Origin: an uncultured Spirochaetota bacterium | GTDB lineage: Bacteria > Spirochaetota > Spirochaetia > SZUA-6 > Fen-1364 | Assembly (NCBI GenBank): GCA_963781885.1 | Contig: CAWAHW010000001.1 | Coordinates: 1-64,000 of the forward strand | Length of the DNA stretch: 64,000 nucleotides | Direction: 5' to 3' | In this document: positions 1-64,000 of the stretch, piece by piece | Position numbering within the stretch: the stretch's first letter is position 1 | Layout of the letters: each line of letters starts with the position of its first letter | Program-made: the position numbers and the translations under genes | Notes under the pieces: model-generated | What the model was told of the DNA's origin: nothing | The model's input: the letters and a program-made list of their open reading frames with translations, nothing else | Database searches by the model: none

Positions 1-755
1 GGAACGGAGATGCTAAACTCGACTTTCTGGGAATCCAGAAAACTCACTGTTTCATCGCTGAAAAACGCTGAATCCTTACGCGACTCCACAATCACACCGG
101 GCAGCTGAGCTCGCACCGCGGCCACGCACGCCCCAATGAAAGCAAGTGAGCCCTTGGAGTCGTGCACGTTGCCTGGCCGATGATGGGCATCCAGGACTTG
201 ACCGCTTTGCGCCACGGTGCAGAACAACGGGTAGTAGCTTCTGGCCCCCTTCTTTTTATCATTATACCCGATGGCCGTCCCCTCGGCGTAACGGCCGCTG
301 GAGATCACCGAGCCATCGAAGTCCAAGGTGACCCGTGCCAGCCCCTGATGTTCAAGACGTTGCAGGACCAAAGCACGATTGAACTCTTGAAGGTTGGCAA
401 CGCTGTGCGCATCAGCCCGACAGAGCATCCGACTCACCGTACAGACATGAGGCAGCCGCCGCAATCCCAGTGCTCGTCGAATCAGCGGGTCCTCTCGGTA
501 GCGATCAATATCACGCAGCCGACGGTAGCCCAGCATCAAGTGCAGGATCATCAACAAGGCGACGCTGTGAAACCCTACCACGGAACCCTTCTTCCGATGG
601 GTGAAGCATCGCTGTAGTTTGCCCGCGACATCCATGTTTTTGAAAAGGGCTTGTAGTACCACGGTCCCAGAAAAAGATGTCAATCGTTGATCTTCGAAGC
701 GAAGCTCGGGGAACTTGTAGACGCGGGAGTGGATTTGTGCTCTACTGGGTTTCAC
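1..755 (-). CDS. IS1380-family DDE transposase, N-terminal part (not in the ORF track because there is no stop codon in the window)
   Basis: Manual translation from GTG at 755 after an AGGAGG RBS: VKPSRAQIHSRVYKFPELRFEDQRLTSFSG...LMLGYRRLRDIDRYREDPLI...VTLDFDGSV...GYNDKKKGARSYYPLFC...HRPGNVHDS...RKDSAFFS. These are IS1380-type motifs. Confidence 0.85.
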   Translation of the reverse strand, partial: MKPSRAQIHSRVYKFPELRFEDQRLTSFSGTVVLQALFKNMDVAGKLQRCFTHRKKGSVVGFHSVALLMILHLMLGYRRLRDIDRYREDPLIRRALGLRRLPHVCTVSRMLCRADAHSVANLQEFNRALVLQRLEHQGLARVTLDFDGSVISSGRYAEGTAIGYNDKKKGARSYYPLFCTVAQSGQVLDAHHRPGNVHDSKGSLAFIGACVAAVRAQLPGVIVESRKDSAFFSDETVSFLDSQKVEFSISV

Positions 756-885
756 GTTTGGTGGCCTCCTGGTCGGTAGATCTGACTCTTGGCGGAATCA
801 GGATTTGCCATATCAGGACGCCACTTTTTCATCTACACGTCAAGCGAATATCTGCCTTTTATGCATCTGTAAGGTATAGATAAGG
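1..885 (-). mobile_element. IS1380-family insertion sequence, partial (runs off the left edge)
   Basis: Carries the transposase below. A probable terminal IR reads CCTTATCTATACC on the minus strand from 885; IS1380-family ends typically start with CC. The adjacent MBL-fold gene is truncated at this point. Confidence 0.8.
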
Positions 886-1464
886 ATAGAATTAGAGACT
901 CATTGGAAATGCAACTTGGCCAGGCCGGCTGCGTTCCCGGCAACCTCTCGCTTGTGATTCTGACGGGCGGAGGTGCCGATTACGCCGGCAACTGCGCATT
1001 TCTCCAGCACAAGTACCGCGCGAATGTCGCCATGCATTGCGCGGACTTAGGTGCAATTCAGGGACCCTTACTTCCTAGCTCTCAAGGAAAAGGGCTCTTG
1101 GGCAAGATGATGATGAAGGCCCTGGAACCTCGCCTTCGGCAAATGTATGAGATCTTCGAAAGGTTCACACCGGATCTGTATCTGCAAGAAGGATCAAGTC
1201 TTCAGAAGTATGGGTTGGACGCCAAGATCGTCCACGTACCGGGGCACTCTCCCGGCGGCATCTCAATTATGACGTCCGAAGGAGTATCTCTTCTGCGGAG
1301 ACCTGATTGGGAACCCTAACGGCAGGCCGCGGTTCACGGCGATTGTCGACAACGCATCCGACATGAAGTCCAGCAAGAGGAAACTTGAATCTTTGATGAT
1401 TTCGACCATTTATCCTGGCTACGGTGCTTCATTTCCATATAAAAAACTGAGACAAGTATCCTGA
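886..1464 (+). pseudogene. Metallo-beta-lactamase-fold hydrolase, 5'-truncated and frameshifted (cassette 1)
   Basis: ORF 903-1319 has VILTGGGADYAGN and HVPGHSPGGIS. A second frame continues as LFCGDLIGN...TIYPGYG to TGA at 1464. The N-terminus is cut by IS1380. Confidence 0.7.
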
Positions 1465-1524
1465 GGTGAATTGACGCCGGATTGAACGTTCATGTCGAGA
1501 CACAACTTCTTGAAAGAAGCCGCC

Positions 1525-1641
1525 GCCTAGCAAATCGTTGGAGCACTCCGGACCAGAATTTGCTCCAATAGACCCGCTTCCGGTGCCGATCTTTGTGGTT
1601 TTTTGTTTGATGCGGGCCGGGTGCTCAACTCTATGTGGGCG
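1525..1641 (+). repeat. attC site 1 (degenerate cores)
   Basis: R'' GCCTAGC, 5-nt spacer, L'' GTTGGAGC ... L' GCTCAAC, TCTAT, R' GT-GGGC (one T missing). Confidence 0.85.
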
Positions 1642-1674
1642 GCGGTATATGCCTACGCCAAACCTTGTTAATGG

Positions 1675-1703
1675 TTGACGAAATTTGCGAAACAGCTTAT
1701 GCT
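1675..1703 (+). promoter_or_regulatory. Putative sigma70 promoter inside cassette 2
   Basis: TTGACG-17 bp-TATGCT upstream of an AAGGAGG RBS and ATG 1785. Confidence 0.5.
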
Positions 1704-1784
1704 GGCAATTAGCATAGCGGAGCAAGGCTTAAGATTTCAGGTTTTTGAATCATAAAGCTTATAGATAATTGAAGGAGGTCGTCT

Positions 1785-2639
1785 ATGATTTCTAGTAGCA
1801 AAGTTCTATTCTGTTCACTCTTGGCAGCTTCGCTTATTGCAGGACTTGGATATGCTCAAGACCTAGGAACCTTAACTAGCACAAAGGGAAAAACTCTCGC
1901 TGTCCAAGGACTTAAAGTCAATATCAAGTCTATTGAAGAATATCAAGGCGCCTGGCTTGATACGATTTACCTTACGCCAAACGCCGTGCCTATTCGATTA
2001 TATAGTGGAGTGATTCAATTCATAAACATAGCCAAGATTGTGGAATACCATGCAAACGCGACCTCTGCGAGCATAAGCTTAGATAGTGGGGGACAGGTTT
2101 CGGGAGCCCCTTTTGTTGGCTGTACGCTACTAATTAGTACAGTCCTTGGAGATATTAGCGTTTTAGCCGAGAATGTGGCCTCACTAAAGCTATCAACAGA
2201 CAATATCAAAATTAAGTACAAAGATATGAAAGCAACCCCGGGAGCGATGGAATGGCCTGATTCCTACAAAGCAAGAGCTACTTTTTCCTTCGTTGCCGGC
2301 GATAGCATTGAGGTTAGCAATCTCGCTGTGGTGTATATAGAATCCGGGCTAGATAATATGTGGATACCTGCCAAGCCCTACAGCACCTGGAAACTTATGC
2401 AGAATCTTCCAATAACGTTCAGTGACTTCGATACCGAACTCTCTTTTGATAAAGTGCAATACATCATATTAAAGAAATCCAGTTCTAATATTCAAGATCT
2501 TGTAATCTTTCTTAGGTCTGGCGAAAGAATTGATGCCAACATAAAAGAGAGTGCTAGTGTTCTAGCATTCCTAGGCACCACAGAAAGCGGATTCGTACAT
2601 ATGCCACTAGATAAGATTGCAAGGATAGATTTTAAATAG
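1785..2639 (+). CDS. Exported hypothetical protein (cassette 2)
   Basis: 284 aa, strong RBS, signal peptide ending GLGYA-Q, beta-strand-rich; no family recognised. Confidence 0.8.
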   Translation: MISSSKVLFCSLLAASLIAGLGYAQDLGTLTSTKGKTLAVQGLKVNIKSIEEYQGAWLDTIYLTPNAVPIRLYSGVIQFINIAKIVEYHANATSASISLDSGGQVSGAPFVGCTLLISTVLGDISVLAENVASLKLSTDNIKIKYKDMKATPGAMEWPDSYKARATFSFVAGDSIEVSNLAVVYIESGLDNMWIPAKPYSTWKLMQNLPITFSDFDTELSFDKVQYIILKKSSSNIQDLVIFLRSGERIDANIKESASVLAFLGTTESGFVHMPLDKIARIDFK

Positions 2640-2767
2640 GAACGTCCTATGTCATCATTGGTGAAATTCTGATCGTCAAAGTGTCATTGCACCCTCAGCT
2701 CTCAAGTTTTCTTGAAAAGCAAGGATCAGTGAGAAACGAAGGACGTAAGGAAAGTCAAAACGACGCC

Positions 2768-2882
2768 GCCCAACAAGTCGTTGGAGCACTCCAGGCAGAA
2801 TTTGGTCGAATACAGCCACTTTCGGTGCAAATCGGGGTGGTGCTGTCCTGATGCGGGCCGGGTGCTCAACTCTATGTTATAA
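2768..2882 (+). repeat. attC site 2 (best preserved)
   Basis: R'' GCCCAAC-AAGTC-L'' GTTGGAGC-ACTCC...CCGGGT-L' GCTCAAC-TCTAT-R' GTTATAA. L'' has one extra base relative to L'. Confidence 0.92.
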
Positions 2883-3057
2883 CTCCTCAGAACAAATGAA
2901 GCAGGCTTGATGGAAAGACACAGGAAAGGGCTACCACATCCTTGTTTGAACTCATACTCTTCAGTCCTTGTGCGAGGGCCGCGAAGCCTGTATTATATGT
3001 GCAACACTGAGGAGAAGATGGGCTTGACTTGGAGACCGGTCAAATGAAACTGTTCAT

Positions 3058-3594
3058 ATGAAGCATTATGGCTACTGCCCGTATGCGGAGCTCCATTTGA
3101 TCTGCCGAACAGGTAGGGTCAGATTATAAAATTGCATTCGTGCTCTCGTGCGGATACGAGTTTTGGCAGAATTCCAAGCCAGCTGTCTCCGCTCTCATCG
3201 AAAAAACGGACAAAGAAGGCTCTCATCCACTTCTTGCGCGCCGTGCGATTGAGCCACACAAAGGGATGTGGGGCATTCCTGGAGGGTACCTGGACAATGG
3301 AGAGCGCCCCGAGGATGGGCTTCGACGCGAGATTCAAGAAGAACTAGGCATAGCTCTTGAATACGCAGAACTCTTTTGTGTGAGATCGGCGAATATCCTC
3401 GAGAAGACGTTGCAAAGGAAGCCCGCTTTCTACTCGCTTTGTATTATCGCTGCGAAATTCCTTCCGACGCCATGCCTATCGCTGCTGATGATGTTGCAGA
3501 AGCTGCATGGTTTTCTTTGAAATCTCTTCCCATCGATATTGCATTTGCCTCAAATCGCAGGGCACTCGGTGCTTTGGCGGTTGCAGTTACGTAG
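3058..3594 (+). pseudogene. NUDIX hydrolase with N-terminal zinc ribbon, multiply frameshifted (cassette 3)
   Basis: MKHYGYCP..CG..CGYEFWQNSKPAVSALI and Nudix box GGYLDNGERPEDGLRREIQEELG. The C-terminus DDVAEAAWF...IAFASNRRAL is in another frame. Confidence 0.8.
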
Positions 3595-3775
3595 CGAAAT
3601 TGACACGGCGTTCGAATGAGCCGAGAGGCATAATACACAGGAAAAAATAGCTATTGGAGTTAAGTCTGCAAGTGATCGCTCGCTTTTCCAAAGTCTCGCG
3701 CCCGCCATCCTTGGCCTGGGTTATCTGTCAATGGATCAAGCTATCAAGGGAATGAGGGGGAGGGGATCGGAGTAG

Positions 3776-3890
3776 TCATAACAAATCCTCAGACCAGTCG
3801 CCTTAGAATTTTTCTAGGCAAACCCAACCTTGCCCTAGTCGTCGCGTGGTGCGAGTTGATGCGACGGCGCTGGGCACCTCTATGTTATAC
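3776..3890 (+). repeat. attC site 3 (divergent interior)
   Basis: R'' TCATAAC...AGAATTT...TGATGCG...CTCTAT-R' GTTATAC; same 115 bp length as site 2. Confidence 0.8.
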
Positions 3891-4001
3891 CCACGAGACT
3901 TTTTACCAGCGTCCATGGTAACATCCAGTGCCTTCTATTGGTAAGATCCGTTTGATACGGGGAGGCTTGAGTCTCACAGCAGATAAAGGAAAAAATACCG
4001 A

Positions 4002-4934
4002 ATGGCAATAGGCGAGAACAAGATACATTTTGACCTACAAAGGCGCGTCGTCTCCCATATGACGTCCTCGTCGTGGAGAACAATACCGCATGTGTCGTTC
4101 ATATACGAGCCAGATGTGACCGAGTTTATGAAAGTATATGCAAGAATAAACGATGATGCCGCCGAGAGAGAATACAAACTAACCTTGAATACGGTAATAC
4201 TGAAAATCATCTCGGAAGGACTGAAGAAAGCTCCTTCTCTAAACGCCTTCGTTGACTACGATCCGCAAAAGGGCGAGGGCAGCGTGATACTTAAAAAAGA
4301 CATTAACATAGCAATTCCTTGGCTGCTGCCGGATGGAAGAATGATCACACCGACCATACTTGATTGTGGAAACAAGTCATTTCGCCAAATTTCTAACGAT
4401 ATTGCAGAAATCAAAAGGAAGCTTTCGAATACGGACGTAAATGAGCTTCTTTTCAGCGCCATAAGAAATGATACTCTTAACGAAATTCGGAAATTCAATA
4501 TCGGCATTATTCGGAGAATAGTCGCAGCCAGAATTACCAAACGCCCGGTCAAAGGTTTGCGCGGAGGTGAGAAGAAACGCTACTACAATATTCCCAGTAG
4601 AGATAGGCTTACCAAAGACGATTTGCTGCTCGCTACAGTCTCGGTCTCCAACATCGGCTCACTGTACAAAGGCCTTCGCGGCTATTTCGGCATGCTGCAG
4701 ATTATCCCGCCTCAGGTATTCGCATTAGGGATAAACGCGCTGCAAGAGAGACCTGCAGCATATTTGAATTCGAGTGGTGCGCAGGAAGTAGGTGTTCGGA
4801 AATTCCTCCCACTTACTCTTGTATTCGATCATAGAGCCGTTGATTTTTCTGCTTTGATACCATTTATAAAGGAATGCGACGCGTTATTTGAAAATCCTGA
4901 GAGACTGAAGAGCCTGACCTGGCCGAAAGCATAA
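4002..4934 (+). CDS. 2-oxoacid dehydrogenase E2-type acyltransferase catalytic domain, stand-alone (cassette 4)
   Basis: IPHVSFIYEPDVT, SVSNIGS and LTLVFDHRAVDF; no lipoyl or subunit-binding domain. Confidence 0.8.
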   Translation: MAIGENKIHFDLQRRVVSHMTSSSWRTIPHVSFIYEPDVTEFMKVYARINDDAAEREYKLTLNTVILKIISEGLKKAPSLNAFVDYDPQKGEGSVILKKDINIAIPWLLPDGRMITPTILDCGNKSFRQISNDIAEIKRKLSNTDVNELLFSAIRNDTLNEIRKFNIGIIRRIVAARITKRPVKGLRGGEKKRYYNIPSRDRLTKDDLLLATVSVSNIGSLYKGLRGYFGMLQIIPPQVFALGINALQERPAAYLNSSGAQEVGVRKFLPLTLVFDHRAVDFSALIPFIKECDALFENPERLKSLTWPKA

Positions 4935-4999
4935 GCATTGAACTACTACTGCGTGATAGCCTACGTCCTGAAAGCATTGTTTGGCGAGAAGTGTCAGGG

Positions 5000-5102
5000 G
5001 TATGACAAATCTTTAAGGTGCTCCGGCGTGATTTTGCAGGAAAGACGCAGTCTTGGAGCAAATCGAAGTGCTGCGGGCCGGTTATTGGGCTCTATGTTAT
5101 GT
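5000..5102 (+). repeat. attC site 4 (degenerate, shortened)
   Basis: R'' GTATGAC-AAATC...CTCCGG...GCAAATCG...TGCGGGCCGG...CTCTAT-R' GTTATGT. Confidence 0.8.
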
Positions 5103-5192
5103 TCTATCAAGATTTCAGTAGCTGTCCGAAAGCCTCAAGCTTAAGAATGCCTCATTTCGCATTGTGAACGTTAAGGGCCCTTAAATGCGCAC

Positions 5193-5221
5193 TTGACATT
5201 AGCAGTTCAGCAATGAATATT
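5193..5221 (+). promoter_or_regulatory. Putative sigma70 promoter inside cassette 5
   Basis: TTGACA-17 bp-AATATT, ending 23 bp before GTG 5245. Confidence 0.4.
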
Positions 5222-5456
5222 GTAGCGGGACGGGACAATATCGCGTGAAAAAGGCATTCGCAACCATACTATTCATTCTCGCAACATTCAGCTGTTTTGC
5301 GGCTGACTTTAGAAATGCGTCATGGCAGATGACCCGGGATCAGGTGATTGCTTCCGAGCAAGGAGGAGTTGCCTCTGAAACAAGCTTCTCTGGCAAAAGC
5401 AGATCGTCTACAAGACATATGAATACCGACTTCCAGGCAACATCACCTATACTCTA

Positions 5457-6601
5457 GTGTCATGTAAACGACAGCTTTTTTAATTCTGACCTGCTTTCCG
5501 TACTCGGCGAAGGATTTGCTCAGCGCTTTTGGCCCACACGAAATGTTTGCCGGATTTGTTCCAATGATGAATGTAGTCCATGATCGCACGCTCGAGTTCT
5601 TTTACATTGTTCCAACTCCCGCGTCGGATGCGTTTGGTGGTGATTTCTGAAAACCAACGCTCTACGAGATTGAGCCACGAGCTATGCGTGGGAGTGAAGT
5701 GTACGACGAACCGCCCGGGGCGTGCTTCCAGGAAGTCACGCACTCTTTTGGTGTCATGGCTTGAGGCGTTATCCACAATCAGGTGCAACACCTTCTTCTT
5801 GGAAGTTCTACGGTCTACCAGGTCGAGAAACTCGATGTATTCTTTCTGTCGGTGCCGATCAGCAAATGCCCCAATCACCCTGCCTGAGACAACGTTTAGT
5901 GCCGCGTATAGGTTAGTTACCCCGTGGCGAATGTAGTCATTGCGTTTGACGTTCGGGAATGCCCTGGCGTAGGGGAAGGATCGGTTTAGCGCGTTCCAGC
6001 GCCTGAACCTGCGACTTTTCATCAATGCTGAGCACCAATGCGTTCTGCGGGGGGTTGAGGTATAGCCCCACAATTTCCTCCAGCTTCTCCTCAAAAGCCG
6101 GATCGTTGCTGCCACGGAAATGCTTTACCAGATGAGGTTTCAGGTCGTGAGCCTGAAGAATCTGATGCACTTTTGTGTGGCTGATGCCAACCTGCTTTGC
6201 GATTTCTCGTGTCGACCAGTGAGTGGCGTCTTTGGGCCGTTGGGTCTGCACCACCTTCAGGACTCGGTTAATCACCTTCTGATCAAGAGGAGCTTTTCCC
6301 GGTTTATGGTTTGGCTGCTTCAGTAGTCCATCCAGGCCGCGTTCGTTGAACCTACGAACGATCACGCTGACAGATACGGGATGTATGCGAAGAACCTCAG
6401 CGATGTCACTGGTGCGTTTGCCGTCCGCTCTGCCCAAGATGACTTGAAGTCGGGTGGCCTGTTTATGGTTCAGCGCCTCTCCCGTTAACATCTGCTCCAT
6501 CATGTCCCGTTCCGTTGCATTTAATTGCGGAAGTATCTCGATACGCATACGCATAGAATACCAAAAGAACTGCGATATCGCAACTCTTTTTTACAGGACA
6601 C
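5457..6601 (-). mobile_element. IS630-family insertion sequence, complete ends
   Basis: Terminal IRs GTGTCATGTAAA and TTTACAGGACAC, with TA duplicated at 5455-5456 and 6602-6603 in a CTAG target. Confidence 0.92.
5480..6554 (-). pseudogene. IS630 transposase split by a 1-nt insertion near 5940
   Basis: HTH region, SIDEKSQVQAL, DYIRHG, LIVDNASSH and FTPTHSSWLNLVERWF. The expected THDY reads CAATGAC instead of CATGAC. Confidence 0.85.
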
Positions 6602-6945
6602 TAGAAGAAGATAGGCTGCTCTCGGCAAGCTACAGATTTAGGAATGATCAAGACATGCAGCTCTTCAACCAATTTAATCAGGAACTATTGAAGCAGTATG
6701 GAAAGCCATCTTTTCAGACCGAGAAGCTGGTTGTATGGCGACTGGCAAAGACAGAGATCGCTTTGACTCATCTTCCGGACAATACCTGCTATGTCGCCTA
6801 TTGGGAGAAGGCCTATTTTGCGAAAATAAATCAATTAGCTAAGTCTGGACAATAGCAGATGGAATTGGATCTATTCATTTTAAAAGGATAGTGAAACATT
6901 AAGGAATAAAATGAATGAGTCCAAGAAATAGATTACAAATCATTT

Positions 6946-7715
6946 TAAGGACATAGGTAACACCCATTCGAAGGACATGGATAACATCTTCTCCACTAAG
7001 GAGGATGCCAACCATGCCGCGGGAGGGTGTTACGGTGAGTGAGCAACGTCATTAGTTCATCAGGGACTATATAGATGGCTACTATAGAAGGACCAAGTCA
7101 GCCAAGCGTTTCGATACGTTTCGAAAGACCGCCTACAAGTGGGTCAATCGTTTCACGGCAGATGGTTCGAAAGGTCTAGAAGAGCTCAGCCGACGGCCGC
7201 ATAGTTGCCCTTGGCAAATGGATGCGAGGATTGTGGCAGAGATCATCGCAATGAGAAGAGCGCACCGAGCTTCGGACCGAAGACCCTGCTGAAAAAGCAG
7301 CGAAACGCCACCGCTACCTCGAATTGCCAGCTGTGGTCGCACGCCTTTTTGGACCGACAGAGTCTGATAGCTGAGCCCCGAAGGTACCGTCGAGCCCATC
7401 CTGGATGCCCGAAGAACGTGGCTGCTTCTCCCAACGACACTTGGGCAGTTGAATACAAGGCACAGTTTCGGCTGAAAAGCGGCCAGTGCTGCCTCCCGCC
7501 AACTGTGAGCGATCTGTATTTTCGCTTCCTGTTGGGCTGCGAGGCATCGTGGCAGTTGGGGGGAGCCCACGGGTACAGAAAAGGTGCATAAAATGGGCAA
7601 TAGTGCGCCTCATGGAAACTGCGGGGTGTACTGCATCGAACTGATAACGGAGTGCCCTTTGCCTTCTCCGCCTTGGCTCGGCTTTCCGCTCTTCGTCTAT
7701 GGGTTCAGTTCGTTC
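6946..7715 (+). mobile_element. IS481-family element remnant (left end plus decayed transposase)
   Basis: Tandem GGACAT..TAACA end motifs at 6946-6986, RBS, ATG 7014. Reads MPREGVTVSEQR*...RKTAYKWVNRF...LSRRPHSCP...PNDTW...TDNGVPFA with a stop and frameshifts; the 3' part is missing. Confidence 0.8.
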
Positions 7716-7863
7716 AAAGTGAAAGCGGCGGGGAGCGGAGAAGGAACCGAAGAATACATTCACAAAAGGAGGGATTTTCTACAGTCGACTATGCCGAAAA
7801 GCGAACAAAATTGTGCCGATTTCTCGATTTCGGAAGGACGTTCCTCGGATTTATGCTGGCACC

Positions 7864-8910
7864 ATGGTGAAAAGTGGAGGGCTTGGGTGGCAATTGGCAT
7901 CCACTAACAAGCTGCTGACCCTCGGTTTCTTGACGGTTCTGCTCCTAATCTTCTCTGTTTCCGCGAACAACTTCTTCACCGTCAGGGGCGTCCTCAATCT
8001 CCTCGTACAAACAAGTACATTCACTATCATTGGCATCGGCTCCACCTTGGTGTTGATCATCGGTGGCGTCGATTTCTCCCTGGGAGCCTTGGTCGCGCTC
8101 GGCGGGGCAGGCGTGATAGTATCCGTGTCAATGGGCGCGCCCATCTGGTTGTCGATGATCGTCGGCGTCGGCCTGGGCGGACTCATTGGCTGCGTGAACG
8201 GATTCCTGGTCACGCGGCTTCGGTTACCGTCGTTTCTTGCCACGATGAGCATGGCGATGATTGTCTACGGGATGCTGAATTTCCTGGCATTCGTCGCTTT
8301 CAATTCCCCTCCTCCGCCACACCCTATACCTGAGAGCCTCGGGGACCTGGCCAATAGGCCGGTTTTCAGGATCTATTCCCATAATGCCGCCGGCACGCGT
8401 ACAGTCGTCTTCCCTGGAATTTCCTGGATCGTCATCATTATGGTGTTCGTTGCTGTGCTTCTACATTTCGTTTCGACGAAAACCAGGATCGGACGGTATT
8501 TCCATATAGTCGGCTCGAACCAAGAGGCTGCCCGGTTTTCGGGAATAATGGTCAACCGAGTCAAGCGGTTCGCATACGTGCTCGCGGGCATGCTGGCATC
8601 ACTTTCCGGTGTCCTGCTCACATCCCGGCTGGGGTTCCCACCCGGCGGGGCGACTGGCTATGAAATGATCGGGATCACGTGCGCCATGATCGGGGGAGCG
8701 AGCCTTTCCGGAGGGGCAGGAAGCATCGGGGGAACTGTGATCGGATCCTTCATCATATGCACCCTCGCCACGGGGCTGTCGATGATGAACACGAGCAATC
8801 CCGCCCTTCCGTTTCTTTTCAATGGCCCTGTCGTCATCGTGGCAGTGTGCCTAGACCAGATACGGAGTGGAGGATTGCGTCGACATCCGGAGTCCGGTCC
8901 GCACGATTGA
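7864..8910 (+). CDS. RbsC-type sugar ABC transporter permease, orphan (inside the array)
   Basis: IIGGVDFSLG, LPSFLATM, GSNQEAARFSGI and IGGASLSGGAGSIGGTVIG. Confidence 0.88.
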   Translation: MVKSGGLGWQLASTNKLLTLGFLTVLLLIFSVSANNFFTVRGVLNLLVQTSTFTIIGIGSTLVLIIGGVDFSLGALVALGGAGVIVSVSMGAPIWLSMIVGVGLGGLIGCVNGFLVTRLRLPSFLATMSMAMIVYGMLNFLAFVAFNSPPPPHPIPESLGDLANRPVFRIYSHNAAGTRTVVFPGISWIVIIMVFVAVLLHFVSTKTRIGRYFHIVGSNQEAARFSGIMVNRVKRFAYVLAGMLASLSGVLLTSRLGFPPGGATGYEMIGITCAMIGGASLSGGAGSIGGTVIGSFIICTLATGLSMMNTSNPALPFLFNGPVVIVAVCLDQIRSGGLRRHPESGPHD

Positions 8911-8978
8911 AGTTTAGAAACGGCCCTTTGTCGTCGGGCACATCATATCCCTTTGACGACGACTTTTTGCGCGGACCG

Positions 8979-9085
8979 ATGCATCGTAGAGTTCAGTACT
9001 CCAGGCGGAATCTTCTTGGATAGACCAGAGCAGATCGGTGTGCTTTCGTTCTGATTCGGGCCGGGTACTCACCTCTCTGTTTGCC
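8979..9085 (+). repeat. attC site 5 (degenerate)
   Basis: GTTCAGTACTCCAGGCGGAAT...TTCTGATTCGGGCCGGGTACTCACCTCTCT-R' GTTTGCC; R'' eroded to ATGCATC. Confidence 0.75.
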
Positions 9086-9210
9086 AGCGTCCGTAGTGGC
9101 AGACCGATACTGATGATTACATTTTCAAGCAAATAGGGTGTATTTCTTTCACGGCGGATTGCAGAAAGCGTTGCGATGGTGCATTATATCGGCACGGAGT
9201 ATGTTCGCCT

Positions 9211-9771
9211 ATGAGACAAGGAGTCGTGCTCGCGCTAGAAGCGGGTCTAGAGAACCATATCCGCAAGGTATGGAAATCATTCGAGGAAGCGGGTATTGGC
9301 ATTACTCCGGGACAGCTTCTTGAACCACCTCACATCACTATCGCTGAGGCGGCATCTACAGCTATCGAGCCCTTTTGGCAAGCAGCAATTGAAACGCCTT
9401 TCACAGATCAGCGTCTGCAACTGCTGCCTTTCGGCGTCTTTCTTGCCAAAAAAAACGTCCTTTTCTATAATGTGACTCTATCTGAAGGATTGCATCGCTC
9501 ATATCTGGCATTCTACGATCTTCTTCGCAATAAAAAGGCCGCGTACAAGCCTTTGTATGATCCGAGCCACTTGCTTTTCCATTGCACAGTTGCCATCGAT
9601 ATCGAAGAGAGTGAACTATCCCATGCTATAGAGCTTATGTCCAAGGAACGGGCTACTTTGTCCGGCATTGCAACAGCCATCGAATTGTGGGAACATCATC
9701 CTGCAAGGCGGAAGAATACCAAGCTGCTACAGCCGACACCTGGAGCTCAGGACCCGGGCATTTTAGAATGA
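9211..9771 (+). CDS. 2H phosphoesterase / 2'-5' RNA ligase family protein (cassette)
   Basis: Two HxT motifs: PPHITIA and LFHCTVA. Confidence 0.8.
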   Translation: MRQGVVLALEAGLENHIRKVWKSFEEAGIGITPGQLLEPPHITIAEAASTAIEPFWQAAIETPFTDQRLQLLPFGVFLAKKNVLFYNVTLSEGLHRSYLAFYDLLRNKKAAYKPLYDPSHLLFHCTVAIDIEESELSHAIELMSKERATLSGIATAIELWEHHPARRKNTKLLQPTPGAQDPGILE

Positions 9772-9851
9772 TCGCTACTGTGCAATAGAGAAAAGGACGT
9801 ATCGGCACTGGGCCATTTTAAGAAAGGATTTCTGTTCGTTCAAGGTTCGCT

Positions 9852-9966
9852 GGCTAATAGGTCGTTGCAGCACTCCGGGCAAAATTTCTTCAAATAGACC
9901 CAGTTCCGTGGCAAATCGGGGTGAGGCGTTTCTGATGCGGGCCGAGCGTTGAGCTCCATGTTGGGC
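9852..9966 (+). repeat. attC site 6
   Basis: R'' GGCTAAT-AGGTC-GTTGCAGCACTCCGG...GCAAATCGGGG...TCTGATGCGGGCCG...CTCCAT-R' GTTGGGC. Confidence 0.85.
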
Positions 9967-9994
9967 AATTCTAAAAGGGTGTAGCATAGCAGCC

Positions 9995-10843
9995 ATGACA
10001 GAGGACCAAGCGAGCACAACCGCCCTCAGTGTTTCCGTTATGCGTGCGGTGCATCAGACAATAGATGAACTGCCTCATATTCTGGAGGATTCTGTATCGC
10101 TCAAATTGCTTAAGAAGGGGACCATCCAGCAGATTTTAGCAGAGGCAACAAAGCACCGATCTCCGCAGTTAAAGGCACTGCGGTCGCATATCGTGCTGCG
10201 AAGCAGATACACCGAGGACAGACTACATTCAGCTTTCCTATCTGGAACACGACAGTACGTGAGTCTTGGTGCAGGATATGACACCTTCGCTTGCAGGCAA
10301 CCGGATTGGTCGACGACACTGAAAATAGTAGAAATAGATCATCCAGCAACTCAATCCGCAAAGTTAAGGCACTTTTACGACAGCGACATCCAATTCCCGC
10401 GGAACGCAGAGTTCCTGCCCCTAAATCTGGAAACGGGCGGTTTGAGAGATGGCTTGTCACGATCAACTCTAGATCTCTCGATTCCAATATTCTTCTCCTG
10501 CGTGGGCGTTTTGGCATATCTGCGAACTGAAACGGTAGACAGCATATTCAAGGATATCGCGGCCATGCCAAAAGGAAGCGGTTTTGTTTTTGCCTTCGCG
10601 CCGCTCATTCGAGGGGATATCGCTCCTCTGAGGGGGATAGAATCCACCGCTCAGAGAGCCGCAGCGCACGGAGAACCGTGGCTTACACGATTTGAAGCAG
10701 ATGAATTAGCAAAGAAGCTCATCGAAACTGGTTTCAGCAAAGTATCCTTTCTTCTGCCTGAAGAGGCGACGCTTCAATACTACCAATCAAGGAGCGATTT
10801 GCCAGCACCAAAGGCGATACGCCTTTGCGAAGCACTTGTTTGA
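9995..10843 (+). CDS. LCM/TcmP-type class I SAM-dependent methyltransferase (cassette)
   Basis: IVLRSRYTED, QYVSLGAGYDT, EIDHPATQ and GVLAYL. Confidence 0.88.
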   Translation: MTEDQASTTALSVSVMRAVHQTIDELPHILEDSVSLKLLKKGTIQQILAEATKHRSPQLKALRSHIVLRSRYTEDRLHSAFLSGTRQYVSLGAGYDTFACRQPDWSTTLKIVEIDHPATQSAKLRHFYDSDIQFPRNAEFLPLNLETGGLRDGLSRSTLDLSIPIFFSCVGVLAYLRTETVDSIFKDIAAMPKGSGFVFAFAPLIRGDIAPLRGIESTAQRAAAHGEPWLTRFEADELAKKLIETGFSKVSFLLPEEATLQYYQSRSDLPAPKAIRLCEALV

Positions 10844-10853
10844 AGCGTGAATT

Positions 10854-10967
10854 GCCTGACAAGTCGTTGCAGTACTCCAGTCAGAATTTCTCAAGATAGA
10901 CCCGCCGCAAGTCCAAATCGAGACGGTGCTGTTCTGATGCGGGCGGCTATTTGGCTCCATGTCAGGT
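10854..10967 (+). repeat. attC site 7 (last in the array)
   Basis: R'' GCCTGAC-AAGTC-GTTGCAGTACTCC...CAGAATTT...TTCTGATGCGGGC...CTCCAT-R' GTCAGGT. Confidence 0.85.
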
Positions 10968-11130
10968 TCCTCAGTCGTATCCGATAACATTGTTTACACA
11001 ACCCTAAGCACATCGTTGACTTGAAAGGAGTGCTCGGCGGCGTTTTAAGTGACCAGTAGATTCCATTGATGAATGGGAATAGAGTATCGACTGCCGACAC
11101 AGAGCTGCCGGGGAGTGATGAGGAGGCAAT

Positions 11131-11418
11131 GTGCCAGAATACATTTTTGATGGGAAAAAGCTGAAAAAACGGTCCGGACAAAAAGAGGGAGAGCTGGAGA
11201 AGAACCTCGTCCGTGCGTGGAACGGGGCGCAGTTGGGCGAAATTGAAGGCAAAAACATACGGGACTCTCAAGGCAAGAAAGTCTTGGAGTTTGATGGCAA
11301 GAATATCAAGGATGAAACGGGCAAAAAGATTGCCACGATCGAAGATGTGCGCAAGATAATTGAAGGAGAGTCGGGTATCTCTTTGGTCGCAATGTGGTAC
11401 TTCTTTGTCTGGAAATAG
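11131..11418 (+). CDS. Small beta-hairpin repeat (beta-flower-like) protein
   Basis: GAGGAGG RBS; repeats FDGKKLK, IEGKNIRDSQGKKV and FDGKNIKDETGKKI. Confidence 0.7.
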   Translation: MPEYIFDGKKLKKRSGQKEGELEKNLVRAWNGAQLGEIEGKNIRDSQGKKVLEFDGKNIKDETGKKIATIEDVRKIIEGESGISLVAMWYFFVWK

Positions 11419-11714
11419 TTCGCAGTTGTTCGCCGGATCGAGCTGCCGGTCGGTATCTTCGCGCTCCTGAAGTACCCTGCCCGGATGCAAGTGCCTCGCG
11501 ATTGTGCGAAACGCGAACACCGGTGAAGTCGAAATCTCACGACGCTCTTGCGTCGACGGCGAACGCAAGCGTTGAATATCCGCACAATGGGATCCTTGTG
11601 CGCGCTACGAACATGGACGCTTGAGTCCGCAAACTTTCAAAGAGATGCTTTGATCACGCAGAAAGCTATCGCGGCAGCGCCTTCGAAAAGAGGAGATCAC
11701 CGGCGGAGTCTCCG

Positions 11715-11915
11715 TCACTGCGGCGAGGGCAAAGCCGGACCGCACAAGATTCAAGGAGTCGGGGCGGGGTTCATTCCACCGCTTTTTGAGGCGGCCTCGT
11801 GGCCGGTACGCCGGGCCGTGTCCTCAGCGCCCTCCGTGCCATTCTCGGGTCGAAAGCGACGGTCGTGACTCTGATGGTTGACTCCGGACTCGAGAACGCC
11901 AATATAGACGTGTAC
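11715..11915 (+). pseudogene. Cysteine synthase (CysK-like) C-terminal relic
   Basis: GKAGPHKIQGVGAGFIP, then VVTLMVDSG in another frame. Confidence 0.55.
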
Positions 11916-11970
11916 AAGAGAAGGGGAACCGGCTTCACAGCGCGGGCATTTCTTCGTTCTGCGGGAGAGC

Positions 11971-12533
11971 ATGGTGCAAGGGAAACCTGTCACGATTCAG
12001 CGGTTTCGCAAAAGAGTACGATTCCTGCAGGCCCAAACCACCTTCCATCCTGAAAGAGATACTGCTTGCGCTGGCGCAGGTCGCCGCCTGCGGCTTGTCG
12101 TCGATCTGGGCAGTGGCACAGGGCTCTCGTCTCACACCGGTCTTGCTGACGGATGTGCGGATATCTCTCAACCCTCGCACTGGATGGTACCGGAGCCGAC
12201 CTTCAAGGAAGTGGCGCGACTCCTTCGCCCGAGTGGAGTTTTTGCAGTCTATGACTACGACTGGCCGCCGACGACAGGAGTCCGGATGGCCGACCGCGCA
12301 TATGAAGCATGCATGGGGGGCTTTCCGCCGCACCACGTTGAAAAATGCCCAAAATCAGGCCATTTGGAGCGAATGGTGGAAAGCGGATGCTTCAGATATA
12401 CAAAAGAAATAGTGGTCCACCATACGGAGGAAGAGCTGGAATTGATCGGCTGCGGGCGCTCTGCGGCGAGGTTCTGGGGAAACAACAGAGACGTTGGTAT
12501 TGGAGCTCGCGCGTAAGGATTGGAGTCACGTAG
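11971..12533 (+). pseudogene. Class I SAM methyltransferase relic with internal deletions
   Basis: VVDLGSGTGLS, HWM.PEPTFKEVARLLRPSGVFAVYDYDWPP; spacing between motifs has collapsed. Confidence 0.65.
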
Positions 12534-12565
12534 AGGGACGACTCATGGAATTGAGAGGAGGAAAA

Positions 12566-13573
12566 ATGAGTGTCTGGAAGAGCGTCCTGAAGGCAGATGC
12601 CACCGCATGGCTGCTTGAAAAGGGCAATCCATCGGTTCGCTATCTCACGCTCGTTAAAATCTGTGGCATGAAGACAACAGCTCCTGAGGCACGACATGCC
12701 CGGGAAGAGATCATGCTGTCAGGCGTTGTGCCGGAAATCCTGCAAAAACAGTCTGAGGGAAGCTGGAGCGGTCCCGGGCGATTCTATGCGGACAAATACA
12801 AGGGGACCGTCTGGCAATTGATCATTCTTGCAGAACACGCCGCAGATGGCGCGAACAGGCAGGTGCGGGATGCTTGTGAGTTCATCCTGCGCCATTCACA
12901 AGACCCGGATAGTCACGGATTTTCATACAAGGAAAGTGCAAGGCATCCCGGGGGACTCCACAGCGAGGTGATCCCCTGTCTTACGGGAAACATGGTCTGG
13001 AGCCTCATCACATTGGGATACGGGAACGATGAAAGGGTGGCAAGGGGCGCAGAGTGGATTGCACGATACCAGAGGTCCGATGACGGGATCGACGCAGCGC
13101 CGCGCGGCTGGCCATACGACAGGTATGAGATGTGCTGGGGAAAGCACAGCTGCCACATGGGCGTGGTGAAATCGCTGAAAGCGCTTTCGGCTGTGCCGAA
13201 AGGAAAGAGAGACAAGAGCATCGACGAGGCAATTCGCCGCGGTTGCGAGTATCTCCTTGTTCATCATATCTTCAAGCGAAGCCATGACCTTGCGAAGACG
13301 TCAAAACCCGGCTGGAAAAAGCTGCAATTCCCCCTCATGTATCAGACGGATCTGCTGGAAATTCTTGGAATCATGCTGGACCTCGGCATCAGGGACGATA
13401 GAATGCAGGAGGCAATCGACATCGTACTCTCAAAGCAAAGCAAAGCGGGAAAATGGAACATGGAGGCGACTTTCAACGGCAGATTCCAGGTCGACATAGA
13501 GACGAAAGGCACTCCGAGCAAATGGATTACCTACCGGGCGCTCAATGTTTTGAAGAAATACTACGAGACATGA
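12566..13573 (+). CDS. Prenyltransferase/squalene-cyclase-repeat alpha-alpha toroid protein
   Basis: WLLEKGNPSVRY, IPCLTGN, YQRSDDG, FPLMYQTDLLEIL, KQSKAGKW and PSKWIT; GGAGG RBS. Confidence 0.75.
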   Translation: MSVWKSVLKADATAWLLEKGNPSVRYLTLVKICGMKTTAPEARHAREEIMLSGVVPEILQKQSEGSWSGPGRFYADKYKGTVWQLIILAEHAADGANRQVRDACEFILRHSQDPDSHGFSYKESARHPGGLHSEVIPCLTGNMVWSLITLGYGNDERVARGAEWIARYQRSDDGIDAAPRGWPYDRYEMCWGKHSCHMGVVKSLKALSAVPKGKRDKSIDEAIRRGCEYLLVHHIFKRSHDLAKTSKPGWKKLQFPLMYQTDLLEILGIMLDLGIRDDRMQEAIDIVLSKQSKAGKWNMEATFNGRFQVDIETKGTPSKWITYRALNVLKKYYET

Positions 13574-13589
13574 TCGCAGAGGAGCACTT

Positions 13590-13979
13590 ATGTCCATTCG
13601 GGTCGTTCGATTGGGGAGCCCACGGGGAAAAAACGAGGGTCTGCGAATCGGAACCGTTCGCAGACCGCCCCGGGGGGTGCGAAAAGCCGACTATGGCGCA
13701 AGGGACTTTTATGACGTATGGCTTCCCCAGCTCGCTCCGAGCGCGAAGCTGGTACGGCAGGCAAAGACGCAGGCGGACTCTCCGGAGGACTGGAAGCGCT
13801 TCGAAAAGCAATTCACCCGTGAGCTGCTCGTGCCCGACAGCCAAAGGCTCTTGGACCTTCTCGCCGCCCTTTCAAAAGAGACCAACTTTTCAATCGGATG
13901 CTATTGCGAGAATGAAGAGAGGTGCCACAGATCCGTATTGAAGAAGCTGCTTCGCGAGCGGGGCGCTCTGATTCATTGA
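13590..13979 (+). CDS. DUF488-family protein
   Basis: RIGTVRRPPRGVRK, YDVWLPQLAPS and GCYCENEERCHRSVL. Confidence 0.85.
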   Translation: MSIRVVRLGSPRGKNEGLRIGTVRRPPRGVRKADYGARDFYDVWLPQLAPSAKLVRQAKTQADSPEDWKRFEKQFTRELLVPDSQRLLDLLAALSKETNFSIGCYCENEERCHRSVLKKLLRERGALIH

Positions 13980-14132
13980 AGCCCCACAATGCGCTTGCTG
14001 CCGGGACCTGCGTCAATCGCGGAGAGATCTTTGCGCGCGGCGCGCGTTCAAAATGAAACTTGACAAATGGCAGGGAGAGGATCAAATAAACGTACGCTGA
14101 TATGGATGCCGGCGCAGAACACGGGGGAATGA

Positions 14133-14576
14133 ATGAAAGCCATGGTCGTCTTTGACTCCAAATGGGGAAACACAGAAAGAATCGCCCAAGCGGTCGCATC
14201 GGGCATCAGCCCTGCAACAAAAGCCGTCAGCGTGGGAGATGCCGCCGCCAGGGATCTGGAGAAGGTCGACCTCCTTGTGGTGGGGTCCCCCATACTCGGC
14301 GGCCGGCCCTCGGAAGCCATGCAGAAGTACATTGATGGCATTCCCGAATCGGCGGCGTCGCGAATGAAAATCGCAACATTCGACACAAGACTGGCAATGA
14401 AGTTCGCCCGGCTGTTCGGGTATGCGGCGGTGCGGATGACGGCTGCCCTGACGGCAAAAGGCGGGACGGCGAAATCGGAGCCTGAAGGTTTCATCGTCAA
14501 AGGCCGCAGCGGCCCCCTTGCGGACGGAGAGATCGAGCGCGCAGCGCAATGGGGAAGGGAGCTGGCAAAAGACTGA
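14133..14576 (+). CDS. Flavodoxin-family protein
   Basis: FDSKWGNTERIA, VVGSP and ATFDTR. Confidence 0.88.
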   Translation: MKAMVVFDSKWGNTERIAQAVASGISPATKAVSVGDAAARDLEKVDLLVVGSPILGGRPSEAMQKYIDGIPESAASRMKIATFDTRLAMKFARLFGYAAVRMTAALTAKGGTAKSEPEGFIVKGRSGPLADGEIERAAQWGRELAKD

Positions 14577-14613
14577 AGCAGGGGGCGCCGCGGGGAGCGG
14601 TACCCCGCGTCAG

Positions 14614-14982
14614 CTACTGGAGCGCCGCCTGGAGGATATCGACAATCTGCTTGATCACCTCTTTCGGGATCGAGCCGATCCGCGCCTCGGCGCGCTGCGC
14701 GACGTTCTGCAGGTCCTGGATGACCTTCTGCGTCTGGGCGACCTGGTCCACGGCCGCCTGGGCCTGGCTCACCGCGGCATCCGCCTGGTCCTTCATCGCC
14801 TGGACCTCGGCAAGCTGGCTCTTCAGCTGCTCGATCTCAGCGACCGCGGCAGCCTGCTGGTCTGCTGCGGCCTTTTCTTTTGCATCGACGTACTGCGTCG
14901 TGGCAAGCCCAAGGAAGCTGCCGGAAGCACAGCCGGCAAGGGCAAGCATCGCCAGGAGCAGGAGGACGATCATTTTCTTCAT
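14614..14982 (-). CDS. Small coiled-coil lipoprotein
   Basis: MKKMIVLLLLAMLALAGC lipobox followed by Ala/Gln-rich heptads. Confidence 0.8.
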   Translation of the reverse strand: MKKMIVLLLLAMLALAGCASGSFLGLATTQYVDAKEKAAADQQAAAVAEIEQLKSQLAEVQAMKDQADAAVSQAQAAVDQVAQTQKVIQDLQNVAQRAEARIGSIPKEVIKQIVDILQAALQ

Positions 14983-15162
14983 ACGACTCACCTCTTCGCG
15001 CCATACTATACGAGCCGGCGCGTGGCGTCCATGACGCGCCTGTCCGTCCGCTCTTGACGCCTCTGGCCGATTTTCCTTACTATGGAAGGAAATACGGACC
15101 GCGCTGGCCGCTCTTCTTCAAGTGACAGGCCCCCTTACCCGTAGAACACGATAAGGATGCAT

Positions 15163-16989
15163 ATGCCGAAGACCGCCGTGAAGTACGACGAAAAAGCAAT
15201 CCAGACGCTGGATGCGCTGGAGCACATCCGCCTGCGGACCGGTATGTATATCGGCAGGCTCGGAGACGGCTCCAACCCCATGGACGGCATCTACATATTG
15301 CTGAAGGAAGTCGTCGACAACAGCGTTGATGAGTTCATCATGGGCGAAGGAAAGGTCATCGAGATCTCCCGCAAGAAGGAGTCCGTCGCCGTCCGCGACT
15401 ATGGCCGCGGCATCCCCCTGGGAAAGGTCATCGATTGCGTGAGCAAGGTGAACACGGGCGGCAAGTTCAACGACGACGTCTTCCAGTTCTCCGTCGGCCT
15501 GAATGGGATCGGGACAAAGGCGGTGAACGCCCTGTCGGCCGATTTCGAGGTGGTGAGCTTTCGGGACGGCAAGTATGTCCAGGGCATTTTCAAGCAAGGC
15601 AAGCTCGTGAGCCAGAAGGACGGCAGGGACCCCAAGGCAAAAACGGGCTGTCTCTTCCGCTTCACGCCGGACCCGAAGATCTTTTCCACGTACGCATGGA
15701 ACGACGACTATGTCTTGAAGCGCCTGCGCTACTACGCGTATCTCAACAGCGGCCTCAAATTCCTGTACAACGGGACGACCGTCGTGAGCCGCGAGGGACT
15801 GCTCGACCTTCTCACGGAGGAGATCGGCGAAGAGTCCATGCACTACGAGATCGCCCACTACAAAGGCGCGCGCCTGGAGTTCGCCTTCACGCATACGGCG
15901 AATTACGGGGAGAATTACTTCAGCTTCGTGAACGGCCAATTCACGATCGACGGGGGCACGCATCAGACCGCTTTCCGCCTGGGGGTGTTGAAGGCGATCG
16001 ACGAGTACGCCGGGGTCAATTTCGCGGCGGAGGACGTGCGGGAGGGCATGATCGGCGCGGTCTCCATCAAGATCAAGGATCCCGTCTTCGAAAGCCAGAC
16101 CAAGCACAAGCTGGGCAACAACGAGATCCGCGGCTGGGTGGCGGACGAGGTGAAGCAGCAGACCCTCACATGGCTCCACAAGAACGAGGCTGAGGCGAAA
16201 AAGCTCATCGAGAAGATCAAGAGCAACGAGCGCATCCGCAAAGAGCTGTCCACCATCAAGAAACAGGCGCGGGAAATGGCGCGCAAGGTGGAGATCCACA
16301 TCCCCAAGCTCACCGACAGCAAGATCCACTACAACGATGAAAAGGACAAGAGACGCGAGGAGACGAGCATCTTCCTCACAGAAGGGGATTCCGCCGGCGG
16401 GCCCATGATCCAGTCCCGGGACGTCTACACGCAGGCCATTTTTTCGCTGCGCGGCAAGCCGCTGAACGTCTACGGGTTGAAACGCAACACGGTCTACAAG
16501 AACGAAGAGCTGTACAACATCATGCGCGCCCTCGGCATCGAGGATGGGCTGGAAGGGTTGCGCTACAACAAGGTCATTATCGCCACGGACGCGGACGTGG
16601 ATGGCATGCACATCCGCAACCTCCTCCTCACCTACTTCCTCCACTACTTCGAAGAGCTCGTCCTGAAGGGCCACGTCTATCTCCTGGAGACCCCGCTCTT
16701 CCGCGCGCGCGACAAGAAGGAAACGGTGTACTGCTACAGCGAACAGGAAAGGGATGAGGCGGTGAAACGCCTGAAAGGCGCCGAGGTCACCCGGTTCAAG
16801 GGCCTCGGGGAGATCAGCCCGAAGGAGTTCAAGCAATTCATGGGCGATGACATGCGGCTCACCGAAGTGCAGATTCAGTCAATGGGCAGCGTGCATAAGA
16901 CACTGGAGTTCCTCATGGGAAAGAACACGCCCGAACGGAAGAAGTTCATCGTGAACAACCTCATCACCGACGTCCTCCAGGGGGCATAG
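15163..16989 (+). CDS. parE: DNA topoisomerase IV subunit B
   Basis: EHIRLRTGMYIG, EVVDNSVDE, GLNGIG, TEGDSA, LRGKPLN, TDADVDG and RFKGLGE. Confidence 0.92.
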   Translation: MPKTAVKYDEKAIQTLDALEHIRLRTGMYIGRLGDGSNPMDGIYILLKEVVDNSVDEFIMGEGKVIEISRKKESVAVRDYGRGIPLGKVIDCVSKVNTGGKFNDDVFQFSVGLNGIGTKAVNALSADFEVVSFRDGKYVQGIFKQGKLVSQKDGRDPKAKTGCLFRFTPDPKIFSTYAWNDDYVLKRLRYYAYLNSGLKFLYNGTTVVSREGLLDLLTEEIGEESMHYEIAHYKGARLEFAFTHTANYGENYFSFVNGQFTIDGGTHQTAFRLGVLKAIDEYAGVNFAAEDVREGMIGAVSIKIKDPVFESQTKHKLGNNEIRGWVADEVKQQTLTWLHKNEAEAKKLIEKIKSNERIRKELSTIKKQAREMARKVEIHIPKLTDSKIHYNDEKDKRREETSIFLTEGDSAGGPMIQSRDVYTQAIFSLRGKPLNVYGLKRNTVYKNEELYNIMRALGIEDGLEGLRYNKVIIATDADVDGMHIRNLLLTYFLHYFEELVLKGHVYLLETPLFRARDKKETVYCYSEQERDEAVKRLKGAEVTRFKGLGEISPKEFKQFMGDDMRLTEVQIQSMGSVHKTLEFLMGKNTPERKKFIVNNLITDVLQGA

Positions 16990-18930
16990 ATGAGCCTGCT
17001 GAAGCCCCTGATGGAGAAGAACTTCCTCGAATACGCGAGCTACGTCATCATGGACCGCGCCATCCCGGATCTGCGCGACGGGTGCAAGCCCGTGCAGCGG
17101 CGCATCCTCCACACGCTCTTCGAGATGCACGACGGGAAATTCCACAAGGTGGCGAATGTCATTGGGGAATGCATGAAGCTGCACCCGCACGGGGACGCGT
17201 CAATCGCGGATGCGCTCGTCGTCCTTGCAAACAAGGAATACTTCATCGAGAAGCAGGGCAACTTCGGCAACATCCTCACGGGACACGCGGCTGCCGCGTC
17301 CCGCTACACGGAGTGCCGTCTCACCCCGCTCGCGGTGGAAACCCTTTTCAACCCTGCCCTCACGGAGCACAGTCCCAGCTACGACGGCCGGCGCCTGGAG
17401 CCGCGCGAGCTGCCCGCAAAGGTGCCGGTGCTCCTGATGCTGGGCGCGGACGGCATCGCCGTCGGAATGTCCACCACGATCCTTCCGCACAATTTCATCG
17501 AGCTCCTGGAGGCGCAGGTCGCCATCCTCCGGGACGCCCCCTACACGCTTGCGCCCGATTTCCTCCAAGGCGGGCTGATCGACGTGTCGGAGTACGACGA
17601 CGGCCGCGGCCGCATCAAGGTCCGCGCTCTCATCGAGAAGGTGAGCGGCGCACAGAAGCTCGTCATCCGCGACGTGCCGTATTCCACGACCACCACCAGT
17701 CTGATCGCTTCCATCGAAGCGGCGGCGCAGAAGGGCAAGGTGAGCGTCAGCACCATCAGCGATTTCACCTCCGACAAGGTGGAGATCGAGCTGCACCTGT
17801 CCCGCGGCGCCGCGGCGGACGCCGTCATCGACCAGCTCTATGCCCATACCGACTGCGAGGTCTCGATCAACTCGAACATCGTGGTCATCAGGAATGACCG
17901 GCCGGTGGAGGTCACCGTTTCGGAGTACCTCAAGGAGTTCACCGGGATACTGAAAAAGCAAATCAAGGCGGAGCTGGAGCACGAGCTCGCGCGGCTGGAG
18001 GACCGCCGTCACTGGCTCACGCTGGAGCAGATATTCATCGAGAACCGCGTCTACAAGGCGATAGAAAAGGCGACGACCGAAGAGGCTGTCCGGAAACAGG
18101 TCCATGAGGGGATGAAGCCCTTCAAGAAGCTCTTCATCCGCGCGATGACGGATGACGACGTTGCGCGTCTTCTCGACCTGCGGATCCGGCGCATCTCGGC
18201 GTTCGACATCAGGAAGAACCGCGGCGAGATCGACGACATCGTCGCCGCCATCCGGCAGTGCAACGCGAAGCTGAAGAACCTCACGAAGACGACGATCGCC
18301 TGGCTCACGGGTCTCATCGACAAGTATCGTGACGCCTATCCGCGAAAGACCGTCCTCGACACCTTCCACACGGTGGACAAGGTGGCGGTGGCGAAAGCGA
18401 ACATCCGCCTGAGCTACGACCGGGAGGCCGGCTATTTCGGCTCGTCCATCCGCGGCACGGAGTTCGTCATGAATGTCACGGAATACGACCGTATCCTCAC
18501 GGTGACGGCGGACGGGACCTACCGCATCATGTCACCGCCGGAGAAGGCCTGGATGCCCGGCGCGCTTCTCTATGCCGCCGTGTGGGATTCCCAGAAGGGG
18601 GAGCATTTCGTCCTGATCTACCGGGACGCCAACAAGGTGGCATGGGGCAAACGCGTGCACATCGAACGTTTCATCACGAACAAGACCTATTCCCTCGTGA
18701 AGGAAGGCTCCATCGGCATTGACTTTCTCTCGGAGAAGAGGAGCCCGGGCACCGCGCAGCTTTCCATGGTGCCGGTGAAAAGACAGAAGGTGAAGGCCGT
18801 CACGGTGGACCTCGGCAAGATACCCGCCTGCGGTCTGGCGGCGCGCGGCGTGAAGCTGTCTCAGAAGGCGGTGCAGAGCGTCACGCTCCTGCCGGAAAAG
18901 GAAAAGCCGGGGAAGCCGATCAGGAAGTAG
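16990..18930 (+). CDS. parC: DNA topoisomerase IV subunit A
   Basis: RAIPDLRDGCKPVQRRIL, HPHGD and AASRYTE (catalytic Tyr); short C-terminal domain without a GyrA box. Confidence 0.9.
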   Translation: MSLLKPLMEKNFLEYASYVIMDRAIPDLRDGCKPVQRRILHTLFEMHDGKFHKVANVIGECMKLHPHGDASIADALVVLANKEYFIEKQGNFGNILTGHAAAASRYTECRLTPLAVETLFNPALTEHSPSYDGRRLEPRELPAKVPVLLMLGADGIAVGMSTTILPHNFIELLEAQVAILRDAPYTLAPDFLQGGLIDVSEYDDGRGRIKVRALIEKVSGAQKLVIRDVPYSTTTTSLIASIEAAAQKGKVSVSTISDFTSDKVEIELHLSRGAAADAVIDQLYAHTDCEVSINSNIVVIRNDRPVEVTVSEYLKEFTGILKKQIKAELEHELARLEDRRHWLTLEQIFIENRVYKAIEKATTEEAVRKQVHEGMKPFKKLFIRAMTDDDVARLLDLRIRRISAFDIRKNRGEIDDIVAAIRQCNAKLKNLTKTTIAWLTGLIDKYRDAYPRKTVLDTFHTVDKVAVAKANIRLSYDREAGYFGSSIRGTEFVMNVTEYDRILTVTADGTYRIMSPPEKAWMPGALLYAAVWDSQKGEHFVLIYRDANKVAWGKRVHIERFITNKTYSLVKEGSIGIDFLSEKRSPGTAQLSMVPVKRQKVKAVTVDLGKIPACGLAARGVKLSQKAVQSVTLLPEKEKPGKPIRK

Positions 18931-20530
18931 GGTCGGAGCGCGATACCGCGAGAACCTGGTTCACCCGGATCGTGCTGAAAAGCTCGGATGCGGCGTAGTA
19001 GCGGTTGCGGCCTATCATGCTGATGCCGTCGGAATAGCGGACGCTGTTGGAGCTCCAGTCGCTGGGGATCGGGTCATAGACGATGAACCATTTGCGGTCA
19101 AGGCTGTAGCCCTTGATCAGCACGTAGTGGCCGACATTGTCCTTGTAGTAGGCGCCGAAGAGATTCTGGGTCGGATCGCCGCTTGCCTTGCGCACGGATA
19201 CGGTGTTGTACAGGAGGATGGCGATCTGGCCCTGGTCGATGACCTTGCGCACGTCATCGGGGCTCCAGGCCGGCTTCAGCTCGGCGGACACGCCGCGCTC
19301 CCGCAGCACGTCGATCATGTCCTGGAATCCGATGCCTCCGTCGCCCGTCCACCCCACCGCTTCGCGCACCTGCGCCACCGGCACGTACTCCCCCTTTGCC
19401 CACGAAATGGCCATCGCCACCATGCTCGGCCCGCAATTCGACTGGGTGCCGGTGTTGAACTGCGTCCTGTACCAATCCATGTCCGCACGGTCCACGTTCC
19501 GTGAAGGGATGGGGCTCACGAACAGGTAATAGCGGATGCTCTCCCCGCCTTTGTCGACGGTGAGATTGTAGAAGCCCGCCCTGTTCGCCGCGTAGGTTTT
19601 CACGCCCTCCCCCGAGCCGGCTTTCACGATGGGGGACTCTTCAAGGGACGAGTATCCCAGCACGGAGGTGACTTCCCCATCCACGTCGAAGGGCTGGCCC
19701 ACGTCGTCCAGCGTGATGAATCGCTGGTCCCCGGAGGCCCACGCGCCGGGATGCGGCACGGTGATATAGATGGTGTTCGAGCTGTGGACCTTGCCGTCCG
19801 CGTCCCAGGCTTTGAGACTGACGTTGTAGGTCCCGGGCTTGTCGTAGGTCCAGAAGGTACCGTCGCGGAAGGACCGATGACTGTCGCCCAGGTCCCATTC
19901 GTAGCGGACAAATGTCGTATCCTTCAGCGGCTCCAGCGTGAAATGGGCCGTCACCGATCTGCCGTCATTTTCCTGCGTGGCATTGATCTGCACCTGCTGG
20001 CCGGGCTCGGGCCGGGTCACGATGGCAAGACCCGCGCTTTTCGGCAGCACGGGCATCTTGACGGTCTGCGCGTGGGCAACGGAGGGAATGATCAGGTGCT
20101 GCCCGGGCTTGATCGCGCTGGGGTTGGAGAGATTGTTGAAAACGGCCAGACGCGTGAAATCGAGCTTGTAGACGTAGGCGATCTCTGAAAGCGTCTCGCC
20201 GTCCTGGACGGTGTAGTCCAGGTCCACGTTCGGGTCTCGCTCAGGGGCTCCTGTGCCGACCGCCGCTTGCGCGGCATCCCGGGTCGCGGCGGCGAGTGTG
20301 GGAATTTCCGGCGGGTTCGACGCCCAGCCTATTCCTTTCCAGGCGATAAGCGTCCCACTGAGCAGCACGGCAAGAGCGGCGATCGGGATGGTGATGGGTA
20401 TGCGGGCCAACCAGCGGACGCGCGGCGTCGGGCGATGACGTGCCGCATGGTGCTCCACCGGCTTGCCCGGCAAGGCACGCGTCCTTCGGGTGATTTTCTG
20501 ATTCTGCAGTATCGACCTCATCCAGTTCAA
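18920..20530 (-). CDS. Membrane-anchored LysM-PKD-C39-like cysteine peptidase
   Basis: TM helix; LysM YTVQDGETLSEIA; PKD YEWDLGD...TYDKPGTYNVSL; QSNCGP, GHYVLIKGY and VYDP triad. Confidence 0.82.
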   Translation of the reverse strand: MNWMRSILQNQKITRRTRALPGKPVEHHAARHRPTPRVRWLARIPITIPIAALAVLLSGTLIAWKGIGWASNPPEIPTLAAATRDAAQAAVGTGAPERDPNVDLDYTVQDGETLSEIAYVYKLDFTRLAVFNNLSNPSAIKPGQHLIIPSVAHAQTVKMPVLPKSAGLAIVTRPEPGQQVQINATQENDGRSVTAHFTLEPLKDTTFVRYEWDLGDSHRSFRDGTFWTYDKPGTYNVSLKAWDADGKVHSSNTIYITVPHPGAWASGDQRFITLDDVGQPFDVDGEVTSVLGYSSLEESPIVKAGSGEGVKTYAANRAGFYNLTVDKGGESIRYYLFVSPIPSRNVDRADMDWYRTQFNTGTQSNCGPSMVAMAISWAKGEYVPVAQVREAVGWTGDGGIGFQDMIDVLRERGVSAELKPAWSPDDVRKVIDQGQIAILLYNTVSVRKASGDPTQNLFGAYYKDNVGHYVLIKGYSLDRKWFIVYDPIPSDWSSNSVRYSDGISMIGRNRYYAASELFSTIRVNQVLAVSRSDPTS

Positions 20531-20577
20531 TGTTCGATCTATTTCCTTCCCGGCTCAATCCTTATTCTACATTGATA

Positions 20578-21687
20578 CTACTGTCCTTGGCTACTATAAC
20601 TTTTCCCCTGGTCGTTGCGGAAAGGAATGAACTTGACGCTGAGGCCGTTGTAGACATCGGTTCTTTTGAGGGTGACATTCCCCTTTTCGTCGGTGACACG
20701 CTCCACCTTCATGATGTACTGCCGGGCCGGCGGGCCCAGGGGCACGACCATGATCCCGTTGGGGGTGAGCTGCTGAATCAGCGGCGGGGGAAGATGGTCC
20801 ACCGCGCACGTGACGACGATCCGGTCAAATGGGGCATATTTCTCCCATCCATAGAAACCGTCGCCGAGCTTGCGATGGATGTTTTTGTAGCTGGGATAGC
20901 GCGTCGCCAGCTGGTCATAGAGGGCATCCGTCTCGTGGAAGAGCGGCTCGATGATCTCTATGGAGTATACGAAGTTGGTGAGGTGCGAAAGGATGGCCGA
21001 CTGGTACCCTGAACCGGTCCCGATCTCCAGGACCTTCATTCCCGGTTTCACGTCCAGGGTGGTCGTCATCATGCTCACGACGTCAGGATCCGTGATCGTT
21101 GCCCCCCAGCCGATCGGCATCCAGGTATCGTCATACGCGCGCGCGAGGTTGCGCGCCCGCACGAAGTTCTCTCGTGGGGTGCGCAGGTACGCCTCAATGG
21201 CGTTGCCCTGCAGCTCGTGCGTCTTGATGAAGGCTTGGGCCGTCTCCCACCGCTTCTCCAGGAAATCGCGCTCTTCCCCGTTTTGCTTCTCCATGTAATC
21301 CACGAAGTGCTCGCGCGTATCCATCGGCAGGGTGCCCAGCTCCTTGGCGGCGTCGAAAACCGGTGCGGCATCCGCGGTCGCGGGCGCATCCGGCTCCGCC
21401 GCCGGAACGGCAACGGGAGTCGACTCCCCAATATTGGAGGGAAGCGCGGCGAGAAGCGTGGCCGGGAGCACGTCGGCCGACTTGCCGGGATGGACGGTCA
21501 GGCTCCCATCCTGGCTCCAGAGAAAGGCGGGGATCCGGCCCCGGGGAAGGACGCCCGGAAGAAACGCGGGAAGGAAGATTCCCACCGCGACCCCCACGGC
21601 AATCCCGGCGAGAAAGAGCCAGACGAAAAGGGACGGGACGCGCCGCGAGAAAAAACCGGCGCCGCGATGGCTGTCGGGTCGATCCAT
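20578..21687 (-). CDS. pcm: Protein-L-isoaspartate O-methyltransferase with N-terminal TM/linker extension
   Basis: PRENFV, AYDDT..PIGWGATI, VLEIGTGSGYQSA, GDGFYGW..APFDRIVVT and FIPF. Confidence 0.85.
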   Translation of the reverse strand: MDRPDSHRGAGFFSRRVPSLFVWLFLAGIAVGVAVGIFLPAFLPGVLPRGRIPAFLWSQDGSLTVHPGKSADVLPATLLAALPSNIGESTPVAVPAAEPDAPATADAAPVFDAAKELGTLPMDTREHFVDYMEKQNGEERDFLEKRWETAQAFIKTHELQGNAIEAYLRTPRENFVRARNLARAYDDTWMPIGWGATITDPDVVSMMTTTLDVKPGMKVLEIGTGSGYQSAILSHLTNFVYSIEIIEPLFHETDALYDQLATRYPSYKNIHRKLGDGFYGWEKYAPFDRIVVTCAVDHLPPPLIQQLTPNGIMVVPLGPPARQYIMKVERVTDEKGNVTLKRTDVYNGLSVKFIPFRNDQGKSYSSQGQ

Positions 21688-21746
21688 TGCGCAAATGATA
21701 GCCAGCCGATATACAGATGTAAAGAGCAATGCATCGGAGGTTCTCG

Positions 21747-24275
21747 ATGGCGCCACGGTCCCGGTTCTTCGCCCTCTTTCTGCTCTCCACTGCGCTCATC
21801 ATGTACGAGATCGCCGCCATGCGCATGTTCGCGGTGACGAGCTGGTCGAATTTCGGCTCCCTTGTGATCAGCACGGCGCTTCTGGGCTTCGGGCTGGCCG
21901 GCACCCTCCTCACATTCATCAGCAGGCAGATGGAAAAGACCGCTCCGGCGTGGCTCTATCGCTCCGCAACGCTCTTCATGCCTGCACTCGCGCTCGCGCA
22001 CGTGCTCGGCCAGCGCGTACCGTTCAACCCGATCTTCATCGGCAGCGACCCGACGCAGATCCTCTGGATCGGGCTGTACTATGTCGTCTATGGCGTGCCG
22101 TTCTTTTTCGGCGCGTTCTTCATCGGCATCGCCTTCCTTGCCCACGAAGGGAAGGTCCACCGCCTGTATTTCTGGAATATGCTCGGCTCGAGCGTGGGCG
22201 GTTTCGCGGTGATCCCCCTGATGTACCTGCTTCCTCCTGCCAGCCTCGTGCTGCCGGTGCTCGTGCTGGCCTGCGGGGCGTCCCTCGTGGCGGCGCTGGT
22301 GCACGAGGAAGAGCCGCGACGATGGACGATACCCGCGGCCCAGCTCGTCGCCACCTCCGCGGCATTCATCCTGTCCATCGTGGTCGTTCTCGCGGCGGGC
22401 GAGACGCGGGTCTCCGACTACAAGCCCATCAGCTATATGAAGAAATACCCGGACGTCGTGGAGGTGCATCGCTCCTGGAGCCCCGTCGGCGAGCTGAACG
22501 TGTTTGCAAGCTCTTCGCTGCACTTTGCCCCCGGTCTCAGCGACAACGCCGTGCTCGCGCTGAAGACGATGCCCCGCCAGCCCTTCTGGGCGATGTACAA
22601 CGATGGAAGCGGGCCCGTCGGCGTCATGGGCGCTCTCCGCGCCGATGAGGCCGGCTACGTGGATTGGCTTCCCATGGCAGCGCCCTACGTCCTCCTGGAC
22701 CGGCCGCGCGTGCTCCTGGTGAATCTTGGCGGCGGCATCAGCGCGCAGGTGGCCCGCTACAAGGGGGCGTCGTCGATCACCATCGCGGAGCGCGACCCCG
22801 AGGTCGTACGCCTCCTGGGCAAGGACCCCGCCGTCGCGGCGTTCACGGGAGAGCTCCTGAAGGACCCCCTCATCCACCTCGTGCCGGGAGAGCCGCGCGC
22901 GCACAGCGCGGCGCACCCCGGCGCATACGACCTGGTCGAGATCAGCCTCGTGGATTCCGTCGGGCTCTCCGATCCGGGCGGCTATCCCGTGACGGAAAAT
23001 TACACCTGGACCGTCGAGGCGCTCGCCGCCTACCTGGGAAGCCTCGCGCCCAACGGGATGCTCTCCATGACGGTGTGGGACCGGCTGGACCCGCCGCGCA
23101 ACGTCGTGCGGCTCCTGGCGACTCTCGTGGAAGCGCTGCACGCGCGGGGCGTGGAGGATCCGGGGAAGAGGCTTTTCGTCTTCAATCTCTACCAGTCGAC
23201 CGCAACGATACTCGTCAAGCACGGCGATTTCACGGACGGACAAATCTACGACCTGCGCAAGTTCTGCGCCGAGAGGTCCTTCGACACGATCTGGTATCCC
23301 GACGCGCCGCGGCGCCCCGTCGATTTCGACGCGGTGATGAACACCTATCTCGATCATTTCAGCGGCACCTCATCCGCGACGACGAACGCCTCCTTCACCA
23401 CGAGCGACGTCTACTACCTGGCGCTGCAGAAGATGCTCGCCGGCCGGGCGGAGGACCTCTATCACGCCTATCCCTTCGACGTGCGCCCCATGCGGGACGA
23501 CCGCCCGTACTACACGGGCTACCTCCGCCTGGACCGGCTGCCCATGTACCTCAACAAGGTGAGCGACGTGAGCGAGGAGTGGGGCGAGCTTCTCCTCCTG
23601 GGCATCCTCCTGCAGGCCATTTTCTTCGGGCTCGTGGTGGTTCTCCTGCCCGTGATCGGCCGGTGGCGCGATCTTTTCCGTCACCGACGCGGCGTGCCGG
23701 GCATCGTCACCTACTATGCCGCCCTGGGGCTGGCCTACATGATGGTGGAGATATTCCTCATGCAGCGCCTTGTATTCTTCCTCGGCGACCCGGTCTACTC
23801 CGCCGCGATCGTGCTGTCATCCCTCCTCGTGCTGTCGGCGCTGGGCAACCTCATCTCCCCTTTGATCTCGCAGAACCGCGCGCTCGTGGTGAGGATCGCC
23901 GTGTGCGTGATCGTGGCCTCCATCTGCTTCTACATCTTCGGGCTGCGCTTCGTCTTCGACCGCTTCCTTGCAAGCTCCATGTTCGTGCGCGTCCTCCTGT
24001 CGGTCGCGGTCATTGCGCCGTCGGCGTTTTTCATGGGCGTGCCCTTCCCCACCGGCCTGGATGCGCTCACCGTCAAACGGCCGCGGATGCTGCCGTGGGC
24101 GTGGGGCATGAACGGGGGTCTTGCGGTCGCGGGCACGGCGCTCGCCCAGGTGACGGCGATCGCGGGAGGCTTTCCCGTCGTGCTCACGATCGTCGCGGTC
24201 CTTTACATCGTCGTGGGCATTCTCTATCCAGTGAACGAGATCGTGGACGAGGCAGCAGAAACGCCGGGGACCTAG
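21747..24275 (+). CDS. Multi-TM protein with central spermidine-synthase-like SAM-binding domain
   Basis: ISTALLGFGLAG, LYFWNMLGSSVG, LVNLGGG, ERDPEV, ENYTWTVEA, DDRPY, GVPFPTGL and WAWGMNG. Confidence 0.82.
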   Translation: MAPRSRFFALFLLSTALIMYEIAAMRMFAVTSWSNFGSLVISTALLGFGLAGTLLTFISRQMEKTAPAWLYRSATLFMPALALAHVLGQRVPFNPIFIGSDPTQILWIGLYYVVYGVPFFFGAFFIGIAFLAHEGKVHRLYFWNMLGSSVGGFAVIPLMYLLPPASLVLPVLVLACGASLVAALVHEEEPRRWTIPAAQLVATSAAFILSIVVVLAAGETRVSDYKPISYMKKYPDVVEVHRSWSPVGELNVFASSSLHFAPGLSDNAVLALKTMPRQPFWAMYNDGSGPVGVMGALRADEAGYVDWLPMAAPYVLLDRPRVLLVNLGGGISAQVARYKGASSITIAERDPEVVRLLGKDPAVAAFTGELLKDPLIHLVPGEPRAHSAAHPGAYDLVEISLVDSVGLSDPGGYPVTENYTWTVEALAAYLGSLAPNGMLSMTVWDRLDPPRNVVRLLATLVEALHARGVEDPGKRLFVFNLYQSTATILVKHGDFTDGQIYDLRKFCAERSFDTIWYPDAPRRPVDFDAVMNTYLDHFSGTSSATTNASFTTSDVYYLALQKMLAGRAEDLYHAYPFDVRPMRDDRPYYTGYLRLDRLPMYLNKVSDVSEEWGELLLLGILLQAIFFGLVVVLLPVIGRWRDLFRHRRGVPGIVTYYAALGLAYMMVEIFLMQRLVFFLGDPVYSAAIVLSSLLVLSALGNLISPLISQNRALVVRIAVCVIVASICFYIFGLRFVFDRFLASSMFVRVLLSVAVIAPSAFFMGVPFPTGLDALTVKRPRMLPWAWGMNGGLAVAGTALAQVTAIAGGFPVVLTIVAVLYIVVGILYPVNEIVDEAAETPGT

Positions 24276-25408
24276 CGGCAGAATTCTTCGATCGTCGCCT
24301 CGATGATCTCGCAGCACGCCTGCACCGAGGCGAGCTCCACCCATTCATCGACCCCGTGCAGTCCCATGCCCCGGGGACCGATGACCACCGTGGGGATGCC
24401 GGCCGCTGACAGGAGCGCGGAATCCAGCCACCCGCTCATACCGGCGTATGCCGGCTCCGTGCCGGTCACACGTTGCACGCTTCCGGCAAGGGCCGCGACG
24501 ATGGGCGCGTCTTTCGGCGCCTCCATTGGCTCGCGCGAAAAGATCGTTTTCAGGGTGGCTTTGAAATCCGGATCCCGCGCGCCAATCGATGCGAGCATCT
24601 CCCTGAGCTGCGCTTCAACGTTGTCGGTTGTTTCCCCCGGGATCGTGCGACGCTCAATGCCGACCTTGCACGACGCCGGGTAGCTGGAGAGCTCCTGGCC
24701 GCCCTGGATGAGCGAGGCGTGAATGGATCCGGGTCCGAGCGTCGCATGACCCGGGCCTGCTTTCAGGCGCGCGGCCATCGCGTCAATGCCAGCGAGCACC
24801 TTTCCCATCTTGGCGATTGCATCGACGCCGACGTCGGGCAGCGAACCGTGGGCCGCGATGCCGGCGGTCTCGATTTCGAGCCAGACAAAGCCTTTGTGCA
24901 CCGTGACGATCTCCAGGTTGACGGCTCACCGACGATGGCGGCGTCCGCCTTCCATTTTCTGACCACGGCCTCTGTACCCGCGCTGGCATATTCCTCGTCA
25001 ACGACGGCGGTGAGGATCACGTCACCCCGGAGGCCGCGCCCCGCCGCCCCGGCCGCTGCGGTCATGAAGGCCGCAAGCGCGGCCTTGGTGTCCATCGCTC
25101 CACGGCCGTGGAGCCGTCCCTCTCGTACGACGGGCCGGAAAGGTTCTGCCATGCCGGTCACCCCGACGGTGTCCATGTGCGCGTTCAGCATGAGTGATTT
25201 CCCGCCGCCCGTGCCGCGCGCGACCGCGACCACGTTGGGCCTGCCCGGCCCGCGCGGTCTCCTCCCGGCGGACGCCGAGGCCGCGCTCCCGGAGCCAGCC
25301 TGCCACGAAGTCTGCGATCGCCCCTTCCCCGCGAGCGCCCGGCACGAGGTCAGGATTCACCGAATCGATGGAAACCAGCTCTGAAAGGAGCGTCTCAAGC
25401 TCGGTCAT
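24272..25408 (-). CDS. M20 ArgE/DapE-family deacylase, two frameshifts (about 25250 and 24915)
   Basis: VSIDSVNP, LNAHMDTV, GRGAMDTK, VDEE, GEP, HKG and GLHGVDEWV spread across three frames. Confidence 0.8.
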
Positions 25409-25503
25409 GACCCTTTATACCGCGCTTTGCCGATGCCGTCGATGCCAAAAGAATGCACGGCCCGGCAGCTTCTGCGTGCCCCGGCCGCGCCGCGGTAGAT
25501 CCC

Positions 25504-26346
25504 CTAGGCGCGGGCCTCCGCTGCCTCGACGGTCTGGGTGATGAGGGTCGCAATCGTCATGGGACCGACGCCACCGGGAACAGGCGTATAGGCCGCGCAC
25601 CGGTCGATGACGGCGGAAAGCTCCACGTCGCCGACATTGCCCGGGTGGTAGCCGGCGTCGACGACCACGGCGCCATCGCGGATCCAGGCGCCCTTGATGA
25701 ACGCGGGCTTCCCCACGGCACCGACCACGATGTCGGCGCTCCGTACGAGCTCGGGAAGACCGGCTGTCTTCGAATGGCAGATCGTCACCGTGGCGTTGGC
25801 GTTGAGAAGCATCAGGGAGATGGGCTTTCCGAGTATGGGGCTGCGGCCGACAACGACCGCGTGCCGACCCTCCAGCGGGATCCCGTAGTGCGCGAGCAGG
25901 CGCATGATGCCGGCGGGGGTGGCCGATCCGTATGCCGGCTCGCCCATGGCCATACGGCCGAAGCCGAGCATGGTGACGCCGTCCACGTCCTTTGCCAGGG
26001 CAATCCTCTCGAAGCAGGCGCGCTCGTCTATTTGCTTCGGCGCCGGATGCTGGAGGAGAATGCCCTGCACGTCGGCGTTCGCGTTCAGCTCATCGATTTT
26101 TGCAAGGAGCTCGGCAGTTGTGGTCGTCTCCGGCAAGACGACCTTCAGGGACTCCATGCCGACGCGCCGGCAGGCCGCGCCTTTCATCTTCACGTACGTC
26201 GCGGATGCCGGGTCGTCTCCGACGAGTATCGTCGCGAGTATGGGAGACCTGCCGCCGTTTCTGTCCTTGATCCTGCTCACGCGGACGCTGAGATCGGCCT
26301 CTATTGCCTGAGAGAGTGATTTCCCGTCGAGTATCATGCCGGACAT
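25504..26346 (-). CDS. folD: Bifunctional methylene-THF dehydrogenase/cyclohydrolase
   Basis: [30 protein letters not shown] and [11 protein letters not shown]. Confidence 0.95.
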
Positions 26347-26458
26347 GGTGTGCCCCCTTGTCGTTGCTGCAGGTTGTCTGTACGGGTGCATTGCTCCCGT
26401 CGGCAGGGCGGAGACACTGTAGCACGAAAAAAAACGGGAGTCAGCGCGCGGGAACGCG

Positions 26459-27019
26459 CTATCCTGGAAAAGCCGAGTGCAGCAGTCCCTTTCCCAGTCG
26501 TGCAAGGCTGCCCGCGCAGAGCACCCCGACGGCAAGCAGCACGGCATCGACGGCGCGCACCCAGGCCACGTACGGACCGATGGCGAGTGCAAGCGTCGCC
26601 GCGGCAAGGCTCAGGACGAAGAAGGCAGCGCCCAGGAGCTTCTTGCGGGTCAGGATGGGCGTGCGGGTGCGTCGAAACCTTACCCTGCCGTCCAGGAGCC
26701 CGGAAAGGAATGACGCGAGCACCGCCACGGGAAGCACGACGAGGAGCGGCGTGAGGATGCCGGCAACCTGGTCGGGATAAAGATCGGGAAGCACGAGCGC
26801 GACAAGCGCGAGCACGAACGCGGAAGCGCAAAAGGAAATTGAAAAGTGGAGGATGATGGGATGGATGTCGAGGCCGAGGACCAGCCGCCTCCGGTCGGAG
26901 ACGGGATCCTTCCAGGACTCCATCATCTTCCGCGGCACGCCGCAGGCCGGGCAGACCTCGCCGACCTTTCCGGCCTCCACAACGTAACCGCACGACTTGC
27001 ATCTCAAAAGCTCGGCCAT
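26459..27019 (-). CDS. Rubredoxin-like domain fused to a membrane (DUF2231-like) domain
   Basis: CKSCGY...CPACG, then HPIILHF and four TM helices. Confidence 0.75.
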
Positions 27020-27074
27020 ATGCCCCCCCCTGCCGGCGCCGCGAGGCGGACAAACCCGCCCTGCGCCGGCGGTC

Positions 27075-27950
27075 CTACCCGCCCGATTTCTTCGTTGCTT
27101 CCTCCGCAAGGCTCGCCAGCGGCTTCAGCATCGACATGAACTCCATGGGGAAGATGAACTTGGTCGCCGCGCCGGTCCCCATCTGCTTCAGCGTCTCGAA
27201 GTACTGGAGCATCATGGTCTTGGAATCGACGCCCTTGGCGGTGCCGAATATCTTTTCCAGCGCCAGGGCGAAACCCTCCGCGCGCAGGATGGCGGCCTGC
27301 CGGTCGCCTTCCGCCTTGAGGATGGCGGACTGCTTTTCACCTTCCGCGACAAGGATGGCCGATGCCCGCTTTCCTTCGCTCTCGATCACCATGGCGCGCC
27401 GGTTCCTCTCCGCCGACATCTGGCGGTTCATGGCGTCCTGGATGTCTTTTGGGGGAACGATCTCCCGGATCTCGACGCTCGTCACCTTCACGCCCCAGCG
27501 CTCGGTCACCTCGTCGAGCTTCGTGCGCAGGAGACGGTTGATGTCCTCCCGCTTCGCCAGGACGTCGTCGAGCGGGATGTCGCCGATCACCGCGCGGAGC
27601 GTCGTGGTGGCGATGCCCTGGCTCGCGCCGGCGAAGTTGGCGACCTGGATCACCGAGAGGCTCGGATCCATGACGCGCCAATAGATGAGGAAGTCGATGT
27701 CGATGGGCGCGTTGTCCTTCGTGATGCAGGTCTGGCTGGGGATCTCGAGGAAGAGCTCGCGCAGATCCGTCCAGACCGGCTTGTCCACGATGGGAATGAG
27801 GAAGACCAGCCCGGGCCCCTTGGCGCCTATGGTGCGGCCGAGACGGAATACGACCAGGCGCTGGTACTCTCGCACGACCTTGATGGATGACGACAGGATG
27901 ATGATCACGATGACAACGATGATCGCACCAAGAATCCACGAGCCAACCAT
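27075..27950 (-). CDS. SPFH/band 7 (stomatin-like) protein
   Basis: VREYQRLVVFRLGR, ITKDN, TTLRAVIG, WGVKV and QMSAER. Confidence 0.92.
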   Translation of the reverse strand: MVGSWILGAIIVVIVIIILSSSIKVVREYQRLVVFRLGRTIGAKGPGLVFLIPIVDKPVWTDLRELFLEIPSQTCITKDNAPIDIDFLIYWRVMDPSLSVIQVANFAGASQGIATTTLRAVIGDIPLDDVLAKREDINRLLRTKLDEVTERWGVKVTSVEIREIVPPKDIQDAMNRQMSAERNRRAMVIESEGKRASAILVAEGEKQSAILKAEGDRQAAILRAEGFALALEKIFGTAKGVDSKTMMLQYFETLKQMGTGAATKFIFPMEFMSMLKPLASLAEEATKKSGG

Positions 27951-29281
27951 CAGGCTCCTCCTTCCTGCGCCGAGCGGCGCACGAGCAGGCACAGCCCCTC
28001 GCGGCCGACGACATCGACCTTTTCACCGGGGGCCACGGAGCCCTGCACGACCCGCGCGCTCCACTGCTCCCCTCCCATGCGGACCTGACCCTCCGGCGCC
28101 AGGGCGGTGATGCTCACCGCGGAGCTGCCGACGAGCGATTCCCCTCCGAAGGCGATCTTGCGCGCCTGCGCGCTGATGCCCTTGCCAAGGACGAACGTGA
28201 AAAATCCCACGACCAGGATGGTCATCACGACGATCGCCGCCACCGACACGTGGACGACGGGCGCCGCCGGGAGACCGGCCAGGGGTGAGGGCGCCGGGGC
28301 CTGCCAGGGCGGAAACAGGAGGATCGAGCCCAGCACGAAGGCGACGACACCGCCCGCGGTGAGAAATCCGTGCGTCGGCGCCTTCAGGTCCACGATGAAG
28401 AGCACCACCGCCAGAACGATGAAGACCAGGCCGCCAATATTCGTCGGCAGGCTGCCGAAACCGATGAAGGCAAGAAGGAGCGCGAGCCCACCGGCAACCC
28501 CGGGCGCGATGGCGCCGGGAGAGGTGAGCTCGAAGATGACGCCGAATATGCCGATCACCATGAGGATATAGGCGATGTCGGGGTTCACGAGGAAGCCAAG
28601 GAGCCAGTCGATGAAGCTCGTCCGGAAGCGGCGCACCTCGGCGCCGGACGTGTGCAGGACGACGGGTCCGGTGGAAAGCTGCACGCTACGGCCGTCCACC
28701 GCGGCGAGCAGCCCACCCAGGTCTGGCGCCGCGAGGTCCGCGACGTGCTGGGAAACGGCATCCGCATCGGTCAGGGACATGCTGCGCCGCACGGCCTCGT
28801 CGGCCCAGGCGGAGGATCGGCCGCGCAGCGCGGCAAGCGACGCGAGCTCCGCAACCGAGTCGTTGAGCACCTTCTCTCCCATGACCCCCGTGATGTCCCC
28901 GCCGCCCGAGCCGACGGGATGGGCGGCGCCGATGTGGGTCCCCGGGGCCATCGCCGCCACGTGCGCTGCCATCGTGACAAAAACACCCGCTGAAGCCGCA
29001 CGTGCGCCCTGCGGCCAGACGTAGACCGCGACGGGCACCGGTGAAGCGAGTATCTTCGCCACGATCTGGTCCATGGACGACCCCAATCCCCCCGGGGTGT
29101 TTAGCTCGATCACGGCGAGCCCCGCACCGTCGCGCCGCGCCCGGTCCAGTCCCCGCTCCACGTAACGCGCCGTGATGGGATTGATCTCGCCGTCGAGCGT
29201 GAGGACCGTGACGATTTTCCCCTGCGCGGCAACAGTCAAAGCGGCGAGCGTGAAGACCAGGGCGGTGAATGCCGACTTCAT
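27950..29281 (-). CDS. nfeD: NfeD-family membrane serine protease (long form)
   Basis: LNTPGG, RAASAG, IGAAHPV and a C-terminal OB fold (GEQWSA); paired with SPFH. Confidence 0.9.
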   Translation of the reverse strand: MKSAFTALVFTLAALTVAAQGKIVTVLTLDGEINPITARYVERGLDRARRDGAGLAVIELNTPGGLGSSMDQIVAKILASPVPVAVYVWPQGARAASAGVFVTMAAHVAAMAPGTHIGAAHPVGSGGGDITGVMGEKVLNDSVAELASLAALRGRSSAWADEAVRRSMSLTDADAVSQHVADLAAPDLGGLLAAVDGRSVQLSTGPVVLHTSGAEVRRFRTSFIDWLLGFLVNPDIAYILMVIGIFGVIFELTSPGAIAPGVAGGLALLLAFIGFGSLPTNIGGLVFIVLAVVLFIVDLKAPTHGFLTAGGVVAFVLGSILLFPPWQAPAPSPLAGLPAAPVVHVSVAAIVVMTILVVGFFTFVLGKGISAQARKIAFGGESLVGSSAVSITALAPEGQVRMGGEQWSARVVQGSVAPGEKVDVVGREGLCLLVRRSAQEGGA

Positions 29282-29405
29282 GGGAGGAGCCTTGCGACCA
29301 GTATAGCCGGAAAACTCCCCGGGAATCCAGCCGCGCCCCGGCGATGGAGGAACGGCTCGCTTCCTCCGATACAGAAAGTAAGCCCGCAAGGCCGAGGAGA
29401 CGCGC

Positions 29406-29636
29406 ATGGAAGAGAAGAGTCCCCAATCGATGCTGCAATGGATCAGCAGGACCTACGACCTGTCCCCCGCCGCCCTTGCGCGCATGTTTCAGAGAAACGC
29501 GCGCACCATCAGCGTCTGGATGAAGGAAGGCCGCATCCCCGAGAAGAAGGGAAACAGGATCAGGTCCGCCTTCTATTACCTGAACAACAGCCTAGACCCG
29601 CACGACCCGCGCCGGTCGGGGATCGACATGCTCTAG
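29406..29636 (+). CDS. Small HTH-like protein
   Basis: GAGGAG RBS; LSPAALARMFQRNARTISVWMKEGRIP. Confidence 0.6.
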   Translation: MEEKSPQSMLQWISRTYDLSPAALARMFQRNARTISVWMKEGRIPEKKGNRIRSAFYYLNNSLDPHDPRRSGIDML

Positions 29637-30643
29637 CCCTGCTTGCGGGGATGCAGCGCGAGGTATTCGTCGAGGTAGGTGTTCACCATCTGGAAGGAAT
29701 CCTCGTCGTAGAGCTTCCCCACGAGACCCCCGAAGGTTTTCTGGAGCAGGGCCGCCCATTCCGCCTCGATCTGGGGCGGCACGGTGTTGATCTTCAGCCC
29801 ATACTTCTGCATGACGCTGATGGCCTGGCTGTCCGCCTTCAAGAGATCCGGCTTCAGGGAGTCCGCGATCTGCTGCGCAGCCTCGATGAGCTTCGGCTGG
29901 AGGTCGGCGGGTATCTCGTTCCAGGTTTTCGTGCTCACAACCGCCGCTCCCCACAATGGCCCGAGCCGCAGCGTGCACATGTTCCCGGCGATGCCGAACC
30001 ACTGGCTGGAGGCCGCCACGAGGGGGCTGGTGACCAAGGCATCCACCATGCCGCCCTGGAGGGAGGTCATCAAGTCGGTGGAGGCGATGGTCACCGTCTG
30101 GAAGCCGAGGTTCTGGTAGGCCTGGATCTCGTCGGGATTGCCGCTCCATACCCAGAGCTTCTGCTTGCGCAGGTCGTCCGGCGTCACGACGGGGTACCGG
30201 GTGAAGAAATACACCCATCCGCCGGGAGACCACATCACCGGCTTGAATCCCCGTTTCGTGAGCTCAGTGTCGAAGAAGGGCTTCATCTTGTCCAGGACGT
30301 AGAAAAGCTCATCGTCGCTGCGCAGGAGAAGGGGATAGGAGAGAGTCTTCACGCCGTTGAATATGCCCTGCAGCCCGCTCACGGTCATGAGCGATGCATT
30401 AAGGGCGCCGATGCGCATCTTGCGGACCATGTCCGGCTCATCCCCGGCCACGCCGCCTGAATAGATCTTCACCGTCACCGTGCCGCCCGAGATGCGCTCC
30501 CACTCCGCGGCCAGACGTTTCAATCCCAGCTCCCAGGGGGATCCGGCCGGCGCGAGGCTGCCAAGCTTGATCGTGAGACCCGGCGCCGCGACGGCAACCG
30601 ACATTGCCACGATCGCCGCCAGGAGGAGCCATCCGCGTCTCAT
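29633..30643 (-). CDS. dctP: TRAP solute-binding protein (TatP/DctP type)
   Basis: IKLGSLAPAGSPW, YSGGVAGDE and LQGGMVDA. Confidence 0.88.
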   Translation of the reverse strand: MRRGWLLLAAIVAMSVAVAAPGLTIKLGSLAPAGSPWELGLKRLAAEWERISGGTVTVKIYSGGVAGDEPDMVRKMRIGALNASLMTVSGLQGIFNGVKTLSYPLLLRSDDELFYVLDKMKPFFDTELTKRGFKPVMWSPGGWVYFFTRYPVVTPDDLRKQKLWVWSGNPDEIQAYQNLGFQTVTIASTDLMTSLQGGMVDALVTSPLVAASSQWFGIAGNMCTLRLGPLWGAAVVSTKTWNEIPADLQPKLIEAAQQIADSLKPDLLKADSQAISVMQKYGLKINTVPPQIEAEWAALLQKTFGGLVGKLYDEDSFQMVNTYLDEYLALHPRKQG

Positions 30644-31590
30644 CCGCCGCCTCCGTTGTCAAGGAAGAAATCGTCAATGTGATCGAGCATCCACTGCGCC
30701 CGGCGCTGGTTGATGATGTTCACGAGCCGGTCGGGGATGTCCGCGTCCACGTTCACCGCGAGCGCCTTTCCCAGGAGATCCCGGTACTCGGCGGCATCCT
30801 GCTTCTTCACGCTCACACTCGACGCCAGAGCGATGTACGGTCCGGCACGGAGTCCCTTCGACAGGCTGACTGCCTTCTGGAAGTTGTCCCGTGCCTTCTG
30901 CTCGCTCCCCCCCAGGTCCGCCGGAGCCGAGCCGAAGAAGGAAATGAATATTTCGTGGACGGCCCCCGCACTGTAGGAGTCGTCCCAATCCTCCACCTGC
31001 TGAAGCAGCGCCACGGCGCGGGTCACCGTGACGATCTGCGCAAAGTCGAAGGGGTCCGCGCTGAACGCGGCAAGCCAGGCGGCACCTGCCCAGTACAGGT
31101 AGTCCATGTCGCTTTTGTTCACCATGCGGAGAGCAGTCGCCGGATCAGCCCCCTCGATGGCCGCGGCAAAACCGTGGTGGCGTATCTCGAGCCCGCGCAG
31201 GACATAGTCGCGCGCGCGAAGAAAGAGCTTCTTCGCTCTCTGGCGCATTGCCCTTTGCTCGTCCGCCTTTTCCACGGGAAGCTGGTCCGCGGGGGCCTGG
31301 ACGAAGGCAAACGCGTAGCTCACGTACGCGCGGCCGGTGGCCAGGGCGAGCGGCGCATTCGTCGGGTCCGCGTCGAGGAGGGACTCATATATCTTCAGCG
31401 CAAAGGGAAGCGCATCGCCGACGAGCTCGGGGTCGTCGTCCCCGGTGAAAACGGTGCCCTGGCCGCTGCCGGCCAGGAAGCCCGCCACGGTTCGTACGGC
31501 GAACCTGTTCAAGGAGCAGGAAACGGCGAGAATCGTGAATACAGGGACAGTTGCCAGGAGAATGATCCTCGAGCGCGTTCTGCTTTCCAT
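30640..31590 (-). CDS. TRAP-associated TPR lipoprotein (TatT)
   Basis: Lipobox LAVSC, DDDPELVGDALPFALK and RAKKLFLRARDY; adjacent to DctP. Confidence 0.85.
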   Translation of the reverse strand: MESRTRSRIILLATVPVFTILAVSCSLNRFAVRTVAGFLAGSGQGTVFTGDDDPELVGDALPFALKIYESLLDADPTNAPLALATGRAYVSYAFAFVQAPADQLPVEKADEQRAMRQRAKKLFLRARDYVLRGLEIRHHGFAAAIEGADPATALRMVNKSDMDYLYWAGAAWLAAFSADPFDFAQIVTVTRAVALLQQVEDWDDSYSAGAVHEIFISFFGSAPADLGGSEQKARDNFQKAVSLSKGLRAGPYIALASSVSVKKQDAAEYRDLLGKALAVNVDADIPDRLVNIINQRRAQWMLDHIDDFFLDNGGGG

Positions 31591-31710
31591 GTAAAGCTAA
31601 TATACGGATTTCGGGATTGCCTGCACAGGCGCGCCGTACGTCCGTTCCAAAGCGGCCGCCCGAGCGGCGGGTTGACGCGCACCCGCGGCAGCCCTACATT
31701 CCAACCGGTC

Positions 31711-32379
31711 ATGACAGGGCGCTACCGTTGCATCCTTATCGATCACGATGATACCGCCGTGGACAGCACCTCCGTCGTCCACTACCCCGCGCACGTGGAG
31801 GCCCTGCGTGTGCTGCGTCCCGGTCGAATCCCGCCCACCGTCGATCAATGGCTCCTCTGCAACTTCCACGGCATCATGGAGTACCTTGCCGGGGACCTCG
31901 CCTTCACGCGGGAGGAGCTTGCAGCCGAGTTCGAGATCTGGCGGAGCTTTACGACGACGCGGGTGCCGCCCTTTTTCCCCGGTTTTCTCGACCTGCTCGA
32001 GGAATACCGCGCGCGGGGCGGCATGGTGGCGGTGATCTCGCACTCCGAGGTGGAGGTGATCGAGCGACACTACCGCGTCGCGCGCACGCCCCCATTCCTG
32101 CCCGACCTCATATTCGGCTGGGAGCACGACGAGTCGCGGCGCAAGCCGTCCCCGTGGCCCGTCCGGGAGGCGCTGCGGAGGCTCGGCTGCACCCCCGGGG
32201 AAGCCCTGATCATCGATGACCTGAAGCCGGGCGTGCTCATGGCGCGGGCGACGGGGGTCGCAATCGCGGCGGCGGGATGGAGTCACAGGGTGGAGGAGAT
32301 CGAGCGGTACATGCGGGCGGAGGCGGACATGTACTGCGCCTGCATCGGCGATCTGGCCGCGATACTTCTTTCGTCATAG
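31711..32379 (+). CDS. HAD-family hydrolase
   Basis: LIDHDDTAVDS, VISHS, RKPSPWP and IIDDLKPG. Confidence 0.85.
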   Translation: MTGRYRCILIDHDDTAVDSTSVVHYPAHVEALRVLRPGRIPPTVDQWLLCNFHGIMEYLAGDLAFTREELAAEFEIWRSFTTTRVPPFFPGFLDLLEEYRARGGMVAVISHSEVEVIERHYRVARTPPFLPDLIFGWEHDESRRKPSPWPVREALRRLGCTPGEALIIDDLKPGVLMARATGVAIAAAGWSHRVEEIERYMRAEADMYCACIGDLAAILLSS

Positions 32380-32470
32380 CGCCGCCAAATGCCTCGGACT
32401 ACCGCGGCCGCCTTGAGACACGCACGATTTCTCACTATACTAGGAAAGCGTTCCCGGGAGGGGTGAACGC

Positions 32471-33673
32471 TTGAGCATGAAGCGCGACACCCTGAAACTC
32501 TTCAGAACGATTGAGACTCTTTTCAGCATCAAGGACCTTGACTCGCTGCTGGAGAACGTGCTCACCGAAGCGCGGCAATTCGTCAACGCGGATGCGGGCA
32601 CGATCTATCTCGCCGCCCGGGGTTTTCTCTATTTCAGCTTCGTGCAGAACGACACACTGTTTCGCGGTGAGACCAAGGACAAGTACATCTCCAGCGGTGC
32701 GTCGATCCCCATCGACAAGGCGTCCCTTGCCGGCTACGTGGCCAAGTCCGGTGAGACGATCCTCATCGACGACGTCTATCACATCCAAAGCGACGTCACC
32801 TTCTCCTTCAATCCTGCCTTCGACCAGAAGACGAGCTATCGCACCCGCTCCATCCTTTGCGTGCCCCTGAAGACGCGGGAGAACGAGGTCGTGGGCGTCC
32901 TGCAGCTCATCAACGCGAAGAACGAATCCGGCGAGGTCGTCGCGTTCTCCATGCAGGACAAGCTTTTCATCTCCCAGTTCGCGCAGAACGCGGCGGATGC
33001 CATCGAAAAGGCGCGCATGTCGCGCGAGATGGTGCTGCGCCTGGTGGAGCTCGCCGAGCTGCGCGACCCCTTCGAGACGAGCCAGCACGCCAAGCGCGTC
33101 GGGGCCTACGCGGTGGAGCTGTACGAGAAATGGGCCCAGCGCCGGAACGTCTCGGCGCGGGAGATACGAAAGGTGCGGGACGTGCTGCGCACGGCGGCGA
33201 TCCTTCACGACGTCGGCAAGGTCGCCGTGAGCGACACGATACTGAAGAAGCCCAACGCGCTCTCCTACGACGAGAAACAGGCCATGCGCCTGCACACGAT
33301 ACACGGCGCCCGGCTTTTCAAGCGCACGACGTCCTTCTGGGACTACATGTCCGCGGAGGTGGCCCTCAATCACCACGAGAACTGGGACGGCTCGGGCTAT
33401 CCCGGGCGCCTCGACAACCTCTACGCGGAGAAGATCTACATGGGCCCCGGCAAGCAGGGCACGGAGATACCGCTTTCCGCGCGCGTTGTTTCCATTGCGG
33501 ACGTCTATGACGCGCTGGTCTCCGAGCGGGCCTACAAGCAGGGGTGGCGGCAGGAGCATGCCTTGCGCTATATCCGCTACCAGGCGGAAAAGAAATTCGA
33601 TCCCGAGCTGGTCGCATTGTTCACCCAGATGGGCGACCTTCTGACCGCGATTGCAAAGAAGTACGCCTATTAG
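32471..33673 (+). CDS. GAF + HD-GYP cyclic-dinucleotide phosphodiesterase
   Basis: GAF (SLAGYVA, YRTRSILCVPL); LHDVGK, HHENWDGSGYP and ADVYDAL. Confidence 0.9.
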   Translation: MSMKRDTLKLFRTIETLFSIKDLDSLLENVLTEARQFVNADAGTIYLAARGFLYFSFVQNDTLFRGETKDKYISSGASIPIDKASLAGYVAKSGETILIDDVYHIQSDVTFSFNPAFDQKTSYRTRSILCVPLKTRENEVVGVLQLINAKNESGEVVAFSMQDKLFISQFAQNAADAIEKARMSREMVLRLVELAELRDPFETSQHAKRVGAYAVELYEKWAQRRNVSAREIRKVRDVLRTAAILHDVGKVAVSDTILKKPNALSYDEKQAMRLHTIHGARLFKRTTSFWDYMSAEVALNHHENWDGSGYPGRLDNLYAEKIYMGPGKQGTEIPLSARVVSIADVYDALVSERAYKQGWRQEHALRYIRYQAEKKFDPELVALFTQMGDLLTAIAKKYAY

Positions 33674-33734
33674 GGCGGGCGGTGACAAACGCACGGCGTG
33701 CCGGTGTTCAATTCCTGGATCTCGGAGGTGAAAC

Positions 33735-34064
33735 ATGTATTGCCAGAATTGCGGGAAGGAGCTTTCCAACCAGGCATCATTCTGCCCGAGCTGCGGGCAT
33801 CCCGTGCGCACCGCGACCTTCGCGCCGGGCTTCCGGTCGGACAAGGCCGTGAGCCACTACAGCAGGCTGGCGGCGATGCTGCTCGCGCTCTTTCTCGGCG
33901 TTATCGGCGTGCATCGTTTCTACGTCGGCAAGATCGGTACCGGCGTTGCGATGATCTTCACCCTCGGCGGCTTCGGCATCTGGGCGCTCATCGACTTCAT
34001 CATGATCGTGGTCGGCAGCTTCACCGATTCCGAGGGTAAATACGTGCTGGACTGGGGCATCTAG
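33735..34064 (+). CDS. Zinc-ribbon + TM2 domain protein
   Basis: YCQNCG...FCPSCG; LGVIGVHRFYVGK. Confidence 0.88.
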   Translation: MYCQNCGKELSNQASFCPSCGHPVRTATFAPGFRSDKAVSHYSRLAAMLLALFLGVIGVHRFYVGKIGTGVAMIFTLGGFGIWALIDFIMIVVGSFTDSEGKYVLDWGI

Positions 34065-34130
34065 GGCGCCGACAGCTTCCGGCCGCCGCGACCCTTCACG
34101 CAGCGGCGCTTTCGGGCTACACTCTCCGCG

Positions 34131-36587
34131 TTGATGCCCGCCCAGGTTTCCGGCCTCTCCGGCGTTTTCCACCAGCTTCGCGATCATGCCCTCTACCTGC
34201 CCAACCCCGGTTTTGCAAACCCGTCGTGGGAGGAGGCAGGTCTGCGTGTCCTGATCGCCCGGCTGTCGCCCTTTGCCGACGTGCAGAGATCGACGCCGCA
34301 CCTCTTTCTGTGCCGCGAGGCGCGTGCGGCGCTTCCCGATGCGTACATTGACATGTCCTTTCTTCCGCTCCGTCACGATGCGGCCTTGCTCGAAGGGGCG
34401 GGCCTGCCGCTCCTGCTGGGAACGCAGTCGCACCGGGCCGCTACCGACTTCGACGTCGTGCTCGTCTCCAATTCATGGCTGCTCGAACAGGCGAATCTCC
34501 CCTATCTCCTTTCGCACTCCGGCATCCCCGTCTGGTCCCGCGAAAGGGATGACGGCTGGCCGCCCTTCATCGTGGGCGGCTCCAACGCTTCCGCGGCGCA
34601 CGCCCTTGTGAAGGAGGACGGCGACTGTATCGCGGATGCGATCTTCTTCGGCGAGGGCGAGGCCACGGTGGGGGAGATCCTTCATCTGTGGAAAAAGTTC
34701 GCACCGATGCCGAAGCGGCAGAGACTTACGCGAATAGCGTCGGAGGTGGACGGCCTGTGGCCTTCCGGCAGCCTCGACCTCCCGGTGCGAAAGGCGCAGG
34801 CTTCACCTGATGCGCCCCGCGCGGCGCTGCGGGGCGCACCCGTGCTCCCCGGCCCTGAGGCGTCCACGGCGCGCCTTTCCATCTCGCACGGCTGCCCGTG
34901 CCTCTGCTCTTTCTGCTTCGAGGGACACGACCGCGCGCCGTATCGCGAAATCAGCGCCGCCATTCTCCTGGAAGAGGCACGGGAGCTGAAGCGTGCAACC
35001 GGCGCGGACACCCTTGAAGTGGACAGTTTCAACTTCAACACCCACGTCGAGCTCGCGGCTCTGCTCGAGGGTTTTCACCTCCTTTTTCACCGGGTGAATC
35101 TCATGAGCCAGAGGGTCGACATCCTCGCGCGTCACCCCGGCCTGCTCGACCTGGAGATTGCCGCTGACAAGCGCAGCTTCACGCTCGGCATCGAGGGGAT
35201 CAGCGGCCGCATGCGGCGTTTTCTCCACAAGAGCCTGGAGGACGCGGACATCCGCCGGGCACTGGAGGCGCTGCACGGAAAGGCCATCCGGGAAATCAAG
35301 CTTTTCTATCTCCTTTCAGGTCACGAGACGGGTGACGATTTCGAGGAGCTTGCGGGTTTCGTGCGGTGGCTGAAGGAGCTCCGCCAGCGTTCGCCGGCGC
35401 CCCCGCGCATGGTGTTTTCATTCGGCATGCTCGTCCGCATGCCCTTCACGCCCCTGCGCCACGATCCTCCCCTGCTGGACGCGCAGGCGTGGCGGGCGCC
35501 GATCGGCCGGGCAAAATCGATCTGCGAGACAAATGGCTTCGAGTTCCGCCGCGCCATGGACTGGCCCGAGTACTGTGCGACACAGGTGCTCGCCGCAAGC
35601 GGCCACGACGTGTACCCTCTTCTCCTGCAGATCGCACAGGCAGGCCCGGTCGACAGCGGGGGGCTCGGTCCGGGAGCCGCAGAAGCCGTGACGCATTGGG
35701 TGGAGAACAGTCACGAAACGGTTGCCGGAAATGCAGAGACGGAACACGCGTTCGGATTCCCTTTTCTCGAGGACGCGGAGACCCGCGCATTCCTGCGCCG
35801 CCAATACAAAAAGGCCGTTGCCGGCCTGGATGACGGCTATTGCTGGAGGGGCGCGCCGGGCAGCCGTGTCTGCGCCACCTGCACGGGCTGCACGCGCAAT
35901 CCGCGCAAGCCCCGCGGCGCTGCGGCAACGGCGGAAGGAACGGCCGCGGCTCTCGCTGCCCTGGTTGGCCGCAAGCATCGGCTGAAGCCCCTCATTGCAC
36001 GGGCCCGGCTGCCGCAGGAAGCTGCCGGCATGGGCGCGATCTGGGCAGGTGCGTGGCTGCTGCGGGAAATACTGAAACGGCATCCCGAGCAAATCGACAA
36101 CGTCCTTGCCGTGCGCGAGGCATTCGTCGAGGACTCAGGCGTGCTGGGCCCGGATATTCCCTGGTTCGGGCAGACACTTGTCGCGATTACCGCGTGGGAC
36201 ACGGAGCCCTTGGCAGAAGTGATTGCAGATCCTGCCGGTCCGCTTGCTGCCGCAGAATCCCTGCACGATCGGGAGGCTGTGCGCCGCATCGGCGTGCGTC
36301 TGGAGCTTCCCACGGCGCTTTTGCCCGATCCCGCCGGGCGCCTGGCCGATTATCTGCGACAACATCACGCGCCGGTCACGCTCACGAGGTCAAACGGCGT
36401 GGAGACGCTCATCGTGCCGGAAAAATCCATGAAGAAGCAGATGCTGCGCGGGGGCACCTGCCGACGCGCGGAGGAGGCATCTGTGTTTCAGCTCGTAATG
36501 GGCAGGAGGCCTTTTCTCGGAGACTTTCTTTCGACATTCGACGGAGCCACGCGCGGCGCGCGCGCCGAGATCACCGAGATCGGCTGA
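34131..36587 (+). CDS. Large radical SAM protein (TIGR03960-like architecture)
   Basis: HGCPCLCSFC (CxxxCxxC), GEGE, PFTPL and a later C..CATCTGC cluster. Confidence 0.75.
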   Translation: MMPAQVSGLSGVFHQLRDHALYLPNPGFANPSWEEAGLRVLIARLSPFADVQRSTPHLFLCREARAALPDAYIDMSFLPLRHDAALLEGAGLPLLLGTQSHRAATDFDVVLVSNSWLLEQANLPYLLSHSGIPVWSRERDDGWPPFIVGGSNASAAHALVKEDGDCIADAIFFGEGEATVGEILHLWKKFAPMPKRQRLTRIASEVDGLWPSGSLDLPVRKAQASPDAPRAALRGAPVLPGPEASTARLSISHGCPCLCSFCFEGHDRAPYREISAAILLEEARELKRATGADTLEVDSFNFNTHVELAALLEGFHLLFHRVNLMSQRVDILARHPGLLDLEIAADKRSFTLGIEGISGRMRRFLHKSLEDADIRRALEALHGKAIREIKLFYLLSGHETGDDFEELAGFVRWLKELRQRSPAPPRMVFSFGMLVRMPFTPLRHDPPLLDAQAWRAPIGRAKSICETNGFEFRRAMDWPEYCATQVLAASGHDVYPLLLQIAQAGPVDSGGLGPGAAEAVTHWVENSHETVAGNAETEHAFGFPFLEDAETRAFLRRQYKKAVAGLDDGYCWRGAPGSRVCATCTGCTRNPRKPRGAAATAEGTAAALAALVGRKHRLKPLIARARLPQEAAGMGAIWAGAWLLREILKRHPEQIDNVLAVREAFVEDSGVLGPDIPWFGQTLVAITAWDTEPLAEVIADPAGPLAAAESLHDREAVRRIGVRLELPTALLPDPAGRLADYLRQHHAPVTLTRSNGVETLIVPEKSMKKQMLRGGTCRRAEEASVFQLVMGRRPFLGDFLSTFDGATRGARAEITEIG

Positions 36588-36593
36588 TCCCCT

Positions 36594-36944
36594 TCAGGGC
36601 GTCACGCCGGCCCCTGCGGGCCAGCTTTCCTGGATGTTCTGCAGTATTTCCTCATAGGGATACGCGCCGGTGAGCTTCATCCGCGCCTCCCCTTTCCAGA
36701 AGAGCATGATCGTGGGGATGCCCTGGACCTCATAGATCTGCGCGACGTGAGGCCTCCGGTCGACATTCACCTTGACGGTGAGGATACGCCCCGCGTATTC
36801 GTGCGCCAGCCGCTCGATAGCAGGCGAGACGATCCGGCAGGGGCCGCACCACTCGGCCCAGAAGTCCGCCAGCACGGGCATCTCTGACACGCGGATGAGC
36901 TCGAGAAATGAACCGGGCAGCCCCGCCACGTGATGATCGCCCAT
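36594..36944 (-). CDS. Thioredoxin
   Basis: ADFWAEWCGPCR and GIPT. Confidence 0.92.
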   Translation of the reverse strand: MGDHHVAGLPGSFLELIRVSEMPVLADFWAEWCGPCRIVSPAIERLAHEYAGRILTVKVNVDRRPHVAQIYEVQGIPTIMLFWKGEARMKLTGAYPYEEILQNIQESWPAGAGVTP

Positions 36945-37045
36945 TGCTGCTGCATCCATTCCGAGCTTGAAGATACTCACGGGATGGCTGCGATGCAAAC
37001 CGCCCACCTCTTGCTCGCGCCGGCTCCTGCCGCTACATTATCGGC

Positions 37046-37639
37046 ATGCCAGCAGCCGTTCACGTTCCCACCCGGCAGGAGGCAATGGAGCTTTTCCTGC
37101 AGCACAATTCGAGCGAAAGCCTGCGCGGCCATGCCCTCTCCGTGGAGGCGGTCATGCGCCACTATGCGCGGCTCTACGGCGAGGACGAGGAGAAGTGGGG
37201 GATCATCGGCCTCGTCCACGATATCGACTACGAGCATTTCCCCGAGCAGCACTGCCGCAAGAGCGTGGAAATCCTCACCGAGGCGGGATGGCCACCCGAG
37301 TACATCCACGCCGTGGTGAGCCACGGGTGGGGAATATGCTCCGAGGTGGAGCCGACCGAGAGGATGGAGAAGGTCCTCTATGCCGTTGACGAGCTCACGG
37401 GACTCGTGAAGGCATCCGCGCTCATGCGGCCGTCGCGGAGCGTCCTGGACATAGAAGCCTCATCCGTGAAGAAGAAGTGGAAAGATGCCCGGTTCGCCGC
37501 CGGCGTGAACAGGTCCGTCATCGAGAAGGGCGCGGCCATGATGGGCGTGGAGATCGGCGATCTCATCGCCCAGACGATCGCCGGGATGCGGAACGTGGCA
37601 GCGCAGATCGGCCTGGCGGGAGCGGCCGCACAATCCTGA
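37046..37639 (+). CDS. HD-domain (HDIG) hydrolase
   Basis: HALSVE, HDIDYE, SHG, DELTG and FAAGVNR. Confidence 0.85.
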   Translation: MPAAVHVPTRQEAMELFLQHNSSESLRGHALSVEAVMRHYARLYGEDEEKWGIIGLVHDIDYEHFPEQHCRKSVEILTEAGWPPEYIHAVVSHGWGICSEVEPTERMEKVLYAVDELTGLVKASALMRPSRSVLDIEASSVKKKWKDARFAAGVNRSVIEKGAAMMGVEIGDLIAQTIAGMRNVAAQIGLAGAAAQS

Positions 37640-37658
37640 CGGCTGCGGCCTCGGGCGT

Positions 37659-38351
37659 TCAGACGGCCATCAGCGTCTCCATGGCTTCGGTCGACGTCTC
37701 GGGTGCAACGACGCGGATGAAGCGCGCGATGTCTTCGAGGTGGGAGCGGACCCGCGGCGCCCCGATGCCCGCCGGCGCATAGACCGTGAACAGGAGATCC
37801 CGCGTCTCGGCCATGACGGGCGAGCGCTTGTCCGGGCCATGGAGGACGCAGGAGATGATGCCCTGGCCGTCGGATAGTGCCATGTCCCCTTCCTTCAACG
37901 TTCGCTCCTCTCCATTCAAGGTCACGTAGCTCTCGCTACCGTCGGCCGCGAACGCGCGCAGGGGCGGGGATATCCGTGCTATGTCGTGACCGGCCGTCAG
38001 GAGCATGTTCGAAAGCTCCGCCATGAACATGGCCTGCACCAGCGCGCTCACCGACGGTATCGCACGTCCTTTCCAGATCACCGACTCGAGCTGCAACGCG
38101 ACGTGGTAGGTCTTTTTGAAGCGTCGGTAGTAGGCCTCGTACGCCGCCATCACCGGCTCCGCCCGGAGCGCCTCCTTGCCGCCTGCCCCGAAGCGCGCGC
38201 GCAGGTCGGCTTCCACCTTCTCCCTCAGCCGGTCCAGACCTTCATGCCGCGCAGCGTTGCGCGCGCCGCGCATCGTGAGGATGCCGATGACCGCCCCGGG
38301 GTATGCCTTTCTCAGGCTCTCATCGATCTCCAGCACTTCGTCCTCCTTCAC
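37659..38351 (-). CDS. Stand-alone B3/B4 (PheRS-beta editing-like) domain protein
   Basis: AYEAYYRRF, IPSVSALV, AGHD and LSDGQGIIS. Confidence 0.8.
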   Translation of the reverse strand: MKEDEVLEIDESLRKAYPGAVIGILTMRGARNAARHEGLDRLREKVEADLRARFGAGGKEALRAEPVMAAYEAYYRRFKKTYHVALQLESVIWKGRAIPSVSALVQAMFMAELSNMLLTAGHDIARISPPLRAFAADGSESYVTLNGEERTLKEGDMALSDGQGIISCVLHGPDKRSPVMAETRDLLFTVYAPAGIGAPRVRSHLEDIARFIRVVAPETSTEAMETLMAV

Positions 38352-39264
38352 TCTTTCGGCCGATCAGGATTCCCGCGACAACCGCCGCGCAGCCCAGCAG
38401 GTGAATCGGGCGCAGAGGCTCGCCGAGCACGAGCGCGGAAAGAACGAGCGCGCTCAACGGGAGGGCGGCGGTGGCGACGCCGGTCCTGCTTGCCGGTATC
38501 CGCAGTGCACCATGCCCCCAGAGAATGTAGGCGATGACGGTCGCCACCGCGCCATAGTACACGAGCGACACCCACCCCACGATCTCGATCTGCCGCAGCC
38601 GGAAGCCGCGCAGATCCAGGAGCGCGAACGGCAGCATCATGAGCGCGCTCATTGCCACGAGGACCGTCGTGTTCGTGATGGAGCCGATGCGCCCACCGGA
38701 TGACTTGCGGAAGATCGTCAGGAGGGATTCGCAGACGGTGGCGCCCAGCACGAGGAGATTGCCGACGAGATACCCGTGGGATCCGCGCGCGGGGTTGCCC
38801 CAGAGATTGATCAGGAGAAGCCCCGCGACCGCAAGCCCCACGCCGCCCGCACCGGCGATGCCGATGCGCTCCTTCAGCACCACTGCGGCGAGCACGGCCA
38901 TGACCGCGGGCGCCGCGCTCGTGATGACTCCGGCATTCACCGCGGAAGTGAAGCGCAGGCCCGACAACGTGCAGACGCGGAAGAGCACGATGCCGAAAAG
39001 GGCCTGGAGAAACATGTAGAGAAGCTCGCGGTGCCCGAGGAGCAGTAGCTCCCGTCGGCGGACGATCTGCGCGGGAAGGATGGCGACAAGGGCGGCACAG
39101 AGGCTCAGCTCGACGGAGAGAAAGACCGGTATGCGTACCGACAGAAGCTTTCCCACGACGACGCTGCTGCCGGCAAGCGCCATTGCAAGAACGACCTCCA
39201 GGAGGCCCCGTCTTTCATCGCGCGAATCGGGGCGGACCGCTGCGGGCAGGGTGTCTGCGCTCAT
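38320..39264 (-). CDS. EamA/DMT-family exporter
   Basis: Ten TM helices; GLRFTSAVNAGVI and LVLGE. Confidence 0.9.
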   Translation of the reverse strand: MSADTLPAAVRPDSRDERRGLLEVVLAMALAGSSVVVGKLLSVRIPVFLSVELSLCAALVAILPAQIVRRRELLLLGHRELLYMFLQALFGIVLFRVCTLSGLRFTSAVNAGVITSAAPAVMAVLAAVVLKERIGIAGAGGVGLAVAGLLLINLWGNPARGSHGYLVGNLLVLGATVCESLLTIFRKSSGGRIGSITNTTVLVAMSALMMLPFALLDLRGFRLRQIEIVGWVSLVYYGAVATVIAYILWGHGALRIPASRTGVATAALPLSALVLSALVLGEPLRPIHLLGCAAVVAGILIGRKSEGGRSAGDR

Positions 39265-39291
39265 ACTTTTCCCGTGTCAAATGTAGGGATG

Positions 39292-39342
39292 GAAAGTGGT
39301 TTACGAAAGGTCCACTTTCATGGATAATTCATAGGTCCACTT
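39292..39342. promoter_or_regulatory. Putative MocR-family operator
   Basis: Direct repeats AGGTCCACTT at 39308 and 39333, plus an inverted copy GAAAGTGG at 39292. Confidence 0.65.
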
Positions 39343-39355
39343 CCAGGAGGGCCCA

Positions 39356-40762
39356 TTGCCATTCCTCGCCATCGACCGCGCGGCGACCGCCCCGCTCACG
39401 CGGCAGGTCTACGATCGGCTGCGGGGGCTCATCCTCGACGGGACGCTGCCGTCGGGATCGCGCCTGCTCTCCACGCGCCGGCTTGCCGCGGAGCTCCGCG
39501 TCTCGCGCAACATCGTCCTCGATGCCTTCGACCAGCTCCTCGCGGAGGGCTATGTCACGACGCGGACCGGCGCCGGCACCTTTGTCGCGACGGGCGCCAC
39601 GTTCCATCCCGGGAACCCGCCGGATCTTTCGGCAATACGCCGCGTCGGATTCAGACCCTTTCACGCGGATCTCATCGATTTTCGCTCCGGCCTTCCCGAT
39701 CTCAGGCTCTTTCCCGTGCGGACATGGCAGCGATTGAGCCGCGAGGTCTGGGGCAGCCTCACGCCGCTGGATCTCTCCTATGCACAGCCGGAAGGCAGGC
39801 CGGAGCTGCGGGAGGAGATCGCCCGCTATATCGCCGCCCATCGGGGGGTGCGCTGCCACCCCGAGCAGATCCTCATCACGGGCGGAACGACGCAGGCTGT
39901 CGGCATCGTGAGCAGGCTGCTCCTCCGCGGCAGCCGCGCCGCCTGCGTCCTGGAGGACCCCGTGACGGCGGACATCCAGCGCATCGTCACGGTTTCGGGG
40001 GGGCGCATCATTGCCGTGCGCGTCGACGGGCAGGGATTGGACGTGGAGGCGCTTCCCGCCCGGGCGCGGCCGGGGTTCATCTATGTCACCCCGTCGCACC
40101 AGTTCCCCCTGGGCGTGACCATGCCCATCCAACGGCGCGCGCGGCTGCTCGCCTGGGCCCGGGCACGCGGCGCCTATGTCGTGGAGGACGACTATGACAG
40201 CGAGTTCCGCTACGACTCGCCGCCCATCAGCTCGATACAGGGCCTGGACCCCCGGCAGGTCGTCTACATCGGCACCTTCAGCAAGACGCTCTGCCCTTCT
40301 CTTCGCATCGGCTATGTCGTCTTCCCTCCGGAGCTGGTGAACAGGGGCCGGGAAGCAAAGTGGTTCACCGACCTGCACAATTCATCCGTGGAGCAGATCG
40401 TCCTCGCGCATTTCATCCGGGAGGGTCATTTCGTGCGCCACCTCCACAGGATGAAGAAGGCCCACCATGCCCTGCGGCTGGCGCTGGAGACCGCGCTCCG
40501 AAAGCAATTCGGCGACGCGGTCGAGATCATCGGAAGCTCCGCGGGCCTCCACCTCTGCGCGCGTTTTCCCGGCGCGCGGTTCAACGCCGCCACCCTTGCA
40601 ACGATCGAGAAGGAAGGCGTGAAGGTTTACCCCGTGGAGGAGCACGCAATCCGCAAAGGACGATGGGCGGACACGCTCGTGCTGGGCTACGGGATGCTCA
40701 CACCCGGCCGCATCGGTGAGGGTATCGCGATCCTCCGGCGCTGCGTGAAGAAAGGCGGGTGA
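39356..40762 (+). CDS. MocR/GabR-family PLP-dependent regulator
   Basis: GntR HTH, VTPSHQFPLG, EDDYDSEFRY and GTFSKTL. Confidence 0.93.
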   Translation: MPFLAIDRAATAPLTRQVYDRLRGLILDGTLPSGSRLLSTRRLAAELRVSRNIVLDAFDQLLAEGYVTTRTGAGTFVATGATFHPGNPPDLSAIRRVGFRPFHADLIDFRSGLPDLRLFPVRTWQRLSREVWGSLTPLDLSYAQPEGRPELREEIARYIAAHRGVRCHPEQILITGGTTQAVGIVSRLLLRGSRAACVLEDPVTADIQRIVTVSGGRIIAVRVDGQGLDVEALPARARPGFIYVTPSHQFPLGVTMPIQRRARLLAWARARGAYVVEDDYDSEFRYDSPPISSIQGLDPRQVVYIGTFSKTLCPSLRIGYVVFPPELVNRGREAKWFTDLHNSSVEQIVLAHFIREGHFVRHLHRMKKAHHALRLALETALRKQFGDAVEIIGSSAGLHLCARFPGARFNAATLATIEKEGVKVYPVEEHAIRKGRWADTLVLGYGMLTPGRIGEGIAILRRCVKKGG

Positions 40763-41295
40763 CGATGCAACACTCCACCATCAGCGCCTGCGGCCGGATG
40801 TTTAATCTTTCGCGCTCGACGCTGCTCTACTACGATTCCATAGGGCTTCTCAGACCCTCGGACAGGACGCCGGCAGGCTATCGTCTGTATGGCGAGCAGG
40901 AATTGAAGCGTCTCGCGCAGATACGGCTTTTTCGCGACCTGGGAATTCCGCTGAAACGGATCGGGGCATACCTCGGAAAGCGGGGCGAAGGCGTCGCGCC
41001 CGTCCTCCTCCAAAGGCTCCTGGCGATCAATGCGGAGATCGATGGGCTGCGCGGCCAGCAGAAGGCGATCCTCGACCTGATCGAGCAGGATGGCGCGCTG
41101 AAAGGCGCAAAGCCTTTCCTCGGCAGGAAAAAGGAGCTGGGCAGGCAGGCGGGAATCACGCCGGCAAACTATCGCGGCATTCACCGGCTCTTCGAGAAGA
41201 CGTCACCCGCCGAGCACCGGAGATTCCTCCGGCACCTCGGCTTCACGACGACGGAGATCCGGACATTCCTGAAGGAAAACGGAAAAAAGAGTTGA
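40759..41295 (+). CDS. MerR-family regulator
   Basis: SRSTLLYYDSIGLL..RTPAGYRLY; C-terminal H..FE...P.EH..FL..LG. Confidence 0.9.
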   Translation: MTMQHSTISACGRMFNLSRSTLLYYDSIGLLRPSDRTPAGYRLYGEQELKRLAQIRLFRDLGIPLKRIGAYLGKRGEGVAPVLLQRLLAINAEIDGLRGQQKAILDLIEQDGALKGAKPFLGRKKELGRQAGITPANYRGIHRLFEKTSPAEHRRFLRHLGFTTTEIRTFLKENGKKS

Positions 41296-41322
41296 CCCGT
41301 CTACGGCTTCACAGTCGAGACT
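41292..41322 (+). promoter_or_regulatory. Putative MerR-type promoter
   Basis: TTGACC-19 bp-GAGACT with a weak dyad in the spacer. Confidence 0.4.
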
Positions 41323-41328
41323 GGGGAC

Positions 41329-41814
41329 ATGAAAACACCTAAATGGAAGGCTGGCGAGCGGAGCGAGCGGATCGGCAGGTTCTCTCTCGATGGAAAGCCC
41401 CGTGACATCTTCCCCCTCCTTTGTCCGGTCCGTGAGTACGAATGGCTGCCGGGCTGGTCGTGCACGATGGCGTATGCGGTCTCGGGCGCGGCGGAGAAGG
41501 ACGCGATCTTTCACACCGTCGAGGCATTCGGGAAAAAGGCGGTGTGGACTCTCATCACGTTTCAGCCGGACGGCTTCGTCGAGTACCTCATCGTTTCCGG
41601 CCGGGATGCGGTGGTCCGGCTCAGCATCTCGCTGGTCGAGAATCCCGCCGGTGGCACCGATGTGACGTGGCGGATGCTCTTCACCACCACCTCGTTGCCG
41701 GGAAAAACGGTGGTGGCCCATGCATTCTCCGAAGAGCGTTTCCGCGCGATGATGGAGCGAAGACAGGCGGAGCTGGGACACTTCCTCACAACGGGGACGA
41801 TGATCGGCACGTGA
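41329..41814 (+). CDS. SRPBCC-like hypothetical protein
   Basis: IFPLLCPVREYEWLPGW; beta-sheet followed by a C-terminal helix. Confidence 0.65.
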   Translation: MKTPKWKAGERSERIGRFSLDGKPRDIFPLLCPVREYEWLPGWSCTMAYAVSGAAEKDAIFHTVEAFGKKAVWTLITFQPDGFVEYLIVSGRDAVVRLSISLVENPAGGTDVTWRMLFTTTSLPGKTVVAHAFSEERFRAMMERRQAELGHFLTTGTMIGT

Positions 41815-41829
41815 GAGGCCGAACCGCAA

Positions 41830-43338
41830 TCATCGTGCCGGATTTTTGTATGGCCGGAGCGCCGCGGGCAATCCGGCCTTTATCGCCTCAAAACCTTGCA
41901 AGGTTTGCCTGCCGATGATGAGCACGGGAAGCTCTGACCGCGTTTCTCGCAGGCCGGCAAGCCGGTCATCCAGGGCATTCGCCACGCCCTCAAGACGAAT
42001 GTCGTGCGACGCCATACGGAGGCCCACGGCGAAAGGACGGGCAAGAGCAGGAAGGTCGTTGTCGATGAAGGACCGGGCGCCCTCATTCGTGGGATCGAGA
42101 TAGACATCTGCCGGAATCATGGGCGATGCCACCGTTGCCCCGGGTTGCGGCGCACCGCCGTCGTCATCGGCGAGAAAATCGTCCAGAAACCAGGAAAGCT
42201 TTTCGTCGAGGCGACCCTGACCGCGCAGAGCGACCGTCCACAGGGGAGCGCCGTTTTCGTCGAAGAAGATCAGGAGGGGCACCGAGCGGACCTGATACGC
42301 GGCGGAAATGCCGCTCGCGTCGTTCTCCAGGAGCGGGAGATGCACGGCGAGGCTCTTTTCAAATGGCGCAAGCGCGCTGAGCACCGCGGGGAGATTGCTC
42401 GGAACCTTAACGCCGATCACGGCGACCCTGCCCCCGCTTTTCTTTTCGAGAGCCGGGGCCAGCCTGTCGAGTGCCTTCAGCTCGTCGACGCAGTAGCCGC
42501 AGGTCGTCTGGAAGAATGCGAACACCGCGCGCTTCCCGTGCAGCTCCGAGTCGGGCCGGGAGAAGGAAAGAAAACGCGACACACCCGTGGACGTGTGGAA
42601 CACTTCTCCGCCGAAGACAGGAAGCGCCTCCACGGAAGGGGACGTGCGCCTGATGTCCTCTTTGATGTCCTTTTTGACGGCGGCAATCTCATCGCGGAAT
42701 TTCTTCCTGTCGGGCAGGAAAAGCCATCGCACGACCAAGCCCACGTCGCGCAGCGGATTCGGCCCTGACTCGTCGTAGTAGCGATACGCCTTGAACTCGA
42801 AAAGGCCCCGTCGGTCGTGTGATTTGCGAAATGCATCCTCGAGGCGCCCTGCATAGAGGGGGGATGGAAAATAATGCCATCCCGCGCGAAGGCCTTGTGC
42901 GATCTCCTTCCAGCCGGCAGATGGGATCGCACCCGGACCCGCAAGCCTCTTCAGCCCGAGGTAGAGACCGCGTGCCGACGAATCAAGGTCGTCCTGGTAG
43001 CCGCTCGCGGATTCCGCGTCGTTTCGGGCAATGCAGGCCTCTTGCAGGAGAGAAAAGATTCCCTGGATAGCCAATTGCGCGGCAAGAGCGGCCCTGCTTT
43101 CGAACGAGAGGTAGCTCACGATCGCGCCGTCCACGCTTCTGTCGTCGACGCCTTTGCGCAGCAAAGGAATATAGGCATCGATCAGGAGATTACATGCCTT
43201 GTCCTTGTTTTGTGGATCGGCTGTCAGGAAGGCCTGATAGGGCGGTTGAAGTCCTGGGGAAATGCCCGTTGTTGGCGCGCTTGCCCGCGCCTGAGCGCTC
43301 GTCAGCGAAAATGCCAGCGCGAAGAGCGCGACGGACAA
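41830..43338 (-). CDS. Exported protein with a TlpA/thioredoxin-like domain
   Basis: FFQTTCGYCVDEL and YQVRSVPLLIFFD; start codon uncertain. Confidence 0.7.
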   Translation of the reverse strand: MSVALFALAFSLTSAQARASAPTTGISPGLQPPYQAFLTADPQNKDKACNLLIDAYIPLLRKGVDDRSVDGAIVSYLSFESRAALAAQLAIQGIFSLLQEACIARNDAESASGYQDDLDSSARGLYLGLKRLAGPGAIPSAGWKEIAQGLRAGWHYFPSPLYAGRLEDAFRKSHDRRGLFEFKAYRYYDESGPNPLRDVGLVVRWLFLPDRKKFRDEIAAVKKDIKEDIRRTSPSVEALPVFGGEVFHTSTGVSRFLSFSRPDSELHGKRAVFAFFQTTCGYCVDELKALDRLAPALEKKSGGRVAVIGVKVPSNLPAVLSALAPFEKSLAVHLPLLENDASGISAAYQVRSVPLLIFFDENGAPLWTVALRGQGRLDEKLSWFLDDFLADDDGGAPQPGATVASPMIPADVYLDPTNEGARSFIDNDLPALARPFAVGLRMASHDIRLEGVANALDDRLAGLRETRSELPVLIIGRQTLQGFEAIKAGLPAALRPYKNPAR

Positions 43339-43342
43339 AGAA

Positions 43343-43372
43343 AAGATCCGTCCGGGAAACCGGACGGATCTT
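43343..43372 (-). terminator. Rho-independent terminator-like hairpin
   Basis: Perfect 13-bp stem AAGATCCGTCCGG/CCGGACGGATCTT with a T-rich tail on the minus strand. Confidence 0.65.
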
Positions 43373-43395
43373 CGGTTTGCAGGAATCTGTTTGTC

Positions 43396-43728
43396 CTACT
43401 TGTACGTGCCGCCCTCAGCGGCACAGTCCGACTGCATTGTGCTTGGGGTCACGGCAGAGCCCCAGTATTCGGTGACGTCGTAGGCTGTCGTACCGGCACC
43501 ATAAGAAAAGCTGCATGAATGGCCGGTGAATCCCTGGGATGCACACGTGCCAAGCGTATAGCCGCCGAGTGTCACAATACTCTCGATAGTGCTGTTGTTC
43601 GTCGAGACTTCCTGGCAGTACCCGTTCACCGTGCCGCCGTACGCGTAGTAGTAGGTTTTGCTGAAGGAACATCCGCCGACCAACAGGACCACGGCCAGGA
43701 CGACGAGCAGACCGATTAGGCGCTTCAT
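43396..43728 (-). CDS. Small Cys-containing lipoprotein
   Basis: GAGGAGG RBS, lipobox VGGC and four further Cys. Confidence 0.8.
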   Translation of the reverse strand: MKRLIGLLVVLAVVLLVGGCSFSKTYYYAYGGTVNGYCQEVSTNNSTIESIVTLGGYTLGTCASQGFTGHSCSFSYGAGTTAYDVTEYWGSAVTPSTMQSDCAAEGGTYK

Positions 43729-43795
43729 TCTCCCTCCTCGAAAAGGATCAATTAGACTTCGGATAACGGCAGCCTACCATCGCAAGACGCGGCGG

Positions 43796-44737
43796 TCAAG
43801 CGCGCAACCGAGCGGCCTCGCTTTCCCGTGCGCGCATGAACCGCTCCGCCTCGTCCCGCGACGGGATGCCCTGCTGCCCGCCGGGCCGCGTCGCCTTGCA
43901 TGCCGCCACCGCGGAGGCGAAGCGGACGCGCGGCGCGACGGACATTCCCCGCACGAGGCCCGCGGCGTAGACGCCGTGAAAGACATCGCCGCAGCCGTTG
44001 GTATCGACCTCGGTGACGGCAAAGGACGGCTGGTGGTAGACCGTCCCCGGCTCCTCGGCGCTCACGTACCAGGACCCCTCGCCGCTCTTCGTGACGACGA
44101 CCGCCGCACGGTCATTCCGCCAGAGCGCCCGCGCGATGCCGGGCCCGTCGGCGATCCCCGTGATCCGGCGGGCGAAATCGAAGGGTAGGATGAGGTGATC
44201 GGAGAGCGACAAGAGATCGGCAAAAAGAGGCCCCGGATCGCGCTCGAGATCGGCCACGACGGGCACGCCGGCCGCGCGCGCGATGCGTGCCGCGCGCACC
44301 ATCCCCTCCAGTCCCACGTGATCGACCAGCAAGACGCGCGCGGCGGCGATGACTGTCGAAGCCGGCAGCCGGGGGTCCGCACCCACGACATGGTCCGCTT
44401 CAAAGAGAATGGTGCGAGTCGTTGCGCGCGTGTCCACGAGTATCGTCGAATGGAAAGGACGCGTGCCCTCGGCGTGCACGAGGTGCTCGACGGACACCCC
44501 TTCAGTGGCGAAGTTCGAGATGATCAGGCGCGACAGCTCGTCAGTACCGAGGCTGCCCGCGTACGCGCACGTGCAGCCCATGCGGCGCGCGGCCACCAGG
44601 GCGGTTCCCGCGATGCCCCCCGCGTGTCTTTCGCGCCTCTGGACCGGCATCTTGGTGTCCGGATCTGGATACTCATCGAGGTAGAGGATGTCGTCCACCG
44701 CCACGGCGCCAAGACCGAGCACATCGAGGGAGGCCAT
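43796..44737 (-). CDS. PfkB-family carbohydrate kinase
   Basis: GGIAGTA and VDTNGCGDVFHG. Confidence 0.9.
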   Translation of the reverse strand: MASLDVLGLGAVAVDDILYLDEYPDPDTKMPVQRRERHAGGIAGTALVAARRMGCTCAYAGSLGTDELSRLIISNFATEGVSVEHLVHAEGTRPFHSTILVDTRATTRTILFEADHVVGADPRLPASTVIAAARVLLVDHVGLEGMVRAARIARAAGVPVVADLERDPGPLFADLLSLSDHLILPFDFARRITGIADGPGIARALWRNDRAAVVVTKSGEGSWYVSAEEPGTVYHQPSFAVTEVDTNGCGDVFHGVYAAGLVRGMSVAPRVRFASAVAACKATRPGGQQGIPSRDEAERFMRARESEAARLRA

Positions 44738-44792
44738 GGCCCGGTAGTGTGGGAGGAATGCACCGCGGGGTCAAGGACGGGGCGTGGTGCCG

Positions 44793-46106
44793 TTACTTGC
44801 GCGAGAGGGCGGATCCGGCAAGCGCGCCATCCTGATCGAGCGGCGCGGGGCTCAACTTGTAGGGGAAGCGGCTGGTGAGCAGGGAATCGATCGCCAGGTA
44901 CGAGGCACCGAGGAGACCGGCGTCTTCGCCAAGGGCCGACACGGCGATCGTGGGCGCCTTGTACGGCACGATGCGCTCCACGTTCTTTCGCAGCGGCTCG
45001 ATGAAGAGCTCCTGCAGGCCGGGCAATCGGCAGAGGTCCCCGCCGAGCACGAGGATCTGGGGATTCAAGATCAGGATAAGGTTGATGATGGCAATCGACA
45101 GGGACTCGACGGTTTGGTCGATGATCTGCCGCGCGGTCGCGTCATTCCGGAGCGCCGCGTCGCAGACGTGGGCAGCCGTGATCTGCTCGATGTCCCCGCC
45201 GGCCAGCTCGACAATGAGCGTCGCACCATCCCGGCGCGCAGCCTCGATTGCTTTGTGCCGGATCCCTTCGATGGAGGCGAGGCTTTCGAGGTATCCTTTG
45301 TTCCGCGCCTGGTAGCTCAGCCCTTCGGCGCCCAGCAGGGTGAAGCCCAGCTCGCCGGAGGCTCCATTCCCGCCGCGGTAAACGTGGCCGTCGACGATGA
45401 TGCCGGCACCGATGCCATTGCTCACTTCCACGAAGACGACGTCGCTGTAGTTCTGCGCCACGCCGAAGTTCACCTCGGCGAGCGCCGACAGCTTCACGAT
45501 ATTCTCCACATAGACGGGGACGTGGTAGCGCTTCTCCAGCGTCTCCGAGAGGTTGACGCCTTCCAGGCTGTCGTACAGCGGTGTCGAGATGCGCGGATAG
45601 AGCGCGCTGCTGGTCGCGGCGGGAATGCCCACGCACACCGCCTTGAGTCTGCCCGCCTTCCGTCGCGGGCGCGCGCTCCCGTCATCGTGGAGGCTGAGGA
45701 TACGGTCGATCTCTGCAATGAGCTCCGGCTCTACTTTCGTGAGCTCGGAGAACTTGAAACCGCTGTACTTGTTGATGATACGTCCCCGGAAATCGGAGAT
45801 CGCGATCTTCGTGCGCTCCTTGATCAGGTCGATGCCGATGACAATTCCCTTCTGGGTATTCACGGCAAGCTGGGAGGCCTTCTTTCCCCTGCCGGTGGTG
45901 ATCTTGTCCGTCTCCACGACGAATCCGTCGCTGATGAGGTGCTCGATCACCCGAGAGACGGCGGGGGCGCTGATGCCGAGGTCCTTGGCGATCTTTGCGC
46001 GATAGACGAGGTCATTGGCGCAGAGGTAGTGGAAAATGATCGATTGATTTATCTCATTCTGAATATTCGCGTTGATGGTCGTGGATACCCGCAGACCCTT
46101 CATCAT
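44793..46106 (-). CDS. ROK-family transcriptional regulator
   Basis: N-terminal HTH, GIDL, GIGAGII, GASGELG and GYLE. Confidence 0.9.
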   Translation of the reverse strand: MMKGLRVSTTINANIQNEINQSIIFHYLCANDLVYRAKIAKDLGISAPAVSRVIEHLISDGFVVETDKITTGRGKKASQLAVNTQKGIVIGIDLIKERTKIAISDFRGRIINKYSGFKFSELTKVEPELIAEIDRILSLHDDGSARPRRKAGRLKAVCVGIPAATSSALYPRISTPLYDSLEGVNLSETLEKRYHVPVYVENIVKLSALAEVNFGVAQNYSDVVFVEVSNGIGAGIIVDGHVYRGGNGASGELGFTLLGAEGLSYQARNKGYLESLASIEGIRHKAIEAARRDGATLIVELAGGDIEQITAAHVCDAALRNDATARQIIDQTVESLSIAIINLILILNPQILVLGGDLCRLPGLQELFIEPLRKNVERIVPYKAPTIAVSALGEDAGLLGASYLAIDSLLTSRFPYKLSPAPLDQDGALAGSALSRK

Positions 46107-46122
46107 ACTTCTTACCTTATGG

Positions 46123-46135
46123 TAACGTAATGTAA
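46123..46135. promoter_or_regulatory. Possible third operator copy upstream of the ROK gene
   Basis: TAACGTAATGTAA matches TAACGTACTGTTA at 11 of 13 positions. Confidence 0.45.
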
Positions 46136-46170
46136 CTTGAGAATCAAGTGCGGCCGCGCCCCGCGGCGGC

Positions 46171-46944
46171 CTATTGCGTCATGATGTCGCCCGCCGTTGC
46201 CAGGAGATGCTCGCCGGTGACGTGGTCCGACAGATGGCTGGCGAAAAACAGCGCGACGCGCGCAATATCCTCAGGCTGCGCGATCCTTTTCAGCGCAGTC
46301 GCCTCGGCGTATTCGTGCTCCTTCTCTGCGGTGGTGAGGAAGGTGCCCTTGAGCATGGGCGTGAGGATCGCACCAGGACAGATGGCATTACAATAGATGC
46401 CGTACCTGCCCATGTCCTTGGCGATGACGCGCGTGAGCCCGATGAGGGCCGCTTTCGAGGAGCCATAGGCGGTTTCATCGGGAAAGGCCGCGACACCCGA
46501 ATCGGAGGCGATATTGACGATCTTGCATCCCCCCTTGGCGACCATGCAGCGGCACACCTCCTGCATGAGGAAGAAGGGGCCCTTCACGTTCACATCGTGG
46601 TGCAGGTCCCAGATCTCCTCCGTCATCTCGAAAAGCGGCGTCGGCCTGCACACACCGGCACAGTTCACAAGGATATCGATGCGGCCGAGCTCTGCATCTA
46701 CCGATCGCACGAGGGTCGCGATCTCCGTGCAATTCCTGACATCGAGCCTGCGAAACAGGGTCTTTCGTCCCGTGCTCTGCGCGATCGCCGCGGCCGCCGC
46801 CCCGCCGGCGGAGGCCTTCATGTCGCAGAGGACCACCACCGCACCCTCGCGCGAGAAAAGATCGGCGATGCCCTCTCCCAAGCCCTGGGCGGCGCCTGTC
46901 ACGAGCGCGATCTTGTTTTCAAGCAACATCCAGGTCTCCTCCAC
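46171..46944 (-). CDS. SDR-family oxidoreductase
   Basis: TGAAQGLG, NCAG and YGSSK. Confidence 0.92.
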   Translation of the reverse strand: MEETWMLLENKIALVTGAAQGLGEGIADLFSREGAVVVLCDMKASAGGAAAAAIAQSTGRKTLFRRLDVRNCTEIATLVRSVDAELGRIDILVNCAGVCRPTPLFEMTEEIWDLHHDVNVKGPFFLMQEVCRCMVAKGGCKIVNIASDSGVAAFPDETAYGSSKAALIGLTRVIAKDMGRYGIYCNAICPGAILTPMLKGTFLTTAEKEHEYAEATALKRIAQPEDIARVALFFASHLSDHVTGEHLLATAGDIMTQ

Positions 46945-46955
46945 GCGGCAGGCGC

Positions 46956-47990
46956 TTAATCGGCCGCGTACGCGAGCTGCTTTCCTTCCGTGCTGGATCT
47001 GCGGATGAGGTCGAGTATCTTCACCGTCTTCGCGGCCTCATACATGGTGGCGTAGGGCCGGGGCTCGCCGCGCAGAAACGCGACGAGGTCGTGATAAAAG
47101 CCGCCCTCAAGACCGGACTCCGCCACGCCGGCCATGCGGATCTTCTGGGTCTCTTTCCTGCCGTCGAGACTTACGAAGCAGACCTCCGCTTCATCCCACA
47201 CCGGGTCGCTCTTTCCCTTGACCTCCAGCGTGCCCCGGGAGCCGATGATGTACCATCGTGGGGCGCTGATGCGCGCGTTGTTGCCGACCTCCATCTGGCA
47301 GATGGTCTGGCCGCCAAAACGCAGGTCCGCGAAGAAGTAGTCGTCCACTTCCTTGCTCCAGACGCCGCTCTGCAGGATGCCATACACGGAAACAGGATCA
47401 CGGCCCATGAGGACAAGGAGCTGGTCCACGAGGTGCGGTCCCCAGTCCAGGAGGATGCCGCCGCCGTATTTCGCCTTGATGCGCCAGGGGTTTGCCATGC
47501 CTTCGATGCCCCAGGCGGGCCACCCCTCGTCGCACAGCATGACCTTCGATTGGATCAGGAGAATGTCGCCGAGCTTCCCCGACGCGATGAGGTCCTGGAC
47601 CAGCAGGAAATCCCTGTCCCAGCGGCTGGAATGGTGCACGAGCAGCTTCCCGCCGTTCTTCTCCGCTGCCGCGATCATCCGCCGGGTGCTCTCGTAGCTC
47701 ATGCTCATCGGCTTTTCGACGATGACATTCTTCTTCTTTTCAAGAGCCTTGATGGTAAGCGATTCATGCATTTCGTTCGTCGTCGTGATGACGACCCACT
47801 CCACGCCATCGGCATCGAGCAGCTTGTCCACGTCCGTGAAAGAGGCGGCGTGGTACTTCTCTTTCATCTCCGCGAGGCGTGCCTCATTCTTGTCGCAGAC
47901 GGCAACGAGGGCGAGCTCCTTGTTCTTCGCGATCCAGCCGGCGTGAAAGCCGCCCATTTTCCCGATGCCGACGATCCCCATACCCACCAT
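46956..47990 (-). CDS. Gfo/Idh/MocA-family oxidoreductase
   Basis: GIGKMG, VEKP and GGILLDWGPHLVD. Confidence 0.9.
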   Translation of the reverse strand: MVGMGIVGIGKMGGFHAGWIAKNKELALVAVCDKNEARLAEMKEKYHAASFTDVDKLLDADGVEWVVITTTNEMHESLTIKALEKKKNVIVEKPMSMSYESTRRMIAAAEKNGGKLLVHHSSRWDRDFLLVQDLIASGKLGDILLIQSKVMLCDEGWPAWGIEGMANPWRIKAKYGGGILLDWGPHLVDQLLVLMGRDPVSVYGILQSGVWSKEVDDYFFADLRFGGQTICQMEVGNNARISAPRWYIIGSRGTLEVKGKSDPVWDEAEVCFVSLDGRKETQKIRMAGVAESGLEGGFYHDLVAFLRGEPRPYATMYEAAKTVKILDLIRRSSTEGKQLAYAAD

Positions 47991-48024
47991 GCGGCAAGCC
48001 TCCTTTGATGGAACGACGGCCCAC

Positions 48025-48276
48025 CTACACGGTGTCGCCTTCATCCCCGATCAGCGCGATCACGGTATTCACCGGTACCTCGTCGCCGGGCTGCGCGAGC
48101 AGCTTCTTCACGTACCCGGCCGCGAATGATTCCACTGTCTGGGTTGTCTTGTCGGTTTCCACTTCCACCAACGGCTCACCGACCGCCACCGGGTCCCCGA
48201 CCTTTTTCAGCCATTGCACGATGGTGCCCGTTTCCATGGTGAGGCCGATCTTCGCGAGCTTTACTTCCACGATCAT
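48025..48276 (-). CDS. Stand-alone lipoyl-domain protein (83 aa)
   Basis: WLKKVGDPV...VEVETDKT; GGAGG RBS; clean stop followed by the next gene's RBS. Confidence 0.88.
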   Translation of the reverse strand: MIVEVKLAKIGLTMETGTIVQWLKKVGDPVAVGEPLVEVETDKTTQTVESFAAGYVKKLLAQPGDEVPVNTVIALIGDEGDTV

Positions 48277-48293
48277 GACGGGGTCCTCCGCAT

Positions 48294-49274
48294 TCAGCCC
48301 TGCTCCACAGTGGCGCGCAGGCTCTTTTCGATGTCCGCTTCGCTGGGCAGGACCTCGTTTTCCAGCACCGCGAGGGTTCCCAGCGGTGCCCATTTCGCCC
48401 CGACGCGCGCCACAGGTGCCTTCAGGTCCCGGAAGCCCTCCTCCGCGATGACCGCGGCGACCTCCCCGCCGAAGCCGCCGCTCTTGGGCGCTTCATGGAG
48501 GATCACGACCCTGCCGGTCTTCTTCACCGATTCCAGTACGGTGGCCTTGTCCAGCGGGACGAGTGAACGCAGGTCCACGACCTCGACGGAGACGCCGTCC
48601 TTCTCCAGCGCGCGCGCAACCTTCAGGGCCCGGTGGAGCATGTACGAGTAGGTGATCAACGTGACGTCGCTGCCGCCCTTCTTCACTTCGGCCTTGCCCA
48701 ACGGGATGCTGTACTCCTCCGCAGGGACATCGCCTTTCATCGCGTAGAGCGCCTTGTGGGTGAAAAAAACGACGGGGTTCTGATCCGCGAGTGCGGCCTT
48801 CATCATGCCCTTGGCGTCGGAGGGGGTGGCGGGGGCGACAACCTTCAGCCCGGGGGTGTTGCCGAACCAGACCTCGAGGCTCTGGGAATGCTGCGGCCCC
48901 GCCTGGATGAAGCCGCCGAGCGCCGTCATGATCACGATGGGGACTTTTGCCTGTCCGCCGAACATGTAGGAGAACTTGGCCGCCTGGTTCACCACCTGGT
49001 CCATGCACATCGCCATGAAGTCGGAGAAGGGAATGTCCGCGATGGCGCGGCATCCCGTGATGGCGGCACCGATGGCGCACCCGATGATCGCCTGCTCGGA
49101 GATGGGCGCATCCCGCACCCTGTCCGCGCCGAACATGCGGAACATGTCATGGCTGAGCTGAAACTCCCCGCCGTACTTGCCGACGTCGTAGCCGATGAGA
49201 AAGAGCTTGTCGTCCTTCGTCATCTCCTCGATCATCGCCTGGTTTATTGCGTCCCGATACATCATCGTTGCCAT
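48294..49274 (-). CDS. TPP-dependent dehydrogenase E1 beta (AcoB/PdhB-like)
   Basis: DAPISEQ, DQVVNQAAK, QHSQ and DLRSLVPLD. Confidence 0.92.
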   Translation of the reverse strand: MATMMYRDAINQAMIEEMTKDDKLFLIGYDVGKYGGEFQLSHDMFRMFGADRVRDAPISEQAIIGCAIGAAITGCRAIADIPFSDFMAMCMDQVVNQAAKFSYMFGGQAKVPIVIMTALGGFIQAGPQHSQSLEVWFGNTPGLKVVAPATPSDAKGMMKAALADQNPVVFFTHKALYAMKGDVPAEEYSIPLGKAEVKKGGSDVTLITYSYMLHRALKVARALEKDGVSVEVVDLRSLVPLDKATVLESVKKTGRVVILHEAPKSGGFGGEVAAVIAEEGFRDLKAPVARVGAKWAPLGTLAVLENEVLPSEADIEKSLRATVEQG

Positions 49275-49283
49275 TCGCTTCTC

Positions 49284-50258
49284 CTACTCGGCGTAGACGT
49301 ACTGCAGCGCATCCTCGGGTCCCACCCGGGGGCTTCCGCGCGCGAACTCAACCGCGTCGTCCACGCACGTCTGGGTCTTCTCCCGCAGCTTCCTGACGTC
49401 CTCCTCCCGCAGGATCGACGCATCGATCATGCGCTTCTCGAAATTGGCCAGGGCATCCCGGCGCTGCTGCTCCTCGATCTCTTCCTTTGACCGCACGTCC
49501 TTGTCGCCCTCCCAGTGGGGATGCTGCCGGGTCGTCATGCAGTTGAGGAGCGTCGGGCCCTTGCCGCTGCGCGCCCGTTCCACGGCCGTCTTCGCCGCTT
49601 CATAGACCTCGGTCACGTCGTTGCCGTCGAGGTCGAAGCCGGGGATGCCGTAGCCAACGGCGCGGTCGCCAAGGTGCGTGAGCGCCTTGCACACGTCGGC
49701 CGTGTTCACGCCGCAGGCGACCATGTTGTTCTCACAGACGAATACGACGGGAAGGTCCCACGAGGCTGCCATGTTGATGGCTTCGTGGAATGTGCCCTGG
49801 TTGGAGGCGCCGTCGCCGAAGAAGGAAGCGACCACCTGGCGGGTCTTCCGCAGCCGGATGGAATATGCGGCGCCGACCGCGATGGGATTTCCGTCGCCCA
49901 CGATGCCATTTGCCCCCAGCACGCCGATGCTGAAATCGGCCACGTGCAGCGATCCGCTGCGGCCCTTGCAGGAGCCGGTCTTCCGGCCGAAAAGCTCGGC
50001 CATCATCTCCTTCAGGTCGCCGCCTTTGGCGATCATGTGGCCGTGACCGCGATGGGTGCTCGTGACGTAGTCGTCCTTGTTCAGGTTCAGGCACACGCCG
50101 GTGGGCACGGCTTCCTGCCCGATGGACAGGTGCGTGAAGCCTTCCTGCTCCCCTGCCCGGAAAACCTTCGACTGCGTCGATTCAAAAAGCCTTATGCGGA
50201 GCATCCCCTCGTACATCTTCAGGACGAGGTCCCGGTCGTACTCTTTCAGCGATCTCAC
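49284..50258 (-). CDS. TPP-dependent dehydrogenase E1 alpha (AcoA/PdhA-like)
   Basis: HLSIGQEA, STHRGHGH and GDGASNQG...CENN. Confidence 0.92.
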   Translation of the reverse strand: MRSLKEYDRDLVLKMYEGMLRIRLFESTQSKVFRAGEQEGFTHLSIGQEAVPTGVCLNLNKDDYVTSTHRGHGHMIAKGGDLKEMMAELFGRKTGSCKGRSGSLHVADFSIGVLGANGIVGDGNPIAVGAAYSIRLRKTRQVVASFFGDGASNQGTFHEAINMAASWDLPVVFVCENNMVACGVNTADVCKALTHLGDRAVGYGIPGFDLDGNDVTEVYEAAKTAVERARSGKGPTLLNCMTTRQHPHWEGDKDVRSKEEIEEQQRRDALANFEKRMIDASILREEDVRKLREKTQTCVDDAVEFARGSPRVGPEDALQYVYAE

Positions 50259-50283
50259 GAAATCCCCCTTCTGCGATGCCCTT

Positions 50284-51193
50284 TCAGGGCATTGCCTTCC
50301 GCCAGTACTCGACGGACGCCCTCAGGTCGTCCAGAACCTGGTCTTCGCGCGCTTCGAATGCCGAGATGATTTCAAGCTCAAGGTATGCCTGCTGGATGCC
50401 CGCCGCGGCGATGGCATCGAGGACCTTCTTCGGCTGGATGATGCCGATCTTGTTGAACTCCGCGGTGAACGGCCAGTGCCGGTCGCCTTTGCCGTCCGTC
50501 TGCTGGAGATGGATGATGGGGCAGCGCGCGCCGATCCTTCTGATCCACGCGTAGGGATCCAGGTCTTCGCCACTTGCCTCGAAATTGCAGGCGTGACCGA
50601 CGTCGACGAGGTACCGGATGGGAAGCGGCGCCCCGTCGTTTACGAAATCGTACATCCTCTCGGCGTCCGCGATCGTCGCGGGCCACTCCCGGCGTACGGG
50701 GTTTGCCTCCCAGATGAGGTAGGAGAGCCCGCTTCTGCTTCCCGATCTGCCCGATGGCATGCAGGGAATCGCGCAGACAGGAGAGGATATAGTCTCGCCG
50801 TTGCGCGTTGCCGTAGTCCTTCATGGAAAGCGCGCCAAGGGGCCCGCCCACACCGTCCGCGCCCAGGTCGCCGGCCATGACCGCGGCATTCTGGAACCAG
50901 TCCTGTGCGCTGGCGCGCATGCCCTGGTCAGGGCCCAGCAACAGGCTCATGTGATAACCGACGCCGCCGGTGAGGAGACTCTGAATGCGCACGCCCTGCT
51001 GGGCCGCGGCCTCCTTGATCCTCTGCGTCTGGATGCCGCGGACAGGCTCGATGGTGTGGGGGTCGAGCAGGTCGAGATCGAATTGCGCCACGGTGAGCCC
51101 CAGATCATGCCGGACGATCCGCAGCCATTCTTCAGGCTCGGGCCAGCGCTTCACGGCAAAATAATTGTTGATGCCCAGGACGAGCTTCGCCAT
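50284..51193 (-). CDS. Xylose-isomerase-like TIM-barrel epimerase (EryC-like), frameshift near 50730
   Basis: LGINNYFAVKRWPEP, then WE.NPVRREWP, DVGH, HLQQTDG..DRHWPF and LE in the next frame. Confidence 0.75.
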
Positions 51194-51240
51194 TTCAGGC
51201 CTCCTTTATGAGTGCGTCCCGCTCCGCGCGATACGGCCCG

Positions 51241-51579
51241 TCATGCGTACGGAGGGCTCAGGATGGCGAGGAACTCCAGGTCCACCGTGCCCGTGTTCAT
51301 CACGGAGTGGTATTCGTTGGAGTCGGCGCAGACGATCGTCCCCGGGGCGACGTCGAACGTCTGGCCGCCGACCTTGGCCTTGCCCGCGCCTTTCAGGAAG
51401 TAGTAGACCTCGATGGATTCATGCCGGTCGTCGGCAATCTCGCCCGTCGGGGCCATGCGGCAGTGATGGAAACTGATCTTGTCGGTGTCCTTGCTCGTCA
51501 GGATATCCCGGACGAAAAGGAGCTTGAAGGCTTCCGCCTTACTCTCTGCCACATCCTTCAGGAAAATCCGCTTGTTCAT
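51241..51579 (-). CDS. Cupin-domain protein
   Basis: DRHESIEVYYFLKG and EYHSVMN. Confidence 0.85.
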   Translation of the reverse strand: MNKRIFLKDVAESKAEAFKLLFVRDILTSKDTDKISFHHCRMAPTGEIADDRHESIEVYYFLKGAGKAKVGGQTFDVAPGTIVCADSNEYHSVMNTGTVDLEFLAILSPPYA

Positions 51580-51651
51580 GCGCCTCTCCTTTGCGTAGCG
51601 GCGGAGGCCGGCCTCCGCGCCCGGAACAGATCATATCCGGTCATGCGCGGC

Positions 51652-52581
51652 CTAGTGCATGCTCGCCGCGCAGGTTCCGACGGCCGGCCGATAGAAGTTG
51701 AACTGGACATTCGGGTGCGCCGCCAGAAGCGACATGGGGACGGCGGTATCAGCGATGCCCTTGGATATCATGAGCGTCGTCAGGCGCATGCCAAAGGGGT
51801 TGTCATGCACGCCGGCATGCCAGATGGAAACCTTCTCCGCCTTCCACGTCTCCCGCGGCCCGACGGTGATGGCCTTGGTAGGGATGCCCGATACCTGGCC
51901 GCCGCCGGATGTCCGCGCGTTCTGGATCACGGTCATGGGGTGAAGATTGACGACGCGCGCGGAAAGCTTGCGGTAGTCCTCGGGGCATGGAGGCTCATCG
52001 GCCCAGGCCCCTTCGCGCTGCGGGGGGTCGTTGAAGGCCCAGTGCTTCACCTCCCCCTGTCCGCCCTGCATGACGAGGCATCGAACCTGGTCGTAGGAGC
52101 GGGTGTACGCGTCCATGTTGTCGGCTTTCAGGAAGTGCAGATGGGAGTCGGGCATCCGCAGCTTCTCATCGATGCGCCGGAAGCAGAGATCGAGGTCCGC
52201 GCGCGCAAAGCTGAGCGGATGGGTGACGGGGAGCTCCCGACCGTCGACGTACCATTCGTCCATGGCCCAGAAGTGAGCGTTGCGGACGCTGATGCCAAGG
52301 TCGTTGACGATGCGGGCTACCAGTGGAAGCTGTTCGGTGGGCCCGATCGGCCCACAAATCCCCGTCGGCTGGGAGTCGGTCGCCTGTCTCCAGGCTTGCA
52401 CGTACTCCAGCGCCTCGGAAAGATAGAAAGATTCCAGCGTGTCGTAGAACTGCACGGCAAAGCCGGGGCGCTGGAGCGCCGCAAGATCTTCCGCGTTCAG
52501 CCGCGCAGCGTCGTCCAAGATTTCCCTGTCCAGCGTCGTATAATCCCACCAACCCTTGGCGACCTTGCTCTGCTCCCGCAT
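51652..52581 (-). CDS. NagB/glucosamine-6-phosphate isomerase-like protein
   Basis: [19 protein letters not shown] and [14 protein letters not shown]. Confidence 0.78.
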
Positions 52582-52592
52582 GCGATCCTCTC

Positions 52593-52636
52593 TTTTAACG
52601 TACTGTTAGTAAATCACGTCGCCCTTGTCCTGTCAA
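52593..52636 (-). promoter_or_regulatory. Promoter/operator copy A
   Basis: Minus strand TTGACA-17 bp-TTTACT overlapping the dyad TAACAGTACGTTA. Confidence 0.7.
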
Positions 52637-52665
52637 GGCATCCTGGCCATGCCCGTCTGCGGCAG

Positions 52666-53772
52666 CTACCTCGACAGGATGGACGGCATCATCACGGTTT
52701 TTCCTTCTGCATCGAATCCCGTGAGCGGCCACGCCCCTGCCTGCGTAAGGATCTCCGATGAGCCCTTGCGCGAAAGGCAGGTATCTTCGGTGTTCACACC
52801 GGTGATCGTGACGAACCAGTTGAATGCCTGGCCCTCCGTCACGGCCGCTTCCGGGTCAAGGCTCAACGTCGAGTCATTCGGGATGTAGCCGGTGATTCCG
52901 CCCGGGAAATGCTCGTGCCATTCGTTTTCAAAACCCAGCTCCCGGTAGAGACGCTTCTGCGTCGTGAAAATGTCGGCAAAGCGCGTCCCCGGCACGGAGC
53001 GCGCAATGCACGTGGCCGCGATGGTGCTTGCCGCCGCGAATCTGCTCTCCAAATCGCGGTCGATTCTGTCGCCAAAACGCATCATGCGCGTGAGGGGGAC
53101 ATGAAGCCCGTGCTTCCGCGGGCAGACGACGAGCACCACGGTCTCCCGGATCTTTTTCTGCGACGGAACCGGATGCCGGTAGCGGGGGATGCGCTCATCG
53201 CTTCCGACAAGGACAACGGTGGAGACGAATCCCTTGAGGGCGAACGCGGAAACGAGCATGTTCTCAACTTCCGTTTCCGCCATCCCCGGGGCGATCCGGT
53301 CCGCGACGGAACGCAGGATCGACTCTGACTCGGCGGCGATAACTCTGTAACGCGCCGTTTCCGCTTCCGTGAGCGGATAGATGAGCCGGCAGAAGTCGCG
53401 GGGACGCCGCACGGCCCCGGGAAGCGCGATGTCAGAAAGGAAGCGTCCGATTCCCGTCTGGTCGCGGACGATCTGCTCCCGCGATTTTCCGTCCCACCGG
53501 GTCGTCACCAGATCGAATCCGAGCCCCGCCATCTCCTCGTCCTGGTTTCGCTCACCGTCCATGACGTACGCCACCAGAGTCTTCCTGGCGAGATCGATGA
53601 CGGCGATGGCATCGGACTCCGCGGAGGTGATGAGCACGCTGCTGCGCCCGCCGCAGGAAAGCCAGGAAAAGTTCGCCTGCGTGCCGATGACCACGGCATC
53701 CATGCCGCTCTCATCGAGATACGCGTGAATGCGCCGTTCCTTTTCCCTGAACTCATCCGTCCGAGCGCTCAT
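52666..53772 (-). CDS. M24 (pita-bread fold) peptidase-like protein
   Basis: NFSWLSCGG, DERIPRYRHP, LTR, EHFPGG.TGY and EDT. Confidence 0.78.
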   Translation of the reverse strand: MSARTDEFREKERRIHAYLDESGMDAVVIGTQANFSWLSCGGRSSVLITSAESDAIAVIDLARKTLVAYVMDGERNQDEEMAGLGFDLVTTRWDGKSREQIVRDQTGIGRFLSDIALPGAVRRPRDFCRLIYPLTEAETARYRVIAAESESILRSVADRIAPGMAETEVENMLVSAFALKGFVSTVVLVGSDERIPRYRHPVPSQKKIRETVVLVVCPRKHGLHVPLTRMMRFGDRIDRDLESRFAAASTIAATCIARSVPGTRFADIFTTQKRLYRELGFENEWHEHFPGGITGYIPNDSTLSLDPEAAVTEGQAFNWFVTITGVNTEDTCLSRKGSSEILTQAGAWPLTGFDAEGKTVMMPSILSR

Positions 53773-53855
53773 CCCTCTCTCCCATCCCGCCCGGGCGTCG
53801 TCAGCCGTCCGCGCAGGGCGGAGGTGACGACGTCTGGCTTCACGCGGTTGCCCGC

Positions 53856-54892
53856 CTATTGCTTGACCTTCTTTTCCGCTGCCGAGTAGTACTTGATGAC
53901 CTCATCAACGTTGTCCTTGGTCACAAGGACAAGACCCGAGTCGATCGAGCGCGGCATCCAGTTGTTCGTCCAAGGATCCAGGCCGCCGGCCGGATCGCGT
54001 CGTTGTGCCACATGTAGAGCAGGGAAAGCGCCATGTACTCCATGACGTCGTACTTTTCGATCGTGATGAGCTGCACTTTCCCGTTCTTGATGTTGTTGTA
54101 GAAGTCGAGACCGGCTTCATTGACCGTCACGATCAGCTTTCCTGCTTTGCCCGCCTCATCAAGCGCGGAGACGATGCCGGGGGGAGACTCGGAGTCGAGG
54201 CCGAAGATTCCCGTGAGGTCCCTGTTCGCGCTCAGGATCGCCGCGGTCTTCTGCGCGGCGGTGGCGGCGTTGGACTCATTGTCTTCCTCCGCGACCACTT
54301 GGATGCCGGTGCCCTTCAGGGTATCCTTGATGCCCTGCCGCGCCTCCTGCATGTTCTCCTGCTGGATCGGGGAAAGGATGGCGACTTTTCCCGTCGCAAG
54401 GCCGCGCGCCTTGTGCTGGGCGACCTGGAACTGCGCCATCGTCACACCGAGGTTGTACCAGTTGGTGCCGACATAGCAGAGACGTTTCGAATTCGGCAAG
54501 TCACCGTCGGTGACGACGACGGGGACCTTCATGGCGATCAGCTTGTTCACCGGCTCCTGGAGCGACTGGTCCCAGCCGCCGACCACGATGACGCCGGCGG
54601 GCTTGCGCGCGCCTTCGGTTTCCACCGTCGCGATGTACGCGGCGAGATCGTCCGTCGTCGGACCCGCCTTCCGCACGATGACATTGAAGTCACGCTGGAA
54701 TGCGTCCAGCGCCGGGTAGACCCTTTCGACGAAGAGCGGCAGGCTGGAGAAGTTCGAGATCCACACGTACTCCTGCTTCGCCCGATCGGGTCCGCCGATG
54801 ACCACCTTGTCCGCCGGCGCGGCTCCCGCCACCCCCGCGGCAAGAAGCATGGACAGGATCGCCCATACTGCGGCTCGTTTCCCATTCCTCAT
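53856..54892 (-). CDS. Sugar ABC transporter substrate-binding protein, frameshift near 53985
   Basis: Signal peptide, VPVVVTDGD, YVGTNWY; the C-terminus IDSGLVLVTKDNVD is in another frame. Confidence 0.85.
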
Positions 54893-54975
54893 TGGTTGCC
54901 TCCTTGACGTTGTCGTTCTGGACTGGACACCGCGACTTCCTTCGCGGGTAAGATCTGTGTTCCCTCCTTTCCCGT

Positions 54976-56004
54976 CTATTTCTGCTTGCGCCCGAACTGG
55001 TCGATGCCGACGGCCACGAGCAGCACGATCCCGACCACGATGCCCTGGTAGAAAACCGGCACGCGCGAGATGATCAGGGCGTTCTGGATGAGCGACACGA
55101 ACAGGACCCCCAGGAAGGCGCCGGCCACCGTGCCCACCCCGCCGGCGAGACTCGCCCCGCCGAGGATGGCTGCCGTGATGGCGCGCAATTCGATGCCGTT
55201 GCCCGCCAGCACCACGGCGTTGCTCAAGCGCGAGGCGAGCACCGTGCCCGCGATCCCCGCGAAAAACCCCATGATCCCGAAGCCGATCAGGATGAAGAAT
55301 GGCACCTTGATCCCGGAGAGCGTTGCCGCCTTGGGATTGCTGCCGACGAAATAGAACTGTCGGAAAAATCGCGTTCGCGCGAGCAGGAACCAGCTCACGA
55401 GCACGACGATCACCATCCACCAGAAGGGGGACTGCAGGCCGAGGAAAACCGTCTGGCCCAGGGGCCGGAAGCTGTCGGGGAGATTCGCGACGCCCGACGG
55501 CGAGATGATCTGCGTCACCCCCCGCAGAATGCCCGACATCGCCAGCGTCGTGATCAGGGCGTTGATGCGCAGCTTTGTGATGATCAGGCCGTTCAGGAGA
55601 CCGATCACCAGGCCGGTGCCCAGCCCGCCGAGCACGGCGACGAGCACGGGAGCGCCCGCCTGCTTCACGAGAATCCCCGCGACAATGCCTGACAGGGCGA
55701 GGGTGGACCCCGTGGACAGGTCGAAGACGCCGCAGATAAGCAGGATGAGCATGCCCGTCGTGATGATGCCCGCCTGCGCCGTGTCCAGGAGAATGGCGGC
55801 GAAATTGTCCCAGTGCGGGAACGCGTCCGGAAACACGACGATCATGACGACCGACAGGAGCACGGTCATGACGACGAGGAGAAGGACCCTGTCGTACAGG
55901 ATGCGGCGGAAAAGCGCAGAGAGCGGGGGCGCCCGCCGCGGCCCCCCCGCCGCGATGACGCCGCTCGCGTCCCCTGTCGCTTTCCCTGTCTTCGCCATGT
56001 TCAC
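54976..56004 (-). CDS. Sugar ABC transporter permease (RbsC type)
   Basis: FDLSTG, GSNPKAATLSGI and LGGASLAGGVG. Confidence 0.92.
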   Translation of the reverse strand: MNMAKTGKATGDASGVIAAGGPRRAPPLSALFRRILYDRVLLLVVMTVLLSVVMIVVFPDAFPHWDNFAAILLDTAQAGIITTGMLILLICGVFDLSTGSTLALSGIVAGILVKQAGAPVLVAVLGGLGTGLVIGLLNGLIITKLRINALITTLAMSGILRGVTQIISPSGVANLPDSFRPLGQTVFLGLQSPFWWMVIVVLVSWFLLARTRFFRQFYFVGSNPKAATLSGIKVPFFILIGFGIMGFFAGIAGTVLASRLSNAVVLAGNGIELRAITAAILGGASLAGGVGTVAGAFLGVLFVSLIQNALIISRVPVFYQGIVVGIVLLVAVGIDQFGRKQK

Positions 56005-57563
56005 ACTGTCCTCCCTGCGGGTGGTACGGCCTTTTTCGGCGTCGCCAACTGGAGAATGGTCACCTCGTCCGCGTCCTGCGCGCTCATCTCGCCGACGGTG
56101 CGCCCCTCCGCCATCACGACAATGCGATGCGCGAGCGCGAGCACCTCGGGCAGGTCAGACGAAACGACAAGAAGAGCGGTGCCGGTTTTCACCAGCCCGC
56201 GCAGGATTTCATACAATTCAGCCTTCGCGCCGACATCCACGCCGCGCGTCGGCTCGTCGACGATCAGGAGCTTCGGCTTCCGCGAAAGCCACTTGCCGAC
56301 AAGGACTTTCTGCTGGTTTCCGCCGCTCAGGTACATCACCTCGCGGTCGATGGAGGGCGTCACGATGTGGAGGGAATCCGTCACCTCCTGCGCCAGCTGC
56401 CGCACTTTCTGCGCCACGACGACGCCGTTCCGGCTCACCAGACCCATATTCGTGACCGAAATGTTCCGGGCGACGCTCATGGCGAGGAACAATCCCTGCT
56501 CCCGTCTCTCTTCGGGCACCATGCCGATGCTGGCCTTCATCGCCTGCGACGGATGACCGGGGGCGATTTCCACACCGCTCAACCGCACGCGGCCGGAAAT
56601 GCGTCTCCGCATGCCGAATATCGTTTCGCAGAGCTCGGTCCGTCCGGCGCCCACAAGCCCCGCCAGACAGACGATTTCACCGGCGCGGACCTCGAAGGAG
56701 GCATGATTCACGCCGGGAGCGACGAGGTCCTCCACCTCCAGAACCGGGAGCCCCCCGGGGCCTGGGCCCTGCACGCTGCGCGCGAAAGACAGCTCGCGGC
56801 CGACCTCCAGGCGGATCAGCTCGTCCGGCGTCGTCCCCTTGATGGAGCAGACACCCGTCACTTTGCCATCCTTGAGGACGGTCACCCGGTCTGCGACCTC
56901 GAAGACTTCGGCGAGACGGTGCGTCACGTAGACGATCGCCACGCCGCGCGTCGCGAGGCGGTGCATGTTTTTCGCAAGATTGCGCGCCTCGCTCACCGTG
57001 AGAGACGAGGTCGGCTCGTCGAGAATCAGGACGCGCACCTGCTGGGAAAGGGCTTTCGCGATCTCCACCAGCTGCCGCTGGCTGGGAGACAGGTTGACCA
57101 CGAGCGTGGCGGGGTCGATGACGACATCGAGATCCTGCAGGAGCTGCCGGGTCTGGCGGAACATCTCCTTGGTATCGATAACGCCGAATCGCCGGACAGG
57201 CTGGCGGCCGGCAAAAATGTTCTCGGCGACGCTGAGGGTCGGAAAGAGGCTGCCTTCTTGGAACACCATGGCCACCCCTGCCCTCTCGGCGGCTTTTTCA
57301 TCCTCCGGAGTGTAAGCGCGGCCATCAAGCTCCATGTGCCCGCAGTCCGGCGGATAGACGCCGGCGACGATCTGCATCAGGGTCGACTTCCCGGCACCGT
57401 TTTCGCCCACCATCGCGTGGATTTCCCCGGGCAGCACCTCGATTGTCACATTGTCGAGAGCCTTCACGCCGGGAAATGACTTGCTGATGCCCGATGCCCG
57501 CAGGCGCGGCTGCCTCTCTGGGCCGGATTCTGGCACGTTTCGCGACTGGTCCTTTCCATCCAT
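56001..57563 (-). CDS. Sugar ABC transporter ATP-binding protein (RbsA type)
   Basis: GENGAGKST, LDEPT, LSGGNQQK and DEPTRGVDVGAK. Confidence 0.94.
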   Translation of the reverse strand: MDGKDQSRNVPESGPERQPRLRASGISKSFPGVKALDNVTIEVLPGEIHAMVGENGAGKSTLMQIVAGVYPPDCGHMELDGRAYTPEDEKAAERAGVAMVFQEGSLFPTLSVAENIFAGRQPVRRFGVIDTKEMFRQTRQLLQDLDVVIDPATLVVNLSPSQRQLVEIAKALSQQVRVLILDEPTSSLTVSEARNLAKNMHRLATRGVAIVYVTHRLAEVFEVADRVTVLKDGKVTGVCSIKGTTPDELIRLEVGRELSFARSVQGPGPGGLPVLEVEDLVAPGVNHASFEVRAGEIVCLAGLVGAGRTELCETIFGMRRRISGRVRLSGVEIAPGHPSQAMKASIGMVPEERREQGLFLAMSVARNISVTNMGLVSRNGVVVAQKVRQLAQEVTDSLHIVTPSIDREVMYLSGGNQQKVLVGKWLSRKPKLLIVDEPTRGVDVGAKAELYEILRGLVKTGTALLVVSSDLPEVLALAHRIVVMAEGRTVGEMSAQDADEVTILQLATPKKAVPPAGRTV

Positions 57564-57679
57564 CAGTGCACAACTCCTTGCGGAGAAAGCGCCCGCCGTT
57601 TCAGCGCTCTTCCCCATTCCGCGCAGGCCCCAAGCGGCCAAAGCCTTGCCGTACCCTTCAAGGATCGGATACGTTTTTG

Positions 57680-57723
57680 TTTTAACGTACTGTTAGTTAA
57701 TCACAGCTCGTTGATATTGTCAA
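57680..57723 (-). promoter_or_regulatory. Promoter/operator copy B
   Basis: TTTTAACGTACTGTTAGTTAATCAC is 24/25 identical to copy A, with TTGACA at the same spacing. Confidence 0.7.
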
Positions 57724-57787
57724 GGATTATCCTCAGGGTTTTCGATTTCTGCTTGACCCGTAGCCCCCGACATGCATAGACTCGGAT

Positions 57788-59956
57788 ATGATCACAGAAG
57801 GGAGGGCCGTGATCAGCCCGCCGGAGCTGCGCCTGTCGCCGGGAAAGCCTCTGCCGTTCGGCGCAACGCCGGACGAGCGCGGGACGCAGTTCGCCGTCTT
57901 CAGCCGGCATGCAACCGCCGTGTCCCTCCTGCTCTTCGACCGCCCGCAGAGCGCGCAGCCATCCCACGAGATTCCACTGGATCCGCGCCTGAACCGCACG
58001 GGCGACGTCTGGCACATCCGCGTGGAAGGCGCGGGGCCGGGAACCCTCTATCTCTACCGGGTCGACGGGCCGTGGGAGCCGGAAAAAGGGCATCGCTTCG
58101 ACCCGGACCGCTTCCTTCTGGATCCGTACGTCAAGGCAGTCACGGGCAGCTTCGAATGGGACCTCACGGGCGCCCGCAGCCGCGCCCCGCGCGCCCCGCG
58201 GAAAACGCCTGGTCGTGCAGCGGACGCGTCACACTTTCCCAAGGGCATTGTCGTCTCGGACGATTTCGACTGGCAGGGCGACCGTCCGCTCAACAGGCCG
58301 CTGCGCTTCAGCGTGATCTACGAGTCGCACGTCCGCGGCCTCACCATGGACAAAAGCGCCGGCGCGGCGCACCCGGGCACCTTCCGCGGCGTCACGGAGA
58401 GGATCCCGTACTTCAAGGATCTCGGCATCACCGCCCTGGAGCTCCTGCCGGTGCAGGAGTTCGACGAGCACGACAACGCGCGCGTGAATCCCCTCACCGG
58501 CGAGCCGCTGTCGAATTACTGGGGATACAACACCATCTCCTTCTTCGCCCCCAAGGGCCGCTACGCGAGCACCGGGGCCGACGGTGAGCAGGTGGCCGAG
58601 TTCAAGGAGATGGTGCGGGCCCTCCACGCGGCAGGCATCGAGGTCATCCTCGACATGGTGTTCAACCATTCGGCGGAGGGCGACGACACCGGGCCGACGC
58701 TCTGCTTCCGCGGGTGGGACAACTCGATCTACTACATGCTCGATGAGAGCGACCCCCGGCTCTACCGCAACTACACCGGCTGCGGGAATACGATGAACTG
58801 CAATCATCCCATCGTTCGCAGCCTCATCCAGGACTGCCTGCGCTACTGGGTCGTGGAGATGCACGTGGATGGGTTCCGCTTCGACCTCGGCTCGGTGCTC
58901 GGCCGCGACACGGAGGGCCGGATCATGGAGAATCCTCCGGTGCTGGAGCGAATCGCCGAGGAGCCGATCCTGCGCCATACGAAGATCATCGCGGAGGCCT
59001 GGGACGCGGCCGGCGCCTACCAGGTGGGCTGGTTCCCGGGGGGCAGATGGGCGGAGTGGAACGACAGGTTCCGCGACGACGTGCGCCGGTTCTGGCGCGG
59101 GGACGCGGGCACCGTGTCCCATCTGGCGACGCGTCTTGCCGGCAGCTCCGACCTGTACCTGCGCGACGGCAGGAAGCCTTTTCACAGCATCAACTTCATC
59201 ACGTCCCACGACGGCTTCACGCTCAACGACCTCGTGAGCTACGCGGCGAAGCACAACGAGGGCAACGGTGAGGGAAACCGCGACGGGGCGACGCCCGACC
59301 AGTCGGCCAACTACGGCGCCGAAGGCCCGTCGAACAACGCGACGGTGGAGTCGATCCGCAACCGGCAGGTGAAAAACATGCTTGCGACGCTCCTTCTCTC
59401 CCTCGGCACGCCCATGCTGCTCGGCGGCGACGAGATCCGCCGCAGCCAGCGGGGAAACAACAACGCCTGGTGCCAGAACAACGCCGTCTCCTGGTACGAC
59501 TGGACCTTCGTCGAAAAGCACGCCGACGTGCATCGCTTCTGCCGCGAGCTGATCGCCTTCCGCCTCCGGCACCCCGCTTTTCTTCGGCCCGAGTTCTACA
59601 GCGGCAAGGATTCCTCCCACAACCAGATCCCCGACATCACCTGGCTTTCGGAGAACGCGGAGCCCGAGGACTGGGACGAATCGCGCACGACACTCGCCCT
59701 CCTCATCGACGGCAACAAGTCCGATATCGACGCCGACCGGGACGACAACGACATCCTCATGCTGCTGAACGCCTCGCCCGGGGAGACTCTTTTCACGCTC
59801 GCCCCGGTGCCGCCGGGCAAGGAGGCGTGGTACCGCGCCATCGACACCGGCTGCGCCGCGCCGCGCGATATCGCCGCTCCCGGAGCGGAAGAGCGCATCA
59901 CGCGCGACACGCTCGCCTGCGTCGGACGCTCGATGGTCGTGCTCCTGTCACGGTAG
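57788..59956 (+). CDS. glgX: Glycogen debranching enzyme
   Basis: NYWGYNT, VDGFRFDL, IAEAWD, SHDGFTLNDL and GNNNAWCQ. Confidence 0.95.
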   Translation: MITEGRAVISPPELRLSPGKPLPFGATPDERGTQFAVFSRHATAVSLLLFDRPQSAQPSHEIPLDPRLNRTGDVWHIRVEGAGPGTLYLYRVDGPWEPEKGHRFDPDRFLLDPYVKAVTGSFEWDLTGARSRAPRAPRKTPGRAADASHFPKGIVVSDDFDWQGDRPLNRPLRFSVIYESHVRGLTMDKSAGAAHPGTFRGVTERIPYFKDLGITALELLPVQEFDEHDNARVNPLTGEPLSNYWGYNTISFFAPKGRYASTGADGEQVAEFKEMVRALHAAGIEVILDMVFNHSAEGDDTGPTLCFRGWDNSIYYMLDESDPRLYRNYTGCGNTMNCNHPIVRSLIQDCLRYWVVEMHVDGFRFDLGSVLGRDTEGRIMENPPVLERIAEEPILRHTKIIAEAWDAAGAYQVGWFPGGRWAEWNDRFRDDVRRFWRGDAGTVSHLATRLAGSSDLYLRDGRKPFHSINFITSHDGFTLNDLVSYAAKHNEGNGEGNRDGATPDQSANYGAEGPSNNATVESIRNRQVKNMLATLLLSLGTPMLLGGDEIRRSQRGNNNAWCQNNAVSWYDWTFVEKHADVHRFCRELIAFRLRHPAFLRPEFYSGKDSSHNQIPDITWLSENAEPEDWDESRTTLALLIDGNKSDIDADRDDNDILMLLNASPGETLFTLAPVPPGKEAWYRAIDTGCAAPRDIAAPGAEERITRDTLACVGRSMVVLLSR

Positions 59957-60015
59957 GACCGCGGGGAAACTTTTCTTGACGCAACGCATTGCGCGGGATA
60001 CGCTTGCTAAGACAC

Positions 60016-62049
60016 ATGCGCAGGCGCATTCTGCTCGCCATCGGCGGTACGCTGCTCGCGATGCTCATCATCATATCGGTGGCCTCCCGCTCGATCCTTC
60101 TGGACAGCTACGAGGGGCTCGAACGAAGCTACCTGGAAAAGGACGTGCAGCGCATCAAGGCCGACATCACGCGACAGGAGACGGGTCTCGGGCGGACCGT
60201 CGAGGATTACGCCGCCTGGAGCGCGATGTACCAGTACGTCTTCCATCCCTCGCCGTCCTTTGTCAGTGAGAATTTCACGGAAGAAAGCGCCGCCAATCTT
60301 CGTCTCGATATCGTGCTCGTCATCGACAATGCCGGAACCACCGTCTACGGCGGCGCGTTCGGCAAAGGCGCGGCGAAGGCCGGGATCGTGGAGAGTCTTA
60401 CCCGGTGGATCGCGGCGCATCCGGAAACGGTGCGTTTCGCCGACAAGAACGGCAAGGCGGAGGGAATCGTGCGCCTCCCGCAGGGCATGCTCGTGCTCGC
60501 CTCGCGCCCCATCCTCGACGACACGCGGCAGCTGCCCGTTGCCGGCACCCTTTTCATGGGAAGGCTCTTCGACGCGGATGCCGTGCACCTGATGGGCACC
60601 CAGCTCCTCCTGTCCCTGTCGCTCTACGGGCTGGACCAGTCCCCCGTTCCCGATTCGGTGACCCTCGCGAAGACGCGTCTGGCCGGGGAGGAGAGCGTCT
60701 ATATCGACACGAGGCTGGACAGGACAGTGTCGGTCTCCACGCTGGTGCGCGACATCGCGGGAGATCCCGTCGCCCTCCTCCAGGTGGATGCGCCGCGCGA
60801 CATCCGCATGCAGGGCGTGCGGACGCTGCGCTATTTCTACCTGTGGATGCTCTTCATCGGCCTCGCATTCGGCGGCGTCGTGCTCCTCACCATCGAGCGC
60901 ACGGTGCTGTCACGGCTCGTCCACCTGGGCAAGAGCGTGCTCGCCATCGGCACGGGCAGCGACCCGACGAAAAGGATTGCGATCACCGGCATCGACCAGA
61001 TCGCCTACATCGGCGCCGCCATCAACGGCATGCTGGACGCGCTCGCCCGTTCCACCGAGCAGCTGCGGGAAAGCGAACGGCGCAACGCCGCGTTCCTCGA
61101 CGCGGTCCCCGACACGATTTTTCGCGTGACACGGGACGGGACGATACTCGATGCGCGCTCGTCGCACATCGAGACGCTCCTGGAGACGGCGGGGAATCTC
61201 GTCGGCAAGGACTCCGAGCAGATCCTCCCCCTGTACTCCTTCATCTCCCCGGACCTCTTCGACAAGTCACTGGCCGCCACGGAGGCGGCGCTGAGCACGG
61301 GCGTCACCCAGACCCTTTCCTTCTCCGTGGACACGGAGTCGGGCAGGCGGCACTTCGAGGAGCGCTTCGTCGCCGCGACCGACAACGAGGTGATTGCCCT
61401 TGTGCGCGAGGTGACGGACATCCGCAAAGCGGAGGAAGCGCGGCGGCGCGAGCTCCTCCTGAAGGAAATCCACCACCGGGTGAAGAACAACCTGCAGGTG
61501 ATTTCCAGCCTCCTCGCGCTCCAGGCAGGGGCGTCGAAGGACCAGACCACGCGGCGGCTCCTCATGGAAAGCCGCGACAGGGTGCGCTCCATGGGTCTCA
61601 TCCACGAGCGGCTCTACCAGTCGGACAGCGAGCGCGGCATGAGCTTCGCCGCCTACGTCAGTGACCTTGCGGCGCACCTGCGCCATTCCTACACGGGAAG
61701 CTCCGAGGCGATAGCGATGACACTCGACGTGCAGGACATTGCGCTCGACATGGATACCTCCGTGCCGTGCGGCCTGATCATCAACGAGCTCCTCTCCAAC
61801 GCGCTGAAGCACGCCTTCGCGGAAGGAAAGGGCGGCACGATCGCGGTGCATCTCCGCGAGGAGCCGAAGGGGACGATCGTTCTCACCGTGAGCGATGACG
61901 GGCAGGGTCTGCCGCCCGGTTTCGACATTGCGGCGACGCATACCCTGGGTCTCCGCATCGTCGGATCGCTGGTCGCCCAGCTCAAGGGCACCATCACGGC
62001 AGGTCCCGGTCCCGGGGCATCATTCACGGTCATCTTCCCGCGCGCATGA
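60016..62049 (+). CDS. CHASE4-HAMP-PAS-HisKA_2 sensor histidine kinase
   Basis: DYAAW, EIHHRVKNNLQ, NELLSNALKHAF and DDGQG. Confidence 0.9.
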   Translation: MRRRILLAIGGTLLAMLIIISVASRSILLDSYEGLERSYLEKDVQRIKADITRQETGLGRTVEDYAAWSAMYQYVFHPSPSFVSENFTEESAANLRLDIVLVIDNAGTTVYGGAFGKGAAKAGIVESLTRWIAAHPETVRFADKNGKAEGIVRLPQGMLVLASRPILDDTRQLPVAGTLFMGRLFDADAVHLMGTQLLLSLSLYGLDQSPVPDSVTLAKTRLAGEESVYIDTRLDRTVSVSTLVRDIAGDPVALLQVDAPRDIRMQGVRTLRYFYLWMLFIGLAFGGVVLLTIERTVLSRLVHLGKSVLAIGTGSDPTKRIAITGIDQIAYIGAAINGMLDALARSTEQLRESERRNAAFLDAVPDTIFRVTRDGTILDARSSHIETLLETAGNLVGKDSEQILPLYSFISPDLFDKSLAATEAALSTGVTQTLSFSVDTESGRRHFEERFVAATDNEVIALVREVTDIRKAEEARRRELLLKEIHHRVKNNLQVISSLLALQAGASKDQTTRRLLMESRDRVRSMGLIHERLYQSDSERGMSFAAYVSDLAAHLRHSYTGSSEAIAMTLDVQDIALDMDTSVPCGLIINELLSNALKHAFAEGKGGTIAVHLREEPKGTIVLTVSDDGQGLPPGFDIAATHTLGLRIVGSLVAQLKGTITAGPGPGASFTVIFPRA

Positions 62050-62070
62050 GCCCGGGCGCGGGGACAACCG

Positions 62071-63612
62071 CTACTCTTTTTCCACCACGAGCAGCGACAC
62101 GTCGTCGCTGAAGGACTCCGATCCGCGCCAGGCCACCAGCTCCCGCCGTATCGACGCGACGAGCTCGGCGAGCGGCAGGGCCCTGCCCGCCCTCACCGCC
62201 TCCTCCAGCCGCCGTGCGCCGAAGCTCGCGCCCGCCGGATTCGCGCAGTCCATGAGGCCGTCGGAGTAGAGGAAGAGCCTGTCCCCCTTCTCCATTGCCA
62301 CCTCCTCGGAGGCGACCTCGGCGCCGGGGAATAGACCGACCGCGTAGCCTTCCGTCTTCACCATCCGCACCGTGCCGTCTGCCTTGTGGAGAAGCGGGAA
62401 CGGGTGTCCGGCCCGCACGAGGCGCACCCGGCCCGTGCCGGTGTCGACGACCCCGTAGGTCATGGTGAAGTACGGGTTGGTGTCCTCCCGGATGTAGAAC
62501 CGGCTGCTCAGCCGCTTCACGACCTCCGCCGGCGGGACGATGCGCAGCTGCGCCGGGTCGTTCGTCTTTTCGACAAGGATGCCGCCAGTATCAGGGTGGG
62601 GCGACAGGAACATGTGCAGGACGAGGGAGAACAGAGCGGAGAGCACGCCCTGCCCCACGACGTCCAACGCGTAGAAGGCGGCGTGCTGGTCGTCGACGCG
62701 GAAGCATCCCAGGGCGTCGCCGCCGCCCAGGGGCGTGGGGAGAAAGAGCCAGTCGAAGCGCAGGCCCGCGATGGCGGTCTCCCGGGACGGCAGCAGGCGC
62801 TTCTGCGCGACGGCGAGCTCTTCCAGCTGCCGGAGCACCATCTGCTGGATGCGGTCGCGCTCGGACGATTCGCGGAACACGTAGAGGATGCCGAAGAGCG
62901 TGCCCTCGGGGCTGCGCAGCGGCGAGGCGCTGAACTCGACCGGGATCTCACGGCCCTCGTCGGCAACGAGGCGGCAGTTGGCGCGCAGCGTGCTCTTGCC
63001 CTCCAGGAACGGCTCGGTGACGGGGAATTGCAGCGGTGCGCGCGTCTCCATGTCGACCAGGGACACGATCTCCGTCATGCGCTGCTCGAGTATCTGCGCG
63101 CGCCCCTTTCCCAGGAGCGCCTCCGCCGAAGGGTTGACGAACTTCACGTAGCCCTTCGGATCGCAGATGATGACCGCCTCCATCATGCTGGCCGCCACCG
63201 CCGACATCCACCAGCCGTTTTCCCGCATGCCCCGGGTACGGCGATGCTTCAGGAGCGACATCTGGATGATCGCGTGGAGGCTCTTCTCCTCGAAGGGTTT
63301 CAGCACGTAGCCATACGGCTCGCTGAGCTGCGCCTGCTCCAGCGTCTCCTCGTCGGCGAAAGCGGTGAGGTAGACGATGGGGACGTCCAGCCGCTGGCGG
63401 ATCCGCTGCGCGGCCTCGATTCCGTTCATGGCACCCTTGAGGTGGATGTCCATGAGCACGAGATCCGGCTCGGTCTCCAGGAGACGGGCCACGGCGTCTT
63501 CCCCCGTCATTGCCATCACGGGCACCTCGTACCCGAGACCCTTCAGGGCCTCGGCGATCTGCAGGGCAACGACGCCCTCGTCTTCCACCACCATGATCCG
63601 TGCTTTTGCCAT
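62071..63612 (-). CDS. REC-PAS-PP2C (SpoIIE/RsbU-type) phosphatase
   Basis: VEDE, LMDI, KP; PAS; GGD, DVVGQG, YSDG and DD. Confidence 0.88.
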   Translation of the reverse strand: MAKARIMVVEDEGVVALQIAEALKGLGYEVPVMAMTGEDAVARLLETEPDLVLMDIHLKGAMNGIEAAQRIRQRLDVPIVYLTAFADEETLEQAQLSEPYGYVLKPFEEKSLHAIIQMSLLKHRRTRGMRENGWWMSAVAASMMEAVIICDPKGYVKFVNPSAEALLGKGRAQILEQRMTEIVSLVDMETRAPLQFPVTEPFLEGKSTLRANCRLVADEGREIPVEFSASPLRSPEGTLFGILYVFRESSERDRIQQMVLRQLEELAVAQKRLLPSRETAIAGLRFDWLFLPTPLGGGDALGCFRVDDQHAAFYALDVVGQGVLSALFSLVLHMFLSPHPDTGGILVEKTNDPAQLRIVPPAEVVKRLSSRFYIREDTNPYFTMTYGVVDTGTGRVRLVRAGHPFPLLHKADGTVRMVKTEGYAVGLFPGAEVASEEVAMEKGDRLFLYSDGLMDCANPAGASFGARRLEEAVRAGRALPLAELVASIRRELVAWRGSESFSDDVSLLVVEKE

Positions 63613-63621
63613 GTACTCCCC

Positions 63622-64000
63622 CTATGCCGCGCAGACGTCCAGGGCAAGACCGGCGAGCGCGACGATGCCGTGCTCGAGCGCGCCGTCGTTGAAATCGAAG
63701 CTTGCCGCGTGCAGCGCCGGCCAGCTCTCCCCCAGCCCCAGACGCAGGAGAGCGCCCGGGACTTTTTCCAGGTAAAAGGCGAAATCCTCCGCCGTCATGC
63801 TGAGCGGATGCACGTCGGACCACGCCGCGCTTCCTAGGAGACGGGTGACCACGCCGCGCGCGCGCTCGACCGCGGCGGCATCGTTGACCAGGGGCACGTA
63901 GCCCTCGGTGTAGGAAAGCTCGCAGGCACAGCCCGCCGACGCGCAGACGCCTTGCACGATCCGCTCCATCCTGCCCTTCAGAATCGGCTGCAGGGACCGG
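63622..64000 (-). CDS. M20 amidohydrolase, C-terminal part (runs off the right edge)
   Basis: MTAEDFAFY..VPG and LHAASFDFND. Confidence 0.85.
   Translation of the reverse strand, partial: RSLQPILKGRMERIVQGVCASAGCACELSYTEGYVPLVNDAAAVERARGVVTRLLGSAAWSDVHPLSMTAEDFAFYLEKVPGALLRLGLGESWPALHAASFDFNDGALEHGIVALAGLALDVCAA

Follow-up and report, generated by a model that had tools for sequence, protein, structure and literature searches.

Organization of the cassette region

The first 64,000 nt of contig C1 of an uncultured Spirochaetota bacterium (the window) carry exactly seven related repeats of 103 to 117 nt, all on the + strand and interspersed with genes and insertion sequences (Table 1). The segment bearing them extends from the broken contig end, which falls within an insertion sequence (IS), to position 10,967, a few kb from parE/parC. 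The IS at the contig start matches four full copies of about 1.53 kb over 875-882 bp (99.7-99.9% identity), two of them on C2 and one each at C5:323.3-324.9 kb and C6:18.5-20.0 kb, the latter two inside arrays, and the assembly breaks at the window start because this multi-copy IS lies there. It interrupts cassette 1, whose ORF beside the IS scores under the Pfam cut-off (Lactamase_B, 18.1 versus 22.7 bits); the coding sequence apparently continues in another frame up to 1463, and this second frame (1276-1461) has no Pfam match. Cassette 2 has a GC content of 41.7% and its gene product begins with what looks like a signal peptide. In cassette 3, the Pfam NUDIX match (50 bits) covers profile positions 3-61 only, and the intact homologues found in three relatives (182-249 aa) require two different frames to align with it. 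Within the 3974-bp interval that precedes site 5 are an IS630-like element on the minus strand, fragments of an IS481-like element and a gene for an ABC-type permease. The IS630-like element, single-copy in the genome, appears to divide a short + strand ORF, the parts of which lie at 5245-5457 and about 6600-6855. The IS481-like fragments share 80-81% DNA identity with C6:59341-60116 and C4:791246-791792, the intact C4 copy encoding a 375-aa protein; region 7205-7588 has no Pfam match. The cassette 6 gene may encode a 2H-phosphoesterase or LigT-like protein. The earlier note on this DNA had described one + strand gene before each repeat, which holds for sites 2, 4, 6 and 7, but not for site 3 (a frameshifted gene), site 1 (a weak, sub-cut-off metallo-beta-lactamase-like fragment near an IS) or site 5; its view that the cargo genes are functionally unrelated is confirmed by the Pfam assignments.

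Beyond site 7, the gene at 11131..11418 is a possible fossil cassette gene lacking an attC: no attC remnant was found after it in the window, and its DNA homologue in a relative (G023; 71% identical) is a 101-aa ORF between two attC sites. GC content is 56.7% over 8001-9000, the permease gene region, and climbs to 58-63% in the parE/parC flank, the start of which (window about 15,050-16,000) finds a best match in 23 of the 24 other genomes of the family.

Table 1. Features of the window, with the repeats listed under their preferred reading as attC sites
Feature	Position	Strand	Description
Truncated insertion sequence	1..878	-	At contig start; transposase ORF 3-755 runs off contig; Pfam DDE_Tnp_1_4, 104.2 bits
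Cassette 1 remnant	886..1524	+	ORF 903-1319, weak metallo-beta-lactamase-fold similarity
attC site 1	1525..1641	+	Model 101.1 bits; L-box pairs 13/13 intact
Cassette 2 gene	1785..2639	+	284 aa, no known family; no Pfam match
attC site 2	2768..2882	+	Model 114.9 bits; sole fully canonical window site
Cassette 3 gene	3140..3594	+	NUDIX hydrolase pseudogene, frameshift near 3382
attC site 3	3776..3890	+	Model 75 bits; 'GACCAG/CGCC' subtype; triplets canonical; L pairs 10/13
Cassette 4 gene	4002..4934	+	310-aa acyltransferase, 2-oxoacid dehydrogenase catalytic-type domain; Pfam 2-oxoacid_dh 127.9 bits
attC site 4	5000..5102	+	Model 49.8 bits; most decayed of window sites
IS630-like insertion sequence	5460..6600	-	Overlapping transposase ORFs 5480-6115, 5937-6554; Pfam DDE_3 73.2 bits, HTH_23/HTH_32
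Fragmented IS481-like (rve integrase) element	6912..7692	+	Family assigned by eye
Orphan ABC-type permease gene	7813..8910	+	365 aa, directly upstream of site 5; Pfam BPD_transp_2 135.8 bits
attC site 5	8974..9085	+	Model 55 bits (model match bounds 8979-9085)
Cassette 6 gene	9211..9771	+	186 aa; Pfam 2_5_RNA_ligase2 24.3 bits, under cut-off of 27
attC site 6	9852..9966	+	Model 83.9 bits; R'' ..AAT; L' altered
Cassette 7 gene	9995..10843	+	282-aa SAM-dependent methyltransferase, LCM family; Pfam LCM 121.9 bits
attC site 7	10854..10967	+	Model 81.2 bits; last recognisable site
Fossil cassette gene candidate	11131..11418	+	95-aa 'beta-flower' protein; Pfam Bflower_2 28 bits, below cut-off
parE/parC-like genes, core chromosomal flank	15157..18930	+	Topoisomerase IV or gyrase-type B and A subunits; Pfam DNA_gyraseB, Toprim, DNA_topoisoIV

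Genome-wide distribution of the repeats and the integrase

Run with filters off at E<=10 over the entire 64-kb window, a family covariance model (R1, the source alignment of which included the window sites) recovered the seven repeats at 49.8-114.9 bits (E 1e-11 to 2e-30), each at the position given in the earlier note and on the top strand; one further match (12.9 bits) falls at site 2 in the reverse orientation. Taken by itself, the 12-nt core motif is not above chance in the window when two mismatches are tolerated (18 matches versus 15 expected), while all six matches with 0-1 mismatches fall inside the repeats, and the repeat consensus proposed previously stands. With an HMM made from the seven sites of the window, 106 copies were found in the genome (65 on C6, 18 on C5, 15 on C4, 7 on C1 and one on C7), and the structure-aware covariance model found 107, of which 104 make up four one-directional arrays sitting at contig ends, the other 4.5 Mb being free of copies except for three weak strays. 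Median spacing is 935 bp, 73 of the 84 intervals measuring 150-2000 bp have their longest ORF in the attC direction, and the arrays have a foreign composition (GC 49-54% versus 61-64% for the contigs).

A full-length integron integrase gene (intI; TIGR02249, 400.8-403 bits versus a cut-off of 265) is encoded at C6:69065-70441, divergent from the 65-site array. Residues 144-451 of the protein align with the V. cholerae integron integrase (PDB 2A3V) and are preceded by an extension of about 135 aa without a Pfam family; its nearest relatives in a one-genome-per-species collection are 45-54% identical and come from many phyla. About 110 bp upstream of intI lies a candidate attI half-site, GTTAAGCGGCTCC, in which 12 of 13 bases match the R'' extension of the first attC. 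An integrase and a candidate attI, which the earlier note had proposed to look for upstream of the window, were thus found on C6 rather than on the window contig, where no integrase is present in the window or nearby and weak tyrosine-recombinase matches alone occur at 424-430 kb. One lineage-specific attC family fills this sedentary chromosomal integron system, which comprises at least 104 full sites over about 128 kb.

Structure of the attC sites and cassette boundaries

The family consensus, ..TAAC-AAATC-GTTGgAGCAC...GTGCTCAAC-TCTAT-GTTAGG. (median length 115 nt), follows the textbook attC order: R'' (..TAAC) is separated by 5 nt from L'', which carries an extra base; a variable region then leads to L', and another 5 nt lie between L' and R' (GTTAGG.). 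Within the window, site 2 displays both the full layout and the single unpaired L'' base noted earlier: its R'' is GCCCAAC and its R' GTTATAA, each set off from its L box by 5 nt, with R pairs 4/4, L pairs 13/13 and both AAC and GTT kept. Site 1 has both core triplets mutated (R'' ..AGC, R' GTG); its bottom strand forms an R/L hairpin in the DNA fold (-16.2 kcal/mol). Site 4 is a 103-nt copy with an internal deletion, 5/13 L pairs and R'' ..GAC; site 5 has a degenerate R'' without AAC, a 4-nt insertion in L'' and R' GTTTGCC, its R'' extension mismatching the R' of site 4; and in site 7 R'' ..GAC and R' GTC are still mutually paired, with 7/13 L pairs. Sites 4, 6 and 7 form no R/L hairpin at minimum free energy, in site 6 on neither strand.

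Over the bottom strands of 104 sites, pairing reaches 97.7% in the L helix, where 7 of 11 pairs have compensatory changes in both partners, and 96.1% in the inner R box. The three outermost R positions pair in just 51.8%, as would be predicted for bases that are part of the neighbouring cassette. Overall, 90.3% of cells are paired versus 77.7% after shuffling (the observed value was reached by 0 of 500) and 26.5-39.5% with partners slid, a control in which the structure is favoured as it was written by hand from DNA folds of sites 1 and 2; RNAalifold alone recovered the inner 7-8 L-helix pairs and no more. The GTT-bearing arm of the bottom strand carries unpaired A (104/104) and C (100/104) 6 bp apart, the positions and spacing being those of the attC description in PMC5027507. 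When the 9 bases that follow GTT were compared with the reverse complement of the 9 that precede the next AAC in 98 pairs of neighbouring sites, 7.79 of 9 positions agreed on average (52 pairs perfect), versus 3.56 for the same site's own R' and 3.61 for random pairs, and this boundary signature fits five of the six window site pairs. We therefore consider the seven window repeats very probably to be attC recombination sites of an integron gene-cassette array; the attC architecture and chromosomal integron proposed in the earlier note are borne out by the clustering of the 106-107 sites, the intI beside the C6 array, the boundary signature and the stem covariation.

Decay and origin of the window segment

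Both AAC and GTT are kept in two of the seven window sites versus 96 of 97 elsewhere, all 13 L pairs likewise in two of seven versus 93 of 97, and sites 3 to 7 rank within the 12 lowest of the 107 model scores. The damage extends to the cargo, with one cassette gene frameshifted (NUDIX), one cassette cut by an IS and another with an IS inside. Given these lost triplets and L pairs together with the frameshift and IS hits, most window cassettes are probably no longer mobilisable, which agrees with the old, decayed distal segment that had been suggested. Along the C6 array there is no decay gradient relative to intI, and the site at the C5 end reaches 122.8 bits, which makes the decay specific to the window segment. 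The region can with high confidence be read as the decaying terminal cassette stretch of a spirochaete chromosomal integron of more than 100 cassettes. Each unit would comprise a promoterless gene followed by an attC about 115 nt long, whose bottom strand would fold into a hairpin of R box, unpaired spacer and L box for the integron integrase to recombine between the G and TT of GTT. The C6 integrase would perform this single-strand recombination and the decayed sites would have lost activity, the window being the terminal segment of a system whose intI and candidate attI sit on another contig, in a contig order that we infer.

It is also quite possible, if short of probable, that the window segment is a separate integrase-less attC cluster (CALIN) that IS-mediated rearrangement detached from the main integron, a process that has been described (PMC4889954), in which case its cassettes would be genuine yet transcriptionally, and perhaps recombinationally, uncoupled, which could account for their decay. 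Arrays begin at two places in the assembly, next to intI/attI on C6 and at an IS66/IS481-bordered point at C4:792 kb, and end at two others, C5:300 kb and window 10,967, making at least one rearrangement likely; insertion sequences at the window contig start and within arrays, inverted sites at C4:796 kb and C5:332 kb, and the confinement of decay to this segment point the same way. The contig-start IS is a five-copy element whose missing half is on no other contig end, nor does any assembled site carry the R' that cassette 1 calls for, so that linkage of the window to the intI array is putative. Like the CALIN of Cury et al. (2016, PMC4889954), the window contig carries its seven attC sites beside an IS with no intI nearby, and taken alone the segment matches both the operational definition given there and the proposed IS-mediated origin. 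However, C6 could equally continue into C1, the two readings differing in physical linkage alone, and unlike for CALIN the genome encodes a cognate intI accompanied by sites of this attC family, the missing link being an assembly gap. The window segment may simply belong to a complete integron as its distal part.

Distribution among relatives

FlaA (PF04620) has three matches in this genome versus none in 14 control genomes, supporting the spirochaete host that was predicted from the window. The attC family is present in 14 of 20 congeners and in all four genomes from other genera of the same family, in just 2 of 16 genomes from the order's other families, and hardly occurs at 80 intI loci sampled from other lineages, consistent with the lineage-specific family claimed before. 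The repeats are intergenic, palindromic and numerous, but that they are REP- or MITE-like elements or repeated transcription terminators unrelated to integrons is extremely improbable and effectively refuted, since they cluster in directional arrays, one abutting a bona fide intI, since the boundary signature, asymmetric unpaired bases and R/L layout are specific to attC, and since the cassette region is missing from the syntenic parE flank in 23 relatives, which carry the family in their own arrays instead.

Comparison with other integrons

Integrons have already been published for Spirochaetes (PMC4889954, PMC8352920) and the present array, though genuine, is a rather ordinary case of a well-known system. 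Like the Vibrio cholerae superintegron with its VCR attC, it is a large chromosomal array of more than 100 cassettes in which the attC sites are long, homogeneous and specific to the lineage, intI is divergent from the cassettes, some cassettes are duplicated and insertion sequences are present, and the spirochaete integrase aligns end to end with VchIntIA. Unlike V. cholerae, the host is a high-GC spirochaete with a fragmented assembly, cassette GC is about 13 points under that of the genome, and the integrase has its N-terminal extension. Chromosomal cassette arrays are likewise reported within the phylum for Treponema denticola and other Treponema, whose attC sites are given as mostly 63-68 nt (PMC3607928) versus about 115 nt here, and the divergent intI differs from the reverse orientation reported as typical of Spirochaetota (bioRxiv 10.1101/2022.02.06.479319). 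The usual attC has T and G unpaired on the bottom strand (PMC5027507), in contrast to the A and C found here, which are shared with attCdfrA1 and its A-N6-C variants; an engineered A-N6-C version of the dfrA1 attC was excised well by IntI2*179E and SonIntIA (Larouche and Roy, 2011, PMC3053210). Natural attCdfrA1 is described there with a spacing of 7-8 nt and in mobile class 2 and class 1 contexts, whereas A-N6-C is here the fixed state of a whole chromosomal family.

Seven attC sites and four array segments

Judged from its sequence, the repeat-bearing part of the window appears to work like the cassette array of a sedentary chromosomal integron, each testable trait of such an array having been found. 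The seven related intergenic repeats proposed in the earlier note were all recovered by a repeat finder and MAFFT alignment, and a covariance model run over the entire window with filters off returned the same sites 1-7, the sole further match at E<=10 (12.9 bits) lying antisense to site 2. The evidence for the repeats is the full-length sites and not the short core motif, which on its own matched 18 times at two mismatches against 15 expected (not significant). No window sequence matched Rfam at gathering thresholds, a negative of no weight for or against attC, as Rfam is not known to hold an attC family.

The assembly, of which the window forms the initial 64 kb of C1, comprises 4.64 Mb in seven contigs (C1 to C7) with contig GC of 61-64%, and 16,000 bases of it (C4:144001-160000) were read as N in genome-wide searches. 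An HMM built from the seven window sites only found 106 copies genome-wide, and a structure-aware model built from 104 copies gave 107 matches, all in four array segments bar three weak strays. The repeat is therefore not scattered over the genome in the manner of a REP or MITE, the behaviour against which the earlier note had set its proposal, and both this reading and that of a transcription terminator were rejected. Together the arrays hold at least 104 full sites and cover 128,444 bp (2.77% of the assembly). Their GC is 49-54% compared with 61-64% for the genome, a drop of ~13 points which suggests that the cassette pool is either common to this genome and lower-GC backgrounds or arises in the latter.

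Coordinates of attC sites, array segments, integrase genes and associated features (C1 coordinates are those of the window)
Feature	Location	Strand	Remarks
attC site 1 (R'' to R')	C1:1525-1641		cassette 1: MBL-fold fragment (Pfam, weak, sub-threshold)
attC site 2	C1:2768-2882		cassette 2: 284-aa protein, no Pfam family
attC site 3	C1:3776-3890		cassette 3: NUDIX gene (Pfam), frameshifted near 3382; intact homologues in three relatives
attC site 4	C1:5000-5102		cassette 4: 2-oxoacid_dh-type acyltransferase (Pfam)
attC site 5	C1:8974-9085		preceding interval: IS630-like element (minus), IS481-like fragments, orphan BPD_transp_2 permease
attC site 6	C1:9852-9966		cassette 6: 2H-phosphoesterase-like (weak Pfam match)
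attC site 7	C1:10854-10967		cassette 7: LCM-family methyltransferase (Pfam)
Window array segment	C1:886-10967		7 HMM copies
C6 array segment	C6:1-68240	minus	65 HMM copies, 0.5-68.3 kb
C5 array segment	C5:300473-334167		18 HMM copies, 300-333 kb, up to contig end
C4 array segment	C4:792373-808799		15 HMM copies on C4: one weak at 722 kb, the rest at 792-808 kb up to contig end
C7 copy			1 HMM copy, partial
Isolated weak attC-like matches	within C4:722188-723579 and C7:290537-290650		three matches, 31.5-45.3 bits
Single attC sites opposite to their array	C4:796078-796193; C5:332478-332937
~485-bp cassette	C6:1-495, 23925, 30521, 35096; C5:311960, 320877; C4:798297, 802318		at least 8 copies, 95.9-100% identity
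IS481-like (rve) element	C1:6912-7692; C6:59341-60116; C4:791246-791792
Beta-flower protein ORF	C1:11131-11418
ORFs between last attC and core genes	C1:11131-14000		same strand, intermediate GC of 54-56%
parE/parC-like genes	C1:15.2-18.9 kb
C6 intI (protein P0001, locus L001)	C6:69065-70441	+	TIGR02249 400.8-403 bits (cut-off 265), profile positions 5-315
N-terminal extension of C6 IntI	C6:69065-69470 (L001:1081-1485)		~135 aa, P0001 residues 1-140
Second integron-integrase-like gene	C5:114874-116196 (locus L002:1408-2730)	minus	440 aa, TIGR02249 315.8-316.9 bits

Structure of the attC family

The consensus of 106 sites (..TAAC-AAATC-GTTGgAGCAC ... GTGCTCAAC-TCTAT-GTTAGG.; median length 115 nt) contains R'' and R' boxes of the form RYYYAAC / GTTRRRY with the AAC and GTT triplets, together with an L''/L' stem and unpaired spacers of ~5 nt (bottom strand: ATAGA and GATTT). 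Under DNA folding parameters, sites 1 and 2 each give a bottom-strand hairpin in which an unpaired spacer separates the R stem from an L stem that carries bulged bases. The attC-type hairpin predicted for the window sites was accordingly borne out for these two, only in part for sites 3 and 5, and not for sites 4, 6 and 7. Unaided, RNAalifold finds inner pairs only (7 on the seven window sites and 8 on the 104 sites), and the canonical R/L structure was therefore written by hand and imposed on 104 bottom strands aligned without structure, two stray sites being left out. Overall, 90.3% of cells are paired compared with 77.7% in shuffles (0/500 reaching the observed value) and 26.5-39.5% in partner-slid controls. 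Pairing reaches 97.7% in the L helix of 11 pairs, 7 of which show changes on both sides, and 96.1% in the inner R box (TAAC/GTTA), but just 51.8% at the three outermost R positions, as expected where the next cassette supplies the outer half of R'. The aligned sites visibly include three sequence subtypes.

As is characteristic of attC sites, two columns of the bottom strand, on the arm that carries GTT, are unpaired, namely an A in 104/104 sites (column 99, position 23 from the R'' end) and a C in 100/104 (column 106, position 16), with six paired columns between them. Unpaired bases at the same positions are described in a section of PMC5027507, which gives T and G as the usual bases, and according to a part of PMC3053210 attCdfrA1 has A and C, and IntI2*179E and SonIntIA both excise A-N6-C variants efficiently. 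Since the usual G/T identities lie on the top strand here, a reversed strand polarity was considered, but it was ruled out by the unpaired bases being opposite the AAC arm on the bottom strand only and by the half-site beside intI, which fixes the orientation. By the definition of attC, an integron integrase would be predicted to recombine these sites in folded, single-stranded form.

Cassette boundaries and gene orientation

Cassettes insert at G|TT, which places the far half of R' at the 5' end of the cassette, directly after the preceding site; while the cassette is circular, R'' and R' are paired over their whole length. This footprint of a circular intermediate is present in the arrays: among 98 adjacent site pairs, the nine bases after GTT agree with the reverse complement of the nine before the next AAC at a mean of 7.79/9, and perfectly in 52, compared with 3.56/9 for the same site's own R' and 3.61/9 for random pairs, a comparison that cannot tell which box is the crossover point; the polarity of the crossover is set by the half-site beside intI. 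Within the window, five of the six pairs fit (1-2, 2-3, 3-4, 5-6 and 6-7) and pair 4-5 fails. Of 84 intervals of 150-2000 bp genome-wide, 73 have their longest ORF co-oriented with the attC, and all window cassette ORFs are on the + strand.

Integrase and candidate attI

The earlier note had proposed looking for an integrase gene upstream of the window. Contig C1 starts inside an insertion sequence and carries no integron integrase above the cut-off; intI was found instead on C6, beside the 65-site array and divergent from it. Its product, a tyrosine recombinase, has the additional domain specific to IntI and aligns with the V. cholerae integron integrase (PDB 2A3V) over residues 144-451 including the IntI-specific region. 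With residues numbered by hand on this alignment, K209, Y210, W219, P232 and H241 of VchIntIA are kept, Q145 is replaced by K and W157 by R (as in IntI1), and H240 by F (residue roles follow the relevant part of PMC3053210). The sequence GTTAAGCGGCTCC, located ~110 bp upstream of intI on the array strand, agrees at 12 of 13 bases with the reverse complement of the R'' extension of the first attC and has no attC body before it. It looks as an attI junction should and, judged from this half-site alone, is a candidate attI.

The N-terminal extension of the C6 integrase has no Pfam match. Similar extensions occur in IntI homologues of Nitrospirota, Chloroflexota, Desulfobacteraceae and others as well as in many relatives, tblastn matches starting at residues 13-27. 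The second integrase-like protein, on C5, is 49% identical to C6 IntI and also N-terminally extended, and its gene has no attC of this family within ~185 kb. GC dips to 55.7% on its upstream side (C5:116-118 kb), a region that could hold cassettes with a different attC; a generic regex scan of C5:100-132 kb, which recovers just 5 of the 65 known C6 sites, returned no attC-like sites.

Decay of the window segment and its possible linkage to intI

Both core triplets are canonical in 2/7 window sites compared with 96/97 elsewhere, and all 13 L pairs form in 2/7 (sites 1 and 2) compared with 93/97. Sites 3-7 are within the 12 lowest of the 107 model matches; as a caveat, the model alignment had included the window sites. 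One genome thereby contrasts near-perfect sites with a decaying terminal segment, a useful comparison that bears on the loss or fixation of distal cassettes. Decay is particular to the window segment, since the C6 array has no score gradient with distance from intI and the site at the other array end (C5:300,473) scores 122.8 bits.

No attC remnant was detectable after position 10,967, a permissive nhmmer search (E<=100) of 10,968-15,200 giving one 2-bit match, and candidate R'' partners of the sequence after site 7 numbered 62 against 57.7 expected by chance. The next ORF, encoding a beta-flower protein, has a homologue in a relative (G023) between two attC sites and co-oriented with them, and the array may once have extended beyond 10,967. 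Among the ORFs that separate the last attC from the core genes, one of 359 aa has weak prenyltransferase/cyclase-like similarity, and in another relative (G015) the array contig carries a homologue with 71% DNA identity to it. The parE/parC-like genes follow the array end, and in 23 of the 24 other genomes of the host family the best match is to the start of this flank. Nothing syntenic with the cassette region was found in these genomes; the same genes in the same order without repeats, an arrangement that the earlier note had named as counting against its proposal, were not seen.

We consider it possible, though on balance rather doubtful, that the window captures integron cassettes becoming ordinary chromosomal genes, a terminal segment having been cut from the integrase platform by insertion sequences and its attC sites now decaying. 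The sites may then lose their AAC/GTT triplets and L-box pairing with the boundary complementarity still legible, and the beta-flower gene, which in a sister genus is a genuine cassette, would stand here without an attC beyond the last site. If true, the window would provide a natural decay series on how sedentary integrons lose or fix cassettes and, together with the fixed A-N6-C and the divergent N-terminally extended IntI, would indicate a distinct family-wide spirochaete integron lineage.

The window segment continues either the C6 array or the C4 cluster, in the latter case as a CALIN-like fragment (a cluster of attC sites lacking an integron integrase). Two array starts are present in the assembly, one at intI on C6 and the other, bordered by IS66/IS481, at C4:792 kb, as are two array ends. 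Searches of the assembly found no match to the expected 5' partner of cassette 1 (R' plus extension) and no sequence joining the intI platform to the window cassettes, and the other half of the insertion sequence at window 1-878 is on no contig end. This element (DDE_Tnp_1_4), within which C1 starts, also occurs as four full copies at other places in the genome, two of which lie within arrays, and the contigs break at multi-copy insertion sequences and duplicated cassettes. With seven attC sites and no intI nearby, the segment falls under the operational label of CALIN (at least two attC sites), a label that depends on the assembly.

Lineage distribution and relation to known integrons

The spirochaete origin proposed for the host is supported by three matches to FlaA (PF04620) compared with none in 14 control genomes; to our knowledge this family is restricted to spirochaetes. 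Matches to the attC model were found in at least 14 of 20 congeners, in all 4 genomes from three further genera of the host family and in at least 2 of 16 genomes from other families of the order, these counts being lower bounds as no more than 91 candidates per genome were scored and many genomes are incomplete. IntI homologues of 50-81% identity are encoded by 20 of the 24 host-family genomes, and conservation of the chromosomal position of intI, beside an mtnA-like gene, was observed in one of seven relatives with short flanks. Beyond close kin, the nearest IntI relatives in a one-genome-per-species collection show 45-54% identity and belong to many different phyla. In 80 loci that carry intI in other lineages, amounting to 930,781 bases, only six attC-model matches (22.8-30.6 bits) were obtained.

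A large array, homogeneous attC sites and lineage-wide presence are the marks of a sedentary chromosomal integron, and the organisation is closest to that of the Vibrio VCR arrays. Particular to this case are the fixed A-N6-C, the divergent N-terminally extended intI, the array size and the decaying terminal segment. According to a passage of PMC3607928, Treponema was in 2013 the only spirochaete clade known to have integrons, and later surveys, in the parts concerned, list Spirochaetes among integron-bearing phyla (PMC4889954; PMC8352920), and the kind is therefore known; this genome or its relatives may be among those that these surveys used. The intI gene is forward-oriented here, in contrast to the mostly reverse orientation given for the phylum in the section on intI orientation of a preprint (bioRxiv 10.1101/2022.02.06.479319). 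Our analysis does not overturn the current understanding of integrons, but adds a very large chromosomal integron in a high-GC spirochaete family with an attC family common to that family, and offers specialists an entire attC family with A and C unpaired at the canonical 6-bp spacing.

Further features of the arrays

The three isolated weak attC-like matches lie far from the arrays and could be secondary-site insertions or old remnants, and the attC sites facing opposite to their arrays on C4 and C5 point to local inversions. The ~485-bp cassette recurs in three array segments, and C4 ends in 634 bp that are a duplicate of C6:15119-15752 with 99.8% identity; such duplicated cassettes account for the assembly breaks. 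The IS481-like element, found within arrays or at their edge, is also multi-copy on the array contig of the relative G015 (G015:C6), and may prefer arrays as insertion sites.
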